Shown: one piece after another, positions 1 to 53,637 of the stretch
How positions within the stretch are numbered: position 1 is the first letter of the stretch
How the letters are laid out: each line of letters opens with the position of its first letter
Source of the DNA: Clostridia bacterium
GTDB taxonomy: Bacteria > Bacillota > Clostridia > Christensenellales > QALW01
Length of the DNA stretch: 53,637 bases
Direction of reading: 5' to 3'
Assembly: GCA_045536015.1 (NCBI GenBank)
Contig: JAZSMS010000007.1
Coordinates: forward strand, 1-53,637
The notes under the pieces: model-generated
What the model was told of the DNA's origin: nothing
The model's database searches: none
What the model saw: only the letters and a program-made list of their open reading frames with translations
Program-made: the position numbers and the translations under genes

Positions 1-146
1 GGACCGGTTGCGCCAACCGCGCCTGTTGCACCGATTGGGCCTGTTGGTCCCGTTGGTCCTACTTCACCTTGAATACCCTGTAAACCTTGCGGTCCCGTTG
101 GACCGGTTGCGCCAACCGCGCCTGTTGCACCGATTGGGCCTGTTGG
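1..146. repeat. 47-nt perfect direct repeat (1-47 = 100-146) inside the collagen-like gene. The period is 99 nt, equal to 11 Gly-X-Y triplets.
   Basis: Both copies read ggaccggttgcgccaaccgcgcctgttgcaccgattgggcctgttgg and diverge at the next base. Confidence 0.95.
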
Positions 147-566
147 ACCGATTGGGCCTTGTGGACCTGCAATACCTTGAAGTCCTTGTGCGCCTTGCGG
201 ACCTGTTGGGCCCGTAACTCCTTGAGCGCCCGTTGCACCCGTTAAACCGGGAACACCTTGAACACCTTGTGCTCCCTGAGGACCGGTTGGGCCTGCAGGA
301 ATAACAAAGTCAAGCACTACGTTTGTTGACGTTCCGCTGTTTATAACGCTTGCCTCACTACCAGGTTGACCCGTAACCGTTCTTCCCACACTAATACTTG
401 CATAAGGCGAAAAAGTTGGGCCTGTCGGTCGCGGCGGACAAGGCGGAATAGGCGGACAAAGCGGCTTGCAATTATTACAACCGCAGTTAACCTGCTCTGC
501 GCAGTCGCAGTTTTGGCCTAAATCAGATATCACGCTTCCTGAATTAAATGAATTTTGATATCTCAT
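1..566 (-). CDS. Collagen-like Gly-X-Y repeat protein (exosporium BclA-like or surface fibre). Only the N-terminal part is present; the gene runs off the left edge.
   Basis: Not on the ORF track because it is open to the window edge. The reverse complement from ATG 566-564 (SD GGAGGA at 576-571) reads [91 protein letters not shown]. Uninterrupted triplets [34 protein letters not shown]... then continue down to position 1. Confidence 0.8.
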
Positions 567-632
567 ATTTTCCTCCAAATTTTTATTAGGTTTTACCCAT
601 TATCATTGTATGCGCACAGTAATGCTTTTTGT

Positions 633-2093
633 TCACGTTGATAATACTTTGCCCTTTAAAAAAGCCTCAACAATCTCTATAGCACGTTCTCCTGCAACAG
701 TTTGTATTGCCTTTAAAAAGGTTTGTTTTGTAGCAATTTTAAATTTGTTTTCTTCAAAATAAAGCTTAATTCCTTTATCAAACGTTTCTTTTCCGATAAT
801 TCCTCTTAATGTATCAAGCATTACAGCCGCTTCATCATAAACGATAGCATCGTATAAAAGCATATTATCAAACGCGCCAAGTTCTCTTTCTATCGAAATA
901 TCGTTGGCTTTTAACAATTTTAAAATTATTTTTATGTAGTTTTCGCTTTGCTGCATATAGCTTTTATATTTTTCGTTTCCGTAGCGGTTCTCGTAGTAAA
1001 GCGCCGTAGAATACTGGGTTAAACCCTCGTCAAGCCACGCTTCTTTAACCTCGTTATTTCCAACAATTCCGTACCACCACTGATGCGCAGTTTCGTGAAC
1101 TACTACTTCTTCTAACGTTGTTTGATTTTTGTAAAGATCGTCAGAAATAAGCACTAAATTAGGGTATTCCATACCACCGATATAAAAGTCTGCCTCAACT
1201 ACCGAATAAGTTGAATACGGATATTTTCCAAACTTTTGGCTAAAAAACTTTAATGCCTCGGTAGCGTAATCAAGCATTTTTCTCCCCGTATCTTCAGAGG
1301 AGTAGTAATACGAATAAATTATTGTTTCGTCAACCTTTTTTGAAATTACTTCAAAATCTTCCGAAAGAACAAAGGCAAAATCACGTATATTTTTGCCCTC
1401 AATCTTATAAGTGTTTTTAAGAGGTTCTTCTTCGCAGGAAATTATCTTTCCACTTGTTGCAAGGCGCATATCTTGTTCAATCTCAAGCGTTACGTTATAA
1501 TCAGCACATTCCGAATAAAACGGATCGCCGTTTGCGCTATAAACGCTTTTAACTGCTTTTCCGTCTTCAACAGGACACAAAATCGGATACCAATTTCCAA
1601 AGTTATAAGTGTTATCCAAATATCCGTATCTCATCGGACTGTTGGGAAGCTTTTCGGCAAATTCAATTTTTATAACTGCCTTTTTATTCTTTTTTACGTT
1701 TGTATCAACGGTTAAAATCTGCCCGTCTTCTTCTAAAGAAAAATCTGCATTTTTATCGTTTACCTTTACACTTTTTATATCAATATAACCTTCGGAAAAG
1801 CCGTTTGGATACGCTTTTTCTATCATTTCGGGCGAACAGACGTTTTTTAAATTTTCTTCACTTTTAAACGCATTAGGATAAAGGCAAAAACTCACCTCTG
1901 ATAATGCTTGCACGCTTTTAAATTCTAAAAGCATTTCTCCATGCAAAAATTCGTTTTCTACGCTTGCAGAAATATTATAAACGTTCCGCCATTCATTTTC
2001 AAAAAACAAAAGTGAAGTAAAAATCAACGCAAATGCAACAGATATAGCTATAATTTTGTTTTTTAAACGCTTCATTTCTTCCTCCTTGATCAA
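633..2093 (-). CDS. M1-family zinc metallopeptidase (aminopeptidase N-like) with an N-terminal anchor or signal
   Basis: Gluzincin signature HEXXH-X18-E (VVHETAHQWWYGIVGNNEVKEAWLDEG). GXMEN-like motif GGMEYPN. Hydrophobic N-terminus IIAISVAFALIFTSLLFF. Confidence 0.8.
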   Translation of the reverse strand: MIKEEEMKRLKNKIIAISVAFALIFTSLLFFENEWRNVYNISASVENEFLHGEMLLEFKSVQALSEVSFCLYPNAFKSEENLKNVCSPEMIEKAYPNGFSEGYIDIKSVKVNDKNADFSLEEDGQILTVDTNVKKNKKAVIKIEFAEKLPNSPMRYGYLDNTYNFGNWYPILCPVEDGKAVKSVYSANGDPFYSECADYNVTLEIEQDMRLATSGKIISCEEEPLKNTYKIEGKNIRDFAFVLSEDFEVISKKVDETIIYSYYYSSEDTGRKMLDYATEALKFFSQKFGKYPYSTYSVVEADFYIGGMEYPNLVLISDDLYKNQTTLEEVVVHETAHQWWYGIVGNNEVKEAWLDEGLTQYSTALYYENRYGNEKYKSYMQQSENYIKIILKLLKANDISIERELGAFDNMLLYDAIVYDEAAVMLDTLRGIIGKETFDKGIKLYFEENKFKIATKQTFLKAIQTVAGERAIEIVEAFLKGKVLST

Positions 2094-2196
2094 ATTACAA
2101 TATTTTAGTTTAACTAAAAATAATACTTTATTATTTAATATATTTGTGGTATAATGTAGAAACTAATGTATTCATATCTTTATAGGAGGTACTTTT

Positions 2197-3387
2197 ATGG
2201 CAACGGGCAAATTTGAAAAAGACAATCCGCTTTCATATCTTATCTGTATTGAGGATGCGTTTGCCGCAAATTTTTTACCGTTTCTCTCTCCCGTTTGCAT
2301 AAAAGCCTACGTTTATTTATTATACCTTTGCAATCATAACGAGCTTAAAATAAACTCGGTTAAAAAGTTTGCCGCTTCTTGCTCGTTAACCGAAAACGAA
2401 GTTTTATGCGCTCTTGACGAGCTTAATAAAAAGCACCTCGTCAATTTTACAGCAAATCCTTTTTCGTTTGAAATCTGCTCGGCAACAAGAGCAAAAGATT
2501 ATGATGCCGCTTATTCGTTTGATACGCTTAGCGCGTACTCCGACTATTTTGCAGGTATCCGCGCTCTTTTCCCCGGAAGAAGCATTTCATCAAGCGAATA
2601 CGACCTTGCGCGCGACTGGATAGAGCTCTATGATTTTTCGGTAGAAGCCGCGCTTTTACTTATTGCACACTGTATTTCTATTAAAGATAAAACTATCTCG
2701 TTTAAATATATGGATTCGGTTGCACTTTCCTGGGCAAACGAAGGTATCATCACAAGCGAGGCAGCCGAAGAATATATTACTCTTTATCAGGCAAAGCATC
2801 ACGATGCCGCAAAGCTTTTGCTTCACCTTGGTGTTAAAAGAACTCCTACTGCCGACGAAGTTAAGCTTTATCAAAAATGGGAAAAGCTCGGCTTTAATTT
2901 TAAAGCTATCGTTGCCGCTTGCAGTGAAACCACAAAAACAGCAAACCCATCGTTTGCATACGTTGACAGAATTATCGCAACCCTTTATTCTCTCGGCTTA
3001 ACCGAAGAAAAAGCAATAAAGGCTTACTTATCCGAATCAAGTCAAGAAAGACGCACAATGTCTGCAATTTTATTTGAGCTTGGCGAAAGAAACAAAAGCG
3101 TTACAAGCGCACACACTGAAGCGATTAAGCCGTTTACGTCGTTTAACGAAACGCTTTTATTGTTTGTTGCCAAAAAGTGTTCCGAAAATGGAACCCATTC
3201 GTTTAAGCGCTATTGCGAAATTTTAACGCAATTAACCGACAAACAAGCGTTTAGCGAAGAAAAAATTCAAGCATTTTTTGAAAATTATAAAAACGAGCAA
3301 AAGCCAAAAACTTCAAAGACCGCAACAAACATTAATCGCAACGATTCTTACGACGTATTTACCGATCCAACAAAATTAGAGGTTTAA
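2197..3387 (+). CDS. DnaD-domain replication/primosome protein (Firmicutes DnaB/DnaD-like)
   Basis: 396 aa with two DnaD-C-like segments (MDSVALSWANEGIITSEAAEEYI and AYVDRIIATLYSLGLTEEKAIKAYL). The stop lies 1 nt before a DnaI-type loader gene, as in the dnaB-dnaI operon of Bacillus. An extended -10 (TGgTATAAT, 2147-2155) lies upstream. Confidence 0.6.
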   Translation: MATGKFEKDNPLSYLICIEDAFAANFLPFLSPVCIKAYVYLLYLCNHNELKINSVKKFAASCSLTENEVLCALDELNKKHLVNFTANPFSFEICSATRAKDYDAAYSFDTLSAYSDYFAGIRALFPGRSISSSEYDLARDWIELYDFSVEAALLLIAHCISIKDKTISFKYMDSVALSWANEGIITSEAAEEYITLYQAKHHDAAKLLLHLGVKRTPTADEVKLYQKWEKLGFNFKAIVAACSETTKTANPSFAYVDRIIATLYSLGLTEEKAIKAYLSESSQERRTMSAILFELGERNKSVTSAHTEAIKPFTSFNETLLLFVAKKCSENGTHSFKRYCEILTQLTDKQAFSEEKIQAFFENYKNEQKPKTSKTATNINRNDSYDVFTDPTKLEV

Positions 3388-3388
3388 A

Positions 3389-4300
3389 ATGAACAACGCA
3401 CTAATTTCAAAGGTAGAAACCGAATTTAATGCAAAGCGCACCCGCGCAAAAATTGAATACGATCAGCTTTTTGCTTTACTTTTAGAAAAGTACCCTACGC
3501 TTAATGAGCTTTTTGTAAAAAGAAGAAAAGCCGTTTGTGATTTTTCTTACGGTAAAGAAGCTCGTAAGCAGGCAATCAAATCGCTCGATGACCAAATTAC
3601 CTCATTTTTAAACGCAAACAATATTACTTTACCTGTAAAAAAACACGATTGTCCCATTTGTTTCGACGAAGGATACGTGGATAATAACGGCAAGCAAGAG
3701 CGTTGCTCCTGCTTTACGCGCAGGCTTATTGAGCTTTCTTCCGACGGTTGCTATGCAAATATTTCACAAAACTTTGATACCTTTAACTTATCTGTTTTTG
3801 AAAGCGAGCAACAAAATTTTATCCAAAAGCTTTACGACTATTCGCGTGAATACTGCGCAAAGTTTCCTTGTGTTAAACGTAAAAATATGATTTTTACAGG
3901 CAAAACGGGTACGGGAAAAACCTTCTTTTTAAATTCGATTTGCTGTGCTTTGCGATCGCGCGGGTTTAGTGTTGTATTTATTACTGCAGGCAGACTTTTT
4001 GAAATCTTGCGCAAATACGCTTTTTCTGAGGAAAACAATTTTGACTCGCTTTTGCAGGCAGATATGCTTATTATTGACGATTTAGGCAGTGAGCCACTGT
4101 TTAATAATATTACGGTTGAGTACCTTTTTATGCTAATTAATGAGCGTACTCAGCTTAATAAAGCAATTTGTATTTCTACAAATCTTACGCCTTCTCAGCT
4201 TGCCGAGAGATATACTGACCGAATTGCATCGCGCATTTTTGACGAAGCTAACTCCTACACCTTTAACCTTGCAGGAAAAGACCTTCGCATAAGGAAGTGA
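3389..4300 (+). CDS. dnaI: DnaI/DnaC-type helicase loader ATPase
   Basis: Walker A GKTGTGKTF and Walker B MLIIDDLG. N-terminal Cys cluster CPICFDEG...CSCF, consistent with the zinc-binding domain of DnaI. Confidence 0.75.
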   Translation: MNNALISKVETEFNAKRTRAKIEYDQLFALLLEKYPTLNELFVKRRKAVCDFSYGKEARKQAIKSLDDQITSFLNANNITLPVKKHDCPICFDEGYVDNNGKQERCSCFTRRLIELSSDGCYANISQNFDTFNLSVFESEQQNFIQKLYDYSREYCAKFPCVKRKNMIFTGKTGTGKTFFLNSICCALRSRGFSVVFITAGRLFEILRKYAFSEENNFDSLLQADMLIIDDLGSEPLFNNITVEYLFMLINERTQLNKAICISTNLTPSQLAERYTDRIASRIFDEANSYTFNLAGKDLRIRK

Positions 4301-4304
4301 TTTT

Positions 4305-5618
4305 TTGCTTAATAAAGTAAAACAATTTATAAAACAAAATAATTTGCTTTCTGAAAAACAAAAGGTCATCGTTGGTTTTTCGGGCGGTGCCGATTCTACG
4401 GTACTTTTATATTCACTTAAATCACTTGGCTTTTCGCCCGTTGCGCTTCACGTTAATCATCAGATTAGAGGTGCAGAAGCTCTTCGCGACGAAGAATTTG
4501 CACGCAATTTTTGTAAAAAGCACAAGATCCCATTTTATTCCGAAAGCATTTGTATCCCCGAAATTGCAAAAGAAAAATCACTTTCGCTTGAAACTTGCGC
4601 AAGACAGGAGCGTTATCGAATTTTTTTGGAATATTCTAAAAAATTCAATTGTCCCGTCGCGGTTGCTCACAACAAAAATGATCAGGCAGAAACCGTTTTT
4701 ATGCATTTAATTCGCGGTTGCGGGCTTAACGGCATTTGCGGAATGTTGCCAAAGACCGAAAATATTATTCGTCCCTTGCTTTCCGTTTCGCGCAGTGAAA
4801 TCGAAGCTTTTGCAAAAGAAAATAACCTCGATTTTGTTTTAGACTCAACTAATTTTATAGACGATTGCACAAGAAACAAATTAAGACTAAACGTACTTTT
4901 GCCACTTTATCAAAACTTTCCCGATGCGCTTGATAATATCTTTGCATCTGCAAATTTATTTAGTGAATACGCAAGTTTTATAAAAGAAGAATGTGATGAG
5001 CTTTTTGCAAAAAATTCTTATATTGAAGACGATAAGCTTTTTTTAAAGATAGAAAATTACAAAAAAATTGAATTTGCCGAGCTTATACGCCGTGCTTTTA
5101 CTTATGTTAACGGAAACACAGTTGACTTAGAGCGCGTGCACATCGAAGCTGTTATGGCACTTGCAAAATCAGGAAAACAGCTTGATTTGCCTTTTAACAC
5201 ACACGTTTTAAGGGTTTATGATAATCTTGTATTCTTTTCCGAAAACAATGATTTTTCGTTTTGTGAAAAATTTATTTCTTTTAAAGAATATACATTCAGC
5301 AATAAAACTATCATAAGCGCTTCTGCCCAAAAGCGTATTCCACAAGCAAAAACCGAATTTTTTGACCTCGATAAGCTTCCTGACGGCGTTTGCTTGCGCA
5401 CAAGACAAAGCGGAGATTTTATTCAGCCACTCGGTTTAGATGGTACTTGCACGTTAAAAAAATTTTTTATAGATAAAAAAGTTCCCATTACAAAAAGAAA
5501 CACTATTCCCTTGCTTGCAAAGGATACCGAAGTTTTGCTTATTTTGGGCTACACAGTTTCAGAAAAAATAAAAATTGATAAAAACACAAAAAATATATTA
5601 ATGATTCAGGAGAAATAA
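4305..5618 (+). CDS. tilS: tRNA(Ile)-lysidine synthetase
   Basis: PP-loop SGGADS near the N-terminus, TTG start, and the conserved tilS-hpt-ftsH order. Confidence 0.85.
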   Translation: MLNKVKQFIKQNNLLSEKQKVIVGFSGGADSTVLLYSLKSLGFSPVALHVNHQIRGAEALRDEEFARNFCKKHKIPFYSESICIPEIAKEKSLSLETCARQERYRIFLEYSKKFNCPVAVAHNKNDQAETVFMHLIRGCGLNGICGMLPKTENIIRPLLSVSRSEIEAFAKENNLDFVLDSTNFIDDCTRNKLRLNVLLPLYQNFPDALDNIFASANLFSEYASFIKEECDELFAKNSYIEDDKLFLKIENYKKIEFAELIRRAFTYVNGNTVDLERVHIEAVMALAKSGKQLDLPFNTHVLRVYDNLVFFSENNDFSFCEKFISFKEYTFSNKTIISASAQKRIPQAKTEFFDLDKLPDGVCLRTRQSGDFIQPLGLDGTCTLKKFFIDKKVPITKRNTIPLLAKDTEVLLILGYTVSEKIKIDKNTKNILMIQEK

Positions 5619-5620
5619 TT

Positions 5621-6169
5621 ATGTTAATACCTAGCGAAAAAACAGAAATTTTAATTACACAAGATCAAATTCAACAAAAAATTAAGGATATAGCAGAGCA
5701 AATTAACAAAGACTATAAAGGTCAGTCACTTCTTGTAGTTGGCATTTTAAAGGGTGCAGTTTTGTTTTATGCCGACCTTGTCCGTCAGCTTGATGTTGAC
5801 GTTCAATTTGATTTTATGCGCATTTCAAGCTATGGCAATTCGACCGATTCCACGGGTGAAATTAAAATAAGCAAGGATATTGACGTTTCTATAACGGGCA
5901 AGCACGTTTTAATCGTTGAAGATATTATTGATACGGGCCTTACACTTGATGCTCTTAAGCGCCTTTTATTAACACGCAGGCCTGCTTCGTTTAAAACCTG
6001 TTGTATGCTTGATAAGCCCTCACGCAGAAAAATTGATATCAAACCCGATTACTGCTGTTTTGAAATTCCTGACCAATTTGTTATCGGTTACGGTCTTGAT
6101 TATGCCGAAAGCGGCAGACAGTTAAAAGACGTTTTATACATTAAACCCGAATATATTCCCACTTTATAA
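5621..6169 (+). CDS. hpt: Hypoxanthine(-guanine) phosphoribosyltransferase
   Basis: 182 aa with PRPP-binding motif VLIVEDIIDTGLT. Sits between tilS and ftsH. Confidence 0.9.
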   Translation: MLIPSEKTEILITQDQIQQKIKDIAEQINKDYKGQSLLVVGILKGAVLFYADLVRQLDVDVQFDFMRISSYGNSTDSTGEIKISKDIDVSITGKHVLIVEDIIDTGLTLDALKRLLLTRRPASFKTCCMLDKPSRRKIDIKPDYCCFEIPDQFVIGYGLDYAESGRQLKDVLYIKPEYIPTL

Positions 6170-6191
6170 CAAATGTTTCACCGCTTTTTCA

Positions 6192-6220
6192 TTGTTAAAA
6201 AACTGTTTTAGTGGTATAAT
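6192..6220 (+). promoter_or_regulatory. Sigma-A-type promoter upstream of ftsH
   Basis: TTGTTA (6192-6197), a 17-nt spacer, then TATAAT (6215-6220) preceded by TGg (extended -10). Confidence 0.5.
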
Positions 6221-6248
6221 CAAACAAGCATAATTTAAGGAGATTTTA

Positions 6249-8219
6249 ATGAAAAAGAAAAAGTTTTTACTTCCGATAGTTTACGTTGTCATCCTTGCGG
6301 TAATCGTATTTTTAACCGCGAACGGATTAAAGACAACCTCTCTTAAGCAAACGCAAATTTCTTCCAGTGAGCTTGCTCAAAAGATTTCTGACGGTGAGCT
6401 TGCATACGTTTTATTAAAAAACGGAACCGACGTTTACTGCGTTTCTAAAGAAAATGTAAACGACATCGACCTTTCTTTAGAAACCGAAAAACTTGATAAG
6501 CAAGTTATGAGCAAGTACGAGTTTACCTGTTCGGTTGCCTCCGCAGACGAATTTACAAAAATTTTGGAAGATGCACGTAAAAATGCAGATGAAAGCCTTG
6601 CTTTACCAAAATACAACACCATTAGGGTAGAAACACCCTGGTATATGGGCCTTATTCCCTATGCCTTCCTGCTTTTAATTTGCGGTGTATTTTTCTTCTT
6701 TATGTTCTCGCAAGCTTCTGGTAACGGCAAGGCAATGAATTTTGGCAAATCAACCGCCAAAATGTTTGACGATTCTAAGAAAAAGGTTACCTTTAAAGAC
6801 GTTGCAGGTGCCGACGAAGAAAAAGAAGAGCTTGCCGAAATAGTTACCTTCTTAAAAACGCCCGATAAGTTTACAAAAATGGGTGCAAGAATTCCTAAAG
6901 GCGTACTTTTAGTAGGCCCTCCCGGAACAGGCAAAACCTTGCTTGCAAAGTCAGTTGCAGGCGAAGCAGGAGTTCCTTTCTTCTCAATTACGGGTTCTGA
7001 CTTTGTTGAGCTTTACGTTGGTATCGGTGCCGCACGTGTTCGCGATTTGTTTGCACAGGCAAAAAAGAACGCGCCTTGCATTATCTTTATTGATGAAATT
7101 GATGCCGTTGGCAGAAGACGCGGTTCAGGTATTGGCGGCGGTCACGACGAACGCGAGCAGACACTTAATCAATTACTTGTTGAAATGGACGGTTTTTTGG
7201 GCAACGACGGTATTATCGTTATGGCGGCTACCAACCGCGCCGACATTTTAGACCCCGCACTTTTGCGTTCTGGACGTTTTGACAGACAAATTCATGTGCT
7301 TCCGCCCGACACAAAAGGCAGAGAAGAAATTTTTAAAATTCACGCTCGCAACAAAAAATTTGCTTCGGATGTTTCACCTCGAGAAGTTGCACTTTTAACC
7401 TCGGGCTTTGTTGGTGCAGATATCGAAAATCTTTGCAATGAAGCTGCTCTAATTGCAGTTAGACGTGGCAAAGAAATTATCGAAATGCAGGATATCAAAG
7501 ATTCTATCACTCGCGTTATTCTCGGTCCTGAAAAGCGTTCGCACAAGACAAGTGATAAGACAAAGCGCCTTGTTGCCTACCACGAGGCAGGTCATGCAAT
7601 AGTTGCTCGAGCACTTGAAAACTGTGATCCCGTTACCGAGGTTTCTATTATTCCTCGCGGTGGTGCAGGTGGATACACTCTTACCCGCCCCGATGAGCAG
7701 GATGACGGTCCCATTTCACGCGCAAGTATTCTTGACCGCATTGCAATGTGCTTAGGTGGCAGAGCGGCAGAAAAGCTTGTTATAGGCGATATTTCTACGG
7801 GTGCTTCATCCGATATTATGAATGCAACCTCGCTTGCAAAAAGTTTTGTTACAAAGTACGGTATGTATGACGAAATCGGCCCCATCTATCTTGGCCATGG
7901 TGACAGTGACGAGGTTTTCCTTGGCAGAGATTTTTCAACACAAAAGGCATATTCCGAAGCCGTTACCTCGCGTGTTGACGATGCAATTCACAGCATTATT
8001 TCCTCTGCGGATAAGCAAGCTTTTGATATTTTAACAGAAAAAGAACAAATTCTTCATAACCTTGCCGAAGTTTTGCTTGATATGGAAAAGATAACCGGCG
8101 CACAGTTTGAAGAAATTTATAACGGCAAAAAACTTGCAGACTTTAAACAAACAGAAGCGGCTGATGAAAAGACTTCTGCTTCAGAAGCAGAAAACAAAGA
8201 AGAAAACGTTAACGAATAA
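6249..8219 (+). CDS. ftsH: ATP-dependent zinc metalloprotease FtsH
   Basis: Two N-terminal TM segments, Walker A GPPGTGKT, Walker [12 protein letters not shown] region, and zinc site HEAGHAIV. Confidence 0.95.
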
Positions 8220-8229
8220 AATTTATTAC

Positions 8230-8265
8230 TTGCGGGGAAGATTTTCTTCCTCGCAAAATTTTTAA
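8230..8265 (+). terminator. Hairpin plus T-run after ftsH
   Basis: Arm ttgcggggaag (8230-8240) pairs with cttcctcgcaa (8246-8256) across a 5-nt loop, followed by aaaattttt. Confidence 0.55.
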
Positions 8266-8275
8266 GGAGATAATA

Positions 8276-8761
8276 ATGGCAAAACGCAAAAATAATAAGC
8301 TTTACGTCTATCCGTTGCTTATTTTGGCTTCATTTATCGTTTTTGTTATTTATAAGCTTGCCTATAACGTTTTTGCACTTTCTCTTCCACTTACCGTCAA
8401 TTCATTTTCTGCAATTTTTTTAGAAATTGGCACTTCATTTAAAAGCATAGGCGAACACTTTTTCCCCTGCTTTTTACTTTTTACCATCGGCATAACCTGG
8501 GTTTTATTAAACCGCGTTATTTACAGGCGTGAATTTTTGCAAAAATTTTGGATAATACTTACACTTATTGGTTTTATCCTCGTTTTGTTTGGCGGAAGAA
8601 TATTATTTATACTTACAAGCTCGTATCCATTAAACTTAGAATCGCTTACCTTTATTCTTAACGCCGTTAACGAATCGACATTACTTTTAACTGCGGTTTT
8701 ATGCTTTTTTGTTATGTTTATTTTACAAGCGTTTGATAAACTATATTTAAATGCAAAATGA
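8276..8761 (+). CDS. Hypothetical polytopic membrane protein
   Basis: 161 aa with 4-5 hydrophobic segments. SD AAGGAGA precedes the ATG. No recognisable motif. Confidence 0.6.
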   Translation: MAKRKNNKLYVYPLLILASFIVFVIYKLAYNVFALSLPLTVNSFSAIFLEIGTSFKSIGEHFFPCFLLFTIGITWVLLNRVIYRREFLQKFWIILTLIGFILVLFGGRILFILTSSYPLNLESLTFILNAVNESTLLLTAVLCFFVMFILQAFDKLYLNAK

Positions 8762-8762
8762 C

Positions 8763-8791
8763 TTGCCTAAATTAAAAAAAAATGATAATAT
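8763..8791 (+). promoter_or_regulatory. Promoter of the SRP RNA gene
   Basis: TTGCCT (8763-8768), a 17-nt spacer, then TAATAT (8786-8791) preceded by TGa. This places the transcription start near 8798-8801. Confidence 0.5.
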
Positions 8792-8800
8792 ATTATTAAG

Positions 8801-8928
8801 TTGTCAGTGAACTTGCATTGGGTTCTGCGCAATGGACTGTTGTGAACCATGTCAGGGTCGGAAGACAGCAGCATTAAGCAAATTTGCCCATGTGCCGCAG
8901 GTCGATCTGATGCAAGTTCACTGGCAAC
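8801..8928 (+). ncRNA. ffs: Signal recognition particle RNA, short (4.5S-like) form
   Basis: The domain IV core gaaccatgtcagggtcggaagacagcagcattaag ... catgtgccgcagg closely matches the B. subtilis scRNA / E. coli 4.5S conserved loops (CAUGUCAGGUCCGGAAGGAAGCAGCA...GUGCCGCAGG). The closing helix pairs ttgtcagtgaacttgcat (8801-8818) with atgcaagttcactggcaa (8910-8927) and is followed by a T7 run. Confidence 0.9.
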
Positions 8929-8939
8929 TTTTTTTGCGT

Positions 8940-9623
8940 ATGAAAAAATTTAGTAAAAAAACTTTAGCAATTATTTTTTTCGTCTTAACCTGCTTGGTTA
9001 TGGCGTTAGTTTGCATTTTTGTCGGTATTCCACTTGCCCGCTTTGTAAGCACGCCCGAAGAATTCAGGCTTTGGATTGAATCTTTTGGTGTTTGGGGCAG
9101 TTTGGTTTTTATATTGCTTACGGCATTTCAAACCGTTTTTGCCTTTATTCCCGGCGAGCCGTTTGAGCTTTTTGCCGGATATGCATTTGGCTTTTTTAAA
9201 GGCACCGTTTTTTCGATGCTTGGCATTGCGCTTGGTAGTATAATTGTCTTTGCTTTTACCAAAAAATTCGGTCGCAAATTTGTCGAGATTTTCTTTTCTA
9301 AAGAAAAAATTGACTCGGTAAAATTTTTAAACGATAAAAAACGGCTGTACACCATAACGTTTATTTTATTTTTTATTCCCGGAACACCAAAAGATCTACT
9401 TACGTACGTTTCGGGCTTAACCCCCGTAAAACTTTGGCAATGGCTTTTGCTTACTACGATAGCGCGTATACCTTCAATAGTAACGTCAACTGTAGGCGGC
9501 AATGCACTTGGCGAAAAAAAATACATTTTTGCAATAATAGTCTTTGGAATAACTCTTTTAATAAGTGTTATCGGACTTTTAATTTATAACAAAATCAACA
9601 GTACTAAAGGAGTAGAAAAATGA
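8940..9623 (+). CDS. TVP38/TMEM64 (DedA/SNARE-associated) family membrane protein
   Basis: Refined start at the in-frame ATG 8940 (MKKFSKKTLAIIFF...), because the 8832-8939 extension lies inside the SRP RNA. Multi-TM protein carrying FIPGEPFELFAGYAFG and FFIPGTPKD motifs typical of the family. Confidence 0.75.
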   Translation: MKKFSKKTLAIIFFVLTCLVMALVCIFVGIPLARFVSTPEEFRLWIESFGVWGSLVFILLTAFQTVFAFIPGEPFELFAGYAFGFFKGTVFSMLGIALGSIIVFAFTKKFGRKFVEIFFSKEKIDSVKFLNDKKRLYTITFILFFIPGTPKDLLTYVSGLTPVKLWQWLLLTTIARIPSIVTSTVGGNALGEKKYIFAIIVFGITLLISVIGLLIYNKINSTKGVEK

Positions 9624-10846
9624 AAATCTACGAAGAATTAGTTGCCCGCGGTCTTATCGCACAGGTAACTGATGAAAATGAGATTAAAGAGCTTGTAAAC
9701 AACGGTAAAGCAAAGTTTTATATTGGCTTTGACCCCACTGCCGATTCGCTTCACGTTGGACATTTTATGGCACTTTGCCTTATGAAGCGCTTGCAAATGG
9801 CAGGCAACCAGCCTATCGTTTTACTTGGTGGCGGTACCGGCCACGTTGGTGATCCTTCGGGCAGAACCGATATGCGCGCAATGCTTTCTAAAGAAACTAT
9901 CGACGCTAACTGTGCGGCTTTTAAAAAGCAAATGGAGCGCTTTATCAACTTTGAAGGCGAAAATGCCGCAATAGTAGTAAATAACGCCGATTGGCTTTTA
10001 AGCCTTAATTACGTTGAGCTTTTGCGCGAGGTTGGCGCTTGCTTTTCGGTTAACAATATGCTCCGTGCCGAATGTTATAAGCAACGTATGGAAAAGGGTC
10101 TTTCTTTCCTTGAATTTAACTATATGATAATGCAATCGTACGACTTTTATCATTTGTTTAAAGAATATGGCTGCAATATGCAGTTTGGCGGTGACGATCA
10201 ATGGTCAAATATGCTTGGTGGAACAGAGCTTATCCGCAAAAAGCTTGGCAAGGATGCCTACGCAATGACCATTACCCTTTTGCTTAACTCCGAAGGTAAA
10301 AAAATGGGCAAAACCGCTAACGGTGCAGTTTGGCTTGATGAAAATAACACTACTCCATTTGAATTTTATCAGTATTGGCGCAACGTTAGTGATAGCGACG
10401 TGCTTAAGTGCATAAGAATGCTTACCTTCCTTCCCCTTGAACAAATTAACGAAATGGATTCTTGGGAAGGCGCCGAGCTTAATAAGGCAAAGGAAATTCT
10501 TGCATACGAGCTTACTTCGTTAGTTCACGGAACCGATGCTGCCGAGAAGGCAAAAGAAGCCGCTTTAGCGCTTTTTGCAGGCGGAAACGACTCTTCTAAT
10601 ATGCCCACTACCGAAATCGCTCCTGATAAGCTTACTGACGGTAAAATTGGCATTTTAGACGTTATGGTGCTTTGCGGCATAACCGCTTCAAAGGGCGAGG
10701 CTCGCCGTGTTATTCAGCAAGGCGCAGTTTCGGTTAATGAAGAAAAAGTTACTGCCGTTGAGCTTATGCTTGACGAAGCCGCACTTAAAGAAGGAATAAA
10801 AATCAAAAAGGGCAAAAAGACCTTCCACAAGGCAATTTTAGGCTAA
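9620..10846 (+). CDS. tyrS: Tyrosyl-tRNA synthetase
   Basis: HIGH motif (HVGH), KMSKS motif (KMGKT) and a C-terminal S4-like domain. The ATGA junction overlaps the upstream gene by 4 nt. Confidence 0.95.
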   Translation: MKIYEELVARGLIAQVTDENEIKELVNNGKAKFYIGFDPTADSLHVGHFMALCLMKRLQMAGNQPIVLLGGGTGHVGDPSGRTDMRAMLSKETIDANCAAFKKQMERFINFEGENAAIVVNNADWLLSLNYVELLREVGACFSVNNMLRAECYKQRMEKGLSFLEFNYMIMQSYDFYHLFKEYGCNMQFGGDDQWSNMLGGTELIRKKLGKDAYAMTITLLLNSEGKKMGKTANGAVWLDENNTTPFEFYQYWRNVSDSDVLKCIRMLTFLPLEQINEMDSWEGAELNKAKEILAYELTSLVHGTDAAEKAKEAALALFAGGNDSSNMPTTEIAPDKLTDGKIGILDVMVLCGITASKGEARRVIQQGAVSVNEEKVTAVELMLDEAALKEGIKIKKGKKTFHKAILG

Positions 10847-10852
10847 AAAATC

Positions 10853-10880
10853 AGGCTTTCTGTTTTCAGAAAGCCTTTCT
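10853..10880 (+). terminator. Hairpin after tyrS
   Basis: aggctttctg (10853-10862), loop tttt, then cagaaagcct (10867-10876), followed by a short T-rich run. Confidence 0.55.
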
Positions 10881-10909
10881 TGACTATAACCTCTGTTTTA
10901 ATGTATAAT
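10880..10909 (+). promoter_or_regulatory. Sigma-A-type promoter
   Basis: TTGACT (10880-10885), an 18-nt spacer, then TATAAT (10904-10909). Confidence 0.5.
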
Positions 10910-10927
10910 AAATAAAGTGAGGTATTT

Positions 10928-11554
10928 ATGAGAAACATTAAGTATATTATTTTAAGTATTTTGGGCTTTTTGCCTGCGGTTGCATCATTTTTTTCGATGT
11001 TTTTTTACAACAATATTTATGCCGTTATCGGAGAAAAAGCCACAATTTTATGTTGGGCTTTCCCCGCTATTTCAATAATTTTTCTCGGTATTCTTATTTT
11101 CGTATTATTTTATAAAAAAGACAATAAGTTTGCTATACCGATTTTTTCAGTTTTAATTTCGATTATTCTTGCTTTTGTTCTTATCTCCGACGCCTCAACC
11201 AACAAAATTCAATCGGACTTTTTAAACAACGAGCTTGCATTTAATAGTGCAATAAAGCAATTAAAACAAGAGCATTACGTTATTTCGGGCGACGACTACA
11301 AGATTAACGCCGGCACGTACGAAATACAAAACGAAGCACTTTTTTCGGCAGTTCCTACCAAGCAAGTAATGCTTACTAAAATAGGAGAAAAGCACAGTGC
11401 ATTTTTATTTATCACTATTGATAATGCAAAACGCACAGAAGGATATGCTTACGTACCCGATGGAACTCCACTTGATTGGGATCCCGCCTTTATTGAATGG
11501 AGCGACGCTTTAGACATTGACGGTAACTGGTATTACATTTGTATTTACAAATAG
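10928..11554 (+). CDS. Hypothetical membrane protein with 3 N-terminal TM segments and an extracytoplasmic domain
   Basis: 208 aa. SD GTGAGG lies upstream. Hydrophobic N-terminal third; no diagnostic motif. Confidence 0.6.
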   Translation: MRNIKYIILSILGFLPAVASFFSMFFYNNIYAVIGEKATILCWAFPAISIIFLGILIFVLFYKKDNKFAIPIFSVLISIILAFVLISDASTNKIQSDFLNNELAFNSAIKQLKQEHYVISGDDYKINAGTYEIQNEALFSAVPTKQVMLTKIGEKHSAFLFITIDNAKRTEGYAYVPDGTPLDWDPAFIEWSDALDIDGNWYYICIYK

Positions 11555-11566
11555 AGGAGAAAAATT

Positions 11567-12184
11567 ATGATTAAAATTGAAAGAACCTCGGTAATGAATT
11601 TTGAAAATGCTATTCGTGGCGCACGAAATCCGCTTAACAGTTGGGCAAAAAGCGATAGTTATACTGATGAAACCGGCAACTTTGTTTTTGGCGAGGCTGA
11701 CTTAGACCTTGCAAAGCGACTTTGTCACGCAGGATCAGATCACCGCAAATTTATGCGAATGATCTTTGTTTCGGTAGATATTACCGCGCCGCTTTATTGG
11801 TGGAAAGAATTTGATACCTATAAGGTTGCAACTGTAGCAAACAGTACCTCTACAATGCATAAAATTCACTCTAAAGAGTTTACGCGCGAAGATTTTTCTT
11901 TTGATAAATTAAGTGAAAAATCACTTGCCTTTATGGACGAGCTTATTGCTTATATGGAAAAAATACGTCTTGATTACCTTAAAAACAAAAATAAGGACGA
12001 TTGGTATAATCTTATCCAGCTTTTGCCATCAAGCTATAATCAGATGCGTACCGTAACTTTGAATTATGAAACGCTTATTAATATTTTTTATGCAAGAAAA
12101 GACCACAAGCTTGACGAGTGGCACGCGCTTTGTGATTGGATAAAATCACTTCCCTACGCAAACGAGCTTATCTGCAGCAAATAA
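11567..12184 (+). CDS. ThyX-fold-like protein with a degenerate ThyX motif
   Basis: By-eye alignment to ThyX. AIRGARNPLNSW aligns with AVRAARVSF. HAGSDHRKFMRMIFVSVDITAPLYWWKEFDTYKVATVANSTSTMH aligns with [41 protein letters not shown]. The RHR...S.RY catalytic motif is replaced here by DTY...STMH. Confidence 0.4.
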   Translation: MIKIERTSVMNFENAIRGARNPLNSWAKSDSYTDETGNFVFGEADLDLAKRLCHAGSDHRKFMRMIFVSVDITAPLYWWKEFDTYKVATVANSTSTMHKIHSKEFTREDFSFDKLSEKSLAFMDELIAYMEKIRLDYLKNKNKDDWYNLIQLLPSSYNQMRTVTLNYETLINIFYARKDHKLDEWHALCDWIKSLPYANELICSK

Positions 12185-12186
12185 GC

Positions 12187-12220
12187 AAAAACCGTTGACT
12201 TTAGTCAACGGTTTTATTTT
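12187..12220. terminator. Bidirectional terminator between convergent genes
   Basis: aaaaaccgttgac (12187-12199), loop ttta, then gtcaacggtttt (12204-12215), with A/T runs on both sides. Confidence 0.75.
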
Positions 12221-13853
12221 ATCCGATTTTTTCAATAAGCTCTGCAACTCGCGTTGCCATTTGGTCGCAAGTTTTTTGGTTAGAACATTCTACCATAACG
12301 CGAACAACGGGCTCTGTACCGCTTTCTCGCAATAGAATTCTTCCCTCGCTGCCAAGTTCTTCTTCAACCTGTTTAACCAGCGCAAGCACCTTTTCGTTAG
12401 AAGTTATGAATGCTTTATTTTTAACAGGAATATTTTTAATTGTCTGTGGGAACATTTTTACCGGCTCGGCAAGTTCGGAAAGCGCAAGCTTGCGGTCGAT
12501 TATTTCTTCTGCAAGCATTATAGCTGTTAAAATTCCATCTCCCGTAGTAGAATATTTACTTATAATAATATGACCCGATTGTTCGCCGCCAAGATGGTAA
12601 TTATTTTCTATCATACAGTCGTGAACGTATCTGTCGCCCACCGTTGTCTGAACGTAGCCGATATTTGCCTGCTCGAGCGCCTGATATAAGCCCATATTAG
12701 ACATAATAGTGGTAACTATCTTATTGCCCGGCAGCAAGCCCTTATCTCGCAAACGCTTGCCGATAATATACATAATATGGTCGCCGTTTACAACGTTACC
12801 TTTTTCGTCAACTGCAATACATCTGTCAGCGTCGCCGTCAAAGGCAAAGCCTGCATCACAATGATTATCGCGCACGAATTTTTGAAGCATACTTATATGT
12901 GTCGAGCCTGCCTGCTCGTTAATATTAAGTCCGTCGGGCTCGGCATTTAAAATATGTACGTTTGCACCAAGTGCACTAAAAACAGATTTTGCTATCATCC
13001 ACGAAGCACCGTTTGCGCAGTCAAGCGCAATTGATAACTCACGGTAAGAATTTGCCGCAAGCGAAATTAAATAGCCTACGTAACGGTTTCTTCCTGCAAA
13101 ATGGTCAATAACTCTGCCAATTTTTTCACGCTTTGCAAGCGGAAGATCTTCACCCTCAAAATCAAGATTATCAAACTTTCCGTCAATATAATCTTCTATC
13201 AGAGCAAGCGTTGCATCGTCCATCTTTTCGCCAAGATGATTTACAAGCTTAATTCCATTATCAAAAAATGGGTTGTGCGACGCCGAAATCATTATACCGC
13301 AATCAAAATTTTCCTGCCTTACAACGTAGGATACACTTGGCGTTGTAGTAACGTGAAGCATATATGCATCAGCACCCGAGGAAGTAACGCCCGCAACTAT
13401 TGCGTATTCAAGCATATAGCTTGATCGACGAGTATCCTTACCTATAACTATTTGAGCTCTGTGATTTGCAAGGTTTTTCTTTGTAGGATATTTTGAATAA
13501 TACCAACCTAAAAATCTGCCGATTTTGTATGCGTGCATCGCAGTTAAATCAGTATTTGCCTCACCACGGAAGCCATCGGTTCCAAAATATCTGCCACTAA
13601 AAACAACAGATTCTTTTGGCTTAAAAAGTGTTTCGGTATAATTAGGTGCAAGAGGAATTTCATCACGCACAAGCTCATCAACACTTAAATTAAACAAGCT
13701 TGCAAGCTGAAGCACTTTACTTATTTCTGGTAATGCCTTATCGGTTTCCCATTTTGAAATCGATTGGCGCGAAACCTCAAGCTTTTCTGCAAGTTCTTCT
13801 TGCGAAATCTGCACCGAGGTTCTGAGTATCGAAATTTTTTGTCCTAAAGTCAT
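12219..13853 (-). CDS. glmM: XRE-family HTH domain fused to phosphoglucosamine mutase (GlmM-like)
   Basis: Refined start at ATG 13853 (SD GGATGGTG 6 nt upstream). Residues 1-62 (MTLGQKISILRTSVQISQEELAEKLEVSRQSISKWETDKALPEISKVLQLASLFNLSVDELV) form a Cro/C1-type HTH. The canonical mutase N-terminus RYFGTDGFRGEAN starts at residue 88. Active site is ISASHNPFFDNGIK and the Mg site is FDGDADR. Confidence 0.85.
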   Translation of the reverse strand: MTLGQKISILRTSVQISQEELAEKLEVSRQSISKWETDKALPEISKVLQLASLFNLSVDELVRDEIPLAPNYTETLFKPKESVVFSGRYFGTDGFRGEANTDLTAMHAYKIGRFLGWYYSKYPTKKNLANHRAQIVIGKDTRRSSYMLEYAIVAGVTSSGADAYMLHVTTTPSVSYVVRQENFDCGIMISASHNPFFDNGIKLVNHLGEKMDDATLALIEDYIDGKFDNLDFEGEDLPLAKREKIGRVIDHFAGRNRYVGYLISLAANSYRELSIALDCANGASWMIAKSVFSALGANVHILNAEPDGLNINEQAGSTHISMLQKFVRDNHCDAGFAFDGDADRCIAVDEKGNVVNGDHIMYIIGKRLRDKGLLPGNKIVTTIMSNMGLYQALEQANIGYVQTTVGDRYVHDCMIENNYHLGGEQSGHIIISKYSTTGDGILTAIMLAEEIIDRKLALSELAEPVKMFPQTIKNIPVKNKAFITSNEKVLALVKQVEEELGSEGRILLRESGTEPVVRVMVECSNQKTCDQMATRVAELIEKIG

Positions 13854-13877
13854 CAATTTCACCATCCTAACATTAAT

Positions 13878-13906
13878 AGTATATGCAAGAAATTGGTAAA
13901 GGTCAA
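13878..13906 (-). promoter_or_regulatory. Promoter of the HTH-glmM gene
   Basis: On the minus strand: TTGACC (13906-13901), a 17-nt spacer, then TATACT (13883-13878). Confidence 0.5.
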
Positions 13907-13927
13907 GCAATTAGAGTATACCAATTT
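13890..13927. promoter_or_regulatory. Perfect 9-bp inverted repeat (AAATTGGTA-N20-TACCAATTT) bracketing the -35 hexamer; candidate operator
   Basis: aaattggta at 13890-13898 and taccaattt at 13919-13927. The -35 hexamer (13901-13906) lies between the two arms. Confidence 0.5.
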
Positions 13928-14018
13928 ATGTAACCCTACGGTTGCGCAACTTTTTATATTTTCCTAAATGCCCCATTTTTTACATTGTTTTTTCTGTTTG
14001 AATTTTATTGTAAAGGTA

Positions 14019-14048
14019 GCAAAAAAGCCAATCAAAAGATTGGCTTTT
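14019..14048 (-). terminator. Intrinsic terminator after the two-component operon
   Basis: aaagccaatc (14024-14033), loop aaaa, then gattggcttt (14038-14047). A minus-strand T-run corresponds to the plus-strand A6 at 14021-14026. Confidence 0.75.
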
Positions 14049-14052
14049 AAAA

Positions 14053-15492
14053 TTATCTTGCAGAAAGTGTAAAGACAAATGCTGTTCCTTCACCTTTTTT
14101 ACTTGTAACGGTAATTGTTTCGTTATGCTGCTCTATTATACTTTTTACAATAGATAAGCCTAATCCCGTACCGCTTTTGTGTCCCGTATGTGCTTTATCT
14201 TCGGTAAAGAAGCGATCCCAAATAAATTTGATTTCTTCCTCCGAAATACCAATACCTTCATCACGCACGGTAATCTTTACTTTATTTTCAAAGCGTTCGG
14301 TCTTTAAAATTATCCGCTTATCTTTTGGCGTAAACTTAATGGCGTTATCAAACAAGTTTTGCAAAACTTGTTCAATCTTATCAACGTCAGCATACACGAG
14401 TTGTTTATCATTAGCAAAGTCTATTTCGGGAATAATACCCTTTTCGTCAATTTTTTGTCCAAAGCGTATAACTACTCTTCTTACAACCTCGTTTATATCA
14501 AACTTAGTCATCGTTGGCTTATCGCGTCCCGATTCAATTCTGCTTAAATCAAGCATTGTCTTAACAAGCTTTGTAAGACGTTTTGTTTCGCTTAAAACTA
14601 TCTGAAGATACTTTTTATTTTCCTCCGGTGGAATCGTTCCGTCAAGCATCCCCTCTACAAAGCCGTTAATGCTCGTCATCGGTGAGCGAAGCTCGTGTGC
14701 GGCATTAGAAACAAAATCACGTTTAGAACGGTCGCTCTTTTCAATTTCTTCCGCCATCGAGTTAAAGTTGTACGCAAGCTGACCTATTTCATCCTCACCT
14801 TTTATAACAATACGCTCACTTAATTTTCCTCTTGCAAGTTTTTGAGTAGCATCGTTTATTATCTTAATTCTGTTTGCCATCGATTGCGTTATAATAACAA
14901 TTATGATAAGACCTAAGGCCGCAACTAAAACTGCAGGAATAATAAGCGAAATCATCGTTTGGCTATAAGTATCATAAACCGACGAAAGATCTGAGTTGAT
15001 AATTAAAATAGCCCATGCTTTGTTGGGTGCAGATAAAAAGTACATTGGATAGCCAACCGTAAGTATCTGGCTTTCTCGATCTTCATCATAATGCTTTTCG
15101 GCATAAACAGAGTTTTCAAAAAAAGTCTTTTCATATATTTCATCCGAAATATACTTATTTTTATCAAGCACAATCATTTCTTCGTTATCAATATTATAGA
15201 TAACACGCTTTGAATCAGGATGAACAACCTGAATTTCGGCATCAAAATTTTTTGCAACCGTGGTTAATACAGGTATATTTGTTCCTTCATCAATGTGCGT
15301 TGCCGAAATTTCGCCGCTTGCAAACATTTGAGAAATTTGCTTTGCGCAATCAATAATATCGTTTTCTCTTAAGCGTTCCAAACTTGATAAATATGAATTT
15401 GTAAGCACCAAAGATAATACGCCGCCAAATAAAACTATTATGGCGACGTAGGTTATCAAAAGCTTTTTTTGTATAGAATTAAATATCTTCAT
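14053..15492 (-). CDS. Sensor histidine kinase (2 TM segments, extracytoplasmic loop, HAMP, HisKA, HATPase_c)
   Basis: H-box NAAHELRSPMT, N-box NLFDNAIKFT and G-box GTGLGLSIVK. Confidence 0.9.
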   Translation of the reverse strand: MKIFNSIQKKLLITYVAIIVLFGGVLSLVLTNSYLSSLERLRENDIIDCAKQISQMFASGEISATHIDEGTNIPVLTTVAKNFDAEIQVVHPDSKRVIYNIDNEEMIVLDKNKYISDEIYEKTFFENSVYAEKHYDEDRESQILTVGYPMYFLSAPNKAWAILIINSDLSSVYDTYSQTMISLIIPAVLVAALGLIIIVIITQSMANRIKIINDATQKLARGKLSERIVIKGEDEIGQLAYNFNSMAEEIEKSDRSKRDFVSNAAHELRSPMTSINGFVEGMLDGTIPPEENKKYLQIVLSETKRLTKLVKTMLDLSRIESGRDKPTMTKFDINEVVRRVVIRFGQKIDEKGIIPEIDFANDKQLVYADVDKIEQVLQNLFDNAIKFTPKDKRIILKTERFENKVKITVRDEGIGISEEEIKFIWDRFFTEDKAHTGHKSGTGLGLSIVKSIIEQHNETITVTSKKGEGTAFVFTLSAR

Positions 15493-16171
15493 TTATCTCA
15501 AACTTATATCCGATTCCCCAAACGGTTTTAATGCTCCACTCGTCATTGCCCTCTACTTTTTCTCTGATGCGCTTTATATGAACATCAACCGTACGTGAAT
15601 CGCCAAAATATTCAAAGCCCCAAACTTGTTCAAGTAACTGCTCGCGAGTATAAACCTTTTGTGGACGCGATGCAAGGAAATAAAGAAGCTCAATTTCTTT
15701 AGGCGGCATTTCTACCTTTTTATTTTTATAGGTTACAGTGTAGTCTGCTATATTAATAATAAGGTCTTTATGCTCTACTATTTCGGGAGCATCCTCCTGT
15801 GCAACACTGCGGCGCATAACAGCCTTAACGCGCGCAATAAGCTCTTTAGGCTCAAAAGGCTTAACCATATAATCATCTGCACCAAGCTCAAGCAAAAGTA
15901 CCTTATCAAATACCTCTCCCTTTGCCGAAAGCATAATAATAGGCGTATTATCAATTCTTCTTATCTCATTGCAAACCTGTGTACCGTCTTTTCCCGGAAG
16001 CATAATATCCAAAATAACAAGACGTGGTTGAAAAGCCTTAAAGCGTTCGATAGCCTCATCGCCATCTTCAGCAACAGCAACCTCATACCCTTCTTTTTCA
16101 AGATAAAGTTTTAAAAGTTCAGAAATATGAACATCATCATCAACAACAAGAATCTTAGGTTTAGTAATCAT
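15479..16171 (-). CDS. OmpR/PhoB-family response regulator
   Basis: Receiver domain (VVDDD ... ILDIMLPGKDG ... SAKG) with a winged-helix C-terminus (RTVDVHIKRIREK, WGIGYKF). Overlaps the kinase gene by 14 nt. Confidence 0.9.
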   Translation of the reverse strand: MITKPKILVVDDDVHISELLKLYLEKEGYEVAVAEDGDEAIERFKAFQPRLVILDIMLPGKDGTQVCNEIRRIDNTPIIMLSAKGEVFDKVLLLELGADDYMVKPFEPKELIARVKAVMRRSVAQEDAPEIVEHKDLIINIADYTVTYKNKKVEMPPKEIELLYFLASRPQKVYTREQLLEQVWGFEYFGDSRTVDVHIKRIREKVEGNDEWSIKTVWGIGYKFEINEDI

Positions 16172-16243
16172 TTTTTATCTCCTCGACGTATTTTTGCATT
16201 TTTCTTAACTATATTGTATCATATTTTTCAAATTTTTCAATAA

Positions 16244-18577
16244 TTATTTTTTTAATTCTACAATTGTTACTCCTGCATCGCCCTCTCCGTAGGCTCCTGC
16301 ACGGTAAGATTCGACGCGTTTATTATTTTTTAAGTAATCGGTTATGGCTTTTTTAAGCGCACCCGTCCCCTTTCCGTGAATGATAGTAACACTGTTTAAA
16401 TTACTTGCAAGCACCAAGTCAAGATACATATCAACGTTTATAACAGCCTCGTCAGCAAGCTGACCTCTAACGTCAATGCTTGAAGAAACGCTTGTTTGCG
16501 ATCTTTTTATCTTAATTCCGCCTGCAACTTTATTTTCTTTCTTTTTGGAAGAATACGTAAGCTCGCTTGCATTAACTTCCATTTGAACAGAATCAAACGC
16601 AACTTTAACCTTGCCACGCGAATTTGGCAACGTTTGTAATATTCCGTCTTTATCAAGCATGGGCGAATAAACCGTCATACCTATGGTAAATTCTTTTATC
16701 GGCTCGCCAACCTTAATCGCTTTTTGTTCTTCTTGCTTTTTGTTAAGCTTTTTTCGCTCCTCGCGCGCCTTAAAAATAGCCGACGGATCCGCCGTGGCAG
16801 ACAGTTGCTTCATATTTTCTATAATCTTATTAGCTTCTTCAAGAGCTTTTTCGCGTATTTTTTCGGCTTCTTTATTTGCATCGGCAAGCAGTTTTTCTCT
16901 TTGCTTTTCAAAGCGAATTTGCTCGCTTTCCATTTTTTGCTTTTGAATATTTATCTCGTGCTTAATCTGCGCCGCTTCTGCACGTTTAGCCTCGGCAGTT
17001 GCCCTATATTCCTCTGCGTTTGTAAGTACCTTGTTAAGTCTTTTTGAATCTTCGTCAACGTAGCTTCGCGCGCGGTCAATTAAGTATTTATCAAGGCCCA
17101 ATCTAGACGAAATTAAAAACGCATTACTGTTTCCGGGAACACCTACTAAAAGCTTATACGTAGGTAATAAATCAACAGTATCAAACTCAACGCTTGCGTT
17201 CTCCGCCCCTGCGCGTTCAATCGAATATGCTTTAAGCTCGGCATAGTGCGAGGTAACAACGGTGCGTATTTTTCTTTTTCTAAGTTCTTCTAAAATAGAC
17301 ATCGCAAGCGCCGCGCCTTCGGTTGGGTCGGTACCTGCACCAAGCTCATCAAACAAAACAAGAGAATCGGGCGTAACCTCGCGCATTATCTGCGCAATTT
17401 TTTTCATATGCGAAGAAAACGTACTAAGACTTTGCTGAATACTTTGCTCGTCACCAATATCAGCAAAAATATTATCAAACACGGGCATTTGCGAGCCGAG
17501 GCACGCAGGAATAAACATACCCGACTGTGTCATAAGTGCAAATAAGCCTATCGTTTTTAACGTAACGGTTTTTCCTCCCGTATTGGGTCCCGTTATTAAA
17601 AGTTGGGTAAATTCTTTTCCAAGCCAAACAGTTATAGGAACTACAGCCTTTTTATCAATAAGCGGATGCCGTCCTTTTATAATTTTTACAAAGAGCTTAT
17701 CGTTTATCTCGGGCGAAACAGCGTCAAGCTCTTTTGCAAAGCGCGCACGCGCAAAAATTAAATCAAGCGCCGTAAGAATTTTTTGGTCTTCAACAAGCGC
17801 TTCGGCAAAAACGTGCAAACGATAAGAAAAATCACCGATAATTCGCTCTATCTCATCACGCTCATCAAGTTTAAGCTTACGTATATCGTTATTTATCTCA
17901 ACAACCGCCATAGGCTCAATAAACAGGGTTGCACCGCTTGAAGATTGATCGTGCACTATTCCGGGCACTTTGCTCTTATTTCCCGCCAAAACGGGTAAAA
18001 CGTACCTATCGTTGCGTATGGTAATTATATTTTCCTGCAAAAGTCCGTTATTTTCTAAATTTTTAAGTACCGCATTTAGTTTATCCTTAATGCTTTCGCT
18101 TAAATTTCTTATTTTTCGTCTGATGCTTGACAAAGTTACGCTAGCGCAGTCTGCAATCTCAGTATCACTTAAAATGCAGGTAAAAATTTCATTTTCTAAA
18201 TCTTCAATAGGAACCAAAGCGCGCGCAAGATCATAAATTCTGCCCAAAAAATCTTCGCGCGAATCAAGAATTCCTCTTGCATTCCTTACAGATTTCAAAA
18301 AAGATGCAACCTTTAAAAGTTCTCCAAACGAAAGCTGTGCACCTACCGTTACTCTCGGCAAAATTAAACTAACGTCGCTACACGAAATTATAGGTGAAGA
18401 ATTTTTCACCTCAAGTAATTCAAACGCTTCTTTAGTTTCGCTTTGCAACAAGCGCACCTCTGCATGTGAATACACAGGCATAATGCTTTCTGCACTCTTT
18501 TTGCCTGCAGAAGTTACCGCGTGCTTTGCAAGCATTAAACGAATTTTATCAAAATCAAGAGTTTTAATATTATCCAT
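16244..18577 (-). CDS. mutS2: Endonuclease MutS2 (MutS domain plus C-terminal Smr)
   Basis: Walker A GPNTGGKT, DELGAGTDP, a Lys/Glu-rich coiled-coil linker, and an Smr domain (IDVRGQLADEA...IIHGKGTGALK). Confidence 0.92.
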   Translation of the reverse strand: MDNIKTLDFDKIRLMLAKHAVTSAGKKSAESIMPVYSHAEVRLLQSETKEAFELLEVKNSSPIISCSDVSLILPRVTVGAQLSFGELLKVASFLKSVRNARGILDSREDFLGRIYDLARALVPIEDLENEIFTCILSDTEIADCASVTLSSIRRKIRNLSESIKDKLNAVLKNLENNGLLQENIITIRNDRYVLPVLAGNKSKVPGIVHDQSSSGATLFIEPMAVVEINNDIRKLKLDERDEIERIIGDFSYRLHVFAEALVEDQKILTALDLIFARARFAKELDAVSPEINDKLFVKIIKGRHPLIDKKAVVPITVWLGKEFTQLLITGPNTGGKTVTLKTIGLFALMTQSGMFIPACLGSQMPVFDNIFADIGDEQSIQQSLSTFSSHMKKIAQIMREVTPDSLVLFDELGAGTDPTEGAALAMSILEELRKRKIRTVVTSHYAELKAYSIERAGAENASVEFDTVDLLPTYKLLVGVPGNSNAFLISSRLGLDKYLIDRARSYVDEDSKRLNKVLTNAEEYRATAEAKRAEAAQIKHEINIQKQKMESEQIRFEKQREKLLADANKEAEKIREKALEEANKIIENMKQLSATADPSAIFKAREERKKLNKKQEEQKAIKVGEPIKEFTIGMTVYSPMLDKDGILQTLPNSRGKVKVAFDSVQMEVNASELTYSSKKKENKVAGGIKIKRSQTSVSSSIDVRGQLADEAVINVDMYLDLVLASNLNSVTIIHGKGTGALKKAITDYLKNNKRVESYRAGAYGEGDAGVTIVELKK

Positions 18578-18730
18578 ATCTTCTCCAAGAAAATCTTTAT
18601 ATAATTATTTTACCCTAAACTTAATATATTTGCAATCAAAATAAAATAATATATAAAAATATAGTGCAATTTTATTACTTATGTGATATAATAAACTTGA
18701 GTAAATTTACTCACTGTTTGGAGGCTATTA

Positions 18731-20182
18731 ATGAGAGAATATAAATCAGTAAAAATTAAAAAAAGAACTCGTCTTCAACCTGAGCATATTAAATTTTTGC
18801 TTTACAGAGTTCTTCCTATAATTTTAGTAGTTGTGCTTTCGGTTTCAGCATTTACTATCTGTGAAAAGAAAATAAGCGAAATTATTGCAGAACAAAAATA
18901 TTCTTCGCTTGCAGGTCGCGGTACAGTTGACGATCCACTTTCTGCAGACTACGAGCAAACAAGCGTTGACTGGACTTCTGCTTACAGTTCGCTTGACCCA
19001 GATGGATTTGATCCGCTTGCACTTTCTCCGCTTGGCGTTGTTGACGATATCCGTCCTTCTTCCTCGCTTACCTCGAATATTTACGAGCGTTATTACGGAT
19101 ATTCCAACAAGCAGTCAAAAATCTGGTCAATTCACGATTCTGTCAACAGTGACGTTAGTGCCTGGATATATATGTACGGCCTTGGCATCAACTATCCCGT
19201 TGCTCAAGAAACTGCCGAAAATAAAGAATATTATTTAACGCACACCTACGATAAGGCAAAATCAACCTCGGGAACGATATACATTCCCTCGGAATGCAGT
19301 ATTAACCCAATGTCAAAAAACCTTATCTTATTTGGTCACAATATGCGCGACAACACTATGTTTGCTACGCTTGAAAATTTTTTGGTAGGAACAAAGGCAT
19401 ATTTTAATTCGCACAAATATATTTTTCTAGATACGCTTTACGGCACCTATCGTTACGAAATATACAGTGTTTACAAAACTACTCCCGAAGATATTTATCT
19501 CCGCACGGGTTTTGCAAGCAATTCGGACTTTTTATCCTGGTGTGCCCAAACTCAGCAGCGCAGCAATTATAAAAACGAAGCTGTTTCGTTTTCTGCCACC
19601 GACAGAACAATAACATTATCCACCTGCGATGATACTGCAAAATATAGAATTATTGTTCACGCAAAGCTTGTATTCCCCATTCCTACCGACGATATTGACG
19701 AAACGTATTCGCCTGATTTCAATAATCCCGATAACAGCAACATTTCGTCTGATATCCCCGATAATTCAACCTCTGCTAACGATAAATACGACTTTAAGGT
19801 TGACGACAGGTATATCGTAACTCTTAAAGACCCCACAAGTACTATGCGTCTTCGTAGCGGTGCTTCTACAACAAGTCAGGTTGTAGGCAGTCTTGCACAC
19901 GGCACGCAGGTTGCTATTTTAGAGAATAAAGACAAAGATTGGGTAAAAGTTAAAACTATTGGCGGTATGGAAGGCTATATGCTTAAACAATACCTTGTTT
20001 TTGACGAAGATTTTTCGTTTACTATTCCAACGGCAACCGTAGCGCCGCCCGAGAATAATTTGGTAACACCTACTCCTACGGCGCCGCCTGAGGTTACTCC
20101 TACACCCGAGGTTACTCCCGAGGCTACGCAGGAGCCTACACCAACACTAGCACCTACACCCGAAACCACACCCACTACATAA
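18731..20182 (+). CDS. Class B sortase fused to an SH3b-like domain and a Pro/Thr-rich tail
   Basis: N-terminal TM (VLPIILVVVLSVSAFTI). SrtB-type core: WIYMYGLGINYPVAQ, LILFGHNM (catalytic His), TLSTCDD (catalytic Cys), RIIVHAKL (Arg). SH3b-like segment: TMRLRSGASTTSQVVGSLAHGTQVAILENKDKDWVKVKTIGGMEGYMLKQYLV. Tail: TPTPTAPPEVTPTPEVTPEATQEPTPTLAPTPETTPTT. Confidence 0.8.
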   Translation: MREYKSVKIKKRTRLQPEHIKFLLYRVLPIILVVVLSVSAFTICEKKISEIIAEQKYSSLAGRGTVDDPLSADYEQTSVDWTSAYSSLDPDGFDPLALSPLGVVDDIRPSSSLTSNIYERYYGYSNKQSKIWSIHDSVNSDVSAWIYMYGLGINYPVAQETAENKEYYLTHTYDKAKSTSGTIYIPSECSINPMSKNLILFGHNMRDNTMFATLENFLVGTKAYFNSHKYIFLDTLYGTYRYEIYSVYKTTPEDIYLRTGFASNSDFLSWCAQTQQRSNYKNEAVSFSATDRTITLSTCDDTAKYRIIVHAKLVFPIPTDDIDETYSPDFNNPDNSNISSDIPDNSTSANDKYDFKVDDRYIVTLKDPTSTMRLRSGASTTSQVVGSLAHGTQVAILENKDKDWVKVKTIGGMEGYMLKQYLVFDEDFSFTIPTATVAPPENNLVTPTPTAPPEVTPTPEVTPEATQEPTPTLAPTPETTPTT

Positions 20183-20192
20183 GGAGAATTTT

Positions 20193-21017
20193 ATGAGCGA
20201 AATTAGACAATCTAACGGCCAATTCATTATGCTTGGCGAGACTAAAATCAGATATTTTGAACAAGGCGAAGGCGAAACCGTTTTATTTATTCACGGTCTT
20301 GGTCAGGCAATGTATACTTTTCGCCGAAATGTACTTGAGCTTGCAAAGCACTGCCACGTTGTTTCTATTGACTTGATTGGTCACGGTCTTTCCTCGTGTG
20401 TTGATTGCGAATATACTATTGCCGACTTTTCAAAATTACTTGCCGACTTTATGGATGCAATGAATATTGAAAAAGCAACGTTGGTAGGCTTTTCTACCGG
20501 CGCTATGATTGCTCTTGACGTTGCCGAAAATTACCCCGACCTTGTTAAGCGTCTTGTACTTTTATCCCCCGGCGGAATAACAAAATCGTATCCATCACAA
20601 ATTAAAAACCTAAAAAAACCTTTTCTTGCGGATTTACTCTTCACCTTCTTTAGTAAGTCAATGATCAAAAAAGTACTTATGCAGGCATATTACAATCCAT
20701 CGTTTGTAAAAAAAGACGTTATCGAGCATTATTACAAGATATTATCTAATTCAAGCACGCGCGATGCATTTATTACCTCCGTTGCAAATTGGGACGATTT
20801 AAACGTATATGAAAACCTCTCTTTAGTTTCTGCCCCATCTTATATCTTTTGGGGAGAAGAAGATACTTTCCATCCCATTTTAATGCTTGAAACGTTTGAA
20901 GAAGAACTTTCTGACGTTTACGTTGCAACCCTTGCTTCTTGCGGGCATATGGTTCACGAAGAACGCGCAAACGAAATTAATCAAAAGCTTATATCAATTA
21001 TTTCATCAAATGATTAA
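20193..21017 (+). CDS. Alpha/beta-fold hydrolase
   Basis: HGLGQ oxyanion region, nucleophile elbow GFSTGA, and C-terminal CGHMVHEE (catalytic His). Confidence 0.8.
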   Translation: MSEIRQSNGQFIMLGETKIRYFEQGEGETVLFIHGLGQAMYTFRRNVLELAKHCHVVSIDLIGHGLSSCVDCEYTIADFSKLLADFMDAMNIEKATLVGFSTGAMIALDVAENYPDLVKRLVLLSPGGITKSYPSQIKNLKKPFLADLLFTFFSKSMIKKVLMQAYYNPSFVKKDVIEHYYKILSNSSTRDAFITSVANWDDLNVYENLSLVSAPSYIFWGEEDTFHPILMLETFEEELSDVYVATLASCGHMVHEERANEINQKLISIISSND

Positions 21018-21023
21018 ACAAGT

Positions 21024-21052
21024 AAAACGGCAGTTTTAACTGCCGTTTTTTT
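21024..21052 (+). terminator. Intrinsic terminator
   Basis: cggcag (21028-21033), loop ttttaa, then ctgccg (21040-21045), followed by T7. Confidence 0.75.
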
Positions 21053-21083
21053 ATTCCCAAAACCAAGTGATAGTCGCGTTGCT

Positions 21084-21113
21084 TAAAAAAAACAAGTCCG
21101 CTTTAGCGGACTT
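21084..21113 (-). terminator. Intrinsic terminator overlapping the stop codon of the phosphatase gene
   Basis: aagtccgc (21094-21101), loop ttta, then gcggactt (21106-21113). The minus-strand T-run corresponds to the plus-strand A8 at 21085-21092. Confidence 0.7.
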
Positions 21114-21798
21114 ATTTATAAAATAAATTTTTTGCATTTTTAAAAAGATAATCCATTTGTTCTTCGTTTAAATATTTTGAAAGCAAATTAAAATTTATTG
21201 TACGTTGTTCTAAATCGTGAGCATCCGTTCCACAAAGATGAATAAGGCCTAAATCAATATATTGCTTGATCTTTCTCCTATCTCTGCGCTTTAAAAGCGC
21301 CGCATTGTCAAATTGCACAAGACAGCCAATATCATTAAGCCACACAAGACCTTTGTAATTAAAAAGCCATCTATATCGCTCTACGTGCGCGATTATCGGA
21401 ATAACAGAATAGTTTGCAAACAACTTATTTATTTGAGGCTCAAGCTTTTTTTGCTTTCTCATACTATCCGGCAATTCGATAAGCATATATCTCGTACCCT
21501 GATAGCATAATTCATCAAGGCTTTCGTTAGAAAAAATATTTCTCGAAAGCAACACTTCTGCACCAAGTCTTACCTTTATGCCTTCGTTTTGAAAAATAAG
21601 TTTTGTCTGTTTAAAAATTTTTTTGCGGTTTGCAATAAATTCATTAAGTTGGCCATGGTTAGAGTAAAAATGCGGTGTTAAGCAAACCTCGTCTACTCCC
21701 TGTTCTTTTAACAGTTTAACAAGTTCCAACACAGTTTTTTCATCTTTTGCGCCATCATCAATTCCTGGCAAAAGATGCGAATGAACATCAATTTTCAT
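21112..21798 (-). CDS. PHP-type protein-tyrosine phosphatase (CpsB/YwqE family)
   Basis: N-terminal MKIDVHSHLLPGIDDGA, plus further metal-binding His residues (AHVERY, GTDAH). Confidence 0.85.
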   Translation of the reverse strand: MKIDVHSHLLPGIDDGAKDEKTVLELVKLLKEQGVDEVCLTPHFYSNHGQLNEFIANRKKIFKQTKLIFQNEGIKVRLGAEVLLSRNIFSNESLDELCYQGTRYMLIELPDSMRKQKKLEPQINKLFANYSVIPIIAHVERYRWLFNYKGLVWLNDIGCLVQFDNAALLKRRDRRKIKQYIDLGLIHLCGTDAHDLEQRTINFNLLSKYLNEEQMDYLFKNAKNLFYK

Positions 21799-22490
21799 CG
21801 ATAATACTTGTATTTGTATGAATATTTGCCATAACGTTTTTCGTACGCACGACTTCCATTCAAAACAAAGCCTAATATTTTTGCATTAAAGCGTTTAAGA
21901 TTTTCAATTGCTTTATCAATTTCATTACGGTCAGAACGCTTTTCGTATGCAACAAATACAACGCCGTCAGAGTGTGAAATAAGAGCAAGCGCATCAGCAA
22001 CAACGTTGATCGGAGGTGTGTCGATAATTATATAGTCATAATCCTCTTCAAGCATCTCAAGAAGCTCAAAAAACCTCTCACTTGTAAGCAACTCCGAAGG
22101 ATTTGGCGATATAACGCCACCGCAAATTACCGAAAGATTTGTGTTAGGAACAGTTTGAATAATTTCGTTAAGCTCACACATACCGCTTAAATAGTTAGTT
22201 AAGCCGGGTGTGTTTTTTATTTTGAAAAATTTTGCAACGTCTGGCTTTCTTAAATCGCAATCAATTAAAAGCACGCGTGAATTTATCTGCTTTGAAAAAA
22301 CTGCGGCAATATTACAACTTGTAGTAGTTTTTCCAACGTGTGCAAGAGCGCTTGTTATAAGTATCTTTTTGCAACCCTTTTTAGCAACAGAAAGAGCAAT
22401 GTTCATTCTTGCGATTTTATAAGCTTCAACGGTGATGAAATTTACACTGCTATCCGAAATTTTTCTGTTTTTCTTAGCCATTTTTTTCAT
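21795..22490 (-). CDS. BY-kinase cytoplasmic catalytic subunit (CpsD/YwqD family)
   Basis: Walker A SALAHVGKTT, Walker A' LLIDCDLRKP, Walker B IIIDTPP, and a C-terminal Tyr cluster YGKYSYKYKYYR. Confidence 0.88.
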   Translation of the reverse strand: MKKMAKKNRKISDSSVNFITVEAYKIARMNIALSVAKKGCKKILITSALAHVGKTTTSCNIAAVFSKQINSRVLLIDCDLRKPDVAKFFKIKNTPGLTNYLSGMCELNEIIQTVPNTNLSVICGGVISPNPSELLTSERFFELLEMLEEDYDYIIIDTPPINVVADALALISHSDGVVFVAYEKRSDRNEIDKAIENLKRFNAKILGFVLNGSRAYEKRYGKYSYKYKYYR

Positions 22491-23196
22491 CCTCCGTTTT
22501 ACTTATATGAGAATAATAACTATTCTTATTTATTTTAATGTTAAAATCAGGAACTACTGCAATAATAGGAAGTCCGTATCTCTCCGTTAAGTCGGCTTCT
22601 TCATTGATCTTATGATCAGTAATTTCAAGTACAACAAACAAAGCTACTAAAACAATTGCCGTTGCACAAGCCGCTATAACTGCATTTAAAAACGGATTTG
22701 GTGCAGACGGGCTTGTAGGAATTTCGGGACTTTCGTAAACCGCAACGGTTATACGGCTTGTTCCACCAAGCATCTGTGATACAAATTCAGGTGCACATTC
22801 TCCAACAGCCTTTGCTACTGCATACGCACTTTCGGGAGAACTATCCGAAGCTACAATAGCAAGGTTGGTTGTTTCTTCCGTTGATTTAATAGAAATCGAT
22901 GGTTTGTGGTCTATTTGAGCATGATCGCGCACTGCCGTCAAAAAGTCTTTTGATTGAAAATATTGCTCGCAGTTTTTTACAACCTTACCCGCCGTAACAA
23001 GTCCGTTATTTATGTTTGCAAGCGTATCATCATCAACAGTACCGTTGATGGTTATTCCTATTTTTGCCGAATACGTCGGCGTAATTAAAAATTCGCTTCC
23101 AAAATAAGCACCTATTCCCAGGAGGAATGATAAAATTATCAAAAGCGTTATATGCTTTTTAATAATTTTAAGCAACTTTTCCAATGAAATTTCCAT
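22474..23196 (-). CDS. Wzz/CpsC-type chain-length determinant, transmembrane activator of the BY-kinase
   Basis: N- and C-terminal TM segments flank a periplasm-like domain. Overlaps the kinase gene by 17 nt. Confidence 0.8.
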   Translation of the reverse strand: MEISLEKLLKIIKKHITLLIILSFLLGIGAYFGSEFLITPTYSAKIGITINGTVDDDTLANINNGLVTAGKVVKNCEQYFQSKDFLTAVRDHAQIDHKPSISIKSTEETTNLAIVASDSSPESAYAVAKAVGECAPEFVSQMLGGTSRITVAVYESPEIPTSPSAPNPFLNAVIAACATAIVLVALFVVLEITDHKINEEADLTERYGLPIIAVVPDFNIKINKNSYYSHISKTEDEKNG

Positions 23197-23214
23197 CGTT
23201 TTTAGCTCCTAAAT

Positions 23215-24621
23215 TTAAATAATAAATTTTTCGTTCTTTTTAGGTCTAGCATCAAGTTCTTTTTTCTTCTCGTCATATCCGGGGCGTCCAAGTAAAGCGT
23301 AAGTTGCATTTTTACCTTCTTCTACACCGGGCTGGTCAAATGTATTAATTCCAAGCATAGCACCGCAGTATGCAGTTTCAAGCTCGTAGAAATACAAAAG
23401 CTGACCTATAGTAAATGCGTTTACTTCAGGAATAATTATGGTGTGGTTAAGATGACCACTCTTTAAAAGAGCATATTCGGTAGCAATTCGCTCTGCGGTA
23501 ATAAGCTCGTTCATAGTGTGTCCACAAAGGAAGTTAACATTGGGGAATTCTTCGCATCCATCGGGGATATTAACCGTTGTACGATAATTCTCCACACCGA
23601 TTATAGTTATAACCTTATCAAACGGACCTTCGGTATAAAGCTGAACCTGACTGTGCTGATCGGTAACGCCAAGAGCCTTAACCGGAGTTTGACCTACGAA
23701 CACTTCTTCACCGGCAAGATTAAATCTTTTACCTATCGATTCGCCCCAAAGCTGACAATACCAGTCGGCAATAAACTTAAGGCTATCGGCATAAGGCATC
23801 ATAACCGAAATATTGCAACCCTTTTGCATCGCAAGATATTGCATTGCCGCCGCCATCAAAGCAGGGTTTTTAAATATATCGTCGCTTGAGGCAACTTTAT
23901 CCATAAAAGCTGCACCTTCAAGCATTGCCTTAATATCAATACCACAAACTGCCGCTGCAAGCATACCAACGGGAGTCATTTCGCTAAAACGACCGCCAAC
24001 ACTATCGGGAATAATAAACATTTTAAAGCCTTCTTTTTGAACAAGCTTTATTAAATTTCCCTTTTCTTTATCGGTAGTAGCAATAATATGCTCTGCAGCC
24101 TTATCTCCAAGCTTTTTAACAAGTGCATCCCAAATGATAAGATACTGTGTCATCGTTTCGCTTGTAGAGCCCGATTTAGAAATTACGTTAAAGCACGTTT
24201 TTTCAATATCTATTACATCAAACAATGCTTCCATTCTTTCAGGATCAACATTATCCTCAACAAAAAGTTTAGGACAACCGTTACGCTTTTCTTTAGGAAG
24301 GTCGTTATAATGCAAGTGATTAAGTGCCTGCTGAACAGCAATCGGTCCAAGTGCCGAGCCACCGATACCAAGAACAACAAAATTATCAAATTTTTCTTTA
24401 ATAACCTCAGCAGTTGCTAAAATATCTTCAACAATTTCGTCTTGATTATATGGCAATTCGGTCCAACCCATCATACCCGTTCCGCGATTTGCCTTTACGT
24501 TTGCAAAAGCATCTTTTGCCTTAGGAATAATCGCCTCAATCTGCTGATAAGTAAAGCCTTTTTCGCCGATTTGATCAGCCATCATGTTGTTAACGTCAAG
24601 TTTGATTCTCATGTTTTCCAT
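23215..24621 (-). CDS. pgi: Glucose-6-phosphate isomerase
   Basis: About 450-aa Firmicutes-type PGI (GIGGSALGP, SKSGSTSET, GGRFS). Start taken at MENMRIKLD (24621), which has GGGGTG upstream; the alternative start is 24612. Confidence 0.9.
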   Translation of the reverse strand: MENMRIKLDVNNMMADQIGEKGFTYQQIEAIIPKAKDAFANVKANRGTGMMGWTELPYNQDEIVEDILATAEVIKEKFDNFVVLGIGGSALGPIAVQQALNHLHYNDLPKEKRNGCPKLFVEDNVDPERMEALFDVIDIEKTCFNVISKSGSTSETMTQYLIIWDALVKKLGDKAAEHIIATTDKEKGNLIKLVQKEGFKMFIIPDSVGGRFSEMTPVGMLAAAVCGIDIKAMLEGAAFMDKVASSDDIFKNPALMAAAMQYLAMQKGCNISVMMPYADSLKFIADWYCQLWGESIGKRFNLAGEEVFVGQTPVKALGVTDQHSQVQLYTEGPFDKVITIIGVENYRTTVNIPDGCEEFPNVNFLCGHTMNELITAERIATEYALLKSGHLNHTIIIPEVNAFTIGQLLYFYELETAYCGAMLGINTFDQPGVEEGKNATYALLGRPGYDEKKKELDARPKKNEKFII

Positions 24622-24704
24622 AAAAATAAGCACCCCATTTTAAGTATTTAATTTATTGTACCACTAATGGCACATTTTTGCAACCTTTTTTAAAATATAA
24701 CGGT

Positions 24705-25055
24705 TTATTTATCGGTGTAAACAAACATATTTTCACCGTTATTCCACAAATGTTCAAGATTATAAAAAATTCTGTCCTCATCTTTAAAAATATGAACAAG
24801 AACATCAGAAAAATCAACAATTATCCATCTTGCCTCATCGTAGCCGTCAATTCTGAAAATTTGCTCGTTTTGCTTTTTTGCCTGCTCTTCAATGTTATCG
24901 CAAATTGCCTTAACCTGCGCTGCACTTTGAGCAGAACAAATAATAAATTTATCAGCAATAACACTCATTTTAGAAATATCAATAACCGCAATATTATTTG
25001 CTTTTTTATCGGCAGCCGCCTCGCATATAAGCTTTACTTTTTCGTTTAATTCCAT
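24705..25055 (-). CDS. rsfS: Ribosome silencing factor RsfS (iojap)
   Basis: 116 aa, with the nadD-yqeK-rsfS gene order and the WIIVDFSDVLVHIF motif. Confidence 0.85.
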   Translation of the reverse strand: MELNEKVKLICEAAADKKANNIAVIDISKMSVIADKFIICSAQSAAQVKAICDNIEEQAKKQNEQIFRIDGYDEARWIIVDFSDVLVHIFKDEDRIFYNLEHLWNNGENMFVYTDK

Positions 25056-25606
25056 TAGTTTTCCCCTTTTAAATCTTTAATCGTTTCTATTGTTAAGTGA
25101 TGAATCTTATTTCCGTTTGAACTTTCAAATCTTACAACATTTTCAAGACTTTGAAGCACGCCGTCTTTGATTGAAATTTTTGTTTTTTTACGTATCTCTT
25201 CTACTCCGTCATATTCGCGCCCATCTTCTATTGCATCAGCTAAAAAAACTATCATTTCTTCTATCGACATTTTGGGCCTACCCGTAGTATGAAAGCGTAT
25301 GCAATCAAGAATTTTTTTATCAAAAATTCCAAATTCTTCCTCTGCTTTAATTGCACCAAGCGGTGCGTGAATAACTTTTGAATAGTCTGCAAAGTCTGAT
25401 ATTTTTTCAAGATGTTCCTCCGTCGGAACATCTTTTTTTGCACAGTCGTGCAACAGCGCCGCTAAAAACACGGTATCTCTGTTTGCATTAGTCCCTACGC
25501 ACAGTTCCATTGCCATTTGCACAGTCCTTAGCGTATGCAAGAACGTGCGTTCGGGCAAATCTTGCTTTAATTTTTGTTTTATCTGTTCAATCTTTGTATA
25601 ATTCAT
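25055..25606 (-). CDS. yqeK: HD-domain phosphohydrolase YqeK
   Basis: HD motif LLHDCAK and a position immediately downstream of nadD. Confidence 0.8.
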   Translation of the reverse strand: MNYTKIEQIKQKLKQDLPERTFLHTLRTVQMAMELCVGTNANRDTVFLAALLHDCAKKDVPTEEHLEKISDFADYSKVIHAPLGAIKAEEEFGIFDKKILDCIRFHTTGRPKMSIEEMIVFLADAIEDGREYDGVEEIRKKTKISIKDGVLQSLENVVRFESSNGNKIHHLTIETIKDLKGEN

Positions 25607-26156
25607 TTTCTATTATAACCTTTAAAGTTTTGTCTGGAACAAGCCCATCAACTGCTTGTCCGTTTTTTATCTTTTCGCGTATTTTTGTTGAAGAAATATT
25701 GCTTGCAGTATATTCCGCCCTTAAAATACAGGCACCTTTTTCTTCGGCAACGGTGTTTTGTGCTTTAACGCCGGGACGATCGACAACTATAAACTTTGCC
25801 ATTTTAAAAACGTCCTCCGCACGATACCATGTATGCAAGGTTTCTAAAGTATCTCCGCCTATCAAATAAAAATACTCGTCTTTTTTATTAAGCCCCGAAA
25901 GTGTATCAAATGTATACGTTTTTCCTTGACGGTTCATTTCTACAAGCGAGATAAAAAAATCTGCGTTATCCTCTATCGCCTTTTCAAGCATTTTTTTGCG
26001 GATTTCTTTATTTGTTACGTCTTTTTTATGCGGCGCATCGCCAAGCGGAAGAAACATAATTTTATCAAGCTTAAATTTTTCCTTGCAAAATAACGCAAGC
26101 TCTATATGCGCATTATGCGGAGGATCAAACGTTCCGCCCAAAATACCAATTTTCAT
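25587..26156 (-). CDS. nadD: Nicotinate-nucleotide adenylyltransferase
   Basis: GGTFDPPHNAH (HxGH-type) motif and the ISSTKIR motif. Confidence 0.9.
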   Translation of the reverse strand: MKIGILGGTFDPPHNAHIELALFCKEKFKLDKIMFLPLGDAPHKKDVTNKEIRKKMLEKAIEDNADFFISLVEMNRQGKTYTFDTLSGLNKKDEYFYLIGGDTLETLHTWYRAEDVFKMAKFIVVDRPGVKAQNTVAEEKGACILRAEYTASNISSTKIREKIKNGQAVDGLVPDKTLKVIIENELYKD

Positions 26157-26206
26157 ACGTTTATATCTCCAAATTTGTGTTAATAATTACTTTTGAGGTG
26201 AATATT

Positions 26207-26905
26207 TTGACAATCTTGTTCAGTATTTTATTATACCCTATTTTCTTTTTATTCAGCTACGTTTTTGCCGAATATATCTTTCCGACTAAAAATGCAGCTA
26301 TGATTTCTTCGTTTGCCTTTGCGGCAATTTTATCTATTATTTATTATACTATCCGCACTAAAATTAGTCAATACAGCACCGAGCAAAAGCAAACTAATCT
26401 TGCAAAAAAAGAGACCGTTTCTGCAATTATGTTGCTTGACGAAAAAAAGTACCGTTCGTTTTTTAAAAAAGGTGCGTTATGCGATAATTCTGCCCTTGGC
26501 GTTGACGAAGATAAGCTTATTACTTTCCTTAGAAAAAACGAGCCCGAATTTTTAGAAATCTACTCAGTTTCGGGCATAAACGAGGGTTGCAAAAACATTT
26601 TAGATTTTTTGGGTGTTGAATATATTGTTTACTCTCAGGACGAAATAATCGAGCAGATTGACACGTCAATCTTGCAAAAGGTGAATGGAAACACTCAAAA
26701 AAAGTTTAATTTAAGCAAAATTTTTACTGCCGAAACCGCCCGTTTTGCAATAAAATACGGCGTAATGCTTTTTGTTTTAAGCATATTTACGCCGTATAAA
26801 GCCTATTATTTAATTTTTGGCGGTCTTTTAATTATGTTTGCATTATCCGTATTCATTTTTAACCGTCTTAATCAACAAAATCAAATTCCATTTCGTCGAT
26901 CCTGA
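26207..26905 (+). CDS. Hypothetical membrane protein
   Basis: TM segments at both ends. Preferred start is TTG 26207, which lies 8 nt after GAGGTG (26195-26200); the ORF-track start is GTG 26177. The 3' end overlaps obg by 38 nt in convergent orientation. Confidence 0.5.
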   Translation: MTILFSILLYPIFFLFSYVFAEYIFPTKNAAMISSFAFAAILSIIYYTIRTKISQYSTEQKQTNLAKKETVSAIMLLDEKKYRSFFKKGALCDNSALGVDEDKLITFLRKNEPEFLEIYSVSGINEGCKNILDFLGVEYIVYSQDEIIEQIDTSILQKVNGNTQKKFNLSKIFTAETARFAIKYGVMLFVLSIFTPYKAYYLIFGGLLIMFALSVFIFNRLNQQNQIPFRRS

Positions 26906-28130
26906 TAACACAGCCGTCCGTTGCGCCTTTATCACGTAAAGCCTGAATAACGCCCTTTTCGCGAAGCATACGTTGGAAATAATCAAGCGAAAGCGTGTCT
27001 TCAAAGTTGATAGATCGTAACAAGTCATCAATAAGATTGCCTTCTACAACGTAAAGCTCTTGGGAAAGCTTTTTAACTTCAAACTGAGATTTATCCTCTT
27101 TGTAGGTAATCTGCACCTCTGAAGGAATCGGTTCAGGCTCGGGAAGCTCTTTTAATTTTTGCGCAATAGCGCGCAAAAGAGGCTCAAACCCCTTGTTTGT
27201 CGCCGCAGAAACAACATATAGCGGTGCATCGCCTATTTCCTCTTGTAAGCGCTTTATATTGTCTTGTGCGCCAAACATTTCAGACTTATTGGCAACCACA
27301 AACTGCGGAACGTCGCCAAGCGCAAGTGAATAGTTTTCAAGTTCCTTATTTATGGCGCGGTAATCCTCTACGGGATCGCGTCCCTCACAGCCAGAAATAT
27401 CAACAACGTGCATAATAACGCGTGTTCTTTCTATATGGCGCAAGAAAGCGTGACCAAGACCTGCGCCCTCTGCCGCACCTTCGATAAGGCCGGGGATATC
27501 TGCCGCAACAAAGGTAGAATTATCAATTTTAACAACGCCCAAGTTAGGTTCAAGCGTGGTAAAGTGGTAATTTGCAATTTTGGGTCTTGCCTTTGAAATA
27601 ACCGAAAGTATGGTTGATTTACCAACGTTAGGAAAGCCTACTAAACCAACGTCTGCAATGGTTTTAAGTTCTAAAATTATCTTATGCTGTTTTGTAATTT
27701 CGCCGTTTTGTGCAAAATTTGGTGAATGTAATTTAGCCGAAGCGTAGCTTGCATTTCCTCTGCCGCCTCTGCCGCCTTCAAGAATAACTGCGCGTGCATC
27801 CTTTTCAAACATATCAGCTATAACTCCGCCGGTTTCAGCATCCTTAACAATGGTACCGCGCGGAACGCGAATTTCTACACTCTTTCCTCTTGCTCCCGTG
27901 CGAAGATTAGAAGCACCGTTTTCACCGTCTTGGGCAGTAAAGTGCTTTTGAAAATGAAAATCTAACAGTGTGCGCATATCAGGGTCAACAACAACTACTA
28001 CATCGCCGCCCTTTCCGCCATTACCACCGTCAGGTCCACCCGTTTGCACGTACTTTTCCCTATGGAAAGATAATCCGCCGTTACCGCCGTTACCGCTTTT
28101 TACAAAAATTTTTACGTAATCAATAAACAT
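26868..28130 (-). CDS. obg: GTPase Obg/CgtA
   Basis: Gly-rich Obg fold (GGNGGLSFHREKY...GGPDGGNGGKGG), G1 GFPNVGKST, G3 DIPGLIEGA, and a C-terminal OCT domain. Confidence 0.95.
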   Translation of the reverse strand: MFIDYVKIFVKSGNGGNGGLSFHREKYVQTGGPDGGNGGKGGDVVVVVDPDMRTLLDFHFQKHFTAQDGENGASNLRTGARGKSVEIRVPRGTIVKDAETGGVIADMFEKDARAVILEGGRGGRGNASYASAKLHSPNFAQNGEITKQHKIILELKTIADVGLVGFPNVGKSTILSVISKARPKIANYHFTTLEPNLGVVKIDNSTFVAADIPGLIEGAAEGAGLGHAFLRHIERTRVIMHVVDISGCEGRDPVEDYRAINKELENYSLALGDVPQFVVANKSEMFGAQDNIKRLQEEIGDAPLYVVSAATNKGFEPLLRAIAQKLKELPEPEPIPSEVQITYKEDKSQFEVKKLSQELYVVEGNLIDDLLRSINFEDTLSLDYFQRMLREKGVIQALRDKGATDGCVIRIDEMEFDFVD

Positions 28131-28286
28131 ATTTTTCTCCTGAAAATTACGTGTTTTTCCTTTTTATTATGAAAATAATTGTTGTTTATATTAATGGAAA
28201 TATTGCCAAATAACCATTTATCAAACGTAAAGTTGCTTTTTAATTTTCTTATTTTTAAAAAGAAATCTAATGTATTGTAGCATCTT

Positions 28287-28922
28287 TTATCTATTTTGAC
28301 AATTAAAATACTTGCACACACCCTTGATTGTGCAACGTTCACATTCGGGCTTCCGCGAAGCGCAACAATATCTTCCGTGAAAAATCAACAAATGATGCAC
28401 GTCAAGCCATTGCTCTTTATTTATCACTTTTTGAAGCTGAAGTTCCGTTTCAAGTTCATTTTTAGCATTTACAATTCCTATTCGATTTGAAACTCTAAAA
28501 ACATGGGTATCGACTGCTATCGCAGGAATACCAAAACCAACTGCCGCAACCACGTTTGCAGTTTTTCTTCCCACTCCTGCAAGCGTACGAAGTGTTGCAA
28601 TATCTCCAGGAACCTCTCCATTATATTTCTCAATAAGTTCATTAGAGGTCGCAAGAATATTTTTTGCCTTATTTTTATAAAAGCCGCACGAAAAAATCTT
28701 TTTCTCAAGTTCTTCCTGCGTAAGCGTTATCATTTTTTGCGGCGTATTATATTCCTTAAAAAGCTCTTTTGTAACTTGGTTTACTCTTTTGTCAGTACAC
28801 TGAGCCGAAAGCATTACGGCAACTAACAGCTCGTAATTATTAGAAAAAACCAATTCTGCTTTAGCATAGGGATAAAGTTTTTTTAGTTCGTTTATAACAA
28901 ATTCAATATCTTTCTTTTTCAT
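28287..28922 (-). CDS. nth: Endonuclease III
   Basis: HhH-GPD motif (LAGVGRKTANVV) and the 4Fe-4S cluster loop C-X6-C-X2-C-X5-C (CASRKPECERCTIKGVC). Confidence 0.92.
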   Translation of the reverse strand: MKKKDIEFVINELKKLYPYAKAELVFSNNYELLVAVMLSAQCTDKRVNQVTKELFKEYNTPQKMITLTQEELEKKIFSCGFYKNKAKNILATSNELIEKYNGEVPGDIATLRTLAGVGRKTANVVAAVGFGIPAIAVDTHVFRVSNRIGIVNAKNELETELQLQKVINKEQWLDVHHLLIFHGRYCCASRKPECERCTIKGVCKYFNCQNR

Positions 28923-28923
28923 A

Positions 28924-28953
28924 CAAAAAAACGGCTGCCTAAAAAGGCAGCCG
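28924..28953 (-). terminator. Intrinsic terminator between the 520-aa surface-protein gene and nth
   Basis: cggctgcc (28932-28939), a 6-nt loop, then ggcagccg (28946-28953). The minus-strand T-run (plus-strand A7 at 28925-28931) ends 2 nt before the nth ATG. Confidence 0.7.
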
Positions 28954-28960
28954 ATAATAA

Positions 28961-30523
28961 TTATTTATTTTTTTCTGCTGCGCCTGCTGCCTTTTTCTTT
29001 TTAGAAGCGGCAACAATTATTATAACAACAACTGCAATAACAACAACTGCGCCTGCAGCAATAGCAATGTAAAGTACGTTTCCACCATTATCTTCCTCTT
29101 CGTCCGGAACAGGAGTAGGTGTTGCATCAACTATAGGATTGCCCTGTGCGTCAAGCTTTGCAACAAGCTTTTCGTCATAGTCATACTTAAATAAGTTACC
29201 CTTAATGTCGGTGCAGATGAATTTATAATCAGCATCACCGTCTGTCATAAACTTAACTGCGGGTAAGTTTTCATTGCCATAGAAATACTGTCTTAATGCT
29301 TTAAGATAAGAATACTCATACTGATATTCGGTAGCAGTCTTTGTGGGGCAAAGATATGCGCCGCCTGCAAAATCATCCCAAGCATAGATCATAGTTGCTT
29401 TTAAGTTAGCGGGCTTATTGGTTGTTTCAACAGCCTTTTTAACGTGAGCAACAAACTCTTCTGTAGTTGCCTTTGCAACCTTATCAGTTTCTTTACCCGA
29501 AAGCTCAAAACGAACAGATGTGGCTTCATCGTCATAATATTTAAGCATACCGTCAACCTTGATGGTCTTGCCGGCAAGGACAGACTTATCAAAACCTGTT
29601 ACAACATTGGGAATAACGTTTTCTGCATTTGATGCCCAGTTTGCTTCAACGCGCTCTACCATTGCCGAATAAGCTTCGCCGTTTGAACCGGAACCCGCAT
29701 ACCACGAAATAGCCTCGCAACCTGCTGCAGTTGCTGCTGCATAGTTGGGTGCATTAAGAGCAACAAAATAGGCTGTCTGAATTTCGATAGGAAAGATTGT
29801 TTCTGCACTGTTTTTCTTTGATTCGTCATGACCATTTTTAACAGCATTACCAAACTTTCTGTTGATGATGTCTACCTGATCTTTAACCGTAGCAGCATCA
29901 CTCCAAAGAATAAATACAACGGGACGTCCGTCTTCAGAGGTAAGATAACCCTTTTGAAGCATATAGTCGCTTAAGAAATATGTAGCATCTCTATTGGCAT
30001 CGAAATCACCATCAATAACGCCACAGAACATAACCGGCTTTGCAAAGCCTACAGCCTGGGTGTAAGCAGAAACGTGCTGTTTGAACTGAGCGTTCATAAG
30101 CGAAAGTGCCGATCTGATGGTGCCGTTTTTACCAACACCTGCATAATACTTATATGCAACAAAGTCAATACCGGCAGCTGCAGCAAGATCCATTTCGTTA
30201 ATTAAAACGGTCTTTGAAAATCTATCAAAGTGAAGAGCATTATTACGGTTATAAGCGTAATAAGGAACTCTGTCAGTACCATCTAAAACTTTTGAAAGTT
30301 GGTCTGCAATAGTATAATCATAGTCGGTGGTATATTTTGCTCCGCCGGGAATATCGCCGGTACCGCATTCACCTTGCATATAATATGCACCAACAAGGCT
30401 TTCAACCGTTTTAGTTTCGGTTGCAGCATTGTTGTCTACAGGCTCTGCCTGCGCAAAGCAAACAACACTTAAGCAAGAGATAGTAATTGCCAAAGTAATA
30501 ATGGCAGCAAGTAGTTTTTTCAT
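28961..30523 (-). CDS. Secreted protein of unknown function with a C-terminal membrane anchor
   Basis: Signal peptide MKKLLAAIITLAITISCLSVVCFAQA. Pro/Thr/acidic linker DATPTPVPDEEEDNGG. C-terminal TM VLYIAIAAGAVVVIAVVVIIIVAA followed by a Lys-rich tail. No sortase motif. Confidence 0.65.
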   Translation of the reverse strand: MKKLLAAIITLAITISCLSVVCFAQAEPVDNNAATETKTVESLVGAYYMQGECGTGDIPGGAKYTTDYDYTIADQLSKVLDGTDRVPYYAYNRNNALHFDRFSKTVLINEMDLAAAAGIDFVAYKYYAGVGKNGTIRSALSLMNAQFKQHVSAYTQAVGFAKPVMFCGVIDGDFDANRDATYFLSDYMLQKGYLTSEDGRPVVFILWSDAATVKDQVDIINRKFGNAVKNGHDESKKNSAETIFPIEIQTAYFVALNAPNYAAATAAGCEAISWYAGSGSNGEAYSAMVERVEANWASNAENVIPNVVTGFDKSVLAGKTIKVDGMLKYYDDEATSVRFELSGKETDKVAKATTEEFVAHVKKAVETTNKPANLKATMIYAWDDFAGGAYLCPTKTATEYQYEYSYLKALRQYFYGNENLPAVKFMTDGDADYKFICTDIKGNLFKYDYDEKLVAKLDAQGNPIVDATPTPVPDEEEDNGGNVLYIAIAAGAVVVIAVVVIIIVAASKKKKAAGAAEKNK

Positions 30524-30555
30524 TTTATTTCCTCCTGATAAAAAACTTTAAATTA

Positions 30556-30584
30556 ATTATACACTATGCTTTATCAAATTGCAA
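30556..30584 (-). promoter_or_regulatory. Sigma-A-type promoter of the 520-aa protein gene
   Basis: On the minus strand: TTGCAA (30584-30579), a 17-nt spacer, then TATAAT (30561-30556). Confidence 0.5.
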
Positions 30585-30689
30585 CATAATTTTTTATTAT
30601 TTTAGAAACATTTTATTTAAATTTTAATTTTCGCACCACGATATATAGTAATATATACGTTAAATTTACACAATAAAGAACTTTTTGAT

Positions 30690-30717
30690 TTGACATATAG
30701 TGATTTTTGTTTATAAT
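30690..30717 (+). promoter_or_regulatory. Near-consensus sigma-A promoter of glyQS
   Basis: TTGACA (30690-30695), a 16-nt spacer, then TATAAT (30712-30717). This leaves only about 25-30 nt of leader before ATG 30750. Confidence 0.55.
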
Positions 30718-30749
30718 GGTAATATCAAATATAATAGAGGTATTTTGAT

Positions 30750-32126
30750 ATGGATATGGAAAAAGTTATTTCTCTTTGTAAGGGTAAAGGTTTTATTTAC
30801 CCCGGAAGCGAGATCTACGGCGGTCTTGCAAACACCTGGGATTACGGTCCGCTTGGTGTAGAACTTAAAAACAACGTAAAAAAAGCTTGGTGGCAAAAAT
30901 TTGTTCAGGAAAGCCCCTACAACGTAGGTGTTGACTGCGCAATCTTAATGAACCCTGAAGTTTGGGTTGCTTCCGGTCACGTTGGGGGATTTTCCGATCC
31001 TTTAATGGACTGCAAGGCTTGTAAGGCTCGTTACCGCGCTGATAAGCTTATAGAAGACTTTAACCACGAAAAAGGCACCGATATGGTTGTTGACGGTTGG
31101 AGCAATCAACAAATGGAAGAATATATAGACCAAAATGGCATCGTTTGTCCCACCTGCGGCAAAAAAGACTGGACTGCAATACGTAAGTTTAACCTTATGT
31201 TTAAAACCTTCCAGGGTGTTACGGAAGATACTTCTTCAACCGTTTACCTCCGTCCCGAAACTGCACAAGGTATTTTTGTAAACTTTAAAAACGTTCAACG
31301 AACGACCCGTAAAAAAGTTCCATTTGGTATCTGTCAGGTAGGTAAATCTTTCAGAAATGAAATTACTCCCGGCAACTTTACCTTTAGAACAAGAGAGTTT
31401 GAGCAGATGGAGCTTGAATTCTTCTGCAAACCCGGCGAGGACCTTGAATGGTTTGAATATTGGCGCAATTTCTGCAAGCAGTGGTTGCTTGACCTTGGCA
31501 TTAAGGAAGAAGCCTTAAGAACACGCGATCATTCGCCCGAAGAGCTTGCTTTCTACTCAAAAGCAACAACAGACTTTGAATATCTCTTCCCGTTTGGTTG
31601 GGGCGAGCTTTGGGGTGTTGCCGACAGAACCGACTATGACCTTAAATGCCACGCCGAGCATAGTGGCGAAAATATGGAATACCTTGACCCCATCACAAAC
31701 GAAAAGTATATTCCCTACTGCATCGAGCCTTCGCTTGGTGCCGACCGCGTTACTCTTGCTTTCCTTTGCAACGCTTTTGAAGAGGAAACGCTTGAAAACG
31801 GCGACGTTAGAAACGTGCTTCATCTTCACCCCGTACTTGCTCCGTTTAAGTGTGCAGTACTTCCCTTACAAAAGAAGTTAAGTGAAAAGGCTCTTGAAGT
31901 TCACGCTCTTTTAGCAAAGCACTTCCCCGTTGATTACGACGAGGCAGGCTCAATCGGCAAGCGCTATCGCCGTCAGGATGAAAACGGCACTCCATACTGC
32001 GTAACGGTTGACTTTGATACTCTTGAGCAAGGCACCGTAACCGTTCGTGACCGCGATACTATGGAGCAAATAACGCTTCCTATCGAAAAGGTTGCAGACT
32101 TTATTAAAGAAAAGCTTGTTTTCTAA
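30750..32126 (+). CDS. glyQS: Glycyl-tRNA synthetase (single-chain alpha2 type)
   Basis: 458 aa with class II motifs ([25 protein letters not shown]; GADRV) and a C-terminal anticodon-binding domain. Confidence 0.93.
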
Positions 32127-32140
32127 ACTTAAGAAATAAC

Positions 32141-32175
32141 AAAAAACAGTCCGATTTTTTCGGACTGTTTTTTAT
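32141..32175. terminator. Bidirectional terminator
   Basis: cagtccga (32147-32154), loop ttttt, then tcggactg (32160-32167), flanked by A6 and T6 runs. Confidence 0.8.
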
Positions 32176-32591
32176 ACCTTTTTATTAATCTGTGTTTTAC
32201 AAACTCGGCAAGTAATTTTAATTTTACCTTTTCCTCTTGGTACGCGGGAGTAATTTTTACAATTTGGGCACTTAACGTAAACAAATTCTTTTGCATCTTT
32301 AATTCGTGTCACATTAAACTTGCACTTAGTTAAAAAGCGGTTCTTTTTTCCTAAATATTTATTGTTTTCCATAACTCGACGGTTAATATTTTTTGAAAAC
32401 GTACGGTAAATTATATAAATAAGCAACGCGGTACTTATAAACGATAAAACCGTTGTTATAATCGGAATATTAAACCAACTTAATATCATTGACAAAACCG
32501 AAAAAGAAACGCCCAAAATAAGCATATCCTTTCCGAATTGATCTACGCCGTAACGTCCGTACATAAACTTTTTAAATTTATCGCCAATCAT
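32172..32591 (-). CDS. Membrane protein with a C-terminal zinc ribbon
   Basis: Two TM segments followed by CPNC-X17-CRVC. Confidence 0.6.
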   Translation of the reverse strand: MIGDKFKKFMYGRYGVDQFGKDMLILGVSFSVLSMILSWFNIPIITTVLSFISTALLIYIIYRTFSKNINRRVMENNKYLGKKNRFLTKCKFNVTRIKDAKEFVYVKCPNCKNYSRVPRGKGKIKITCRVCKTQINKKV

Positions 32592-32674
32592 TTTTATATC
32601 ACCTTTTCTGTTTGTAAATATTATATACTTTAATTTTGAAAAATAAGTGTAATTAAAATAAAAATGTTAAAAAA

Positions 32675-33340
32675 TTATTCTTTAAGCTTTTGAAGTGCCG
32701 CTTTTTCTATTCTGCTTACGTAAGAACGTGAAATATTGAGTTTTTGCGCTACCTCTCTTTGTGTACACGGTGCTTGCCCAAACAGTCCAAACCTGAGTGC
32801 TATAATTTTAATTTCCCTTAAATTAAGCACCTTTTTCATTTTTTTAAGCAACTTTTTATAATTTACACGCTCGTCAACGCTTGTTTCGACGTCTTTGTCG
32901 TCAGATTGTAAAATATCAAGCAAAGAGACCTCATTTCCCTCTTTATCCGTACCAAGCGGCTCGTAAAGAGAAATTTCGGCACGTTGCTTTTTGCTCGACC
33001 GCAAAAACATTAAAATTTCATTTTCTATGCACCTTGAAGCGTACGTTGCAAGATGCGCAGTCTTATCGGGATGATAAGAATTTACCGCCTTTATTAAGCC
33101 AATAGAACCTATTGAAATTAAATCGTCATTATCAACGCCTGATGCAGCATACTTTTTCGCAATATGCGCAACAAGTCTCATATTATGTTCGATAAGCTTG
33201 TTTTTAGCATCAAGGTCACCTTGCAGATTTTTTTGTATAAGCTCTTTTTCTTCTTCCTTTTTTAGCGGTTTAGGAAACGAAATTTTAATATGCCCTATTA
33301 AAAAGGGCATCTCAAGCAGTAAACTAATAAGCCATATCAT
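32675..33340 (-). CDS. sigK: Sporulation sigma factor SigK (pro-sigma-K), uninterrupted
   Basis: Refined start at ATG 33340 (GGAGG 8 nt upstream). Hydrophobic pro-sequence MIWLISLLLEMPFLIGHIKISFPKPL. SigK-like blocks LIEHNMRLVAHIAKKY, LISIGSIGLIKAV, ATYASRCIENEILM, GTDKEGNEVSLLDIL and ISRSYVSRIEK. Confidence 0.85.
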   Translation of the reverse strand: MIWLISLLLEMPFLIGHIKISFPKPLKKEEEKELIQKNLQGDLDAKNKLIEHNMRLVAHIAKKYAASGVDNDDLISIGSIGLIKAVNSYHPDKTAHLATYASRCIENEILMFLRSSKKQRAEISLYEPLGTDKEGNEVSLLDILQSDDKDVETSVDERVNYKKLLKKMKKVLNLREIKIIALRFGLFGQAPCTQREVAQKLNISRSYVSRIEKAALQKLKE

Positions 33341-33401
33341 AATTTTATACCTCCATTTGTATAAAAGATATGACACGGCTTTTTATTTTTTTACAATTTT
33401 T

Positions 33402-33755
33402 TTATTTTTTTGGACCGATAAATGGAAGCACCTTTGCTTTACCCTTAAGCGTATTAACTAATCCATAAATAGTAAAAAACCAAACGTAAATAAAAAACAA
33501 AAAAAACAAAATCAAAGTTACAAGCGAAAAGATGCTTGCAAATGCGCTTAACAAATGCGCAATAAAGATAAATAAAATAAAAACAAACTGACTAAGCGTA
33601 AGCGCAAATCCCTGACGTGCGTGAAACTGGGCAAAAGGCGAATCGCTTGCGGCAAAATATGGTACGACAAACAAAAGGCCAAAATATGCCCAAGCGGAAA
33701 TTCCCTTGTTGTCCCGAATATCTTTTTGTGAAAACTGACTTGTTTTATCCATCAT
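33402..33755 (-). CDS. Small membrane protein (DUF4870-like)
   Basis: 117 aa with 3 TM segments and the motif FAQFHARQGFAL. Confidence 0.55.
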   Translation of the reverse strand: MMDKTSQFSQKDIRDNKGISAWAYFGLLFVVPYFAASDSPFAQFHARQGFALTLSQFVFILFIFIAHLLSAFASIFSLVTLILFFLFFIYVWFFTIYGLVNTLKGKAKVLPFIGPKK

Positions 33756-33935
33756 AACATCTCCAAAGTTATTTTATATATTTTAACACCTATATCGCTT
33801 TTTTGCAATAACAAAAATGTGCAGAAAGTTTAATTAAAAAGCAAAAATCTTATTTTCCTTTTTTCTTTAATTTTTAACTATAAAATAAAAATTTCTTCTT
33901 TGATAGCAAAGCTATGAAATGACATCAAAACACTA

Positions 33936-33960
33936 AGCCACCCGCTTTTAACGGGTGGCT
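33936..33960 (-). terminator. Hairpin downstream of pgcA
   Basis: agccacccg (33936-33944), a 7-nt loop, then cgggtggct (33952-33960). The flanking T-run is weak. Confidence 0.45.
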
Positions 33961-33982
33961 TTAATGTTTTTAGTTGTAGCAA

Positions 33983-35674
33983 CTAATTAAAATAATCTTT
34001 AAGTGAAGCAAGTAGTTGTTGTTCAATTTCTCTTGCCGCATCCTTTGTTTGTGCACTTACGGAAATATATGCCTTAACCTTGGGTTCTGTTCCCGAAGGA
34101 CGAATTACAACCGAGCAGTTATCATTAAGTATAAACTTGATAACGTCTGCCTTAGGTAAGCCGTTAATGCCAAGTGAATAGTCAAGCACTTCTTCAACAT
34201 TGCGCACCTTAAAGTCAGGCGTGCTTTCTCTGAACGATTTCATTATCTGCTGCATTTTAGCAAAGCCTGCTGAGCCTTCAAATTCAAACGAATAAAGGGT
34301 ATTCAAACAATAGCCAAATTCTTCGTAAAGTCCGTTAAGTTTATCAAGCAACGAAATGCCTTTGCTTGCATAAAAAGCAAACATTTCGCAAATCAAAAAC
34401 GCCGCATTAACCGCATCTTTATCGCGAACATACGTGCCCGAGAGATATCCGTAGCTCTCTTCAAAGCCAAGAATATACGAATCTTCTTTGCCCTGCGCCT
34501 CAAGCAAACCAATCTGCTCGCCAATAAACTTAAAGCCGGTTAAAATATCAATAGTTTTAACACCGTATTTTGCAGCAATACGCTTTGCCATATCAATAGT
34601 AACTATAGTTTTAACAACAACGGGATCACTTGGCATCTTACCCATAGCAATTCTGCGCGAGCAAATAAAGTCAAGTAAAAGCATACCAACTTCGTTACCC
34701 GTTAAAAGTACGTGTTCGCCCGAAGCATCCTTAACTGCAATTCCTACGCGGTCACAGTCGGGGTCAGTAGCAAGCAAAAGGTCTGCATTGCACTTTTTTG
34801 CATAGTCAAGACCAAGTTGAAGTGCTTCTCTAATCTCGGGGTTAGGATAAGGGCAGGTTGGGAAATTTCCGTTGGGCTGTTCCTGTTCTTTAACAACGGT
34901 TATATTAGAGAATCCGCTTTCGGTAAGAGCACGCAAAACAGGTTTAAGACCGGAGCCGTTTAAAGGTGTATACACTATTGCAAGGTCTTTATTAACCTTT
35001 TCGTCGCCAAGCATTGACTGCGCCTTAACTTCATTTGTAAAGTCAGTATAAATTTGCTCGGAAATATACTCAATTTTGCCGTTTTTAACGCCTTCTTCAA
35101 AATCAATACGCTTAATATCATTAAATACGTCAAGCTTTTCAATCTCGGCTAAAATTTCCTTTGCAGCCTCAGTAGTTATCTGGCAACCGTCATTACCGTA
35201 AACCTTATAGCCGTTATATTTTGAAGGATTATGCGATGCAGTAACCATAATGCCCGAAGCACATTTAAGCGCGCGTGTAGCATAAGATAAGCACGGTGTA
35301 GGCATCAAGCAGGGATAGATGTAAACCTTTATTCCGTTTGCCGCAAAAACGCCTGAAGCAATACGTGCAAATAGATCTGACTTAATACGCGAATCATAGC
35401 TTACGGCGATACTTCTTTCCTCGGGTGCAAAATGCTTTACAACGTAGTCTGCAAGACCTTGCGAAGCCTTTGCAACTGTGTAAATGTTCATTCTGTTTGT
35501 TCCTGCACCTATAACACCTCGAAGTCCGCCTGTACCAAACTCAAGGTCGCGGTAAAACGCATCTTCTATCTTTTCTTCGTTGCCTTCTATAGCTTTAAGC
35601 TCATTTGCAACATCAATATCTTCGATTGCGTTTTTTAGCCAACGTAAGTATTCTTGTAAAAATTCTTTTTGCAT
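33983..35674 (-). CDS. pgcA: Phosphoglucomutase / phospho-sugar mutase (PgcA-like)
   Basis: Refined start at ATG 35674 (AAGGAGA 6 nt upstream). Active site TASHNPSKYNGYKVY and Mg site TDPDCDR. Confidence 0.85.
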   Translation of the reverse strand: MQKEFLQEYLRWLKNAIEDIDVANELKAIEGNEEKIEDAFYRDLEFGTGGLRGVIGAGTNRMNIYTVAKASQGLADYVVKHFAPEERSIAVSYDSRIKSDLFARIASGVFAANGIKVYIYPCLMPTPCLSYATRALKCASGIMVTASHNPSKYNGYKVYGNDGCQITTEAAKEILAEIEKLDVFNDIKRIDFEEGVKNGKIEYISEQIYTDFTNEVKAQSMLGDEKVNKDLAIVYTPLNGSGLKPVLRALTESGFSNITVVKEQEQPNGNFPTCPYPNPEIREALQLGLDYAKKCNADLLLATDPDCDRVGIAVKDASGEHVLLTGNEVGMLLLDFICSRRIAMGKMPSDPVVVKTIVTIDMAKRIAAKYGVKTIDILTGFKFIGEQIGLLEAQGKEDSYILGFEESYGYLSGTYVRDKDAVNAAFLICEMFAFYASKGISLLDKLNGLYEEFGYCLNTLYSFEFEGSAGFAKMQQIMKSFRESTPDFKVRNVEEVLDYSLGINGLPKADVIKFILNDNCSVVIRPSGTEPKVKAYISVSAQTKDAAREIEQQLLASLKDYFN

Positions 35675-35728
35675 AAAAATTCTCCTTAAACTGTTCTTTA
35701 AACAAAGCATATATGTTTTGTTTAATTA

Positions 35729-35757
35729 ATTATACCAAATTTTAGTAAATTTTTCAA
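35729..35757 (-). promoter_or_regulatory. Promoter of pgcA
   Basis: On the minus strand: TTGAAA (35757-35752), a 17-nt spacer, then TGgTATAAT (extended -10, hexamer 35734-35729). Confidence 0.5.
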
Positions 35758-35764
35758 TAATAAA

Positions 35765-36895
35765 TTAAAGTCCGATAGCTTTAAAAAATTCTGTGGCACT
35801 TTTTGTCTGTTCTCTTTTAGATTTTAACGATTTTATCTTTTTTATAGAATGAGAATTATTTCCTTTAAAAATCTTTTTTAAAATTCTAACTAACCAGAAA
35901 ACAGGCAAAAGCAACGCATATTTTTTTACAGGCGGAAAAAGTTTTTCCATATCTCTTTTTTTAGGAAAAAACAATCGCAAAAGTGTCTGCTTTTCTTTTT
36001 CTTCGTTTGCTTGAGCAAAATTAGAAAAAGAGCCAAAGCTTCCTCCTCGCACTATATAATCTGCCATAGTATCAACGTCTGCATCTTCGTTTTTATCTTC
36101 CGAAAACCAAATACGCGAAAGTGCCTCTACTTTTTTAGAAAAAACTTTAAGTCCGCCTTCACGTAATAATTCTTCTCGTTTTTCTTTATCAAAACTGATA
36201 TTATTTAATAAAAACGTATCTAAAATTGCACGTACTCCGCAGCCGCCAAGTTCAAAGTGCTTGGCAAGATGCGCAATATGGTAAAAATACGTCATTTCAT
36301 CAGTTAAGCGATATTCATTTTCGCTAACCCTAATTGCGCTATCCCACACTTTTAAAAGCACTTTATTAGCATCTTTTGCGCAAGAATCTTCTATTAAGTC
36401 GTAATGAAGCTCTATTTTGATCTTGTTTGCATCAACGAATGAAACATCGTGCGTACTGCGAGAGTTAAATGCAAAACCTGCGCCTTTTGCCACTTGCTCA
36501 GCTTTTTCTATATCCTCTGACCTTACTAAAATATCAATGTCGTCGCTAATGCGCATCCATGCTTCACCATACAAATTTTTTATAACCGCGCCTTTAAGCA
36601 AAATATATGGAATATTTGCTTTTTTTAGTGCATTTGTCATATTTTCTTGCGCTTGTTGCTGCAAAATACTTTTAAAAACAGTCTTTTTCTTTTTTTGCTG
36701 TGCAATACCAAAAAGTTTGTTTTCTTCTATTTCATTTTTTTGCAAAATATCAAAAAGCAAATGTTCAAAGCCATGCCTTTTTAAAAAGGGTAGCAAACTT
36801 TCTATATCGGATGCCGAAAGGCTTTCTTTAAAATTTTCACCAACAGCAAGTTCTTTAATTTGTTTTAAAAGTTGTAATATTTTTTCGTCAATCAT
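35765..36895 (-). CDS. Nucleotidyltransferase-fold protein (resembles the uncharacterised NTP_transf_5-type family)
   Basis: 376 aa. Pol-beta-type signature ILLKGAVIKNLYGEAWMRISDDIDILV (G-[AS]-X10-13-D-x-D), followed by HYDL and a helical C-terminal half. Confidence 0.6.
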   Translation of the reverse strand: MIDEKILQLLKQIKELAVGENFKESLSASDIESLLPFLKRHGFEHLLFDILQKNEIEENKLFGIAQQKKKKTVFKSILQQQAQENMTNALKKANIPYILLKGAVIKNLYGEAWMRISDDIDILVRSEDIEKAEQVAKGAGFAFNSRSTHDVSFVDANKIKIELHYDLIEDSCAKDANKVLLKVWDSAIRVSENEYRLTDEMTYFYHIAHLAKHFELGGCGVRAILDTFLLNNISFDKEKREELLREGGLKVFSKKVEALSRIWFSEDKNEDADVDTMADYIVRGGSFGSFSNFAQANEEKEKQTLLRLFFPKKRDMEKLFPPVKKYALLLPVFWLVRILKKIFKGNNSHSIKKIKSLKSKREQTKSATEFFKAIGL

Positions 36896-36926
36896 TTTCT
36901 TTCCTATAAATAAAAAGCAAGAAGGC

Positions 36927-37664
36927 TTATGCCATTCTTGCTAAAATTATCTGCTCTGCTTCGATAAGTTCTTCGGGCGTGTTAACACCGCGAATTTCGT
37001 CACCGTCAGAAATCGGGAATAATTCTACCTTATATCCGTTTACAAGCATAAGTGCAGGAACGTCAGTAAGATAATATTCATTTTGATTATTATTGTTTTT
37101 AAGTTTAGGGAGAATATTAAAAAGTGCCTCGCTATCAAACACCGCAACACCCGAATTAAGTTCAGAAATTGCATACTGCTCTTTAGTGCAATCTTTTGCT
37201 TCAACTATGCCTGCAAATTTTCCACTTTTATCTCTTGTAATTCTTCCGTAAGATAATAATTCGGGATTAACCGCCGTCATAACCGTACACGCCGCACCCG
37301 ATTCCTCGTGTGCTTTAACCAGTGCCTCCAAAGATTCGCGTCTATAAAGTGGCATATCTCCGTAGGTTACAATAACAGAGCCCTTATATCCTTCAAATTC
37401 TTTAGCGCAGCAAGCAACTGCGTGTCCGGTACCGTTTTGTTCAAGCTGTTCAATATAATTAAACTCTGATCCAAACGCTTCTATTATCTGTTCTTTTTTA
37501 TATCCAACAACGATATACGTGTCCTTTTTTTCTACAAAGCCAACAAGTTCAAGTGCTATATCAAGCAAAGGTCTTCCGCACGCCTTGTGCATTACTTTAG
37601 GACAGTCATGCTCGGCAGAGTGAAGTCTCGTTCCCTTGCCAGCCGCCAACAAAATTGCCCTCAT
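36927..37664 (-). CDS. Sugar-1-phosphate uridylyltransferase, equivalent to the GlmU N-terminal (pyrophosphorylase) domain only
   Basis: Collinear with GlmU residues about 1-230: ILLAAGKGTRL, CPKVMHK, EQNGTGHAV, VTYGDMPL, YGRI, ELNSGVAVF, NNNQNEYYLTDV. It is 245 aa long, so the left-handed beta-helix acetyltransferase half is absent. Confidence 0.8.
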   Translation of the reverse strand: MRAILLAAGKGTRLHSAEHDCPKVMHKACGRPLLDIALELVGFVEKKDTYIVVGYKKEQIIEAFGSEFNYIEQLEQNGTGHAVACCAKEFEGYKGSVIVTYGDMPLYRRESLEALVKAHEESGAACTVMTAVNPELLSYGRITRDKSGKFAGIVEAKDCTKEQYAISELNSGVAVFDSEALFNILPKLKNNNNQNEYYLTDVPALMLVNGYKVELFPISDGDEIRGVNTPEELIEAEQIILARMA

Positions 37665-37677
37665 TTTTCCTCCACAA

Positions 37678-38808
37678 TTATAATAAATTTAATTCTTTAC
37701 GTATCTTTAAAGTTATTCTTTCTATCTCGCCTGCTTTTTCTTCCATATCGGCAATAAGTTTTAACTGTGTTCTTGCTCTATCAAGATTTTGTTTTGCACG
37801 ATGAATAATATAATAAGTGTCACCGTTAATATAATCGGTTAAAAATCTTATTCCGTCTTCAATAGTAATTATTCTGGATGCCCAAGGAAGAAGTTCTATT
37901 TCTTCTTTAGTCATAATCTCGCCACAGCTTTCTAAAAAGCCGCGCGTATATTTTTCATACAATTCTAAGTTACAAGATACCCTTGATAAATCACGTTCGT
38001 CGTCACACGCAGTATTGGTACCTATGCGAAGACTGTCACCATAATCGTACAATAACGATGACGGCATAACGGTATCTAGATCGATTACCGCAACCGGCAT
38101 ATTAGTATCTTTATCAAACAAAATATTGTTTAAATTTGTATCATTATGCGTAATACGCGTTGGAATGCGGCCTTCCTCAAGTGCCGATGAAATCATCTTC
38201 ATAATTCCGGTATGGTTGCGAATAAATTCTATCTCCGGCATAACTTCATGCACACGCTCTGCATGGTCTTCTTTTATTGCCCTTTCTAAATCAAGATAAC
38301 GCGAGTAAGTATTATGAAAATTGGGTATTGTTATATTTATCTTTTTTGGATCAATATCACTAACGTCACAGATAAATTTACCAAAACTTTTACCGCAAAG
38401 ATAAAACACCTCTGGGTTTTCGGGAATATCCATCGTATAAACGTGCGAAAAATACGTCATCATTCGCCAACAACCCGTATCTGTTTTAAGATAATCTTCG
38501 CCCGACAACGTTTTGACAATCATCGGAATACTGCCCAATTTATCTCTGTGCCCTTCAAGTAAAAACTTTTCGTGTAAATGCTCTGTTATAAGCACGAAAT
38601 TTTGCATAAGAGCATCCATATCTCTGAAAACGTTTGTATTAACTCTTTGAAGTGTATATCTGTGTCGCTGACCGTCTTCAGTATACGTTTCTACCAAAAA
38701 TGTACGGTTAATATAGCCATTGCCAATATTACGTATGATTTTAACTTTTCCTTTAATTTTAAACTGTCTTGCGATAAGTTCTTTATCGCTTACAAAAACT
38801 TCGGGCAT
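37678..38808 (-). CDS. nahK: N-acetylhexosamine 1-kinase (NahK-like anomeric sugar kinase, APH fold)
   Basis: Blocks recalled from Bifidobacterium NahK: RITHNDTNLNNILFD, VIDLDTVMPSS, YDYGDSLRIG, RFLTDYINGDTYY, NLDRARTQLKLIADMEEKA. SD GGGAGA lies 6 nt before the ATG. Confidence 0.8.
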   Translation of the reverse strand: MPEVFVSDKELIARQFKIKGKVKIIRNIGNGYINRTFLVETYTEDGQRHRYTLQRVNTNVFRDMDALMQNFVLITEHLHEKFLLEGHRDKLGSIPMIVKTLSGEDYLKTDTGCWRMMTYFSHVYTMDIPENPEVFYLCGKSFGKFICDVSDIDPKKINITIPNFHNTYSRYLDLERAIKEDHAERVHEVMPEIEFIRNHTGIMKMISSALEEGRIPTRITHNDTNLNNILFDKDTNMPVAVIDLDTVMPSSLLYDYGDSLRIGTNTACDDERDLSRVSCNLELYEKYTRGFLESCGEIMTKEEIELLPWASRIITIEDGIRFLTDYINGDTYYIIHRAKQNLDRARTQLKLIADMEEKAGEIERITLKIRKELNLL

Positions 38809-38895
38809 TATTATCTCCCTTACGTTTATTAGCTTGAAGACATTTTAATATTTTTTTAACAATTTAAAGTGCAACAAAACACAACAAGCGTTTAT

Positions 38896-38924
38896 ATGAT
38901 AGCATATTTTGTATTGCTCGTCAA
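38896..38924 (-). promoter_or_regulatory. Promoter of the nahK / uridylyltransferase / NTase operon
   Basis: On the minus strand: TTGACG (38924-38919), a 17-nt spacer, then TGcTATCAT (hexamer 38901-38896). The leader is about 85 nt. Confidence 0.5.
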
Positions 38925-39040
38925 TATAAATATCAAAAAACTACTGTATTTACGGCTTTTTTACATTTTTTACACTTTAATACAAAAAAGGTTTCCTTTT
39001 GTTAAGAATGACTTCCTATTAACAAAATATTCATTTTTTC

Positions 39041-39074
39041 CAAAAATAAACAAACCAACCATTTGGTTGGTTTG
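39041..39074 (-). terminator. Intrinsic terminator immediately after the small peptide gene
   Basis: 10-bp stem caaaccaacc (39051-39060) / ggttggtttg (39065-39074) with loop attt. A minus-strand U-rich tract follows (plus-strand ccaaaaataaa, 39041-39050). The hairpin begins 15 nt after the stop codon. Confidence 0.75.
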
Positions 39075-39088
39075 ATAACTTTTTATTA

Positions 39089-39199
39089 TTAATCTATTTG
39101 TACATAAGTAACTTCTGTCTCAGCACCAGAGCTATAATTTAAAACATCCGAAGCTTCTATCTTAATAACTTTAACCTCAGGCTTAACGTAACCTTTCAT
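39089..39199 (-). CDS. 36-aa candidate RiPP precursor peptide MKGYVKPEVKVIKIEASDVLNYSSGAETEVTYVQID
   Basis: Too short for the ORF track. ATG 39199-39197, TAA 39091-39089, SD GAGG (39210-39207) 7 nt upstream. It has its own consensus promoter and terminator. A YxxPxV motif occupies residues 4-9. It lies divergent to and adjacent to a PqqD gene. Confidence 0.7.
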   Translation of the reverse strand: MKGYVKPEVKVIKIEASDVLNYSSGAETEVTYVQID

Positions 39200-39255
39200 A
39201 ACAAAACCTCACTAACATTTTAATATGTTCGAGTACAAATTCATAAGTTATTTTT

Positions 39256-39284
39256 ATTATAACCTAACACCTATTAGTAGTCAA
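39256..39284 (-). promoter_or_regulatory. Consensus sigma-A promoter of the small peptide gene
   Basis: On the minus strand: TTGACT (39284-39279), a 17-nt spacer, then TATAAT (39261-39256). Confidence 0.65.
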
Positions 39285-39330
39285 GCATTTTTTATATTTT
39301 ATTAACACTTTATTTATATTTAAAACTTTG

Positions 39331-39359
39331 TTGTGTTTTTTTTTAATGTGGTATATAAT
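39331..39359 (+). promoter_or_regulatory. Promoter of the pqqD-like / peptidase genes
   Basis: TTGTGT (39331-39336), a 17-nt spacer, then TATAAT (39354-39359). Alternatively TGgTATATA read as an extended -10. Confidence 0.4.
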
Positions 39360-39389
39360 ATAGTCATAAAAGTTGTTGGAGGAAATACA

Positions 39390-39662
39390 ATGAAACTTAA
39401 AAAAGGTTTTGTTCTTCGTAAGGTTGCTGGAATGACGGTTGTTACTGCTACAGATTCTACCTGTGATTTTGATGGTATGATAACTTTAAACGAATCAGCA
39501 GAGTTAATGTGGAACAGACTTATTCTTGGTGCCACGATCTCTGACCTTGCCGACATCTTACTTAGCGAATATGACGTTGATAAACAAACTGCTATCAATG
39601 ATGCATCTGATTTTGTAAAACTTCTTAAAGAAAACGGAATTTTAGATGAAAGTACCAATTAA
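39390..39662 (+). CDS. PqqD-family protein (RiPP recognition element / peptide chaperone)
   Basis: Refined start at ATG 39390 (GGAGGA 39378-39383). The 90-aa sequence ITLNESAELMWNRLILGATISDLADILLSEYDVDKQTAINDASDFVKLLKENGIL matches the PqqD winged-helix pattern. Confidence 0.8.
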   Translation: MKLKKGFVLRKVAGMTVVTATDSTCDFDGMITLNESAELMWNRLILGATISDLADILLSEYDVDKQTAINDASDFVKLLKENGILDESTN

Positions 39663-40065
39663 TGAGCTTATCCCCTTAATTGAAGAATGTGCCGCAAATA
39701 ACGGCGCGTATTTTTCGCCTACCGGTATTAGTATGCTTCCCACTATAAAAAATGGCGATAAGGTTTTTTTGATAAAGCGCAACTTAAAAAAGAACGATAT
39801 AGTTTTTTACCGAAAAAACGGAGCAGCTACTATGCACCGCGCAATAAAGATAAATAGCGACTTTTTTATAGCACGCGGGGATAATCAATTTTGGACCGAA
39901 AACGTTAAATTTGAAGATATTATTGCCGTTGTTGACCATTATTTTCATAACGGAAAACGTATTAACTGCGATAGTTTTATATTTAAGTTTAATACTTTTT
40001 TTCTTCCCGTCACACGCGTTTTAAGACGCATTTTGCGTAAGTTTGGACTTTTAAATATTGCATAA
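39646..40065 (+). CDS. Soluble S24/S26-fold peptidase, SipW/ER-type (Ser-His) signature
   Basis: Motifs GISMLPTIKNGDKV (Ser box), ATMHRAIKI (His where bacterial SPase I has Lys) and ARGDNQ (GDN box). There is no N-terminal TM segment. Overlaps the PqqD gene by 17 nt. Confidence 0.65.
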   Translation: MKVPINELIPLIEECAANNGAYFSPTGISMLPTIKNGDKVFLIKRNLKKNDIVFYRKNGAATMHRAIKINSDFFIARGDNQFWTENVKFEDIIAVVDHYFHNGKRINCDSFIFKFNTFFLPVTRVLRRILRKFGLLNIA

Positions 40066-40086
40066 AATTAAATAAAATGCTATAAT
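40058..40086 (+). promoter_or_regulatory. Internal promoter in front of rfbA
   Basis: TTGCAT (40058-40063), a 17-nt spacer, then TGcTATAAT (hexamer 40081-40086). Confidence 0.5.
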
Positions 40087-40114
40087 TTACTTACCTTATT
40101 TTTTGGAGGTTTAT

Positions 40115-41008
40115 ATGATAAGAAAAAAAACAAAAGGTATAATTCTTGCAGGCGGCAAGGGCACTCGCCTTTATCCTATGACAAAAGTTGTTTCTAAACA
40201 GCTTTTATCTGTTTACGATAAGCCACTTATCTACTATCCCCTCTCTACACTTTTCCTTGCAGGAATTGACGAAATTTTAATAATTTCAACGCCTGAAGAT
40301 ACACCAAATTATCAGCGCCTTTTAGGTGACGGTTCTTCGCTTGGTGTCCGTTTTGAATATGCCGTTCAGGATAAGCCCCGAGGTCTTGCCGATGCATTTA
40401 TCATTGGCGAAAAGTTTATTGGTGAAGATAACGTTTGTCTTGTTTTAGGCGACAACGTATTTTATGGTCAAAACTTCTCGCAATTATTATTCAAGGCAAA
40501 GGCAAACGAAAGCGGTGCAACTGTTTTTGGCTACCCTGTTTCTGACCCACGCGCTTTTGGCGTTGTTGAATTTGACGAAAACCTTAAGGTTGTATCCTTA
40601 GAAGAAAAGCCTGCCGAACCAAAGAGCCCCTACGCAGTTCCCGGACTTTATTTTTATGATAACAACGTTGTTGAAATTGCTAAAAACGTTCAGCCTTCTC
40701 CTCGAGGTGAAATTGAAATTACAGCAATTAACAACGAGTATCTTCGCAGGGGCGAGCTTAACGTTGTTTTAATGGGCAGAGGTATGGCTTGGCTTGATAC
40801 CGGTACACCACAAGGTATGCTCACTGCTGCAACGTACGTTCAGTCAATTCAGTCACTTCAGGGCTTTTATATTTCTTGTATAGAAGAAATTGCATGGCGT
40901 CGCGGCTTTATCTCTACCGAGCAATTAATGGCACTTGGCAAGGAGTTAGAATCTACCGAATATGGAAAATACATAATCAACCTTGCTATAAAGGATAGAA
41001 AATTTTGA
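40115..41008 (+). CDS. rfbA: Glucose-1-phosphate thymidylyltransferase (RmlA/RfbA)
   Basis: Refined start at ATG 40115 (GGAGG 40105-40109). Motifs [54 protein letters not shown]. No rmlB, rmlC or rmlD in the window. Confidence 0.9.
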
Positions 41009-41697
41009 TTAAAACCTATAAAATTGCCGACTTAAAATTAAATATTGACGCATCTTCAATTACCGCACGCAATGGAAAAAAATACGAGGTTGAATTTGAC
41101 CCGAGCGCTATCGAATTAAAATTTTCACCCGAAGCGGCAAAGCGTTTTATTGACGCACACCCTACTGCAGAAATTGAAGATTGGGACTATTTTTTACACG
41201 GTGCAAAATTTTCTTCACTAATGTTAGAAAACGACGGCTTTGTCTTTCACTCATCCGCCATTGCACTTGACGGTCAGGCATTTTTATTCTCTGCTAATTC
41301 AGGTGTAGGCAAATCAACGCACACAAAGCTTTGGAAAAAGGTTTTTGATGACGTTGTTTATATCAATGACGATAAGCCCGCAATTCGCCTTAAAAACGGT
41401 TTATTTTACGTCTACGGCACCCCATGGAGCGGCAAAAGCACGTTAAATTCAAACATTTGCGTTCCTCTTAAGGCAATTTGCTTTATTGAGCGTGCAAAAA
41501 TTAATTCTATCCGCAAGTTAACTCCATTTGAAGCGCTTCCCCGTTTGCTTGAACAGACGATGCGCAAAGCAGGCGAAACAAAAACTGCACGTCTTTTAGA
41601 GTTGTTAGACGTTTTATTAACAACAACACCAATATATTTATTATCATGTCTTCCCAATGAAGACGCGGCAAAACTTGCACACGATACAATGATTTAA
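41005..41697 (+). CDS. HprK-related P-loop kinase-like protein
   Basis: [28 protein letters not shown] follows the pattern of HPr kinase C-terminal / HprK-related kinases (hHAsav...G.a.lf.G.SG.GKST). TTG start at 41005 overlaps the rfbA TGA stop (41006-41008). Confidence 0.6.
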
Positions 41698-41727
41698 AAC
41701 CCGAGGTTTAACTTTTTTATTACTAAT

Positions 41728-41758
41728 TGAATATCATATAATAAATATGGTGATAATC
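41728..41758 (+). promoter_or_regulatory. Forespore (sigma-F/G)-type promoter-like element upstream of csfB
   Basis: TGAATA (41728-41733), a 15-nt spacer, then GGTGATAATC (41749-41758). Compared with the remembered sigma-F consensus WGCATA-N15-GGnRAYAMTW. Confidence 0.35.
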
Positions 41759-41775
41759 AAACTGAGGTGATTTAT

Positions 41776-41940
41776 TTGGACGTTTGCTGCATCTGTCAAA
41801 AGGAAAAGCGGGATAATCTTTACATTTTAGGAAAATTAATTTGCGATGATTGTGAGTGGCGCATTTTAAAAGCAAAGGCACATGAGAAATCCTATACACA
41901 CTATTCAAACGGTTTAAAAAAACTTATATGCCAAAAATAA
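41776..41940 (+). CDS. csfB: Anti-sigma-G factor Gin (CsfB)
   Basis: Not on the ORF track. TTG start at 41776, 6 nt after GAGGTGA. The 54-aa product is MDVCCICQKEKRDNLYILGKLICDDCEWRILKAKAHEKSYTHYSNGLKKLICQK. It aligns with B. subtilis CsfB: CVICDQEK...LY.KFICLDCE...Y.FY...LK. Confidence 0.8.
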   Translation: MDVCCICQKEKRDNLYILGKLICDDCEWRILKAKAHEKSYTHYSNGLKKLICQK

Positions 41941-41980
41941 AAACGGTTCAGCTTTTTTGCTGAACCGTTTATTATTTTTT
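41941..41980. terminator. Bidirectional terminator between csfB and the ABC operon
   Basis: cggttcagc (41944-41952), loop tttttt, then gctgaaccg (41959-41967), flanked by A- and T-runs. Confidence 0.8.
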
Positions 41981-43025
41981 AACCTACCATACCTGATCTT
42001 TCGATACTCTGAACAAAGAATCTCTGGCCAAAGCAATATAAAATTACGATAGGTGCAACGTGCATAACCGTACAAGCAGACTGGTAAAGCGAGTTTAAAA
42101 CTGTGTCGCCCTGTATCTGCAATACGCTTGTTACATATGCCGAACCGGCTTCACCAATCTTAGTCGCCATAACCTTTGCCGTGGGGTTTAGCATAGCAAT
42201 ATAGTAAGTATCGTTATACTGCCAAACTATTGCAAAAAGTAAAACCGTAACAAGCATCGGAAGTGCACTTGGAAGCATAACCTGAACAAACGTTCTGAAA
42301 GGACCTGCACCATCGATATATGCAGCTTCTTCAAGTTCTTTGGGCTGGTTAATAAAGTACTGACGAAGCAGGAATATAAACAAGCCGTTACGATACATAG
42401 TAGCTGTTGCCGAAAGCAAACCAATTGCAGTCCAACCGCGAGTTAAATCAATGTTAGGTATTCTATAAAGCTCTTCACCAAATGTAAACATATACATGGG
42501 GTTAAAAGCCTTATATCTGAAAAACATAGCGTAGGTAAGCATCTGAATCGGTACCATAAGTGTAAAGATACACATAAGGAACATAAAGTTGTTACCCTTA
42601 AATTTAAAGCGAGCAAGACCATAAGCTACTACGGTACAAGAACACATCTGTAAAAGGCCAAACCCTATCGAAGTTAAAAACGAATTAAGATAAAGACTTG
42701 GAATATCAGCAAATTTCCACATTGCAACGTATGCGTTAAAATTAATTGTTTTAGGAATAAGTATTACAGTTGGATCATACACGTCTGCACGCGTCATAAA
42801 CGAGGTTATAATCGTTATGAGCATAGGATATATGATAAGATACGCAATACCAATAAGTAAAACTGCTCTTAAAGCACCCCAAAGAATTGAAAACGTACGT
42901 TTTCCAAGTACTACTTTTTTAAACTTTTGCCACTTTGTAAGTGTAGGCGGTACATAGTGATCAACTTCTTCTGCACCAACTTCATTGAACTTTTTAAGTT
43001 CTTCTTTAATAGCCATACTATGCAC
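41979..43025 (-). CDS. Carbohydrate ABC transporter permease (MalG-like) with a 50-aa N-terminal extension
   Basis: Six TM segments and the EAA loop EEAAYIDGAGPFRTFVQVMLP. Confidence 0.85.
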   Translation of the reverse strand: MHSMAIKEELKKFNEVGAEEVDHYVPPTLTKWQKFKKVVLGKRTFSILWGALRAVLLIGIAYLIIYPMLITIITSFMTRADVYDPTVILIPKTINFNAYVAMWKFADIPSLYLNSFLTSIGFGLLQMCSCTVVAYGLARFKFKGNNFMFLMCIFTLMVPIQMLTYAMFFRYKAFNPMYMFTFGEELYRIPNIDLTRGWTAIGLLSATATMYRNGLFIFLLRQYFINQPKELEEAAYIDGAGPFRTFVQVMLPSALPMLVTVLLFAIVWQYNDTYYIAMLNPTAKVMATKIGEAGSAYVTSVLQIQGDTVLNSLYQSACTVMHVAPIVILYCFGQRFFVQSIERSGMVG

Positions 43026-43031
43026 CTCCCT

Positions 43032-43916
43032 TTAATTCTCGTAGTAAACAAGCTTGGACATAATCCATGCAACAATACTGATTACTATTGCAGTGATTAA
43101 GAAATACGTCCAGCTCATAGCCATAATTTCTACCTGGTCAACTTCTTTAACCTTATACAAATAATCAAGCATTGGGTTGTTCATACTACAAAGAACTTCA
43201 ATTAAAGTATAAATGGTGTTAACCAAAATCATAGGGCTTATCATCGGGAATGTTATCTTCCAGAAGTTTTCCCAAGCGGTAGCACCTTCAACCTTTGAAG
43301 ATTCAAATATCGAAGGCGATATGGTTTGCAGACCTGCAAGGAATATAAGTATCGGAACGCCCGAAGCATTTAATATAACCGTTAATTGATCAAACGCTCC
43401 GCTTATTATATTACCAAACGTGCCGCCAAGCGACGCTTTAATATTACCTGCAACGTTCATAGATTGTGCGCCAAGCGCCGCCATTTGTGATTGGTCAACA
43501 CCGACATCTTTTCCTAAAAGCGTAGCAGCAACACCTGCTGAAGTAATAACAGGCATAAACAAGATAGCTCTTGCCAACGTTCTTCCATGGAAATTCTGGT
43601 TTAAAACGTTTGCCATAAGGAAGCTAAATATCAATATACAGGGTACCTGCACTATCATATTTAACCCCGAAGCCTCTAACCTATCAATAAAGTGAGGTTG
43701 AATTACGTTTTCATATGCTTTAAATCCATAAGATTCGATATTGGTAATTCCGGTAACACCGTCAAAAACCTCTACGTTAAATGAAAGTACCAATGCAGTA
43801 TAAATAGGTGATAAAACAAAGAATATAAAACCAAGAAGGAACGGGAGAATGAAAAGCCATCCGTTTAATGAACGTCTTGTCATAAGCCCTAATTTATAAG
43901 TCCTAGGCTTTTTCAT
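43032..43916 (-). CDS. Carbohydrate ABC transporter permease (MalF-like)
   Basis: EAA-like loop ESSKVEGATAWENFWKITFP in a polytopic protein. Confidence 0.85.
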   Translation of the reverse strand: MKKPRTYKLGLMTRRSLNGWLFILPFLLGFIFFVLSPIYTALVLSFNVEVFDGVTGITNIESYGFKAYENVIQPHFIDRLEASGLNMIVQVPCILIFSFLMANVLNQNFHGRTLARAILFMPVITSAGVAATLLGKDVGVDQSQMAALGAQSMNVAGNIKASLGGTFGNIISGAFDQLTVILNASGVPILIFLAGLQTISPSIFESSKVEGATAWENFWKITFPMISPMILVNTIYTLIEVLCSMNNPMLDYLYKVKEVDQVEIMAMSWTYFLITAIVISIVAWIMSKLVYYEN

Positions 43917-46675
43917 TATTTAACTCCCCCCTTTGCAAAATCTTCTGCCTTAACTACTGTACCATCTTCGGCAATGTAGTCAGTTTCGCCATAGTTTACG
44001 TAAACTACAACGCCATTACTATAAGTAACCTTGTTAACGTTTTCACTAAGAATTTCGTGTGAAGCAATAAGTGCTGACGAAGTATCCTTAAGTAAATCGT
44101 TATATTTCTTATACATTTCAATAGCGTCATCAAGCCACGAAACGTAACTAAGCGAATACATACCTTCAAAAACAAGGTCCTTAACCTTATCGTTATTTTC
44201 ATAACACCAACGATAATATAAACCGGAACCTGCTTCAATAGCCTGAAGATATACAAGTGTAGGATCGCCATTTAAGTTAATAGGCTCACCCGAATACTCA
44301 ATACTTCCGTGAATTACCATCTGATAGAACGGTACCGAAGCGTCGGCAAGGTTAAAGTTACTGCTTGTATTGCTAATTTCAAAAATAGAATCTACGTAAG
44401 GAAGAATATATGAATTAACACCCTTGCCCATTACGTTAAGTTCTTCAGAATAAAGTTTTGCAACTTCAGCATATACCTTTGAAACTTCATCTCTATCCCA
44501 GAAGTCATTTACCTTATAGTTGCCCGAAAGATGCTGTGACATACTTCCAAGACTTACGCCCTTAATGCCATATTCAACAAGGTCTTCTAATACCTTATTT
44601 GCGTTTCCGCTTGCATTTTCAGCTTTTCTTACGTTATAAATAGCCGAAGGCGAAACAATTGTTGCAGTATTGCTCTTTCCGTATGCAGTAGAGCTTGCAA
44701 ACATATTGGCCGCAACAGCCTGCTCATAAGCTTTTTTACTGATTGGGTCGTACTGATAATGATAAGCAATATCTCTTGTTACCATTCTTGATGCATCGTT
44801 TAAGGAGCTATATCCATCAAAGGCTGTATCTTTATACACATACATAAGCTCGGTTTCGAAATAAAGATTTACACCAAGTTCATCAGCTAAAGCTTGTAAT
44901 GATGCCAAGCCCTTTTTGCCGCCAAGTTCTTTAAGAACTTTTACCTTGTTGTATACAGAGTTTCTAAGACCGTTATTTGCCCAAGCTTTGTAGTTAACAG
45001 AAATATTTTTAACTCCTGCTTCACTAAGCTTTTTAATAAGCTCACCACACTGCTCAAACGTAGTTATTGCCTTCATCTCGGTATAACCAACACCAAGGAA
45101 AGCAGTATCGTGGTTATATGCACCAACAAGTTCAATATTAAAGGGAATGTCAGTAAACTTCTTTTGTGTAAGTGCGCCTTTATCAATAAGATAATCTCTG
45201 TAATATTCTGCCATACCGCTATAATTAGCCTTTTCGTTAGCTAAAACGGTATATGAAATCGATATATCGGCAGAGTTCATCTCATTTTGATAAATAAGTG
45301 CTGCTTTTGAAGCATTTGAAAACTGAAGTTCATCATACTCATAAAGTCTGAACTGCGAGTAGCATCTGTTTCTGTCAATAATATTTTTATTTTTGCCAGC
45401 TATGTCAGCAATAATCGTTGCGTTAGCATTACCACTTTCAATTATAGCAAACAATGCTGAACTTGCCTTTTTAATACCAAATACAGGCAACGAAGCCGTT
45501 TGATTCTTAAAGGGCTGACGAAGTCTTGCAAGACCGTCATCAAGGCCGTAAAGCTGAAGCTTAACAGCACCGTTAATGTTTGTTTTACCATTATTGAAGT
45601 TAACAATAGCGCCCGAACCATCAGGAACAAACATGTAACCTTGCTCTTGTCTTGACGCCGAACCAAAATACTGAAGAAGCGTTATATCATTAATCGCAAA
45701 TTCAGATTTGTCAAAAGAAATTTCATCATTAGGAATTGTTGCAGTAAGACCGTTTTCAGTTAAAACGTAGTCAAGCGGGATCCAGAAAGTTTTTGCATCT
45801 TCTTTTACAACACCAAAAGTCTCGTCAATTTCATTACGCTCTTCTAAGGTCATACCTACTTCTACTAAAGCATTCTGAAGCTGTGTCATAACACGTCCGT
45901 TATTCCACTTTGTAGGTTCACCTATAAGATAAAGCGTTTGACCTCCTTCAATATATTCCTCTATTTCAGGAGCAATTTGTAAAAGCTCTTCACGTCTGTC
46001 TTCAGGATAAGAATTCCAAACGGCAGGCGAAAGTTTTGAATAAACGTTACCACCGCTTATGTATTTAGAAACGGCAAGATAACCTGCATCCTTAAGCTTT
46101 TGAATATAAGATTCTGCTACCTCACTTGTCATACAGGTAGGAATAATATAGTCAGGTTTAATTAAACCAAGAATGTAGATAACTCTTAAATGGCCTTCGT
46201 GTTCAACAATATGGAACTGTTTAACACCATTTTTAAGAGACTCTTCCGTCTGGTTTAAAATGCAGTCCATATACGTTTCAAGAGTTTTTCTACTACCCTC
46301 TGTCTTATTAAAATAATACAGTGAAATCTGACTGCTCATTTCGCTTTTAATACCGGCATCGCGTTCAGATTTAGAGGGGTTTGAATACCATACGTCACCG
46401 GTACTCTTTTCAACTAAAGCAAACTCAAGAATCTCTTCGTTGAAATAAAACTCGTAATTCTTGTTTTCTTCAACAAGCTTAAATGTAGTATTATTTTCTG
46501 CAATAACTTCTTCTCTGATATGCACCTTTTCTGAAGAGAATTTATATTCAGGATCAGTATTGGTTGGTGTGATATAACCCGTATCCTCTTGAGGGGCACA
46601 TCCTGTAAACGAAAGCACAGGAATTGCTAATACAAAAACGAGTAATAAGGAAATAATTATTTTTGACTTTTTCAC
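43916..46675 (-). CDS. 919-aa lipoprotein of unknown function
   Basis: Signal plus lipobox MKKSKIIISLLLVFVLAIPVLSFTGC. No motif I can assign. The TAATG junction overlaps the downstream permease start by 1 nt. Confidence 0.7.
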   Translation of the reverse strand: MKKSKIIISLLLVFVLAIPVLSFTGCAPQEDTGYITPTNTDPEYKFSSEKVHIREEVIAENNTTFKLVEENKNYEFYFNEEILEFALVEKSTGDVWYSNPSKSERDAGIKSEMSSQISLYYFNKTEGSRKTLETYMDCILNQTEESLKNGVKQFHIVEHEGHLRVIYILGLIKPDYIIPTCMTSEVAESYIQKLKDAGYLAVSKYISGGNVYSKLSPAVWNSYPEDRREELLQIAPEIEEYIEGGQTLYLIGEPTKWNNGRVMTQLQNALVEVGMTLEERNEIDETFGVVKEDAKTFWIPLDYVLTENGLTATIPNDEISFDKSEFAINDITLLQYFGSASRQEQGYMFVPDGSGAIVNFNNGKTNINGAVKLQLYGLDDGLARLRQPFKNQTASLPVFGIKKASSALFAIIESGNANATIIADIAGKNKNIIDRNRCYSQFRLYEYDELQFSNASKAALIYQNEMNSADISISYTVLANEKANYSGMAEYYRDYLIDKGALTQKKFTDIPFNIELVGAYNHDTAFLGVGYTEMKAITTFEQCGELIKKLSEAGVKNISVNYKAWANNGLRNSVYNKVKVLKELGGKKGLASLQALADELGVNLYFETELMYVYKDTAFDGYSSLNDASRMVTRDIAYHYQYDPISKKAYEQAVAANMFASSTAYGKSNTATIVSPSAIYNVRKAENASGNANKVLEDLVEYGIKGVSLGSMSQHLSGNYKVNDFWDRDEVSKVYAEVAKLYSEELNVMGKGVNSYILPYVDSIFEISNTSSNFNLADASVPFYQMVIHGSIEYSGEPINLNGDPTLVYLQAIEAGSGLYYRWCYENNDKVKDLVFEGMYSLSYVSWLDDAIEMYKKYNDLLKDTSSALIASHEILSENVNKVTYSNGVVVYVNYGETDYIAEDGTVVKAEDFAKGGVK

Positions 46676-46681
46676 TTCTGA

Positions 46682-47326
46682 TTACCTCCTTAACTCAAGT
46701 TCACGATATATTGTGTAGATAAAGTTCCAGATTTCTTGGACAAGATAAAAGAACAATACCCCTACGAATACTATAATTGCCATACCAAGTAAAATTACAA
46801 AAATTGAAATAATGGTCTTAACACCGGAATATTGGTGCGTTGTCATAGTACCCATAAATAATAAGATTGCCGTCCAACCAATACCTAAAACAGTAACAAG
46901 TGAAACTATTGTTGCTTCATTAGTTGTTAAAATATTTGTAAGTAAAAGAAGAAGGGTTTGCGAAATTACAACCGGCAACATCGAATAACCGGTGTAAATC
47001 AGAATATCTCTCATACTTCCTTCACCATCAAAAAGGGTTGTAAAGCCCCAGTTTGCCAAAACCCAAATAGTAACTATTAAAAATACCGAAGTAAAGGTAC
47101 CAATAATATCAATATCTTGTGGGAAAACAGCAAAAGTATTAAAAGTATATCCGTTAAACTGCTTATTAAGAATATCTGTTATTACGTAAAGCACAAAAAG
47201 CAAAACTGCGATATAGGCTCTGCCCCTTTTCTCGTGCTTTAAATCCCAGAAACCGTCTGCAGGATGCGAGGCAACGTGAAATACATATTTAAAATCAGCG
47301 CCAAATGTTTTAAGTTTTTCTATCAT
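46682..47326 (-). CDS. Yip1-like polytopic membrane protein
   Basis: 214 aa with five TM segments after a short cytoplasmic N-terminus (HPADGFWDLKHEKRG). Overlaps the upstream gene by 4 nt. Confidence 0.6.
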   Translation of the reverse strand: MIEKLKTFGADFKYVFHVASHPADGFWDLKHEKRGRAYIAVLLFVLYVITDILNKQFNGYTFNTFAVFPQDIDIIGTFTSVFLIVTIWVLANWGFTTLFDGEGSMRDILIYTGYSMLPVVISQTLLLLLTNILTTNEATIVSLVTVLGIGWTAILLFMGTMTTHQYSGVKTIISIFVILLGMAIIVFVGVLFFYLVQEIWNFIYTIYRELELRR

Positions 47327-49125
47327 TGCCTTTTTCCTCCTGTTTTAACAAAGTGTTTGAATTTCTTAACCCAAGTATAGATAAGAATTCCAGCAGCCAA
47401 GATGATAATAACCGTCATCAATACAGGCATAATCTGCTCAAGAACTTTATCACGATACTTATAGAAAGCTTTACCGTATTCAGATTGTGAATAGCCCTTT
47501 TTGAAGAATTCTGCCGCCTCTAAATACGTTTCTCTCTGACGGTCGCCATCAAGTTCTTCAGCAGCATCCATATAATAGATTTTTCCAACGCCTTTATATG
47601 CAATTGCCGAGTTTGATGACATACCTAAAACTTTGTTCCAGGCTTTTTCTGCATCTTCATATCTTCTTTCTTCGTGAGCATTAACTGCTTCGCGAAGAAT
47701 AAGACCGTATTCCGTAGGCTTATAAACCGTAAGGCATGCACCTGAAGCATCTAAAACAACTATTGTTTCATCATCCGCTAAGAGTTCTATTGCAATAGGT
47801 GCAATTGTTGTACCTTCGGTATAACCTACTTGTTCTTCACGATTAAACGTTCCTTTATTTTCTGATGAATCGTTCTTTCTCTCACCAAGTCCACCGAAAA
47901 CATACAATAATTCACCGGTATTAGTATAGGTAAATACTCTACCCTTTTGTGAGTCAAGAATGCTTGTAAGTTTATTTTTTGAAACAGTAGCATCAACAAT
48001 AAAAGAATACGAAGATCTGTTTAAACTATCGCCATAGTCGCCCGAAGGAGGAACAATACCCTGACGCATCATAACGTCACTACCTGCAGCATTAAGTTTT
48101 CTAAGTGCCGCACCTATTTCTGAAGACGAACTAAAGTGCGAACCAAGATCCTTAGCCTCTAAAAGAGAAATTGTTCCGTAAATAAAGCCTTCTTCGTCGA
48201 TAGTTACATTACTATATTCTGTTGAAAGATTTTGTTGAAGAGTTTTTCTTGTTTCAGCAGAAAACAATCTGCTAAGCAAAGAAGAAAGTGACTGTTTTGT
48301 TCTTGTAGCACCAAAGAACTTTGAGAACGAGCCATCACTTTTAAGTTCGATAAGTCCTAAATAGCAACTTTTTGAAACAATAAACATTCTCTTTGCATTA
48401 TCTACAACCATTTTAGTAGGTGCGTAGACAATGCTTGAGTTCGAACTCTGATCAGTGGTTGTAGAACTATTAGTTTCTTCTTCCTTTTCTCCCTGTTCAC
48501 CTTCCGGAGCTGTTGTAGCATCGGGTGTTGCCGTAGGCTCTGGTGTTGCCGTAGGTTCTGGAGAAGGCGTAATCACAGAACTACTCTCGCCTTTTTCCAT
48601 TTCTTCGGCAGCGCTTGTAAAGTAAGCCGAAAGACCGGGATCGTTATACGTAAGAGAGAAATTGAAAAGATTTGTTTCTGTATCAAGTTCAAAAACAACT
48701 ATTCTCTTGTTTGCAGTATCGCAAACGTAAAGAAGGTTTTCGGGATAAAACGCAGCAAGACCATTATTAGACTTAAATGAATCTTTTTTACCGTTATTAT
48801 CCCAAGTTGAAATAATCTGGTGTACTGTACGCATATCCTCTTTAAAAACAATTAAACGGTTGTTCCCTGTATCAGAAACAATAAAATATCCGTTATTTTT
48901 AAAGAGCATCATATCCTGAGGCGAGCTAAGTGCTTTGCCTTCAAGATTTTCAAGACCGATATCCATACTGTCAATAACGTCTTTGGGAACGTAAGCCTGA
49001 GGCTCTTGATACGTACCTGACTCAGTTATTGTGTAGTTCTCATAAGGAACTGCAAGTGCATTTACGCCAATAGCTAAGGTGAGCATCAGTGCAAGTGCAA
49101 AAGAAGTAATTTTTTTAATATTCAT
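47323..49125 (-). CDS. Secreted NHL-repeat beta-propeller / TPR-like protein with a C-terminal TM anchor
   Basis: Signal peptide. NHL-type blades (FIVSDTGNNRLIVF, LYVCDTANKRIVVF). Pro/Thr linker SPEPTATPEPTATPDATTAP. TPR-like RRYEDAEKAWNKVLGMSSNSAIAYKGVGKIY. C-terminal TM VLMTVIIILAAGILIYTW. Confidence 0.7.
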   Translation of the reverse strand: MNIKKITSFALALMLTLAIGVNALAVPYENYTITESGTYQEPQAYVPKDVIDSMDIGLENLEGKALSSPQDMMLFKNNGYFIVSDTGNNRLIVFKEDMRTVHQIISTWDNNGKKDSFKSNNGLAAFYPENLLYVCDTANKRIVVFELDTETNLFNFSLTYNDPGLSAYFTSAAEEMEKGESSSVITPSPEPTATPEPTATPDATTAPEGEQGEKEEETNSSTTTDQSSNSSIVYAPTKMVVDNAKRMFIVSKSCYLGLIELKSDGSFSKFFGATRTKQSLSSLLSRLFSAETRKTLQQNLSTEYSNVTIDEEGFIYGTISLLEAKDLGSHFSSSSEIGAALRKLNAAGSDVMMRQGIVPPSGDYGDSLNRSSYSFIVDATVSKNKLTSILDSQKGRVFTYTNTGELLYVFGGLGERKNDSSENKGTFNREEQVGYTEGTTIAPIAIELLADDETIVVLDASGACLTVYKPTEYGLILREAVNAHEERRYEDAEKAWNKVLGMSSNSAIAYKGVGKIYYMDAAEELDGDRQRETYLEAAEFFKKGYSQSEYGKAFYKYRDKVLEQIMPVLMTVIIILAAGILIYTWVKKFKHFVKTGGKRQ

Positions 49126-49138
49126 ATACTCACCCTCC

Positions 49139-49984
49139 TTAATCCTTCATACCCGAAGTAGCCATTGTTTCAATTATGTTACTTTGCGAAATGATAAACA
49201 TTGTTATGGGAACAACCATCATTATAACAGTAACTGCGTTAGCAACACCCTGACGTGCAATACCAGTTGAAACAATCTGGTTAAGTGCATACGGAAGTGT
49301 CTTTAACGATTCACTTTGAATAAATACCGAAGCACCAAGGTTCCAAAGTGATTGAACAGAGAAAATCATAAGTGTAAGCCACGCTGATTTAACCTGAGGA
49401 AGAACTATTGACCAGAAAATCTTAAAGCTTCCTGCACCGTCAATACGTGCTGCTTCGATAAGTGACTTGGGTATCTGTGACATGAACTGACGCATAAGAT
49501 ACATACCAAGCGACGAACCAAACGTAGGAACAATAATTGCCCAATAGGTATCAATCATACCTAATTTTGCTTTGATCATGAAAAGCGGAAGCCATAAAAC
49601 CGTACCGTTAAACATAAGTGAAGTAACGATAGCGCTTGTTATAAACTTTCTTCCGGGGAATTCATAAAGCGAAAGCGGATATGCGCACATTGAGCAGAAA
49701 ACAATCTGTCCAAACGTACCTACAAAGGTAATAAGAATTGTATTAAAGAAATAACGTGTAAACGGTACCCACGAGTTACTCATCAATACAAATAAGTCGG
49801 TATAGTTTGTTAATACTGCTCTATTAGGAAACAGTGTAGGCGGGAATTTAAAAAGTTCGTCCATTGGTTTAAACGAGTTACCTACTGCAAAAACAAGCGG
49901 AACAACCATCAATAAACCAACGATTATTAAGAAGAAAACACCTGCAAAGTTTCCTACTCCCGAACGGTTGAGTTTCTTTGCCAT
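49139..49984 (-). CDS. Carbohydrate ABC transporter permease (MalG-like)
   Basis: EAA loop IEAARIDGAGSFKIFWSIVLP. Confidence 0.88.
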   Translation of the reverse strand: MAKKLNRSGVGNFAGVFFLIIVGLLMVVPLVFAVGNSFKPMDELFKFPPTLFPNRAVLTNYTDLFVLMSNSWVPFTRYFFNTILITFVGTFGQIVFCSMCAYPLSLYEFPGRKFITSAIVTSLMFNGTVLWLPLFMIKAKLGMIDTYWAIIVPTFGSSLGMYLMRQFMSQIPKSLIEAARIDGAGSFKIFWSIVLPQVKSAWLTLMIFSVQSLWNLGASVFIQSESLKTLPYALNQIVSTGIARQGVANAVTVIMMVVPITMFIISQSNIIETMATSGMKD

Positions 49985-49986
49985 AA

Positions 49987-50931
49987 TTATTCACCCACCT
50001 TCGAAAGTACTCTTGTAATTAACTTGTTACTTATAATCATCATTAAGAACAGAAGCACTGCTATAGCACAAGCATAGCCTAATTCCATTCGGTTGTTTGC
50101 ATAGTCTTCCATATGATGTATAAGCGTATGTGCAACGTAGTCTTGCGAGGGGAAACCAACAAGTGCTGTTACCTGTGCACCAACTGAGAAACCACTGGTT
50201 ATTGACATAACTGCACCAAACATAAGCTGAGGCTTCATATAAGGAAGCGTTATGTAATAAAGCTCTTGCCAACGGTTTTTAACACCGTCGATAGCACCTG
50301 CCTCGTAAAGCGTACGGTCAACGTTTTGCAAACCTGCAATAAACGTTAAAAAGCTTGTTCCAAGCGATGACCACAATATAACTATTAAGCAACACGGCAC
50401 AATATATGTGGTATCTTCAAGCCATTTAATGTTAGTAAGAGTAAGACCTGTGTTCATTAAAAAGCCGTTAAGCAAACCATATTGGTCAGAAGAGAAAATT
50501 ATCTTCCAAACAACATAGATTGATGCAAGAGAAGGCGCATAATAGAAAAGCGTCATAACTGCACGGAATCTTCTGCTAAGTTCACTGATCAGCCAAGCAA
50601 AGAAGAACGACATAATGTATCCACCGGGACCTATTATAACGGCAAAGAACAATGTGTTCTTAAATGCCGTCATAAATAAATCGTCAGCAGTAAAAAGTCT
50701 TACATAGTTTTCCCATCCAATAAATTTCGGAGGCTCTAATACGTTAAAGTACGTAAAGCTGAAATAAATTGCTACGAAAACAGGTAAAATTACAAATACT
50801 AAAAATACTATCAGGTAAGGAAGCATAAACAGATACAACGAGCCGTTTTTACGCATTTCTTTAAACTGATATCTAAGCCATTCCGAAAAGAAGCTTTTCT
50901 TCTTTTTGGGTGTTGATTGCTCATTAACCAT
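49987..50931 (-). CDS. Carbohydrate ABC transporter permease (MalF-like)
   Basis: EAA loop YEAGAIDGVKNRWQELYYITLP. Confidence 0.88.
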   Translation of the reverse strand: MVNEQSTPKKKKSFFSEWLRYQFKEMRKNGSLYLFMLPYLIVFLVFVILPVFVAIYFSFTYFNVLEPPKFIGWENYVRLFTADDLFMTAFKNTLFFAVIIGPGGYIMSFFFAWLISELSRRFRAVMTLFYYAPSLASIYVVWKIIFSSDQYGLLNGFLMNTGLTLTNIKWLEDTTYIVPCCLIVILWSSLGTSFLTFIAGLQNVDRTLYEAGAIDGVKNRWQELYYITLPYMKPQLMFGAVMSITSGFSVGAQVTALVGFPSQDYVAHTLIHHMEDYANNRMELGYACAIAVLLFLMMIISNKLITRVLSKVGE

Positions 50932-53637
50932 TTACGTTTCCTCCCATTACTCTTTCTATCTTATCAGCAAATTCTTCTCTCTTACGAGCAATTTCCTGAT
51001 TTATCTTACTTACATATTCAACAAAGGTTGTGTTGGGGTCTGTCTTATTATTAATAACTTCTTTCCAAGCAAACTCAATGTTACGTGCGGTGTAATATCC
51101 ACCGGGAAGCTGCGGAACTGCTCTTGCATGCTTCCATTGTTCACCGATTTCATCCATCGACTTTTTATCCCAAGGCAAGCGCTTGAAAGCTTTAAGGTTT
51201 GCTGTTTCATAACGAGCAGCTGCACCAAGCAAGCTTTCAATTTCAGTACCAAAGCGATACTGTGCATCTTCACCTGTCCACCACTTCATAAATTCCCAAG
51301 CATTTTTAATGCGTTGTCTTCCCTCTTCTGTTGAAGCATCCATCGAAAGCATTACGCAGCCGGTAGTCGTACTTCCGCAGGAGTGGTCAATAACCTGATT
51401 TCCATTTTCATCTAAAATGGGTTTTCCATTTGCGTCATACTGTGGTGTTCCGGGAACCATTGAAAACTCCCAAAGGCCTTGAATTTCAGGTGCAAATACA
51501 GCAAGCTGAGAATACTGGCTATAAGTTGCAAGACCTACCGGAACTTCACCGGTTCTAAAACGGTTTGCAAAGTCATAAGTATTGGGGAGATTATATAAGG
51601 TATAGAACTGAGTCCATTCCTTAAATGCATCAAGAGCAGCATCTGTTGTAAGCTGCGTTGTCGAACGATCATCAGTATAATACTGACCGCCCTTTTGATA
51701 AAGCATCATAGCATACGTCATATTACCTGTACCAACTGCGCCAACAATCGGAACAGGCATAGCAAACGTCATCTGCTGGTTTTGCAATTCGCCAATAATG
51801 GTATAAACGTCATCCCAAGTTTTAGGCGGCTGAAGTCCTAATTCTTCCAATATATCCGTACGATAGAATACCATATAGAAATACTGCATCTCAGGAACAG
51901 CATACGTTTCTTTTCCGAAAGTAAACGGCTCAATCGCACTTGAAGCAAACGTTTCAGTATCAAAAAGAATTTCTTTATAATCAGGGAAAAGTTCTTCGTC
52001 TGCAAGGTTCATAACAGCACCGCGAAGCGCGTAGTTAACTGCCATTTCGGCCGAACGTGCAAGACAAACTTCAGGTCCAATTCCCGATAAGATTGAAGGA
52101 AGTAACGAACCTGCTGCAACCAATCGAGTACTTACGATAATACCTGTTTCATCAGTAAACATATCGTCAGTAAGCTGTTTAAGAATTGTTGCATTATCGC
52201 GCGATCCGGTAAGACCTACGCCAGTTTCAATCCAAACTTCAACGGGCTCTTGTCCGTCAGTAGCAACGGTACCGCCGATGTTATCATAGTCTTCGGTAAA
52301 CGAAGCAACAAACGAGCGAAGCTCGTGCATAAGCTTTTCACCAAAGTTAGCCTTTGAACGAGGCAAACCTTCGTTTTGAAGATTCTCTTCTGTAGTAACG
52401 CAGATATAATCGAGCTCAAGTGGGTTAGCACTTACGTCATTAATCCACGTACCCATCGAAGCAATAGCATCCTTAAAGTCAGTAAACAAGCCACCGATAT
52501 TATAATAGTTTTCATCCATCTGCTCAACAACAAGGGTAATGTTCTTTAAGCTTGAAAGCTGAGCACTTGCACCTTTACCGAAAACTTTAATAAATTCTTC
52601 TTCAAGGGCAATAAGGTTTTGATATTCGGTATTGATAATCTTAAGAGCATCCGGAACCATTACGTCAAACTTATAGTCACGGTTCTGGTCAGGTGATGCG
52701 CCTGTGATCATAAGAATTTTTCTGTATGCAAGGTTAAGCTGAGTAAGCGAAGCCTCTGCCATTGATAAAAGTGCACCAAGGTCTCCAAGAGTAGTCTCAA
52801 GGCGAATGGTGTTTTTGCCCTCTTGCAAATAGAAATAATATGCACCGTTTTCATCACCGATAACGTAATCGGTAAAGTTATTATCGTATGCAAAGCGGAT
52901 ATTTGCAACTTCCTGGCAAGGAAGCTCACCGTTAATTGTAAGCTTACGCGAAGTATACATACCATTCAAGGTGTTTTGTCTTGCTTTAAAGTTGATAGCA
53001 TAAAGACCCGACTTTTCTATCGAAACGGTCCATTCGATCCATTCGTTAGGATTTTCCCACTTATCTGCACCGATAGTGTTGTATCTTATCTTACTTTGAT
53101 GATAAGGTACGCTAAGCGGAGAAGATCTATCGGTAATTGCGTAAAGCGTAGGTGTTGACTTAAGAATCTCGTACGTTACATCTTTTGTTGCATCATACGA
53201 CGTTGTGTCAACAGGATCTATATAATTATTGTACTTATTAATAATACTCTGGGTAAGGAACGCGCTTGAATGTGCTGACGATTCAAACGTTTCAGGGGCA
53301 TGAAGTCCCTCTGCCTGAATGCAAACGGTGTTAACACCCGTTACCTTTGTGTAACCCTTTTGAGAATATTCGTTTACAAGTTCCTGATATGTCGGTGCCG
53401 ATTCAATCTGAGCTATTATTGCCTTTTCTACAATAAAGCCTTCTTTAATAGCTTCAAACGTAAGAGTATGAGTACCCTCGCTAAAGTAGAAAACAAACGG
53501 CTCCTGCTCATAACCCATATAGTCTCTTACCGCAAGCAACTGCCATTGAGGTGCTTCCATCTGGTAAGGACGTTTTTCATTGTTGGTCTGAGAATCTACA
53601 CCAATTAACGACGCATCCTTCCAAACACGTTCAAAGT
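50924..53637 (-). CDS. Oversized extracellular solute-binding protein with an N-terminal beta-sandwich-like extension; the 5' end lies beyond the right edge
   Basis: The frame stays open upstream of the listed ATG 53560 as far as position 53637 (...FERVWKDASLIGVDSQTNNEKRPYQMEAPQ...). The C-terminal ~430 aa resemble a family-1 sugar SBP. The N-terminal ~300 aa contain two similar segments (GTHTLTFEAIKEGFIVEKAII and GKNTIRLETTLGDLG). Confidence 0.75.
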   Translation of the reverse strand, partial: FERVWKDASLIGVDSQTNNEKRPYQMEAPQWQLLAVRDYMGYEQEPFVFYFSEGTHTLTFEAIKEGFIVEKAIIAQIESAPTYQELVNEYSQKGYTKVTGVNTVCIQAEGLHAPETFESSAHSSAFLTQSIINKYNNYIDPVDTTSYDATKDVTYEILKSTPTLYAITDRSSPLSVPYHQSKIRYNTIGADKWENPNEWIEWTVSIEKSGLYAINFKARQNTLNGMYTSRKLTINGELPCQEVANIRFAYDNNFTDYVIGDENGAYYFYLQEGKNTIRLETTLGDLGALLSMAEASLTQLNLAYRKILMITGASPDQNRDYKFDVMVPDALKIINTEYQNLIALEEEFIKVFGKGASAQLSSLKNITLVVEQMDENYYNIGGLFTDFKDAIASMGTWINDVSANPLELDYICVTTEENLQNEGLPRSKANFGEKLMHELRSFVASFTEDYDNIGGTVATDGQEPVEVWIETGVGLTGSRDNATILKQLTDDMFTDETGIIVSTRLVAAGSLLPSILSGIGPEVCLARSAEMAVNYALRGAVMNLADEELFPDYKEILFDTETFASSAIEPFTFGKETYAVPEMQYFYMVFYRTDILEELGLQPPKTWDDVYTIIGELQNQQMTFAMPVPIVGAVGTGNMTYAMMLYQKGGQYYTDDRSTTQLTTDAALDAFKEWTQFYTLYNLPNTYDFANRFRTGEVPVGLATYSQYSQLAVFAPEIQGLWEFSMVPGTPQYDANGKPILDENGNQVIDHSCGSTTTGCVMLSMDASTEEGRQRIKNAWEFMKWWTGEDAQYRFGTEIESLLGAAARYETANLKAFKRLPWDKKSMDEIGEQWKHARAVPQLPGGYYTARNIEFAWKEVINNKTDPNTTFVEYVSKINQEIARKREEFADKIERVMGGNVNG

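Follow-up and report, generated by a model that had tools for sequence, protein, structure and literature searches.

A clostridial gene locus resembling linear polyphosphorylated peptide pathways, with adjoining sugar-activation genes

Linear Polyphosphorylated Peptides (LPPs), encoded by the lppA-K-B-S-D-N genes of Paenibacillus alginolyticus DSM5050, were described in May 2026 (Popov et al., Nat Commun 2026, PMC13381572). In this pathway the kinase LppK polyphosphorylates Ser3 of the core peptide, and the leader is removed by the SipW-like peptidase LppS with the help of a PqqD-type RiPP recognition element (RRE). The YxxP motif of the leader is held by Asn33, Tyr60, Asp70 and Phe74 of LppB, the N-terminal helix of LppS docks onto the RRE-leader sheet, and deletion of lppN changed nothing detectable. 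The same study places LppS among the SipW homologues, groups TIGR04249 and TIGR04352 as 'HprK kinase', and reports that clostridial peptidases fall outside the analysed SSN cluster 1, their precursors being listed as not determined (PMC13381572). In the biosynthesis of pseudomycoidin, a nucleotidyltransferase puts hexoses on phospho-Ser (PMC8498205).

An earlier note on the clostridial locus considered here knew of no characterised RiPP class with such an enzyme set, a statement outdated by the publication of the LPP class. The mechanism it proposed, in which a linear, cyclase-less peptide with a PqqD-bound YxxP leader is phosphorylated in its core by an HprK-like protein and freed of its leader by a SipW-like peptidase, is experimentally established for the LPP family (PMC13381572). 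The locus lies in a 53.6-kb window, the whole stretch of DNA that was analysed, where ORF listing, profile searches and structure models recovered all the genes of that description, with the coordinates and families given there. The profile search which the note had proposed returned matches to PqqD, NTP_transf_5 and HprK-related models, those of the peptidase and the kinase-like protein being weak. Pfam scans of essentially all window ORFs of at least 100 aa yielded no Asn_synthase, Transglut_core3, radical SAM, YcaO, LanM or ABC exporter, in line with the noted lack of a lasso cyclase, B2 protease, radical SAM, YcaO and LanM enzymes and exporter. The ORFs of the locus are all intact, catalytic residues are conserved, and the locus is likely to represent an LPP-type RiPP pathway in a divergent clostridial form that lacks an exporter.

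Precursor, recognition element, peptidase and kinase-like protein

The lppA-like precursor gene (39089..39199, minus strand; leader HMM E 1e-9) codes for 36 aa, comprising a predicted leader of residues 1-20 (MKGYVKPEVKVIKIEASDVL) and a predicted 16-aa core with a net charge of -3 (NYSSGAETEVTYVQID). It is served by a sigma-70-like promoter (TTGACT-17-TATAAT, 39256..39284, minus strand, 11/12 matches) and is directly followed by an intrinsic terminator (39051..39074, minus strand) with a 10-bp stem, including five GC pairs, and a T run. This is no chance ORF, as it has a ribosome binding site, belongs to a leader family found in 22 loci beside homologous cassettes (HMM E 1e-13 to 1e-4 among ~48,000 small ORFs) and is also on record as a called gene product. 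Phosphorylation is predicted at Ser23, which corresponds to core Ser3; of the 22 leader-family peptides, 14 have Ser at this predicted position of the core. The Tyr-to-Ser spacing is 19 residues, as opposed to 18 in LppA, for which the cleavage and phosphorylation sites were taken from PMC13381572. The cores of window-type precursors are acidic and 9-32 aa long, and the locus belongs to a clostridial branch that has diverged and whose cores are short and acidic. The four closest loci combine a conserved leader with a variable core, as is usual for functional RiPP precursors.

On the plus strand, an lppB-like gene (39390..39662; Pfam PqqD 4e-14) codes for a discrete 90-aa RRE of the PqqD family, which lasso PqqD models match only below threshold. 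It shares 19% identity with LppB, and its Asn34, Tyr61, Asp71 and Phe75 align with the four residues of LppB that hold the YxxP motif. The gene overlaps by 17 nt with an lppS-like gene (39646..40065, plus strand), whose 139-aa product is a soluble homologue of the SipW/archaeal-type signal peptidases I and the predicted leader peptidase. Sequence-level matches are weak (S24 1e-4, below cutoff; archaeal-type signal peptidase I, TIGR02228, 7e-7). The S24/S26 fold was confirmed by the predicted model (pLDDT 81), with LexA, SpsB and SipA as the best PDB matches. Comparison of 51 homologues shows no variation at Ser29, His64-Arg65 and Gly78-Asp79 and 92% conservation of Glu85, with Ser29/His64/Glu85 aligning with the catalytic Ser29/His68/Asp93 of P. 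alginolyticus LppS (29% identity, E 4e-7). A Ruminococcus SpI in the LPP dataset (PMC13381572) is 31% identical.

The lppK-like gene (41005..41697, plus strand, TTG start) codes for a 230-aa P-loop protein of the HprK/PEPCK fold and the ScmC family, predicted to be a peptide Ser kinase. Its matches to TIGR04249 (ScmC, 9e-6) and TIGR04352 (HprK-related kinase A, 4e-3) are weak; AAA_29 is matched as well and Pfam PF27840 is precomputed in its homologues. The modelled protein (pLDDT 93) has an HprK fold, with HprK/P and PEPCK as best matches and HprK/P 1kkm as the top Foldseek hit (E 5e-6), and the GxGKSTH P-loop and NDDKP motif are invariant across 84 homologues. In their catalytic and binding residues, P-loop HprK fold, YxxP leader and Ser at core position 3, the components of the window agree with members of the LPP family. 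A gene for the sigma-G inhibitor Gin occurs 3' of the kinase gene in the window and in loci L003, L086, L087 and L088.

The glucose-1-phosphate thymidylyltransferase gene rfbA/rmlA (40115..41008, alternative start 40103, plus strand; TIGR01207 460 bits against a cutoff of 361) is localised between the peptidase and kinase-like genes. Its ATG at 40115 follows a GGAGG ribosome binding site, and direct reading of the DNA reveals TGcTATAAT upstream and a stop codon overlapping the kinase-like gene start (TTGA). Eleven related loci share the order PqqD-(S24)-RfbA-ScmC, with kinase identities as low as 46% and at least three different flanking contexts.

Sugar-activation genes and related loci

The minus arm comprises an operon whose first gene codes for a NahK-type N-acetylhexosamine 1-kinase (37678..38808, minus strand; APH family; PDB 4ocu/4wh1 E 2e-82), with a promoter at 38924-38896 (minus strand) found by sequence scan. 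It is followed by a sugar-1-phosphate uridylyltransferase (36927..37664, minus strand; NCBIfam GlmU 9e-71) whose match to GlmU is limited to the N-terminal uridylyltransferase half (positions 2-240 of the 447-position profile), and by a nucleotidyltransferase-fold protein (35765..36895, minus strand; Pfam NTP_transf_5 3e-38), the positional counterpart of LppN, in which the motif KG...DxD...E.H is invariant in the homologue alignment. A four-domain PgcA-type phosphoglucomutase (33983..35710, minus strand; Pfam PGM_PMM I-IV) has its own promoter (35757-35729, minus strand, 11/12 matches, with TG) and a terminator found by sequence scan (33961-33935, minus strand). Its translation probably begins at the second ATG (35674); L003 and L087 have orthologues of 563 aa.

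The NTP_transf_5 protein shares 35-38% identity (218-241 bits) with stand-alone homologues in polysaccharide/UDP-HexNAc operons, compared to 24-32% (78-157 bits) with those of canonical cassettes, placing it by sequence in the capsule/UDP-HexNAc-operon subfamily rather than with the cassette LppN. A role in peptide decoration can therefore be called plausible and no more. The earlier claim that this protein decorates the peptide with locally made NDP-sugars stays a conjecture, given the silent lppN deletion and the stand-alone nature of its closest relatives.

The window kinase homologue of Clostridium formicaceticum anchors the same six-part cassette, in the order lppA-K-B-S-D-N, with NTP_transf_5 in the operon and capsule genes not nearby; NTP_transf_5 is an in-operon cassette member in many lineages, some of them without adjacent capsule genes. 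Co-occurrence of the PqqD, peptidase and kinase-like genes beyond the window, on which the earlier note had staked its proposal, was found among the 39 related loci with full flanks, which contain PqqD (25), the peptidase (26), an MsbA-type ABC exporter (19) and NTP_transf_5 (11). Roughly a third of the kinase homologues occur as orphans in housekeeping surroundings. Capsule hallmark genes occur within 7 kb in 14 of the 56 cassette loci, as against none of the 23 orphan-kinase loci. L074 is an LPP/capsule locus in which cpsABCD and a NahK homologue are interspersed with the LPP genes, and NTP_transf_5 recurs beside UDP-GlcNAc-modifying enzymes (L003/L087, L054, L090-L093). Neither the peptidase nor NTP_transf_5 is present in the closest sister loci, L005-L010 and L089 containing PqqD-RfbA-kinase only; a search for the precursor gene found none in at least two of the sister loci, L005 and L007. 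No radical SAM enzyme was detected among the conserved neighbours of the related loci.

Proposed pathway and rival explanations

The 36-aa precursor would be expressed from its own promoter and bound through its YVKPEV leader motif by the PqqD-family element. The HprK-fold P-loop protein would phosphorylate Ser23 (core Ser3), possibly several times, and the PqqD element would offer the phosphorylated form of the precursor for cleavage around Leu20/Asn21 by the soluble SipW-like Ser/His/acid peptidase, releasing a short acidic phosphopeptide, NYS(P)SGAETEVTYVQID. We infer Ser23 and the Leu20/Asn21 bond to be the actual modification and cleavage sites. NahK and GlmU-N may supply UDP-HexNAc to the NTP_transf_5 protein and PgcA and RfbA may produce dTDP-glucose beside the kinase, so that a second modification could attach a sugar through the phosphate, as happens in pseudomycoidin.

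The present analysis itself provides homology, the conservation of catalytic and binding residues, the linkage of the genes and the lack of a cyclase. Together with the C. formicaceticum cassette, the neighbour counts, the HprK fold and the published LPP experiments, these make LPP-type membership and mechanism probable. This reading is weakened by the missing exporter, the deviating leader motif and core type, the low identity to LppS and LppB, the orphan kinase homologues, the incomplete sister loci, and the detection of a leader-family precursor near just 10 of 41 complete cassettes. The best overall explanation, an LPP-type pathway with adjacent sugar genes feeding a second modification, is given a probability of about 0.7. 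The sugar link is favoured by the rfbA-kinase coupling across differing flanks, the capsule-gene enrichment, the L074 arrangement, the recurrence of NTP_transf_5 beside UDP-GlcNAc-modifying enzymes and the pseudomycoidin precedent (PMC8498205). It is weakened by the grouping of the NTP_transf_5 protein with capsule-operon homologues and by LppN having no detectable activity; direct sugar decoration of the peptide by the neighbouring genes is itself rather doubtful.

Somewhat short of even odds is an arrangement of two modules side by side, where the plus arm and peptide form a minimal LPP-type core and the minus arm is a polysaccharide or surface-glycan operon. The NTP_transf_5 protein would then act on a glycan or sugar nucleotide, RfbA would be the RmlA of the cell, and adjacency would reflect the capsule-locus habit of LPP clusters, through shared regulation or biology such as biofilm, rather than a shared substrate. 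The closest NTP_transf_5 relatives end operons of sugar kinase, NTP_transferase, epimerase-dehydratase and UDP-sugar dehydrogenase genes, and in 4/4 sampled contexts these operons have no RRE, peptidase, kinase or other RiPP genes. The sister loci retain PqqD-RfbA-kinase without the minus arm, which has its own promoter in the window, the LPP product is unaffected by lppN deletion, and capsule-locus embedding is reported by the LPP authors with the chemical link not demonstrated (PMC13381572). Against such a separation, rfbA sits inside the RiPP operon and its translational coupling to the kinase gene is kept across a whole clade with varied flanks, NTP_transf_5 belongs to the cassette operon in many lineages, including the capsule-free C. 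formicaceticum, capsule-gene enrichment is confined to cassette-bearing loci, and the pseudomycoidin enzyme works on a phosphopeptide.

The reduced sister loci, the orphan homologues, the exporter not found in the window and the Gin gene would also fit a decaying or repurposed LPP remnant, perhaps with no secreted product, whose kinase-like protein (with RfbA) has another, possibly housekeeping or sporulation-linked, substrate. This is unlikely, the ORFs being intact with conserved catalytic residues, the precursor gene having a strong promoter, ribosome binding site and terminator, and the leader being kept while the core varies. A split lasso-peptide cluster with its cyclase and B2 protease elsewhere would be in keeping with the YxxP leader, PqqD, HprK-like protein and NTP_transf_5, all known from paeninodin-type clusters, and one third of the Bacilli LPP clusters adjoin lasso genes (PMC13381572). 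It is highly improbable: neither an Asn_synthase-type cyclase nor Transglut_core3 occurs in the window or among the conserved neighbours of 80 related loci, and the sole Asn_synthase near any homologue adjoins an orphan and is a complete AsnB, GATase domain included. A cyclase/B2 pair in orthologous loci, named in the earlier note as a refutation of the linear reading, was thus looked for and not found. Furthermore, paeninodin RREs have Gly at the Asn34 position and prefer WxxP leaders, and a ring pattern from an N-terminal Gly/Ala to Asp/Glu is missing from the predicted core.

Comparison with described systems

The SynChlorMet cassette includes a PqqD homologue according to its TIGRFAMs description, and, of the curated sequence models, its ScmC (TIGR04249/PF27840) best matches the kinase-like protein, which, however, scores 25 bits against a model cutoff of 125 and has no radical SAM/SPASM partners in the window. 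With Bacillus subtilis SipW, an archaeal/ER-type signal peptidase I, the peptidase shares a Ser/His-type S26 core and a GDN-like box. It differs in that its model has an N-terminal helix and a C-terminal amphipathic helix instead of an N-terminal membrane anchor, and in a dependence on the RRE expected by analogy. The L090-L093 operons, which carry the nearest relatives of the window NTP_transf_5 protein at their 3' ends, share the logic of sugar kinase, nucleotidyltransferase, (dehydratase) and NTP_transf_5, but lack a precursor, RRE, peptidase and HprK-like gene. Paeninodin and pseudomycoidin have in common with the locus PqqD leader recognition and an HprK-like kinase acting on a linear precursor, and pseudomycoidin also an NTP_transf_5-type enzyme. 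Both require a cyclase and B2 protease, absent here, and their phosphosite is the C-terminal Ser, whereas the window peptide ends in Asp and has its conserved Ser near the leader/core junction.

The LPP system resembles the locus in its YxxP leader, Ser at core position 3, discrete PqqD RRE with an Asn/Asp pair, soluble SipW-type peptidase with a Ser/His/acid triad, HprK-like kinase annotated by TIGR04249/TIGR04352, NTP_transf_5 protein, lack of a cyclase and association with polysaccharide genes. It comes from Bacilli rather than Clostridia, and its leader motif is Px9Fx[T/A], compared to P-x6-F/I without FET in the window. The LppA cores of P. alginolyticus and RBP03169.1 are basic and 45 and 37 aa long, in contrast to the acidic 16-aa core. 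The window genes are further divided between two diverging arms, the precursor being encoded on the opposite strand. Other differences are the missing MsbA-type exporter, the insertion of rfbA coupled to the kinase gene, and an NTP_transf_5 protein of another subfamily within a NahK/GlmU-N operon. The sugar-activation genes around this LPP-type locus may hint at the sugar step of the LPP pathway.

Gene organisation and relation to the LPP class

The locus at 35765-41697 consists of two divergent arms, and the ORF coordinates and family assignments proposed for it in the earlier note were correct. On the minus strand, a 36-aa precursor ORF with a ribosome-binding site (RBS; 39089-39199) is preceded by a sigma-70-like promoter (39284-39256, 11/12) and followed by a terminator (39074-39051). 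A separate promoter (38924-38896) drives a three-gene minus-strand operon coding for an N-acetylhexosamine 1-kinase (NahK)-type kinase of the APH family (37678-38808), a uridylyltransferase comprising only the N-terminal half of GlmU (GlmU-N, 36927-37664) and an NTP_transf_5 protein (35765-36895; Pfam 3e-38), and a PgcA-type phosphoglucomutase is encoded on the same strand with its own 11/12 promoter and terminator. The plus arm contains a PqqD gene (39390-39662; Pfam PqqD 4e-14) which overlaps by 17 nt with the gene for a 139-aa S24/S26-like peptidase (39646-40065), followed by rfbA (ATG at 40115), with a TGcTATAAT element and a GGAGG RBS ahead of it, and the gene for a 230-aa P-loop kinase-like protein (41005-41697), whose TTG start overlaps the rfbA stop codon. 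No regulatory RNA was matched in Rfam at an E-value of 0.1 or better in the region 32000-43000.

A gene coding for the sigma-G inhibitor Gin (CsfB; 41767-41940, plus strand) occurs immediately 3' of the kinase-like gene, ahead of a bidirectional terminator (41941-41970), a position which is kept in four related loci from other genomes (L003, L086, L087 and L088), and a sigma-70-family factor is encoded just upstream of the locus (32675-33376, minus strand). The long operon further downstream (41979-53560, minus strand), coding for ABC sugar-uptake permeases, a DUF5696 protein (919 aa), Yip1, an NHL-repeat protein and an 878-aa solute-binding protein, is conserved and syntenic in L003, L085 and L086 and appears unrelated to the locus. 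In a 563-aa ORF elsewhere in the window (12219-13910, minus strand), an XRE-type HTH_3 domain (residues 29-80, 8e-13) is combined with all four domains of a phosphoglucomutase/phosphomannomutase, which would represent an unusual fusion if the upstream TTG start of the ORF is real.

The earlier note had interpreted the locus as a linear peptide pathway outside any characterised RiPP class. Its claim to novelty is superseded by the linear polyphosphorylated peptides (LPP), a family defined only in 2026 and chiefly from Bacilli (PMC13381572), while the linear mechanism that it envisaged gains support, by analogy, from the experimental LPP system. In LPP clusters, which are frequently embedded within capsular polysaccharide loci, lppA codes for the precursor, lppK for an HprK-like kinase, lppB for a PqqD-family recognition element (RRE), lppS for a SipW-like signal peptidase I, lppD for an MsbA-like exporter and lppN for an NTP transferase (PMC13381572). 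LppK adds up to four phosphates to Ser3 of the core, and LppS, with the catalytic residues Ser29, His68 and Asp93, removes the leader only when it is presented by LppB (PMC13381572). Deletion of lppN altered nothing detectable, and a rare LppN substrate supplied by a partner outside the core cluster was suggested by the authors (PMC13381572). The clostridial peptidases in that study fall outside the analysed SSN cluster and their precursors are listed as not determined (PMC13381572).

Pfam scans of essentially every window ORF of at least 100 aa bore out the earlier note in detecting no lasso cyclase, B2 protease, radical SAM, YcaO or LanM enzyme and no ABC_membrane/ABC_tran exporter corresponding to the MsbA-like LppD. 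Orthologous loci carrying a cyclase and B2 protease would have pointed to a split conventional lasso cluster; neither enzyme, nor a radical SAM protein, is found among the conserved neighbours of 80 related loci, and a split lasso cluster was therefore rejected. An anti-phage defence system was likewise rejected, as PADLOC returned no match for five proteins.

Kinase-like protein, peptidase and recognition element

As sequence-only PDB searches were uninformative for the kinase-like protein, the peptidase and the NTP_transf_5 protein, fold comparison was used instead. The model of the kinase-like protein (pLDDT 93) has HprK/P and PEP carboxykinase as its top fold matches, and the P-loop and NDD motif are invariant in the homologue alignment. 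Among the families that the earlier note proposed for HMM searches, PqqD and NTP_transf_5 were recovered, Hpr_kinase_C gave no Pfam match at an E-value of 0.01 or better, leaving the similarity of the kinase-like protein to this family at fold level only, and the HprK-related kinase A model TIGR04352 was matched below threshold (4e-3), as was TIGR04249 (9e-6). The 'HprK kinase' group of the LPP study is itself made up of hits to TIGR04249, TIGR04352 and TIGR04355 and not to Hpr_kinase_C (PMC13381572). The window protein matches two of these models, and is thus predicted from its sequence and modelled fold to be an HprK-like kinase of the LPP kind.

The peptidase model (pLDDT 81) most closely resembles LexA, SpsB and SipA, which share the S24/S26 fold. 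Across 51 homologues Ser29 and His64 do not vary and Glu85 shows 92% conservation, and these residues align with Ser29, His68 and Asp93 of LppS, with which the peptidase shares 29% identity across the catalytic core. A SipW-like signal peptidase I with a Ser/His/acid triad is accordingly predicted beside a discrete RRE, as in the LPP clusters. In LppB, Asn33, Tyr60, Asp70 and Phe74 grip the YxxP motif in the crystal structure, with Asp70 binding the Tyr and Asn33 the Pro kink (PMC13381572). The window PqqD protein has Asn34, Tyr61, Asp71 and Phe75 at these positions, and in an alignment of 56 homologues, the window protein and LppB, the Asn is present in 56 and the Asp in 44 of the 58 sequences, suggesting a discrete RRE with the LPP-type Asn/Asp pair. 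The C-termini of the peptidase (39976-40065, FFLPVTRVLRRILRK) and of the NTP_transf_5 protein (35765-35950, LLLPVFWLVRILKKIF) are similar hydrophobic or amphipathic helices with a conserved Pro and Arg, a likeness which also holds in Clostridium formicaceticum (L001) and could reflect a common docking or membrane-association motif.

Precursor peptides and distribution of the cassettes

A word-indexed homologue search with the peptidase yielded only six relatives, and family statistics were consequently drawn from kinase-anchored loci; iterated HMM searches extended the PqqD, peptidase and NTP_transf_5 hits little. The kinase-like family comprises more than 3,200 protein clusters (precomputed Pfam PF27840, 'ScmC'), and a scan with one genome per GTDB species recovered at least 599 loci. 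Eighty of these were kept, nearly all from Clostridia and largely from metagenome-assembled genomes, with the labels Clostridia, Oscillospiraceae, Acutalibacteraceae, Faecousia and Lachnospiraceae, together with Herbivorax sp. and Paenibacillus doosanensis. In C. formicaceticum a small-peptide gene is followed in turn by those for the P-loop protein, PqqD, the S24-like peptidase, an ABC exporter and NTP_transf_5. Of the 39 loci flanked by at least 6 kb on either side, PqqD is encoded in 25, the peptidase in 26, an exporter in 19 and NTP_transf_5 in 11. About one in three kinase-family homologues is an orphan surrounded by housekeeping genes, with neither PqqD nor the peptidase nearby (for example L028, L039, L051, L061, L069, L077, L078 and L084). 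The kinase gene is followed by a small lipoprotein gene in five of these eight orphans (L039, L061, L069, L077 and L084); the only one scanned, that of L069, codes for a DUF4430 protein.

Relatives of the window precursor are present in 22 loci, where a conserved leader (MKK-Y-x-K-P-E-[LIVM]-x-[VI]-x-x-F-x-x-E-D-[IV]-[IM]-x-x-S) precedes a variable, acidic C-terminal part; a leader HMM search found this sequence in no larger protein. The window peptide has Tyr4-x-x-Pro7-x-Val9, and its Ser lies 19 residues past the Tyr, compared to 18 in LppA. The conserved Ser could be taken as the P1 residue of a signal-peptidase (-3,-1) site. The analogy with LppA was preferred to this reading, with cleavage two residues ahead of the Ser and the Ser itself as the phosphosite. 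An LppA-like cut would place the Ser at core position 3 in 14 of the 22 clostridial peptides, including that of the window, which would thus be expected to yield NYS(P)SGAETEVTYVQID.

A nearby precursor of this family occurs in only 10 of the 41 complete cassettes, and iterated HMM searches revealed none in the other 31. Distal precursors do occur, since those of L029 (14542-14679) and L074 (492-647) are 4.5 and 9.5 kb away from their cassettes. Three different precursor genes surround a single kinase gene in L072 (2284-3810), and in L073 and L082 the precursor adjoins a kinase gene without PqqD or peptidase. Minimal PqqD-RfbA-kinase loci lacking both the peptidase and NTP_transf_5 are found in L005 and L007 (also L085), with no recognisable precursor ORF in the gap upstream of PqqD.

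Sugar-activation genes and comparison with LPP clusters

The 37678-38808 product matches solved NahK structures over residues 12-367 (E 2e-82), a full-length similarity that makes it a putative N-acetylhexosamine 1-kinase. RfbA scores 460 bits against the TIGR01207 equivalog cutoff of 361. The 245-aa GlmU-N protein matches positions 2-240 of a 447-position profile with a score below the cutoff; the C-terminal acetyltransferase (LbH) domain of bifunctional GlmU was not matched in the 36927-37664 product. These genes may supply the missing chemistry of LPP-type peptides, in which case the mature products would be small, acidic phosphoglycopeptides linked to the capsule or biofilm biology of gut Clostridia, a tentative proposal to which we assign a probability of roughly 0.3. 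For the NTP_transf_5 protein, NahK and GlmU-N would make a UDP-HexNAc-derived donor, which a PglF/CapD-like dehydratase would process further in L003 and L087, and dTDP-glucose from RfbA would feed a kinase-coupled step. If true, this would account for the silent LppN in the published heterologous system.

Evidence for a link between the sugar genes and the pathway comes from the PqqD-(peptidase)-RfbA-kinase order, which persists in 11 loci with kinase identities as low as 46% and with at least three different flanking contexts, and from capsule hallmark genes (Wzz, BY-kinase, CpsB, initiating sugar transferase, CapD/PglF-like dehydratase), which occur within 7 kb in 14 of 56 cassette loci versus none of 23 orphan loci. 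It also comes from L074, where LPP genes are interleaved with cpsABCD-type genes and a NahK homologue, from L054, where NTP_transf_5 is followed by PglF-, DegT- and PglC-like genes, and from L003 and L087, where a PglF/CapD-like dehydratase gene is inserted between GlmU-N and NTP_transf_5. Counting against a direct link, the window NTP_transf_5 protein shares 35-38% identity (218-241 bits) with stand-alone homologues, which makes these much closer relatives than the cassette NTP_transf_5 proteins (24-32%, 78-157 bits), and each of the four stand-alone contexts sampled is a sugar-nucleotide or capsule operon lacking RiPP genes. In two of these four the first genes code for a GHMP sugar kinase and an NTP_transferase, a parallel to NahK/GlmU-N. 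From these operon contexts, NTP_transf_5 proteins generally seem tied to UDP-HexNAc-derived sugars, and the window protein may decorate either the peptide or a glycan.

The stand-alone operons form an uncharacterised recurring module without RiPP genes, in which NTP_transf_5 occupies the 3' end (L090, 5934-11161; L091, 4748-11173; L092, 4458-9161; L093, 3705-9158) and which encodes a UDP-sugar dehydrogenase and, variously, a GHMP kinase, an NTP_transferase, an epimerase/dehydratase and a UDP-GlcNAc 2-epimerase. In the window, a capsule-regulator triad of CpsB/CapC phosphatase, BY-kinase-like ATPase (AAA_31) and Wzz chain-length protein (21112-23196, minus strand), followed by phosphoglucose isomerase (23215-24633, minus strand), is located about 12.6 kb from the locus, and the window thus also has polysaccharide genes nearby.

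In comparison with the published clusters, which are mainly from Bacilli, the window locus and its relatives are clostridial, its gene order is split and divergent, and the window has no exporter. The window NTP_transf_5 protein has the same domain as LppN and is encoded adjacent to the cassette, but is nearer to stand-alone capsule-operon homologues, a placement made among stand-alone and cassette homologues. Among the domain matches listed for the 126 Bacilli clusters, RmlA occurs within 12 kb in only five and no NahK/GlmU-type domain (APH, TIGR01173) is present (PMC13381572). New relative to LPP is the association of NTP_transf_5 and kinase genes with NahK/GlmU-N, a PglF-like dehydratase and RmlA. 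Also new is a leader of distinct type, which is paired with short acidic cores: the window leader keeps YxxPxV and the distal Ser of the LppA motif YxxPxVLxHQxIxFETxxS (Px9Fx[T/A]) but lacks HQ, Px9F and FET, and the clostridial cores are acidic and 9-32 aa long, whereas the published cores are basic and 37-45 aa long. Cassettes related to that of the window occur widely among Clostridia, many metagenome-assembled genomes from gut and rumen included, and constitute a large, previously unstudied clostridial LPP-type branch, whose minimal forms (peptide, RRE, RmlA and kinase) offer compact systems for study of the kinase. The window locus can be viewed as a variant architecture of an LPP-type pathway, one which names UDP-HexNAc derivatives and dTDP-glucose as candidate donors for the LppN step.

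Follow-up and report, generated by a model that had tools for sequence, protein, structure and literature searches.

A 36-codon gene and its expression signals

The window, by which we mean the whole 53.6-kb stretch of DNA that was analysed, contains a small minus-strand gene flanked by genes for candidate modifying enzymes. Divergently from it lie genes for a discrete PqqD-type protein, a signal-peptidase homologue, glucose-1-phosphate thymidylyltransferase (RmlA) and an HprK-like kinase; on its own strand it is followed by genes for a homologue of N-acetylhexosamine 1-kinase (NahK), a GlmU-like nucleotidyltransferase, an NTP_transf_5 protein and a member of the phosphoglucomutase/phosphomannomutase family (Table 1).

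Table 1 Features of the peptide locus, with positions in the window and the evidence for each
Feature	Position	Strand	Evidence
LppA-like precursor peptide gene	39089..39199	(-)	orthologous small ORFs in L002, L004, L005; leader pS > pN
Predicted leader, residues 1-16 (MKGYVKPEVKVIKIEA)	39152..39199	(-)	shared register; homology to LppA cleavage site
Predicted core, residues 17-36 (SDVLNYSSGAETEVTYVQID)	39092..39151	(-)	hypervariable in orthologues
Sigma-70-type promoter of peptide gene (TTGACT, 17 nt, TATAAT)	39256..39284	(-)	top site locally; hexamers conserved
Shine-Dalgarno GAGG, 7 nt 5' of ATG	39207..39210	(-)	sequence; purine-rich G block retained in alignment
Intrinsic terminator: 10-bp stem, 4-nt loop, T-run	39041..39074	(-)	local scan, folding energy, conservation
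Discrete PqqD-type RiPP recognition element (LppB-like), 90 aa	39390..39662	(+)	PF05402, E 4e-14
Soluble archaeal-type (Ser/His) signal-peptidase homologue (putative LppS-like leader peptidase), 139 aa	39646..40065	(+)	TIGR02228 top match
Glucose-1-phosphate thymidylyltransferase RmlA	40115..41008	(+)	TIGR01207, 459.7 bits vs cutoff 360.65
HprK-like kinase (ScmC family, LppK-like), 230 aa	41005..41697	(+)	weak TIGR04249, TIGR04352 matches; model
Separate promoter of enzyme operon (TTGACG, 17 nt, TG-n-TATCAT)	38896..38924	(-)	local promoter scan
N-acetylhexosamine 1-kinase (NahK) homologue	37678..38808	(-)	PF01636; syntenic in L002, L004
Sugar-1-phosphate nucleotidyltransferase, like GlmU N-terminal half	36927..37664	(-)	NF010934, TIGR01173
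NTP_transf_5 protein (LppN/PsmN-like)	35765..36895	(-)	PF14907, E 3e-38, 132 bits
Phosphoglucomutase/phosphomannomutase family protein	33983..35710	(-)	profile matches; syntenic in L002, L004

The small ORF (39199..39089; 36 codons plus stop) translates in the window as MKGYVKPEVKVIKIEASDVLNYSSGAETEVTYVQID. Exact look-up of this peptide returned a single match, one short, near-identical contig; no Pfam or NCBIfam model matched it, and the PDB held no sequence match. Four of the peptides carry no public name and one is called 'hypothetical protein'. A preliminary description of this DNA had placed the ORF, a GAGG 7 nt upstream of it and a promoter at 39284-39256, and we found all three there. 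The promoter scored 11/12 and was the highest-scoring promoter-like site in a 4-kb scan. It is one of four sites with at most one mismatch to the consensus on both strands of the window, where shuffles predicted 0.56; not one of 100 shuffles gave as many as four. TTGAC and TATAAT of this promoter are invariant in an alignment of four syntenic loci. The terminator hairpin (39074-39051, followed by the T-run) begins 15 nt past the stop codon, as had been described, and has a folding energy of -17.6 kcal/mol (z = -5.1 against shuffles). The terminator is palindromic with an upstream A-run and can thus act bidirectionally. It had been thought to attenuate read-through into the enzyme genes, a role that is unneeded because a separate, conserved promoter precedes the enzyme operon; its TTGAC and extended -10 element are kept in L002 and L004.

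Three syntenic metagenome loci (L002, L004 and L005) were found to carry the small ORF that the preliminary description had proposed to look for at the equivalent position; these orthologues read MKSYVKPEVKVIKLESTDALLLSTTIDQDQIP, MKNYVKPEVKVIKIESKDVLNIGLSTVYTEDNYA and MKKYISPKVDVIKIVVEDILTASETIYEEDMIE. All three retain both promoter hexamers (-35 and -10), the start codon ATG, the leader reading frame and the terminator hairpin, the last with base changes that preserve pairing. As the neighbouring peptidases of these loci are just 60-71% identical, this conservation goes beyond chance. Over the first 20 codons, comparison of the orthologous ORFs gave a pS of 0.48-0.93 against a pN of 0.08-0.34, a synonymous to non-synonymous ratio of ~2.4 to 12, and the 3' half of the ORF diverges in sequence and length yet remains open in the same frame. 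The high pS relative to pN in the leader, together with the hypervariable C-terminal part, indicates a translated precursor gene rather than a small RNA. On this sequence evidence, the 36-codon ORF is real and translated, its leader being conserved and its core variable, and its earlier designation as a monocistronic precursor-peptide gene is supported.

Neighbouring enzymes and related Clostridial loci

The description of linear polyphosphorylated peptides (LPPs) dates from May 2026; it concerned Bacilli, and a single cluster was tested (Popov et al., Nat Commun 2026, PMC13381572). The reference cluster is lppA-K-B-S-D-N of Paenibacillus alginolyticus, and the cluster definition uses TIGR02228, TIGR04249, TIGR04352 and NTP_transf_5 (PMC13381572). 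We took the LppA, LppB and LppS sequences for comparison from Supplementary Data 1 of that paper. The PqqD gene of the window lies 190 nt from the peptide gene on the opposite strand (ATG at 39390), as reported before. The closest solved structures to its product are the lasso B1 proteins TfuB1 and TbiB1; a phmmer search with the window protein did not retrieve the LppB crystal-structure chains. N34 and D71 of the window protein, which correspond in the alignment to N33 and D70 of LppB, do not vary among seven homologues. In the LppB crystal structure, N33 and D70 hold the YxxP leader of LppA (Popov et al., Nat Commun 2026, PMC13381572). That the window protein retains this Asn and Asp supports the earlier claim that YxxP of the adjoining peptide is a PqqD recognition motif.

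The peptidase gene begins before the PqqD gene has ended. The best NCBIfam match of the peptidase is TIGR02228, below the cutoff of that model, and its alignment with LppS (BLASTP E 4e-7, 29% identity over 94 residues) places S29 and H64 on the catalytic S29 and H68. All the homologues aligned have S29, H64, D79 and E85. D93, the third of the catalytic residues in LppS, is matched by Thr84, beside the invariant Glu85, which leaves the triad uncertain. A structure model shows a LexA/SpsB (signal-peptidase) fold with an N-terminal helix; the corresponding helix of LppS contacts the recognition protein (PMC13381572). In the sequence similarity network of Popov et al. (PMC13381572), whose edges are drawn at E below 1e-23, LppS belongs to cluster 1. 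Of three representatives compared with the window peptidase by pairwise BLASTP, a cluster 9 member was closest (E 7e-14), with E values of 6e-8 for a cluster 4 member and 4e-7 for LppS. Cluster 9 is listed under 'RRE others', precursor not determined (Popov et al., PMC13381572). The window peptidase has the fold of SipW and the Sec11-type (S26B) signal peptidases and, like them, a Ser set in a G-x-S-M-x-P box, a His where bacterial enzymes have Lys, and a G-D-N box. Unlike them, it lacks an N-terminal membrane anchor and has an N-terminal helix, and its proposed substrate is a cytoplasmic leader presented by the recognition protein instead of a signal peptide.

The kinase scores far under the cutoffs of its families (25 versus 125 bits for TIGR04249, and 16 versus 200 bits for TIGR04352), and PF27840 is recorded for a protein 98% identical to it. 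Its AlphaFold model (pLDDT 94.9) has the HprK/P structures 1kkm, 1knx and 1jb1 as top PDB matches, and the P-loop G100-x-G-K-S-T is invariant among the homologues aligned. HPr-rel-A and SynChlorMet cassettes (NCBIfam/TIGRFAM families HprK_rel_A and ScmC) have the PqqD-like ScmD and PqqD_rel_X as partners. The window likewise pairs a PqqD-like protein with an HprK-related kinase, but it differs from these cassettes in the low scores of the kinase and in that no radical SAM/SPASM genes are present in the window. A literature search on ScmC returned unrelated acronyms only, and one on PF14907 together with RiPP found nothing.

The RmlA gene overlaps the kinase gene by 4 nt. Its probable start is the ATG 12 nt 3' of the TTG (40103) given in the ORF list, because the RmlA gene calls in L002, L004 and L005 are 297 aa long. 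The order PqqD-RmlA-kinase recurs in L002-L005, L076-L079 and L081. On the minus strand, the NahK homologue matched PDB entries 4ocu, 4wh1 and 4ocj with E values of 2e-82 to 7e-81, and the GlmU-like transferase matched NF010934 and TIGR01173 at model positions 1-240 only, the acetyltransferase domain being absent. The phosphoglucomutase gene has its own near-consensus promoter (35729-35757); its synteny suggests that it belongs to the cluster.

The domain scan of the window covered every ORF of at least 150 aa except five shorter than 210 aa. Among the ORFs scanned we found no lasso cyclase (Asn-synthetase-like macrolactam synthetase), in line with the preliminary description, no transglutaminase-like B2 protease and no MsbA-type exporter (ABC_membrane plus ABC_tran). 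Neither a lasso cyclase nor a B2 protease is annotated in the 16-kb syntenic loci L002 and L004, and neither was recognisable in the 22 most widespread gene families, each present in at least 4 of 72 Clostridial loci (families not Pfam-scanned).

The triad of kinase, PqqD-type protein and peptidase recurs in 68 Clostridial genomes; of the related loci, 33 have an ABC exporter and at least 21 an NTP_transf_5 gene. About 25 of the triad loci are adjoined by small ORFs with an M-K-x-Y-x-K-P leader, and more distant relatives have the same type of divergent small ORF. Precursors were searched with a leader HMM, which replaced a plain M..Y..P regular expression that gave many false positives; in L080, L081 and L082, no precursor could be recognised directly 5' of the PqqD gene. 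In sister loci the peptide, PqqD, RmlA and kinase are present and the peptidase and NTP_transf_5 gene are both absent, so cleavage and glycosylation may be optional or carried out elsewhere.

Predicted leader, cleavage site and core of the peptide

Near its N terminus the peptide carries Y4-V-K-P7-E-V9, in which Y4 and P7 form the recognition motif. The register Y-x-x-P-x6-[F/I/L/V]-x-x is common to the 21 tabulated Clostridial precursors, and in three of these it ends in F-E-T or F-D-T. LppS with LppB cleaves LppA after F-E-T (PMC13381572). At the corresponding positions (-3, -2 and -1), the predicted leader has I14-E15-A16. We infer that the leader is cleaved after Ile14-Glu15-Ala16, at a site homologous to F-3/E-2/T-1 of LppA. 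One of two cleavage sites suggested earlier, I-E-A|S (16/17), corresponds by homology to the F-E-T|A site that experiments mapped in LppA; the other, S-G-A|E (26/27), is without comparative support. A leader of about 20 residues had also been proposed: a leader with a YxxP motif is borne out, and a length of 16 residues is more likely by homology.

In all orthologues the core is acidic, with many hydroxyl residues and a hypervariable sequence. Of the 10 window-like precursors compared, all from peptidase-bearing loci, 8 have a Ser 19 residues past the Tyr, and the residue at this position in the window, Ser23 (39131-39133), appears to be the best candidate phospho-acceptor. It is core position 7; core position 3 is Val. 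LppK polyphosphorylates core Ser3 and requires a Ser there, having accepted neither Thr nor Tyr (PMC13381572). The phosphorylation or glycosylation of the core that the preliminary description envisaged fits the adjoining HprK-like kinase, NTP_transf_5 protein and sugar-nucleotide genes.

Probable relationship to LPPs and a proposed pathway

Four of the five LPP core genes are present in the window: those for the PqqD-type protein, the Ser/His signal-peptidase homologue, the HprK-like kinase and NTP_transf_5. As in LPP clusters, the discrete PqqD-type protein adjoins an archaeal-type signal-peptidase homologue with no cyclase, polysaccharide or sugar genes lie in the vicinity, and the precursor joins an N-terminal Y-x-x-P-x-V to a C terminus that is hypervariable, with Glu at -2 between a hydrophobic residue (-3) and a small one (-1). 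There are also differences. The window leader is spaced P-x6-I-E-A and that of LPPs P-x9-F-x-T/A (the P-x6 register also holds in the Clostridial precursors found). The core is ~20 residues long and acidic, with a conserved Ser at position 7 and none at position 3, whereas the LPP core is 45 residues long, rich in Gly/Asn/Pro and basic. No MsbA-like exporter (LppD) was found among the ORFs scanned, the precursor gene is divergent and monocistronic instead of first in an operon, and an RmlA gene is inserted, coupled to that of the kinase, with NahK, the GlmU-like transferase and phosphoglucomutase adjoining. The peptidase is 29% identical to LppS and closer to cluster 9, and the host belongs to the Clostridia, the published hosts being Bacilli. 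We consider it about 80% probable that the 36-codon gene encodes an LppA-type precursor of a linear modified RiPP, a Clostridial relative of the LPP system. Since the LPP family is already published, the window system would be a Clostridial branch or relative of that pathway and not new in kind.

The lasso peptides paeninodin and pseudomycoidin resemble this system in three respects. Their HprK-like kinase (PadeK or PsmK) acts on a precursor Ser; recognition of a [Y/W]-x-x-P leader falls to a split B1-type protein; and in pseudomycoidin an uncharacterised NTP transferase (PsmN), grouped with NTP_transf_5 in PMC13381572, is needed for a hexose on the phosphate, PsmK and then PsmN adding phosphate and then hexose to the lasso peptide. 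By contrast, the ORFs scanned in the window include no macrolactam synthetase and no B2 cysteine protease, the leader motif has Tyr and not Trp, the peptide ends in Ile-Asp with no C-terminal Ser, and its leader would be removed by a predicted serine peptidase. A lasso precursor served by a macrolactam synthetase and B2 protease elsewhere in the genome, with the local PqqD protein as B1, would account for the Y-x-x-P-x-V leader, which is a general lasso recognition motif, and for the similarity to TfuB1 and TbiB1, and more than half of LPP-bearing bacteria carry lasso clusters too. However, neither cyclase nor B2 protease was found in any of the sets surveyed above, and we rejected this reading. 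The gene whose start overlaps the PqqD gene encodes a signal-peptidase homologue and not a B2 protease, and the peptides of the window, L002, L004 and L005 share no register that combines Thr at -2 with a Gly/Ala/Ser/Cys start and an Asp/Glu at core 7-9. We regard a lasso product as very improbable.

Two further readings set the enzymes aside. The gene could encode a small acidic protein with a role of its own, for example regulatory or sporulation-linked, that is no substrate of the PqqD protein, kinase or peptidase; its own promoter and terminator, and the nearby presence of gin (anti-sigma-G) and of a gene for a sigma factor, would suit such a role. Its conserved part, however, is exactly the Y-x-x-P leader bound by PqqD-type proteins, and the remainder is hypervariable, the pattern of a precursor and unlike a folded small protein. 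Unrelated cores with the same leader adjoin the same enzyme set in dozens of genomes, and a separate function appears improbable. A short unit with a strong promoter and terminator could also be an untranslated small regulatory RNA, and a csRNA match was seen on the opposite strand, sub-threshold with 27 bits and E 0.29 (gathering score 57). No Rfam family reached threshold, and the ATG and ribosome-binding site are conserved. Conserved nucleotides without a conserved frame had been named beforehand as the sign of an sRNA; the frame is instead kept, with pS above pN in the leader and a divergent 3' half that stays open. Given pS versus pN and Rfam, we rejected the sRNA, which is the least credible of the readings weighed here.

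Read as an LPP relative, the locus suggests the following pathway. The peptide gene would be transcribed alone into an RNA of ~200 nt, from the strong sigma-A-type promoter to the intrinsic terminator, both of which are observed and conserved. The divergently encoded PqqD-type protein would bind Tyr4-x-x-Pro7 of the leader, as its conserved Asn34 and Asp71 and the LppB-LppA crystal structure suggest. By analogy with LppK, PadeK and PsmK, the HprK-like kinase would then place at least one phosphate on a core serine, Ser23 being the best candidate, and the NTP_transf_5 protein would next add a sugar to the phosphate, a step modelled on PsmN genetics and gene content. Sugar donors could come from cluster enzymes, RmlA yielding dTDP-glucose and NahK with the GlmU-like transferase yielding UDP-HexNAc. 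The soluble Ser/His peptidase, with its substrate presented by the recognition protein, would remove the leader after Ile14-Glu15-Ala16, as at F-E-T of LppA. The predicted product is a ~20-residue acidic phospho(glyco)peptide, and no dedicated exporter was found among the ORFs scanned in the window.

We hold only tentatively, and think it rather unlikely, that the sugar-nucleotide enzymes are part of the peptide pathway, so that the product would be a short acidic peptide with a Ser-O-phospho-sugar derived from dTDP-glucose and/or UDP-HexNAc. RmlA, which is translationally coupled to the HprK-like kinase, does stay with the peptide and the PqqD protein even where a locus has lost both peptidase and NTP_transf_5 genes. 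No activity of LppN was seen in the heterologous system used for the published LPP cluster (PMC13381572). The window has sugar-activation genes beside its NTP_transf_5 gene, which makes dTDP-glucose and UDP-HexNAc candidate donors for the second modification. If this reading is true, it would identify the missing substrate behind the silence of LppN in that system and would also make direct action of the RmlA-like enzyme on the phosphopeptide conceivable. The variant in the window is compact, and its 20-residue core is small and easily tracked by mass spectrometry. Together, the window and the ~70 related loci show that the LPP-type combination of enzymes, and the leader logic that goes with it, occur widely among uncultured Clostridia of gut and rumen, apparently in signal-peptidase and recognition-protein clusters that the LPP authors did not assign; their leader register is shorter, and their cores fall into several unrelated families.

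Translation of the divergent small gene

Every element that the preliminary description assigned to the peptide gene is present: the 36-codon ORF, the GAGG, the promoter, the terminator hairpin and the PqqD gene, which starts on the opposite strand 190 nt from the ATG. Across both strands of the window, four sites depart from TTGACA-N17-TATAAT by no more than one base (0.56 expected), and 0 of 100 shuffles reached four. The hairpin has a folding energy of -17.6 kcal/mol (z = -5.1) and, judging from the A- and T-runs on either side of it, could stop transcripts arriving from either direction.

Through homologues of the neighbouring peptidase we reached syntenic metagenome contigs. Small ORFs occupy the same position and orientation in L002 (MKSYVKPEVKVIKLESTDALLLSTTIDQDQIP), L004 (MKNYVKPEVKVIKIESKDVLNIGLSTVYTEDNYA) and L005 (MKKYISPKVDVIKIVVEDILTASETIYEEDMIE). 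A DNA alignment of the window and the syntenic loci shows no variation in the ATG, the -35 TTGAC or the -10 TATAAT, and each locus has the terminator hairpin, with base changes that preserve pairing. Over codons 1–20, the proportion of synonymous differences is 0.48–0.93 and that of non-synonymous differences 0.08–0.34; past codon 20, length and composition vary between loci and the same frame stays open. The conserved frame, the synonymous excess and the open, variable 3' part are the signature of a translated precursor, and on this pattern of substitution the gene is one, its leader conserved and its core hypervariable. Loss of the small ORF or its frame in related loci, named in the preliminary description as evidence against a peptide, is not seen in these three.

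The promoter–terminator unit might also be read as an sRNA gene, which the synonymous versus non-synonymous pattern and the conserved frame rule out. The sole match in an Rfam search, a sub-threshold csRNA hit driven by the palindromic terminator, lies on the strand opposite to the peptide gene.

Features of the window and of related Clostridial loci (L-numbers)
Feature	Coordinates	Strand	Remarks
Precursor ORF	39199..39089	minus	Product MKGYVKPEVKVIKIEASDVLNYSSGAETEVTYVQID
Shine-Dalgarno GAGG	7 nt before ATG	minus	Read from sequence
Promoter TTGACT-17-TATAAT	39284-39256	minus	11/12; top promoter-like site of local scan
10-bp terminator hairpin, then T-run	39074-39051	minus	Begins 15 nt past peptide stop
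csRNA match	39001-39077	plus	27 bits, gathering score 57; E 0.29
PqqD	39390-39662	plus	PF05402, E 4e-14
S24/S26-like peptidase, 139 aa	39646-40065	plus	Top NCBIfam model TIGR02228, archaeal-type signal peptidase
RmlA	40115-41008	plus	TIGR01207, 459.7 bits, above cutoff
P-loop protein (HprK-like kinase), 230 aa	41005-41697	plus	Weak TIGR04249 (ScmC) and TIGR04352 (HprK_rel_A) matches
N-acetylhexosamine 1-kinase (NahK) homologue	Downstream of peptide gene	minus	PDB 4ocu, E 2e-82
Nucleotidyltransferase like GlmU N-terminal half	Downstream of peptide gene	minus	
NTP_transf_5 protein	Downstream of peptide gene	minus	PF14907, E 3e-38
Phosphoglucomutase	Downstream of peptide gene	minus	
nahK operon promoter	38924-38896	minus	Extended -10, conserved
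Phosphoglucomutase gene promoter	35729-35757	minus	Among the window's four near-consensus promoters
Gin/CsfB (anti-sigma-G)	41767-41940	plus	Directly 3' of kinase
Sigma-70-family sigma factor	32675-33376		
Second phosphoglucomutase/phosphomannomutase	12219-13910	minus	N-terminal HTH_3 (XRE-type) DNA-binding domain, unusual fusion
CpsB-like phosphatase, P-loop (AAA_31/ParA-type) ATPase, Wzz chain-length genes	21112-23196	minus	ATPase in CpsD's place; ~16 kb from cluster
Right flank	41979-49125	minus	Two sugar-ABC permeases, DUF5696 (919 aa), Yip1-domain protein, NHL-repeat protein
RmlA–kinase pairs	Window 40115-41697; L076 4016-5877; L077 7831-9702; L078 7707-9705; L081 456-2300		4-nt gene overlap
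MKKYTKPTVEVVELSV-KESLSALPTGF...(I/V)(T/S)IYxxxS precursors	L006 5064-5240; L032 14629-14808; L033 9420-9590; L042, L043, L044, L050, L052, L058, L059, L065		
MKNYEKPxAEVLLFRLAEV... precursors	L021 4994-5140; L022 8441-8590; L066 8424-8579; L051 8479-8640; L086 5112-5300		
NTP_transf_5 homologue with repeats	L054 10363-12549		

Neighbouring enzymes and the LPP family

The plus-strand PqqD, peptidase, RmlA and kinase genes run away from the peptide gene; the start of the peptidase gene overlaps the end of the PqqD gene, and RmlA and kinase genes overlap by 4 nt. The kinase model (pLDDT 94.9) best matches HprK/P catalytic domains (1kkm, 1knx, 1jb1, 2qmh), then related PEP carboxykinases. The peptidase model (pLDDT 81) has an N-terminal helix, lacks a membrane anchor and matches LexA, UmuD' and the signal peptidase SpsB. 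The nahK operon and the phosphoglucomutase gene have promoters of their own, making the enzyme genes independent of the attenuated read-through previously proposed. Among the window ORFs scanned with Pfam (all of at least 150 aa, minus five below 210 aa), we found no transglutaminase-like protease, no MsbA-type exporter and, in agreement with the preliminary description, no Asn-synthetase-like cyclase.

Linear polyphosphorylated peptides (LPPs) were described by Popov et al. (Nat Commun 2026, PMC13381572). By definition an LPP cluster encodes five proteins: LppS, a homologue of archaeal-type signal peptidases; LppB, a discrete recognition protein; LppK, an HprK-like kinase; LppN, of the NTP_transf_5 type; and LppD, an MsbA-like pump. 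The precursors (LppA) span 35-200 aa; their N-terminus, YxxPxVLxHQxIxFETxxS, is conserved, and the C-termini vary (PMC13381572). The window has four of these five core enzymes (peptidase, recognition protein, kinase and NTP_transf_5) and a YxxP leader, but its precursor spacing differs from the published one, it has no Ser at core position 3 and there is no exporter. TIGR02228, TIGR04249, TIGR04352 and NTP_transf_5, all in the LPP domain tables (PMC13381572), also match window proteins.

We compared the window proteins with LPP sequences from Supplementary Data 1 of PMC13381572. In the LppB–leader crystal structure, Asp70 hydrogen-bonds the leader Tyr and Asn33 fixes the kink at Pro (PMC13381572); D71 and N34 of the PqqD protein align with these residues and are invariant in seven homologues. 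The peptidase aligns with LppS (E 4e-7), S29 on S29 and H64 on H68, and its close family keeps S29, H64, D79 and E85 invariant. D93, which completes the catalytic triad of LppS, is aligned with Thr84, adjoining E85, so its counterpart here is uncertain. Set against LppS and one representative each of SSN clusters 9 and 4, the peptidase is nearer to the Ruminococcus member of cluster 9 (E 7e-14) than to LppS; the cluster 4 member gave E 6e-8. In both clusters the co-located recognition protein is 'RRE others' and the precursor was not determined (PMC13381572), and on this affinity the window probably belongs to a Clostridial branch that the study noticed and did not analyse.

The precursor interpretation of the preliminary description holds in its main points, supported by the conserved leader, variable core and LPP-type neighbours. 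We put at roughly 80% the probability that the peptide is a precursor which depends on the recognition protein and is processed by the kinase and peptidase encoded beside it. As a category the system is already known: this is an uncharacterised and divergent variant of the LPP family in Clostridia.

Predicted cleavage and acceptor sites

LppS cuts after F-3/E-2/T-1 and requires LppB, and in a heterologous host LppK places up to four phosphates on core Ser3 (PMC13381572). Phe lies ten residues past the Pro in LppA (P-x9-F), whereas Clostridial leaders, which run Pro, six residues, then F/I/L/V, are shorter by three. In three of these leaders the hydrophobic site reads F-E-T or F-D-T, which supports aligning I14-E15-A16 with F-E-T. 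By homology, the leader would be residues 1–16, with a predicted cut at I-E-A|S and a predicted core of SDVLNYSSGAETEVTYVQID. This coincides with the first of two sites proposed earlier; the second, S-G-A|E, lacks comparative support.

Core position 3 is then Val, so the LppK Ser3 rule is not transferable. The best candidate acceptor is Ser23, as 8 of the 10 window-like precursors that we compared from loci with a peptidase have a Ser 19 residues past the Tyr. Were the leader instead cut off after Leu20, at the conserved [D/E]-h-[L/I], this Ser would come to core position 3, matching LppA, but Leu/Ile would then stand at -1 and Asp at -3, unlike the LppS site. We hold the I-E-A|S cut and Ser23, as specific sites, with much lower confidence than the precursor reading.

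Sugar genes and the Clostridial branch

In the window sub-branch a dedicated promoter and terminator frame the precursor gene, which is divergent and monocistronic; RmlA sits between peptidase and kinase, overlapping the kinase gene, and the exporter is absent. L002 and L004 share with the window a syntenic block of NahK, GlmU-like transferase, NTP_transf_5 and phosphoglucomutase, and both add a CapD-like dehydratase. Distant relatives (kinases 50-54% identical) have only a divergent small ORF, PqqD, RmlA and kinase; peptidase and NTP_transf_5 are missing from their loci. Their small ORFs (MKKKYLNPEIDIVEIKNNVSLQDESAILEEDFTD; MKKQYTSPEVEVLELKNASILTEVLEEGGFDDVTPEES; MRKEYTKPEIDAYDF...) have a YxxPE leader, and this arrangement looks like a minimal form of the system. 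Since these reduced loci keep RmlA, it appears to be a core partner of the kinase in the window lineage.

LppN showed no activity in the heterologous host, and its authors suspected a missing partner or rare substrate (PMC13381572). PsmN, the transferase of the pseudomycoidin pathway, adds a hexose onto phosphoserine. Together with this precedent, the RmlA–kinase association suggests, from gene content, a phosphoglycosylated product, and the cluster's sugar genes name candidate donors for an LppN-type enzyme.

The Gin/CsfB gene has the same position in L002, L004, L005 and L078, and the host is probably a spore-former. The right flank is syntenic in L002, L076 and L078, marking the same chromosomal site. 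Wzz/kinase and CpsB-like genes recur in six related loci, which, with those ~16 kb from the window cluster, echoes the association of LPP clusters with capsule loci that has been reported.

Surveying one genome per species gave 68 loci, and gut or rumen Clostridia MAGs supplied almost all of them. In most, the genes run kinase, PqqD, peptidase; an ABC exporter directly follows the peptidase in 33, NTP_transf_5 is added in at least 21 (once, in L054, fused, after a hydrophobic segment, to a long C-terminal region of G-x-Y/W-x-G repeats resembling MORN repeats) and a CapD-like dehydratase in 15. With a leader HMM we located small ORFs at about 25 loci; their cores fall into several families: the window type, MKKYTKPTVEVVELSV-KESLSALP... 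(11 loci), MKNYEKPxAEVLLFRL... and ...IEFET-EDVITTSG... types. Common to all is Y-x-x-P, six residues, then F, I, L or V. Genes of the MKKYTKPTVEVVELSV family follow an ABC exporter and a ~221-aa secreted protein, their loci encode a conserved ~346-aa protein (no Pfam match on record) upstream of PqqD, and the third residue of their predicted core is Ser, like that of LppA. MKNYEKP-type genes immediately precede the kinase gene and encode Gly/Asp/Asn-rich tails.

These loci extend the newly described LPP family into gut Clostridia, and the compact window cluster, with its built-in sugar-donor genes, offers a route to working out the unexplained second LPP modification.

Follow-up and report, generated by a model that had tools for sequence, protein, structure and literature searches.

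A short reading frame for a recognition protein overlaps one for a peptidase

The window (the whole stretch of Clostridial DNA that was analysed, 53,637 nt) contains, on its forward strand, a gene for a PqqD-type RiPP recognition element (RRE) that runs into the gene for a small peptidase. Genes for a precursor peptide, nucleotidyltransferases and kinases lie on both sides of this pair. The features of the locus are as follows.

35765–36895, reverse strand: NTP_transf_5 nucleotidyltransferase, 376 aa, LppN-like (Pfam PF14907, 132.1 bits)
36927–38808, reverse strand: GlmU-N-terminal-type sugar-1-phosphate nucleotidyltransferase (245 aa) and APH-family kinase (376 aa) (profile matches)
39051–39074, no strand assigned: hairpin terminator of 10 bp, 3′ of the precursor gene (from the sequence)
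39089–39199, reverse strand: precursor peptide of 36 aa, MKGYVKPEVKVIKIEASDVLNYSSGAETEVTYVQID; RRE-binding motif YxxPxV (reading frame, comparison with locus L001)
39256–39284, reverse strand: promoter-like site TTGACT-17-TATAAT, 11/12, 5′ of the precursor gene (consensus match only)
39390–39662, forward strand: PqqD-type RRE, 90 aa, LppB-like (Pfam PqqD)
39646–39662, forward strand: overlap of 17 nt between the RRE stop region and the peptidase start (reading-frame coordinates)
39646–40065, forward strand: SipW/archaeal-type S26 peptidase, 139 aa, anchor-less, LppS-like (profiles, BLASTP, AF2)
40103–41008, forward strand: RmlA, glucose-1-phosphate thymidylyltransferase, between the peptidase and kinase genes (TIGR01207)
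41005–41697, forward strand: HprK-like/ScmC-like kinase, 230 aa, LppK-like (NCBIfam ScmC, HprK_rel_A and HprK_rel_B, all weak)

The RRE reading frame extends from an ATG at 39390 to a TAA at 39660–39662, and its product passes the Pfam PqqD cut-off (53.1 bits, E 4e-14; cut-off 23.4 bits). Its top NCBIfam matches are the lasso PqqD chaperones, every one of them under cut-off. By BLASTP it is 41 % identical (E 1e-22) to an RRE that adjoins a cluster-4 SpI in Suppl. Data 1 of Popov et al., while its similarity to LppB, the RRE of the pathway discussed below, is weak (E 0.001 to 0.009). The peptidase ATG, at 39646, lies inside the RRE gene, whose TAA ends at 39662, and the overlap of 17 nt reported in a first-pass annotation of this DNA is therefore real. 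A TAG in the peptidase frame at 39643–39645 stands immediately 5′ of the ATG and closes the frame, so no other start can supply an N-terminal anchor; the concern of the same annotation, that a different start codon might reveal a transmembrane (TM) anchor, is thereby removed.

The precursor gene is located 190 nt upstream of the RRE gene, on the other strand. Downstream of the peptidase, rmlA matches TIGR01207 at 459.7 bits, over cut-off, and its stop (41008) overlaps the kinase start at 41005; the orthologue of this kinase in the related locus L001 matches Pfam PF27840 ScmC. The genes for the GlmU-N-type transferase and the APH-family kinase are co-oriented with the NTP_transf_5 gene, are also found as a pair in L001, and presumably supply a sugar nucleotide. 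No cyclase gene lies beside the module at the window locus, and lasso B2 (PF13471) had no match in the whole genome (91.75 % complete). For an MsbA-like exporter, the genome gave 11 ABC_membrane matches, each of them on a contig other than that of the window.

The peptidase has the Ser-His signature of the SipW/Sec11 type

The following elements were located within the peptidase gene, all on the forward strand.

39658–39699, forward strand: N-terminal helix α1, residues 5–18, INELIPLIEECAAN (AF2)
39730–39732, forward strand: AGT codon of Ser29, predicted nucleophile (invariant in 151/151; numbered as S29 of LppS)
39835–39837, forward strand: CAC codon of His64, predicted general base (invariant in 151/151; aligns to H68 of LppS)
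39880–39882, forward strand: GAT codon of Asp79, GDN box (invariant in 151/151; aligns to D87 of LppS and, in SEC11, to the Asp of the same box)
39898–39900, forward strand: GAA codon of Glu85, at the third catalytic position (aligns to D93 of LppS)
39976–40041, forward strand: C-terminal basic amphipathic helix, residues 111–132 (AF2, μH, charge)

The 139-aa product carries the motifs G27-I-S29-M-L-P-T, NGD38, KKND51IVFY, M-H64-R65-A-I and G78-D79-N, which confirms the Ser box, the GD box, the HRAI sequence at the position of the bacterial catalytic Lys and the GDN box described earlier. As a word-indexed search returned only 6 relatives, the family was gathered by an exhaustive HMMER search. 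Ser29, His64, Arg65 and Asp79 are unchanged in all 151 family representatives. Position 85, six residues past Asp79 of the GDN box, is Glu in 146 of the 151 and Asp in 2; it corresponds to the second Asp of GDNNAVDD in the SEC11A alignment, and is Asp in both true SipW-type enzymes of the same genome. In HMMER alignments, H64-R65 is placed over the box-D catalytic Lys-Arg of solved bacterial signal peptidases, and over the His-Arg of human SEC11A/C.

The peptidase itself remained under the cut-offs of the signal peptidase models, scoring 29.2 bits with sigpep_I_arch of NCBIfam (cut-off 51.85) and 23.3 with sigpep_I_bact (cut-off 47), and its best Pfam model was Peptidase_S24 (22.4 bits). Among 39 family members, NCBIfam matches were to sigpep_I_arch in 37, to SipW in 22 and to LexA in only 2. 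Together with the invariance of Ser29 and His64, these counts uphold the assignment to the Ser-His type of S26 peptidases made in the first-pass annotation, and by sequence the family is not closer to LexA-like S24 enzymes, the outcome that would have spoken against it. The peptidase thus shares Ser-His chemistry, as predicted from its H-R and GDN boxes, with SipW of Bacillus subtilis and the archaeal and Sec11 enzymes (MEROPS S26B). It differs from them in having neither an N- nor a C-terminal anchor, in scoring below cut-off, in having an RRE as partner instead of the Sec machinery and, relative to SipW and Sec11, in the Glu at the third position.

The AF2 model of the peptidase (pLDDT 94.2, pTM 0.85) consists of a helix at residues 5–18, a beta core at 21–107 and a C-terminal helix at 111–132. 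In Foldseek, the model matched both LexA/UmuD and SEC11A/C with TM-scores of 0.49–0.54. As S24 and S26 have a common fold, both groups obtain similar scores; a fold search does not discriminate between them, and the S26 assignment therefore rests on the sequence profiles and the His base.

A Kyte-Doolittle scan with a 19-residue window found no TM segment in the 139-aa peptidase; the highest mean was 0.94, and the N terminus did not exceed 0.45. At the other end, residues 118–135 are strongly amphipathic (μH 0.72), and the last 29 residues have a net charge of +6 with no acidic residue. The anchor-less N terminus and the basic amphipathic C terminus noted earlier are thus both present. The soluble, cytoplasmic state proposed in the first-pass annotation is an inference, and LppS, the relative discussed below, was poorly soluble (PMC13381572). 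In alignments with true SipW-type enzymes, the C-terminal helix runs collinear with their C-terminal TM segment, and because of this the peptidase may associate peripherally with the membrane.

LppS is the nearest characterised relative

Linear polyphosphorylated peptides (LPP) are made by the cluster lppA-K-B-S-D-N (Popov et al., Nat Commun, May 2026, PMC13381572). The SipW-like LppS of Paenibacillus alginolyticus DSM5050 (WP_029196374.1) cuts the leader only when the RRE LppB is present, and the leader-processed peptide disappears upon deletion of lppS (PMC13381572). Cell-free cleavage likewise requires LppB, is abolished by the substitutions S29A, H68A and D93A, and proceeds without membranes in the PURE system (PMC13381572). 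The pairing of an RRE with an S26 peptidase, which the first-pass annotation did not know from any characterised RiPP pathway, can no longer be called uncharacterised, because it was published in May 2026 (PMC13381572); our literature search turned up no second paper that deals with it.

The family profile A2, built around the 139-aa peptidase, aligned with LppS in hhalign at 98.8 % (E 1.4e-16, 111 columns), and BLASTP gave 29 % identity over 94 residues (E 4e-7). Ser29, His64 and Glu85 fall on the LppS catalytic positions S29, H68 and D93. Both proteins are about 140–150 aa long and lack a TM anchor; both have an N-terminal helix, a G-x-S29-M-x-P sequence, an H-R box, a GD(N) box followed six residues on by an acidic residue, and a basic helical C terminus; and both are encoded directly 3′ of a discrete PqqD-type RRE gene. 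The two clusters also have in common an HprK-like kinase, an NTP_transf_5 protein and a precursor with YxxPxV, with no cyclase or B2. They differ in several respects. The residue tested in LppS is Asp93, whereas the window peptidase has Glu85; the exporter LppD has no counterpart in cis at the window locus; the window genes corresponding to lppA and lppN are on the opposite strand, and rmlA sits between those corresponding to lppS and lppK; and LppA has 72 aa against 36 aa for the window precursor, whose leader diverges after YxxPxV.

In LppS, the N-terminal helix α1 touches the sheet formed by LppB and the leader, E6 and I10 mutants cleave poorly, and the published AF3 model has the peptidase meeting the RRE through a helix and not through a beta sandwich, in contrast to the lasso B1/B2 pair (PMC13381572). 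By analogy, α1 of the window peptidase (residues 5–18; family consensus ELxPxIxExL) is likely to be the docking surface for the RRE–leader sheet.

We compared the module with sequences sampled from the sequence similarity network (SSN) of Popov et al. The peptidase was closest to members of cluster 4 (E 3e-14) and cluster 9 (E 5e-13), and its best match among four members of cluster 1 had an E of 2e-7 in this sample of the paper's sequences, in which LppS scored 3.5e-6. The module did not fall into SSN cluster 1 or the 'LPP RRE' group when compared with the sampled sequences. On this sampled comparison, we place the peptidase in a probable sister group made up of Clostridial enzymes, with its closest neighbours in SSN clusters 4 and 9, which are listed without study by Popov et al., with their RREs filed as 'RRE others' (PMC13381572).

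The precursor keeps its leader and varies its core

Compared with its L001 counterpart, MKSYVKPEVKVIKLESTDALLLSTTIDQDQIP, the window precursor keeps the leader while the core varies, and precursors of the form MK.Y.KP.V were found close to the peptidase in about 20 other loci. LPP leaders have the motif YxxPxVLxHQxIxFETxxS, cut in Bacilli at the junction FET↓xxS (PMC13381572), and the window leader departs from this Bacilli motif past YxxPxV. With the spacing from Tyr(-16) held fixed, position -2 is acidic for five of the six types of Clostridial precursor. Because of this we prefer the ungapped alignment of the leaders; a gapped one, IKIEA↓S with VKFET↓x, was also considered, and neither is proven.

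The pairing is conserved in gut and rumen Clostridia

A single locus scan with the narrow alignment A1 detected the module in 68 genomes at species level, and at E < 1e-10 there are matches to more than 2000 sequence clusters (50 % identity). Of the 67 loci that could be evaluated, which come from gut and rumen Clostridia, 52 have a PqqD gene directly 5′ of the peptidase gene, and the reading frames overlap in 43 of these 52 pairs; in L001, whose peptidase is an orthologue with 71 % identity, the overlap is the same 17 nt. The RRE and the peptidase are also found as natural fusions (for example, in the relative L078), and in P0053 the peptidase is fused to NTP_transf_5. An AF2 model of the L078 fusion, computed without an alignment, had a pLDDT of 52.7, too low for use. 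The pairing of PqqD and peptidase is not due to chance.

Within 6 kb of the peptidase, a homologue of the HprK-like kinase is encoded in 43 of the 67 loci and an NTP_transf_5 protein in 16; an ABC exporter lies within about 5–6 kb in 28 of 67. The commonest order is kinase, RRE, peptidase, with exporter and/or NTase downstream where present, which is that of lppA-K-B-S-D-N. Eight of the 67 loci gave no PqqD next to the peptidase; in these it is the kinase gene that comes before the peptidase gene.

Discussion

On the evidence above, we consider it very probable that the two overlapping genes provide recognition and cleavage in an LPP-type RiPP pathway, that is, one that is linear, phosphorylated, lasso-related and without a cyclase. 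The central proposal of the first-pass annotation, that the S26 fold serves here as an RRE-guided leader peptidase, is supported by the profiles, the invariant residues, the pairing in 52 of 67 loci, the fusions and the biochemistry of LppS (PMC13381572). As in lasso B1/B2 systems, a discrete PqqD-type RRE would bind a [Y/W]xxP leader and hand it to a separate peptidase, and lasso systems share the tailoring set of HprK-like kinase and NTP_transf_5; lasso B2, however, is a Cys protease of the transglutaminase fold (PF13471).

In the proposed mechanism, the RRE would bind the YVKPEV motif of the 36-aa precursor, and the HprK-like kinase would phosphorylate a Ser early in the core, S23 and S24 being the candidates. 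The anchor-less SipW/Sec11-type peptidase would dock with helix 5–18 onto the RRE–leader sheet and remove the leader. Its nucleophile would be Ser29 and its base His64, while Glu85 would occupy the third-residue position and Asp79 lie in the structural GDN box. The published Tyr -16 spacing predicts the cut at V19↓L20. We infer activity of the window peptidase, this cleavage site, a catalytic role of Glu85 and the location in the cell.

Signal peptidase I models are the best curated family matches of the peptidase, its relatives are labelled 'signal peptidase I' in public databases (Suppl. Data 1), and its C-terminal helix lines up with the SipW TM segment. It could thus be a conventional signal peptidase I of the SipW type, working at the membrane on secreted proteins, with the PqqD neighbour incidental. 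We regard this as very unlikely, given the lack of any TM segment, the TAG right before the ATG, the conserved synteny with the RRE and the membrane-free activity of LppS in PURE (PMC13381572). Moreover, the same genome encodes two signal peptidases of the SipW type that are anchored by TM segments at both termini and score 79.3 and 88.5 with sigpep_I_arch, above the cut-off that the window peptidase fails to reach; housekeeping secretion is therefore covered elsewhere. Pairwise BLAST of the peptidase against these two was not significant (E 0.3 and 0.025), and therefore only collinearity with them can be claimed, not recent descent. The top Foldseek matches, LexA and UmuD′ (E 5e-4 to 1e-3, TM about 0.5), and the Pfam S24 model would point instead to a self-cleaving regulator or mutagenesis factor of the LexA/UmuD kind. 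What is shared with these S24 proteins is the clan-SF beta fold, and SEC11A/C fit equally well (TM 0.51–0.54 for the human proteins). LexA and UmuD are self-cleaving, rely on a Ser-Lys dyad and have an additional domain for DNA binding or for a partner. The window peptidase shows none of these traits: its base is His-Arg, not Lys, Pfam finds no HTH, and the catalytic core follows a helix of only 14 residues. As the true XRE-S24 repressor of this genome does carry HTH_3 and S24 (the latter at 97.8 bits), and archaeal-type signal peptidase models outnumber LexA models 37 to 2 among the 39 relatives, a role of this kind is hardly credible.

Foldseek also returned SipA of Streptococcus pyogenes (4n31, TM 0.51–0.54), which raises the possibility that the peptidase is a catalytically silent S26-like scaffold that bridges the RRE to other enzymes; the Glu in place of the third-position Asp could be read in the same way. 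The conservation of Ser29, His64, Arg65 and Asp79 in all 151 representatives, and of Glu85 in 146, is nevertheless the pattern of an active site, and makes a silent scaffold highly improbable. An active peptidase could still have a different substrate or task (another peptide or protein, the C terminus, immunity or turnover), with the RRE serving mainly the kinase and the NTase. HprK-like kinases in lasso systems are indeed also served by an RRE-bearing leader (PMC13381572), the loci in which the kinase gene precedes a peptidase without PqqD would fit, and so would the divergence of the window leader from the FET↓xxS junction of Bacilli. But deletion of lppS ends leader removal and LppS needs LppB (PMC13381572), the fusions join RRE and peptidase physically, 43 of 52 pairs overlap, and the acidic -2 residue recurs in five of six Clostridial precursor types at the fixed spacing. 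We therefore hold another substrate to be unlikely, and favour removal of the leader guided by the RRE.

That an RRE can be combined with a signal-peptidase fold became known in RiPP biology only in May 2026, and is now established for one Paenibacillus enzyme (PMC13381572). The window module would be a gut-Clostridia relative of this known LPP system, of a kind common in gut and rumen Clostridia. For annotation, it follows that proteins of 140–165 aa labelled 'signal peptidase I' or 'S24' should not be taken for secretion enzymes when they adjoin PqqD genes. For work on LPP, it adds a Clostridial branch with Glu at the third catalytic position.

A more far-reaching reading, which we offer only tentatively and think rather doubtful, is that the Clostridial SpI–RRE family is separate from, and much larger than, LPP cluster 1, with a Ser-His-Glu triad and a tail that is a vestige of the TM segment, and that at this locus the exporter was lost and a sugar-nucleotide supply of its own gained. 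A NahK-like kinase and the GlmU-N-type transferase in the NTase operon, and RmlA translationally coupled to the kinase, would provide that supply. If so, this would point to LppN attaching a phospho-linked sugar or a nucleotide-sugar as the final LPP modification, and would suggest a product that is retained inside the cell or at its surface and not secreted. The LPP NTase stayed inactive in the heterologous system of Popov et al. (PMC13381572), and the sugar-activating genes within the cluster itself are a concrete lead on its substrate.

The RRE–peptidase gene pair

The features of the window that bear on the analysis are as follows.

35765–36895, minus strand: NTP_transf_5 nucleotidyltransferase (NTase) gene
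35765–38808, minus strand: stretch of the NTase and sugar-activation genes
39089–39199, minus strand: 36-aa candidate precursor (36-mer), YVKPEV motif
39390–39662, plus strand: PqqD-type RiPP recognition element (RRE) gene, ATG 39390 to TAA 39660–39662, 90 aa
39646–40065, plus strand: peptidase gene, ATG 39646 to TAA 40063–40065, 139 aa
40103–41697: rmlA–kinase stretch; HprK-like kinase gene at 41005–41697
41767–41940, plus strand: small two-CxxC ORF

The reading frames bear out that the peptidase ATG lies within the PqqD gene, the two genes sharing 17 nt. An in-frame TAG (39643–39645) abuts this ATG, and therefore no other start codon can extend the peptidase N terminus and expose a membrane anchor, which the first-pass annotation had named as a finding that would refute its reading. 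Against Pfam PqqD the RRE product scores 53.1 bits (cut-off 23.4). The peptidase contains G27-I-S29-M-L-P-T, NGD38, KKND51IVFY, M-H64-R65-A-I and G78-D79-N, and every motif claimed from the sequence alone was found in its place. In HMMER alignments to solved structures, H64-R65 falls on the box D Lys-Arg of bacterial signal peptidase and on the His-Arg of human SEC11A/C.

We searched the peptidase for a transmembrane (TM) segment. The Kyte-Doolittle 19-residue mean peaked at 0.94 (≤0.45 at the N terminus), far under the requirement for a TM helix. Residues 118–135 are strongly amphipathic (μH 0.72), and the final 29 residues have a charge of +6 and no acidic residues. The earlier description of an enzyme without an N-terminal anchor and with a basic amphipathic C terminus thus stands. 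A confident AF2 model made from a 39-sequence alignment (pLDDT 94.2, pTM 0.85) has helix 5–18, a beta core (21–107) and helix 111–132.

It had been considered that the protein might align better to LexA-like S24 peptidases. Among curated models its top matches were sigpep_I_arch of NCBIfam, at 29.2 bits against a cut-off of 51.85, and Peptidase_S24 of Pfam, at 22.4 bits. Foldseek of the model against the PDB returned LexA/UmuD′ (E 5e-4 to 1e-3, TM ~0.5), human SEC11A/C (TM 0.51–0.54) and SipA. Because S24 and S26 have one fold in common, the fold search settles the clan of the peptidase, not its family. The family is decided by sequence profiles: sigpep_I_arch matched 37 and SipW 22 of 39 members, LexA only 2.

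True signal peptidases of the SipW type are also encoded in the host genome (1.47 Mb, 91.75 % complete). There are two, each with a clear TM segment at both the N and the C terminus, and they reach 79.3 and 88.5 bits against sigpep_I_arch. The genome has one XRE-S24 repressor as well; no lasso B2 was found in it. The two SipW-type enzymes are encoded at:

contig C48, L074 758–1516
contig C46, L076 1144–2013, minus strand

The window peptidase is collinear with these anchored enzymes, with helix 5–18 in the place of their N-terminal anchor region and the amphipathic helix at its own C terminus in that of their C-terminal TM segment. Both host enzymes have Glu/Lys-rich tails of 50–90 aa beyond the latter segment, and both score over the sigpep_I_arch cut-off and under that of Bacillus SipW.

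Relationship to the LPP system

A full-text literature search for an RRE paired with a signal peptidase returned only Popov et al. (Nat Commun 2026, PMC13381572), who defined the core genes lppA-K-B-S-D-N of linear polyphosphorylated peptides (LPP). These comprise a precursor, HprK-like kinase, discrete RRE, MsbA-like exporter and NTP transferase, and LppS, an archaeal-type SipW-like signal peptidase I; according to the authors, SpI-like peptidases were previously undescribed in RiPP pathways (PMC13381572). The first-pass remark that no RRE–S26 pairing was known to it from a characterised RiPP pathway is thereby superseded. Leader removal is lost on lppS deletion, the precursor is cut by LppS only with LppB (the RRE) present in the PURE cell-free system, and LppS S29A, H68A and D93A are inactive (PMC13381572). 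In an AF3 model the LppS N-terminal α1 helix sits on the LppB–leader sheet; LppS is poorly soluble, and its sequence is in Supplementary Data 1 (PMC13381572).

We compared the peptidase family with LppS. The family profile aligned to it with an hhalign probability of 98.8 % (E 1.4e-16), and the window peptidase alone with 29 % identity (E 4e-7). Ser29 has the identical residue number in both proteins; His64 aligns to H68, Asp79 to D87 of the GD(T)N box, and Glu85 to the essential D93. In the SEC11A alignment, Glu85 lands on the second Asp of GDNNAVDD, which we take to be catalytic D122 of the human enzyme. The third position is thus Glu in the Clostridial branch, in contrast to Asp in LppS and the host SipW-type enzymes.

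Among the peptidase groups (SSN clusters) of Popov et al., sampled members of clusters 4 and 9 (Dehalobacter, Desulfosporosinus, Anaerocolumna and uncultured Ruminococcus) matched the window peptidase at E 3e-14 to 5e-7 (three of four ≤6e-12), and cluster 1 at 2e-7 to 2e-4 (LppS 3.5e-6). The window RRE matched those of clusters 4 and 9 at E 1e-22 to 3e-15, and LppB of cluster 1 at 0.009. By these alignments, both proteins are nearer to the sampled members of clusters 4 and 9 than to those of cluster 1. The supplement files the neighbouring RRE of cluster 4/9 rows as 'RRE others' and other fields as 'ND' (PMC13381572), so the pairing was noted in Clostridia, without analysis there. The window holds a divergent, uncharacterised Clostridial member of the LPP-type RRE–peptidase systems; what makes it of interest is how large the Clostridial group is, together with the third-position Glu, natural fusions and the sugar-nucleotide genes.

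Distribution and gene neighbourhood

An exhaustive HMMER search gave 7322 family representatives (clustered at 50 % identity) with E ≤1e-3, of which 2037 had E ≤1e-10; nearly all are of 135–170 aa with a full-length match. S29, H64, R65 and D79 were invariant in 151/151 representatives, and position 85 was Glu in 146. With each species represented by a single genome, a scan turned up 68 loci, of which 67 were evaluable for neighbourhood. Gut or rumen Clostridia account for nearly all of the 68, and single loci are labelled Mollicutes, Anaeroplasmataceae and Bacillales. A PqqD gene lies directly 5′ of the peptidase on the same strand in 52 of the 67, with overlapping frames in 43, and within 1.5 kb, with a kinase gene between, in a further 7. 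This adjacency, the homology to LppS and the dependence of LppS on LppB support the proposal that the S26 fold was recruited as an RRE-guided leader peptidase. Within 6 kb of the peptidase are an HprK/ScmC-like kinase (43/67), a long ABC exporter (28/67) and NTP_transf_5 (16/67), the most frequent order being kinase, RRE, peptidase, then exporter and/or NTase if present.

An iterated HMM detected no PqqD beside the peptidase in 8 of the 67 loci (including L022, L033, L034, L036 and L053, and also L052 and L067), five of which have an HprK-like kinase gene directly 5′ of the peptidase. Their RRE may lie elsewhere, be fused or be too divergent for this HMM. Of 40 relatives, 13 have a homologue, in no case above 39 % identity, and the system is therefore patchy; the LPP system is patchily distributed in Bacilli (PMC13381572).

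RRE and peptidase form one ORF (219–221 aa) in family protein P0025 and in a same-family relative (219 aa; G008:C25, L078 1267–1926), and peptidase and NTP_transf_5 form one protein in P0053 (542 aa). Both RRE–peptidase fusions start MKKYSTPDV or MQKYSKPDV, the leader-like YxxPxV motif thus being at their own N terminus. The L078 fusion gene is flanked by groEL and a nagA-like gene, and the 3.4 kb around it contain no kinase.

Precursors and proposed mechanism

The LPP leader consensus is YxxPxVLxHQxIxFETxxS, cut after T-1 with Tyr at -16, and core Ser3 is polyphosphorylated by LppK (PMC13381572). Short ORFs that open with MK.Y.KP.[VI] lie close to the peptidase in ~20 loci. The 36-mer and its counterpart in L001, an orthologous locus with a 71 % identical peptidase, are identical but for one of the first 13 residues, agree at 19/23 at the start and diverge after, the pattern expected of leader plus core. 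If the published Tyr(-16) spacing holds, the 36-mer would be cut at V19|L20. The same spacing gives S-D-V|L (window), T-D-A|L (L001), K-E-S|L (L003 type), A-E-V|R (L018 type) and E-D-I|I (L061), with an acidic residue at -2 in 5/6 precursor types.

A second conserved type, MKKY.KP..(E/Q)VVEL(S/T)V(K/R)ESLSALP... (52–62 aa, variable Ser/Thr/Lys-rich tail), goes with an RRE–peptidase–ABC exporter version of the cluster, the kinase gene being 2.8–5 kb downstream. It was found at:

L003 5064–5240
L029, L030, L039–L041, L047, L049, L055, L056 and L062

Beyond homology, we infer the following mechanism for the window locus. The RRE would bind the YVKPEV motif of the 36-mer, the kinase (41005–41697) would phosphorylate a core Ser, and the peptidase would dock via helix 5–18 and cut with the predicted residues Ser29, His64 and Glu85. 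The NTP_transf_5 protein (35765–36895) may decorate the phosphate afterwards.

In contrast to the published LPP cluster, which includes the MsbA-like exporter, no ABC_membrane exporter is present on the window's 53.6-kb contig; the precursor and NTase are encoded on the strand opposite the RRE–peptidase pair, and rmlA (459.7 bits) is inserted between the peptidase and kinase genes. Ahead of the NTase gene, and co-oriented with it, are genes for an APH-family (NahK-like) kinase and for a GlmU-N-terminal-only transferase. Starting with TTG at 41005, the HprK-like kinase gene overlaps the rmlA stop (41006–41008). This layout is repeated in L001, which additionally has an inserted Polysacc_synt_2 dehydratase. 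In the heterologous system of Popov et al., the NTase showed no activity (PMC13381572). It is possible that the sugar-activation genes point to the NTase substrate, or to the missing LPP modification.

Directly 3′ of the HprK-like kinase gene is the two-CxxC ORF, whose L001 counterpart is annotated as Pfam PF10764 (Gin, CsfB anti-sigma-G family); by this annotation it is a putative sporulation gene at the cluster edge.

Follow-up and report, generated by a model that had tools for sequence, protein, structure and literature searches.

Single-copy rmlA gene coupled to the HprK-fold kinase gene of an LPP-type RiPP cluster in a Clostridial genome

The DNA analyzed here, called the window, is a stretch of 53,637 nucleotides from a Clostridia bacterium. 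The genes and elements of the locus are listed below with their coordinates and strand.

33983..35710, minus strand: phosphoglucomutase-family protein at the end of the lppN operon (PGM_PMM domains I-IV)
35765..36895, minus strand: lppN-like NTP_transf_5 protein, candidate transferase decorating the phosphate (PF14907, 132 bits)
36927..37664, minus strand: predicted sugar-1-phosphate nucleotidylyltransferase resembling the N-terminal half of GlmU (GlmU models, PF00483, PF12804)
37678..38808, minus strand: APH-family kinase, NahK-like sugar kinase candidate (PF01636, E 1.6e-13)
39089..39199, minus strand: lppA-like precursor peptide of 36 aa, MKGYVKPEVKVIKIEASDVLNYSSGAETEVTYVQID (open reading frame, promoter and terminator, conserved position and leader)
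39390..39662, plus strand: lppB-like PqqD RiPP recognition element (PF05402)
39646..40065, plus strand: lppS-like homologue of SipW/archaeal-type signal peptidase I, candidate leader peptidase (TIGR02228, Peptidase_S24, conserved boxes)
40058..40086, plus strand: candidate internal promoter TTGCAT-17-TGcTATAAT, read in the sequence and spanning the end of the peptidase gene
40115..41008, plus strand: rmlA, glucose-1-phosphate thymidylyltransferase (TIGR01207 equivalog match, PDB 1lvw match)
41005..41697, plus strand: lppK-like HprK-fold P-loop kinase, Pfam PF27840, ScmC family (homologues, motifs, fold)

The rmlA product (297 aa, open reading frame 40103/40115..41008) contains the LGDNVFYG motif and aligns with positions 1-285 of the 286 of TIGR01207 at 459.8 bits (cut-off 360.65), which bears out the sequence-only reading of a full-length, canonical RmlA. 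By comparison with PDB sequences it matches the solved RmlA 1lvw at 424 bits and the RmlA structures of E. coli and P. aeruginosa at 372-390 bits. Translation likely starts at the ATG at 40115, downstream of a GGAGG box, rather than at the earlier TTG (40103). The genes rmlB, rmlC and rmlD were not found within the window, and the description of this rmlA as an orphan therefore holds locally but not genome-wide: a profile search detected rmlC, rmlB and rmlD contiguous on another contig of the same genome (C82; 234.5, 496.4 and 311 bits, respectively, each above its own cut-off). Because the window rmlA is the only match over the TIGR01207 cut-off in the genome and rmlCBD lie on C82, synthesis of dTDP-rhamnose must depend on it. 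Moreover, rmlA and rmlB co-occur across relatives, and together with the single copy and the genes on C82 this argues against the earlier suggestion that dTDP-glucose is a likelier product than dTDP-rhamnose. RmlA is ~80% identical between the window's genus (g1) and its sister genus (g3), where the kinase is 46-54% identical, and this is the conservation pattern of a housekeeping enzyme. By its predicted activity, the window RmlA is the organism's ordinary glucose-1-phosphate thymidylyltransferase.

The stop codon of rmlA (TGA, 41006-41008) lies within the TTG start of the kinase gene (41005-41007), the overlap falling in TTTTGATT, as the sequence-only reading had it. The TTG is a credible start because kinase homologues align from residue 1-2. 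The two reading frames overlap or directly adjoin in 10/10 related loci, which, with the adjacency of the genes in 14/14 kinase-bearing genomes of the family, supports a tightly coupled pair. Ribosomes that terminate on rmlA probably re-initiate at TTTTGA to translate the kinase. Its TTG start and weak AAAGGA Shine-Dalgarno box suggest co-expression at a lower level through re-initiation, and not the 1:1 stoichiometry that had been proposed. A strong promoter of its own had also been ascribed to rmlA. The element is present (TTGCAT -35 at 40058-40063, a 17-nt spacer, and TGcTATAAT ending at 40086), kept in the closest relative (locus L094) and missing in L096, and it is a plausible internal promoter. 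Its strength is not demonstrable, because TGNTATAAT occurs 11 times in the window and the -35 hexamer matches TTGACA at 3 of 6 positions, which is also why the promoter scanner did not list it.

Homologues of the kinase fall in 3264 clusters under the label PF27840, and their alignment shows three invariant motifs (the P-loop SGxGKSTH, NDDKP and GTPWSGK). The AF2 model (pLDDT 95) has HprK/P as its top Foldseek matches (1kkm, E 1.4e-5), followed by PEPCK. A search for Hpr_kinase_C and Hpr_kinase_N gave no Pfam match and the family profile retrieved nothing meaningful from PDB sequences, so the relation to HprK/P is one of fold only. The kinase is 44% identical to that of a K-B-S-N locus in Paenibacillus doosanensis; a close-relative scan seeded with the latter returned only the P. 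doosanensis genome and one MAG. A literature search for ScmC, SynChlorMet and PF27840 yielded nothing relevant, only unrelated acronyms.

The neighbors of the kinase resemble those of linear polyphosphorylated peptides (LPPs), RiPPs that were reported as a family in 2026 (Popov et al., Nat Commun, PMC13381572). In the prototype cluster, lppA-K-B-S-D-N of Paenibacillus alginolyticus DSM5050, LppK phosphorylates core Ser3 and LppS removes the leader, without involvement of rmlA; serine polyphosphorylation was shown for the system (PMC13381572). The precursor gene of the window is flanked by a promoter (TTGACT-17-TATAAT) and a terminator, and its position and leader are conserved in four related loci (L094, L096, L017 and L105), with variable cores. 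As in LPPs, the peptide carries a YxxPx[V/L] RRE-binding motif near its N-terminus and xxS after a conserved leader end, and its C-terminal part is variable. The leaders (MKGYVKPEV...SDVLNYSS in the window, ...TDALLLST in L094 and ...EDILTAS in L096) carry a variant motif in which the FET triplet of the published leader logo is replaced. Ser23 is conserved within the window's genus and, by analogy, is the predicted target of the kinase.

The PqqD element scores 52.4 bits against PF05402 (cut-off 23.4), and a PqqD gene adjoins the kinase in 52 of 80 loci. The peptidase matches TIGR02228 (E 7e-7) and Peptidase_S24 (E 1e-4) weakly, below both cut-offs, and its boxes around Ser29 (GISMLP), His64 (HR) and Asp79 (GDNQ) are conserved in five homologues; the published catalytic residues of LppS are S29/H68/D93. 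Neither a lasso macrolactam cyclase (asparagine-synthetase-like) nor a transglutaminase-like B2 protease is among the Pfam assignments of the open reading frames between 26.9 and 46.7 kb. The MsbA-like exporter (LppD) of a canonical locus (L097) has no match on the window's contig, only on other contigs; an exporter gene was found in 30/80 related loci. Polysaccharide genes (Wzz/CpsD/CpsB, 21112-23196) lie near the cluster. LPP clusters are repeatedly co-located with envelope-polysaccharide loci, and a linkage of rmlA to LPP genes fits this siting. The complete A-B-S-K-N set, with a conserved leader and an LppN-like candidate as N, is present in the window, L094 and L096. We conclude that the kinase, whose activity is predicted from sequence and model, is the LppK-like kinase of an LPP-type RiPP cluster, a membership based on architecture and on comparison with P. 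doosanensis and Clostridial loci.

In canonical loci an NTP_transf_5 protein is encoded near the kinase, after the K-B-S-D genes, and we call the window's protein LppN-like, as a candidate, by family and locus position. A literature search for PF14907 found nothing relevant. In both the window and L094, lppN is in one operon with three or four sugar-activating genes, L094 having an added PglF/CapD-like dehydratase. GlmU models match the nucleotidylyltransferase over residues 1-244 only, below cut-offs. The APH kinase is conserved in L094 and has a 35% identical paralogue on contig C123; the phosphoglucomutase gene likewise follows the NTP_transf_5 gene in L094. The genes for the phosphoglucomutase and RmlA lie at opposite sides of the cluster, and the two enzymes would jointly make dTDP-glucose, which speaks against a housekeeping role alone. 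The second NTP_transf_5 gene of the genome lies within a nucleotide-sugar operon on contig C84.

Phosphoserine formation followed by sugar transfer, as the sequence-only reading envisaged, matches serine phosphorylation in LPPs (PMC13381572) and pseudomycoidin, in which hexose is added onto the serine phosphate and PsmN is needed for the +162 and +324 Da products (Zyubko 2019, PMC6993621). If a sugar is added, the transferase is likely the LppN-like protein, not the kinase. It is possible, if unlikely, that RmlA is a dedicated supplier: fed by the cluster's phosphoglucomutase, it would make a dTDP-hexose (dTDP-glucose, or dTDP-rhamnose via RmlBCD) that the LppN-like protein puts on the kinase-made phosphoserine, co-translation of rmlA and kinase matching donor to acceptor while rmlA also serves the rhamnose pathway. 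The conserved gene pair (14/14 genomes, 10/10 junctions), the operon that lppN shares with the APH kinase, nucleotidylyltransferase and phosphoglucomutase genes (and the added dehydratase of L094), the setting of its paralogue on C84 and the PsmN requirement all favor such a supply, as does the inactivity of LppN in a heterologous host, for which a missing rare substrate was proposed (PMC13381572). However, the cluster's own NahK-like/GlmU-like pair could make the donor, and the distribution of the genes, given below, argues against it. A further reading, that the LPP pathway of this lineage recruited the cell's rmlA and that a dTDP-hexose (glucose or rhamnose) is the missing co-substrate attached to phosphoserine by the LppN-like enzyme, is in our view doubtful. 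If true, the pathway would yield a linear, phospho-glycosylated peptide with a link to the cell-wall pathway of rhamnose, and the cluster would name the rare substrate sought by the discoverers of LPPs.

The kinase gene is directly downstream of rmlA in all 14 kinase-bearing genomes of the family, which belong to two genera (g1 and g3); genera g2, g4 and g5 lack rmlA, rmlB and the kinase. In the 15 family genomes where both were found, rmlA and rmlB are always on different contigs, whereas in six of seven other families in the order the two are no more than 2 kb apart. Outside the family, the adjacency of rmlA and kinase is found in 0/80 kinase-bearing genomes of the class, 60 of which have no rmlA at all. 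In three g3 genomes rmlA occupies the same site (IleS-methyltransferase-RluA) but PqqD and kinase are both missing; in the RmlA tree these genomes group in one subclade, indicating a single loss. In g3 loci that have PqqD-rmlA-kinase, neither an NTP_transf_5 gene nor a peptidase gene is present in the locus and a precursor is often not detectable. These observations count against dedicated donor supply, and the absence of adjacency in all 80 other genomes, the 60 without rmlA and the three relatives with rmlA but no kinase argue against a shared substrate as a general feature.

We also considered whether RmlA-like or GlmU-like genes are generally enriched near LPP kinases, and rejected this: six of 80 loci have them, every one belonging to the family of the window, and class-wide they are found in 0/80 genomes. 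Vertical descent of the family's rmlA from the contiguous rml operon of the order was not supported, as the RmlA tree groups it with other Clostridia lineages and not with most genomes of the same order; this placement may reflect transfer or a noisy RmlA phylogeny. Homologues of the peptidase are found elsewhere in the genomes of 13/13 kinase-bearing and 0/3 kinase-less members of g3. The idea that they round out an LPP system scattered over the genome was set aside: in four g3 genomes that were inspected, these homologues have no precursor, PqqD or kinase nearby and adjoin a Bac_transf-like sugar-transferase gene. The co-occurrence of peptidase and kinase in g3 may be phylogenetic, since the three genomes without peptidase are one subclade.

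The reduced g3 loci (no peptidase or NTP_transf_5 gene, often no precursor) and the subclade that lost PqqD and kinase would also suit a decaying relic, in which the LPP genes around rmlA are functionless remnants and the overlap is left from an old rearrangement. This is improbable, as 14 genomes have an open reading frame for the kinase, with every invariant catalytic motif preserved at ~50% identity, and the window, L094 and L096 retain the full A-B-S-K-N set with its conserved leader and the promoter and terminator of the precursor. Enzymes of the HprK/P type can take pyrophosphate as phosphoryl donor, as established for B. subtilis HprK/P. The coupled kinase might thus use the pyrophosphate released by RmlA for serine polyphosphate and so pull the RmlA reaction forward, a hand-off that we regard as very improbable: gene coupling, the fold of the kinase and published polyphosphorylation are its sole support, many cellular reactions yield pyrophosphate so that no dedicated source is needed, LPP systems function without rmlA, and there is no sign of a physical RmlA-kinase complex.

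The best explanation, to which we give a probability of about 0.55, is that a housekeeping rmlA was captured once into an LPP-type operon and is co-expressed with its genes, and we infer that the linkage reflects co-regulation and history instead of a shared substrate. In the common ancestor of g1 and g3, rmlA would have been split from rmlC-rmlB-rmlD and fixed in the LPP-type operon, downstream of the PqqD/peptidase genes and upstream of the kinase gene. It would be transcribed with the LPP genes and, in the window and L094, probably from its own extended -10 promoter too. The kinase would be made only when rmlA is translated, probably in smaller amounts. The main job of RmlA would be to provide dTDP-glucose to RmlB, RmlC and RmlD for dTDP-L-rhamnose, while the kinase, by homology to LppK, would (poly)phosphorylate a serine, with Ser23 the predicted site, of the leader-bound 36-aa precursor, from which the SipW-like peptidase would then take off the leader. 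Against history alone, the linkage was kept while the kinase fell to ~50% identity and the flanks changed, and thus outlasts the usual neutral synteny.

The arrangement indicates a housekeeping sugar-nucleotide gene whose expression has been bound to that of a peptide-modification operon for as long as the two genera have existed. Known only since 2026, LPPs have an NTP-transferase that was silent in the test host (PMC13381572). The Clostridial cluster, with its transferase among sugar-activating genes and the sole rmlA before the kinase, points to candidate donors (dTDP-glucose, dTDP-rhamnose and UDP-HexNAc derivatives). Because the wiring of rmlA to kinase is restricted to one small bacterial family, it offers no more than a hint at the sugar donor of LPPs. 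Nothing shows that RmlA supplies a donor for the peptide. If the linkage is historical only, the lesson is one of annotation: an rmlA without adjoining rmlBCD is no evidence for dTDP-glucose as end product.

Compared with the P. alginolyticus LPP cluster, the window shares the YxxPx[V/L] leader with a conserved serine that follows the expected cleavage site by a few residues, a discrete PqqD, a SipW-like Ser/His/Asp peptidase and an HprK-like kinase, and it has a putative counterpart of the uncharacterized NTP transferase; both lack a lasso cyclase and B2 protease and have polysaccharide genes nearby. The window differs in gene order (A divergent from B-S-rmlA-K, as opposed to A-K-B-S-D-N), in its leader motif (xSD[V/A/I]LxxS in place of FETxxS), in having no MsbA-like exporter in the locus, in the location of lppN in a separate divergent operon with sugar-activating genes, in the insertion of an rmlA coupled to K, and in its host (a Clostridia lineage, not Bacilli). 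In the psm/paeninodin lasso clusters an HprK-like kinase also phosphorylates a peptide serine, and PsmN, of nucleotidyltransferase fold, is needed for one or two hexoses on the phosphate (PMC6993621). Unlike the window, these clusters have a macrolactam cyclase, lasso products and a C-terminal modified serine, and neither rmlA nor any other sugar-nucleotide gene is among their genes (PMC6993621). With HprK/P, the window kinase shares the fold of the P-loop catalytic domain, but it is only 230 aa long, has another N-terminal region and has no sequence-level match in PDB; the substrate of HprK/P is HPr, whereas that predicted here is a RiPP precursor presented by the PqqD element. Finally, the four enzymes of the canonical rmlA-rmlB-rmlC-rmlD (rfbABCD) operon are all encoded in the window's genome, each above its equivalog cut-off and RmlA in the standard short form, but rmlA is split from rmlC-B-D in all 15 family genomes where both were found, an arrangement that sets the family apart from the six of seven other families of the order in which the genes are contiguous.

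The rmlA gene and the HprK-like kinase gene that overlaps it lie within a peptide-modification locus, whose features in the window are listed here.

Features of the locus and its surroundings (coordinates, strand, description)
21112-23196, minus: genes for a Wzz-like protein, a CpsD-like tyrosine kinase and a CpsB-like phosphatase, at 12-17 kb distance from the LPP locus
33983-35710, minus: phosphoglucomutase (domain match)
35765-36895, minus: NTP_transf_5 protein (PF14907, 132 bits)
36927-37664, minus: nucleotidylyltransferase similar to the GlmU N-terminal half (domain match)
37678-38808, minus: APH-family kinase (domain match)
39089-39199, minus: 36-aa peptide MKGYVKPEVKVIKIEASDVLNYSSGAETEVTYVQID; a TTGACT-17-TATAAT promoter of its own and a terminator
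39390-39662, plus: PqqD domain (52 bits)
39646-40065, plus: SipW-like signal-peptidase-I homologue (profile matches, homologue comparison)
40103/40115..41008, plus: rmlA, 297-aa product with all three motifs quoted by the sequence-only reading
41005..41697, plus: HprK-like kinase gene
41767-41940, plus: Gin (CsfB, anti-sigma-G) gene, directly after the kinase gene

The rmlA gene and the overlap reported by the sequence-only reading are confirmed by the open reading frame, the motifs, the profile score and the junction. RmlA scores 459.8 bits against TIGR01207, the rmlA equivalog model (cut-off 360.65 bits), and 424 bits against the solved structure 1lvw in a PDB sequence comparison, where the E. 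coli and P. aeruginosa enzymes give 372-390 bits. Its likely start is the ATG at 40115, judging by the GGAGG box in front. A candidate promoter (TTGCAT-17-TGcTATAAT, 40058-40086) is kept in the closest relative, locus L094, and was not found in a second metagenome relative, L096, where the gap between the peptidase gene and rmlA is only 18 nt. The element itself is present, with a perfect extended -10, but calling it strong was an overstatement: the -35 matches TTGACA at 3 of 6 positions, which is why the scanner did not list it. TGNTATAAT occurs 11 times within the window.

The junction reads ...AAA TTT TGA, with the rmlA stop at 41006-41008 and the kinase frame open from the TTG at 41005. 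The alignment with kinase homologues runs from the first residues of these proteins, and the nearest three also open with MIKTY, so the TTG start is credible. At the 10 loci read at the junction, stop and start overlap (TTGA, TGATG, TAATG, ATGA) or abut (TAAATG). In the best-supported reading, given below, ribosomes that terminate on rmlA would re-initiate to make the kinase. The TTG start and the sole upstream box, AAAGGA at 9 nt, suggest co-expression at a lower level, not 1:1 as in the stoichiometric coupling proposed earlier.

The 230-aa kinase has 3264 homologue clusters, labelled PF27840 (ScmC), a newer Pfam entry, and their alignment shows invariant HSSA, SGxGKSTH, NDDKP and GTPWSGK motifs. 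The family is very common: one scan matched at least 599 species, and in a class-wide sample it occurs in 149 of 399 genomes. No PDB match was found by sequence or by family profile. The best Foldseek matches of its AlphaFold model (mean pLDDT 95) are HprK/P catalytic domains (1kkm, E 1.4e-5, probability 1.00), so the HprK-like label is correct at fold level; next come PEP carboxykinases, the known relatives in fold.

Linear polyphosphorylated peptides (LPPs) were defined by Popov et al. 2026 (PMC13381572), with cluster order lppA-K-B-S-D-N. In that work the HprK-like LppK places several phosphates onto core Ser3, the SipW-like LppS (S29/H68/D93) cuts off the leader after T-1 assisted by the PqqD protein LppB, and the uncharacterised NTP transferase LppN was without effect when tested in B. 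subtilis, for which its authors proposed that a rare substrate was lacking. The window carries counterparts of A, B, S and K, with the NTP_transf_5 protein as candidate N, and its locus is an LPP-type cluster with rearranged gene order. No MsbA-like exporter (LppD) was found at 33983-41697, the nearest homologues sitting on other contigs. The peptide may remain in the cell or exit by another route. Precursor position and leader are conserved across relatives while the cores vary (L094, MKSYVKPEVKVIKLESTDALLLSTTIDQDQIP; L096, MKKYISPKVDVIKIVVEDILTASETIYEEDMIE; L017, MKKIYSKPEVEVVELLNG..., and L035, MKKPYEKPELEITRFETEDIAYS..., both continuing). Ser23, conserved in all three peptides of the window's genus at the modified-serine position of the published logo, is the predicted phosphorylation site. 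A canonical Oscillospiraceae locus (L086, 2284-3810) has three precursors around its kinase gene, with a common YTKPE leader and different acidic cores.

The gene is an orphan locally but not genome-wide. Sought elsewhere in the genome, rmlC (234.5 bits), rmlB (496.4 bits) and rmlD (311 bits) were found side by side on a 5.2-kb contig, C82, and no rmlA other than the window's scores above cut-off in the genome, which is 92% complete. The organism is therefore able to synthesise dTDP-L-rhamnose, for which it must use this rmlA, and the earlier preference for dTDP-glucose as product fails.

Among 40 relatives surveyed, rmlA is in all genomes of the window's genus and of the sister genus (16 genomes); rmlA, rmlB and the kinase were not found in the other three genera of the family. 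The kinase gene occurs in the window's genome and 13 sister-genus genomes, immediately 3' of rmlA in 14/14. Both L094 and L096 (kinases 79% and 65% identical) keep the PqqD-peptidase-rmlA-kinase-gin order. Sister-genus loci have only PqqD-rmlA-kinase, between IleS-methyltransferase-RluA and gin, with a precursor detectable in 2 of 8. The Gin neighbour is kept in L094, L096 and several of these loci, so the pair adjoins a sporulation gene. Outside the family the genes canonically run peptide-K-B-S-(ABC exporter)-N. Of 80 kinase-bearing genomes from 50 genera there, rmlA of any kind is in only 20, and on the kinase's contig in none of the 80. The adjacency is conserved within the family and was not seen in these 80 genomes. 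The linkage has a single origin, is old and tightly maintained, and is not general to LPP systems.

The best-supported reading, to which we give a probability of roughly 0.55, is that a housekeeping rmlA was captured into an LPP operon. The gene persists without LPP genes, is the only copy and tracks rmlB. Three sister-genus genomes lack both PqqD and the kinase but still carry rmlA where the others have it. In the RmlA tree they form one subclade within the sister genus (support 100/99), and the RmlAs of the whole family are monophyletic (100/99). This tree is consistent with one capture and one later loss. Identity is about 80% for RmlA against 46-54% for its neighbours. rmlB and rmlA are on different contigs in 15/15 family genomes where both were found, against rmlA-rmlB within 2 kb in 6/7 other families of the order. 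In the same tree the family's RmlA groups with enzymes of other Clostridia families, apart from most genomes of the order, which carry rmlA in a contiguous rml operon; rmlA may have been replaced or transferred in this lineage, or the RmlA phylogeny may be noisy.

That the LPP genes around rmlA are a decaying relic is improbable, as kinase frames are open with every invariant catalytic motif retained, and a PPi hand-off from RmlA to the kinase is more improbable still; both are less likely than capture or dedicated supply. Dedicated supply, in which RmlA would furnish the NDP-sugar to a phosphoserine-sugar step, is a less probable alternative to capture. Phosphoserine first and sugar second agrees with published chemistry, the lppN-like gene sits in a sugar operon, phosphoglucomutase and RmlA flank the cluster, and a second NTP_transf_5 gene lies among nucleotide-sugar genes on contig C84; yet most LPP genomes lack rmlA, sister-genus loci lack the transferase, and the cluster's own NahK-like/GlmU-like pair could make the donor. 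The interpretation proposed from sequence is supported in part. The C84 gene (1928-3085, 146.7 bits) is flanked by CapE/FnlA-like dehydratase, CapF-like and CapG-like (UDP-GlcNAc 2-epimerase) genes, with a Wzx-type flippase upstream; NTP_transf_5 is therefore also found in this genome inside a nucleotide-sugar/polysaccharide operon away from RiPP genes. The divergent sugar operon is common to the window and L094, which adds a 657-aa PglF/CapD-like (Polysacc_synt_2) dehydratase (3918-5891, minus) between the nucleotidylyltransferase and NTP_transf_5 genes, a hint that the sugar made may differ between close relatives. Elsewhere in the window (12219-13910, minus), a 563-aa protein combines, in an arrangement unusual among PGM/PMM enzymes, an N-terminal XRE-type helix-turn-helix (HTH_3, residues 28-79) with all four domains of a phosphohexomutase.

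Neither the cyclase nor the B2 protease of lasso clusters was found among the Pfam assignments of ORFs between 26.9 and 46.7 kb. In the lasso peptide pseudomycoidin, PsmN, the equivalent of LppN, is required if the phosphate made by the kinase is to receive one or two hexoses (Zyubko et al. 2019, PMC6993621). The value of the arrangement here is a concrete, testable lead to the sugar donor of LppN. LPP clusters are frequently embedded in capsule loci (Popov et al. 2026), an association reported for Bacilli and echoed by the window's polysaccharide-regulating Wzz-CpsD-CpsB surroundings and by 14 of 80 loci, which have Wzz/CpsD/CpsB/LCP/Bac_transf-type genes within 10 kb. A separate peptidase-polysaccharide association is seen in sister-genus loci L107-L110 and in L088 (15746-17047), where a distant SipW-like paralogue (26-39% identity) sits beside a gene for a sugar transferase (assigned by Pfam to Bac_transf in L088 and resembling it in sequence in the others), with no PqqD, kinase or precursor found nearby. 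Compared with the LPP clusters of Popov et al., a known and recently described kind, the window has A, B, S and K parts and a candidate N in rearranged order, without the exporter at the locus, and its rmlA-containing arrangement is a new variant.
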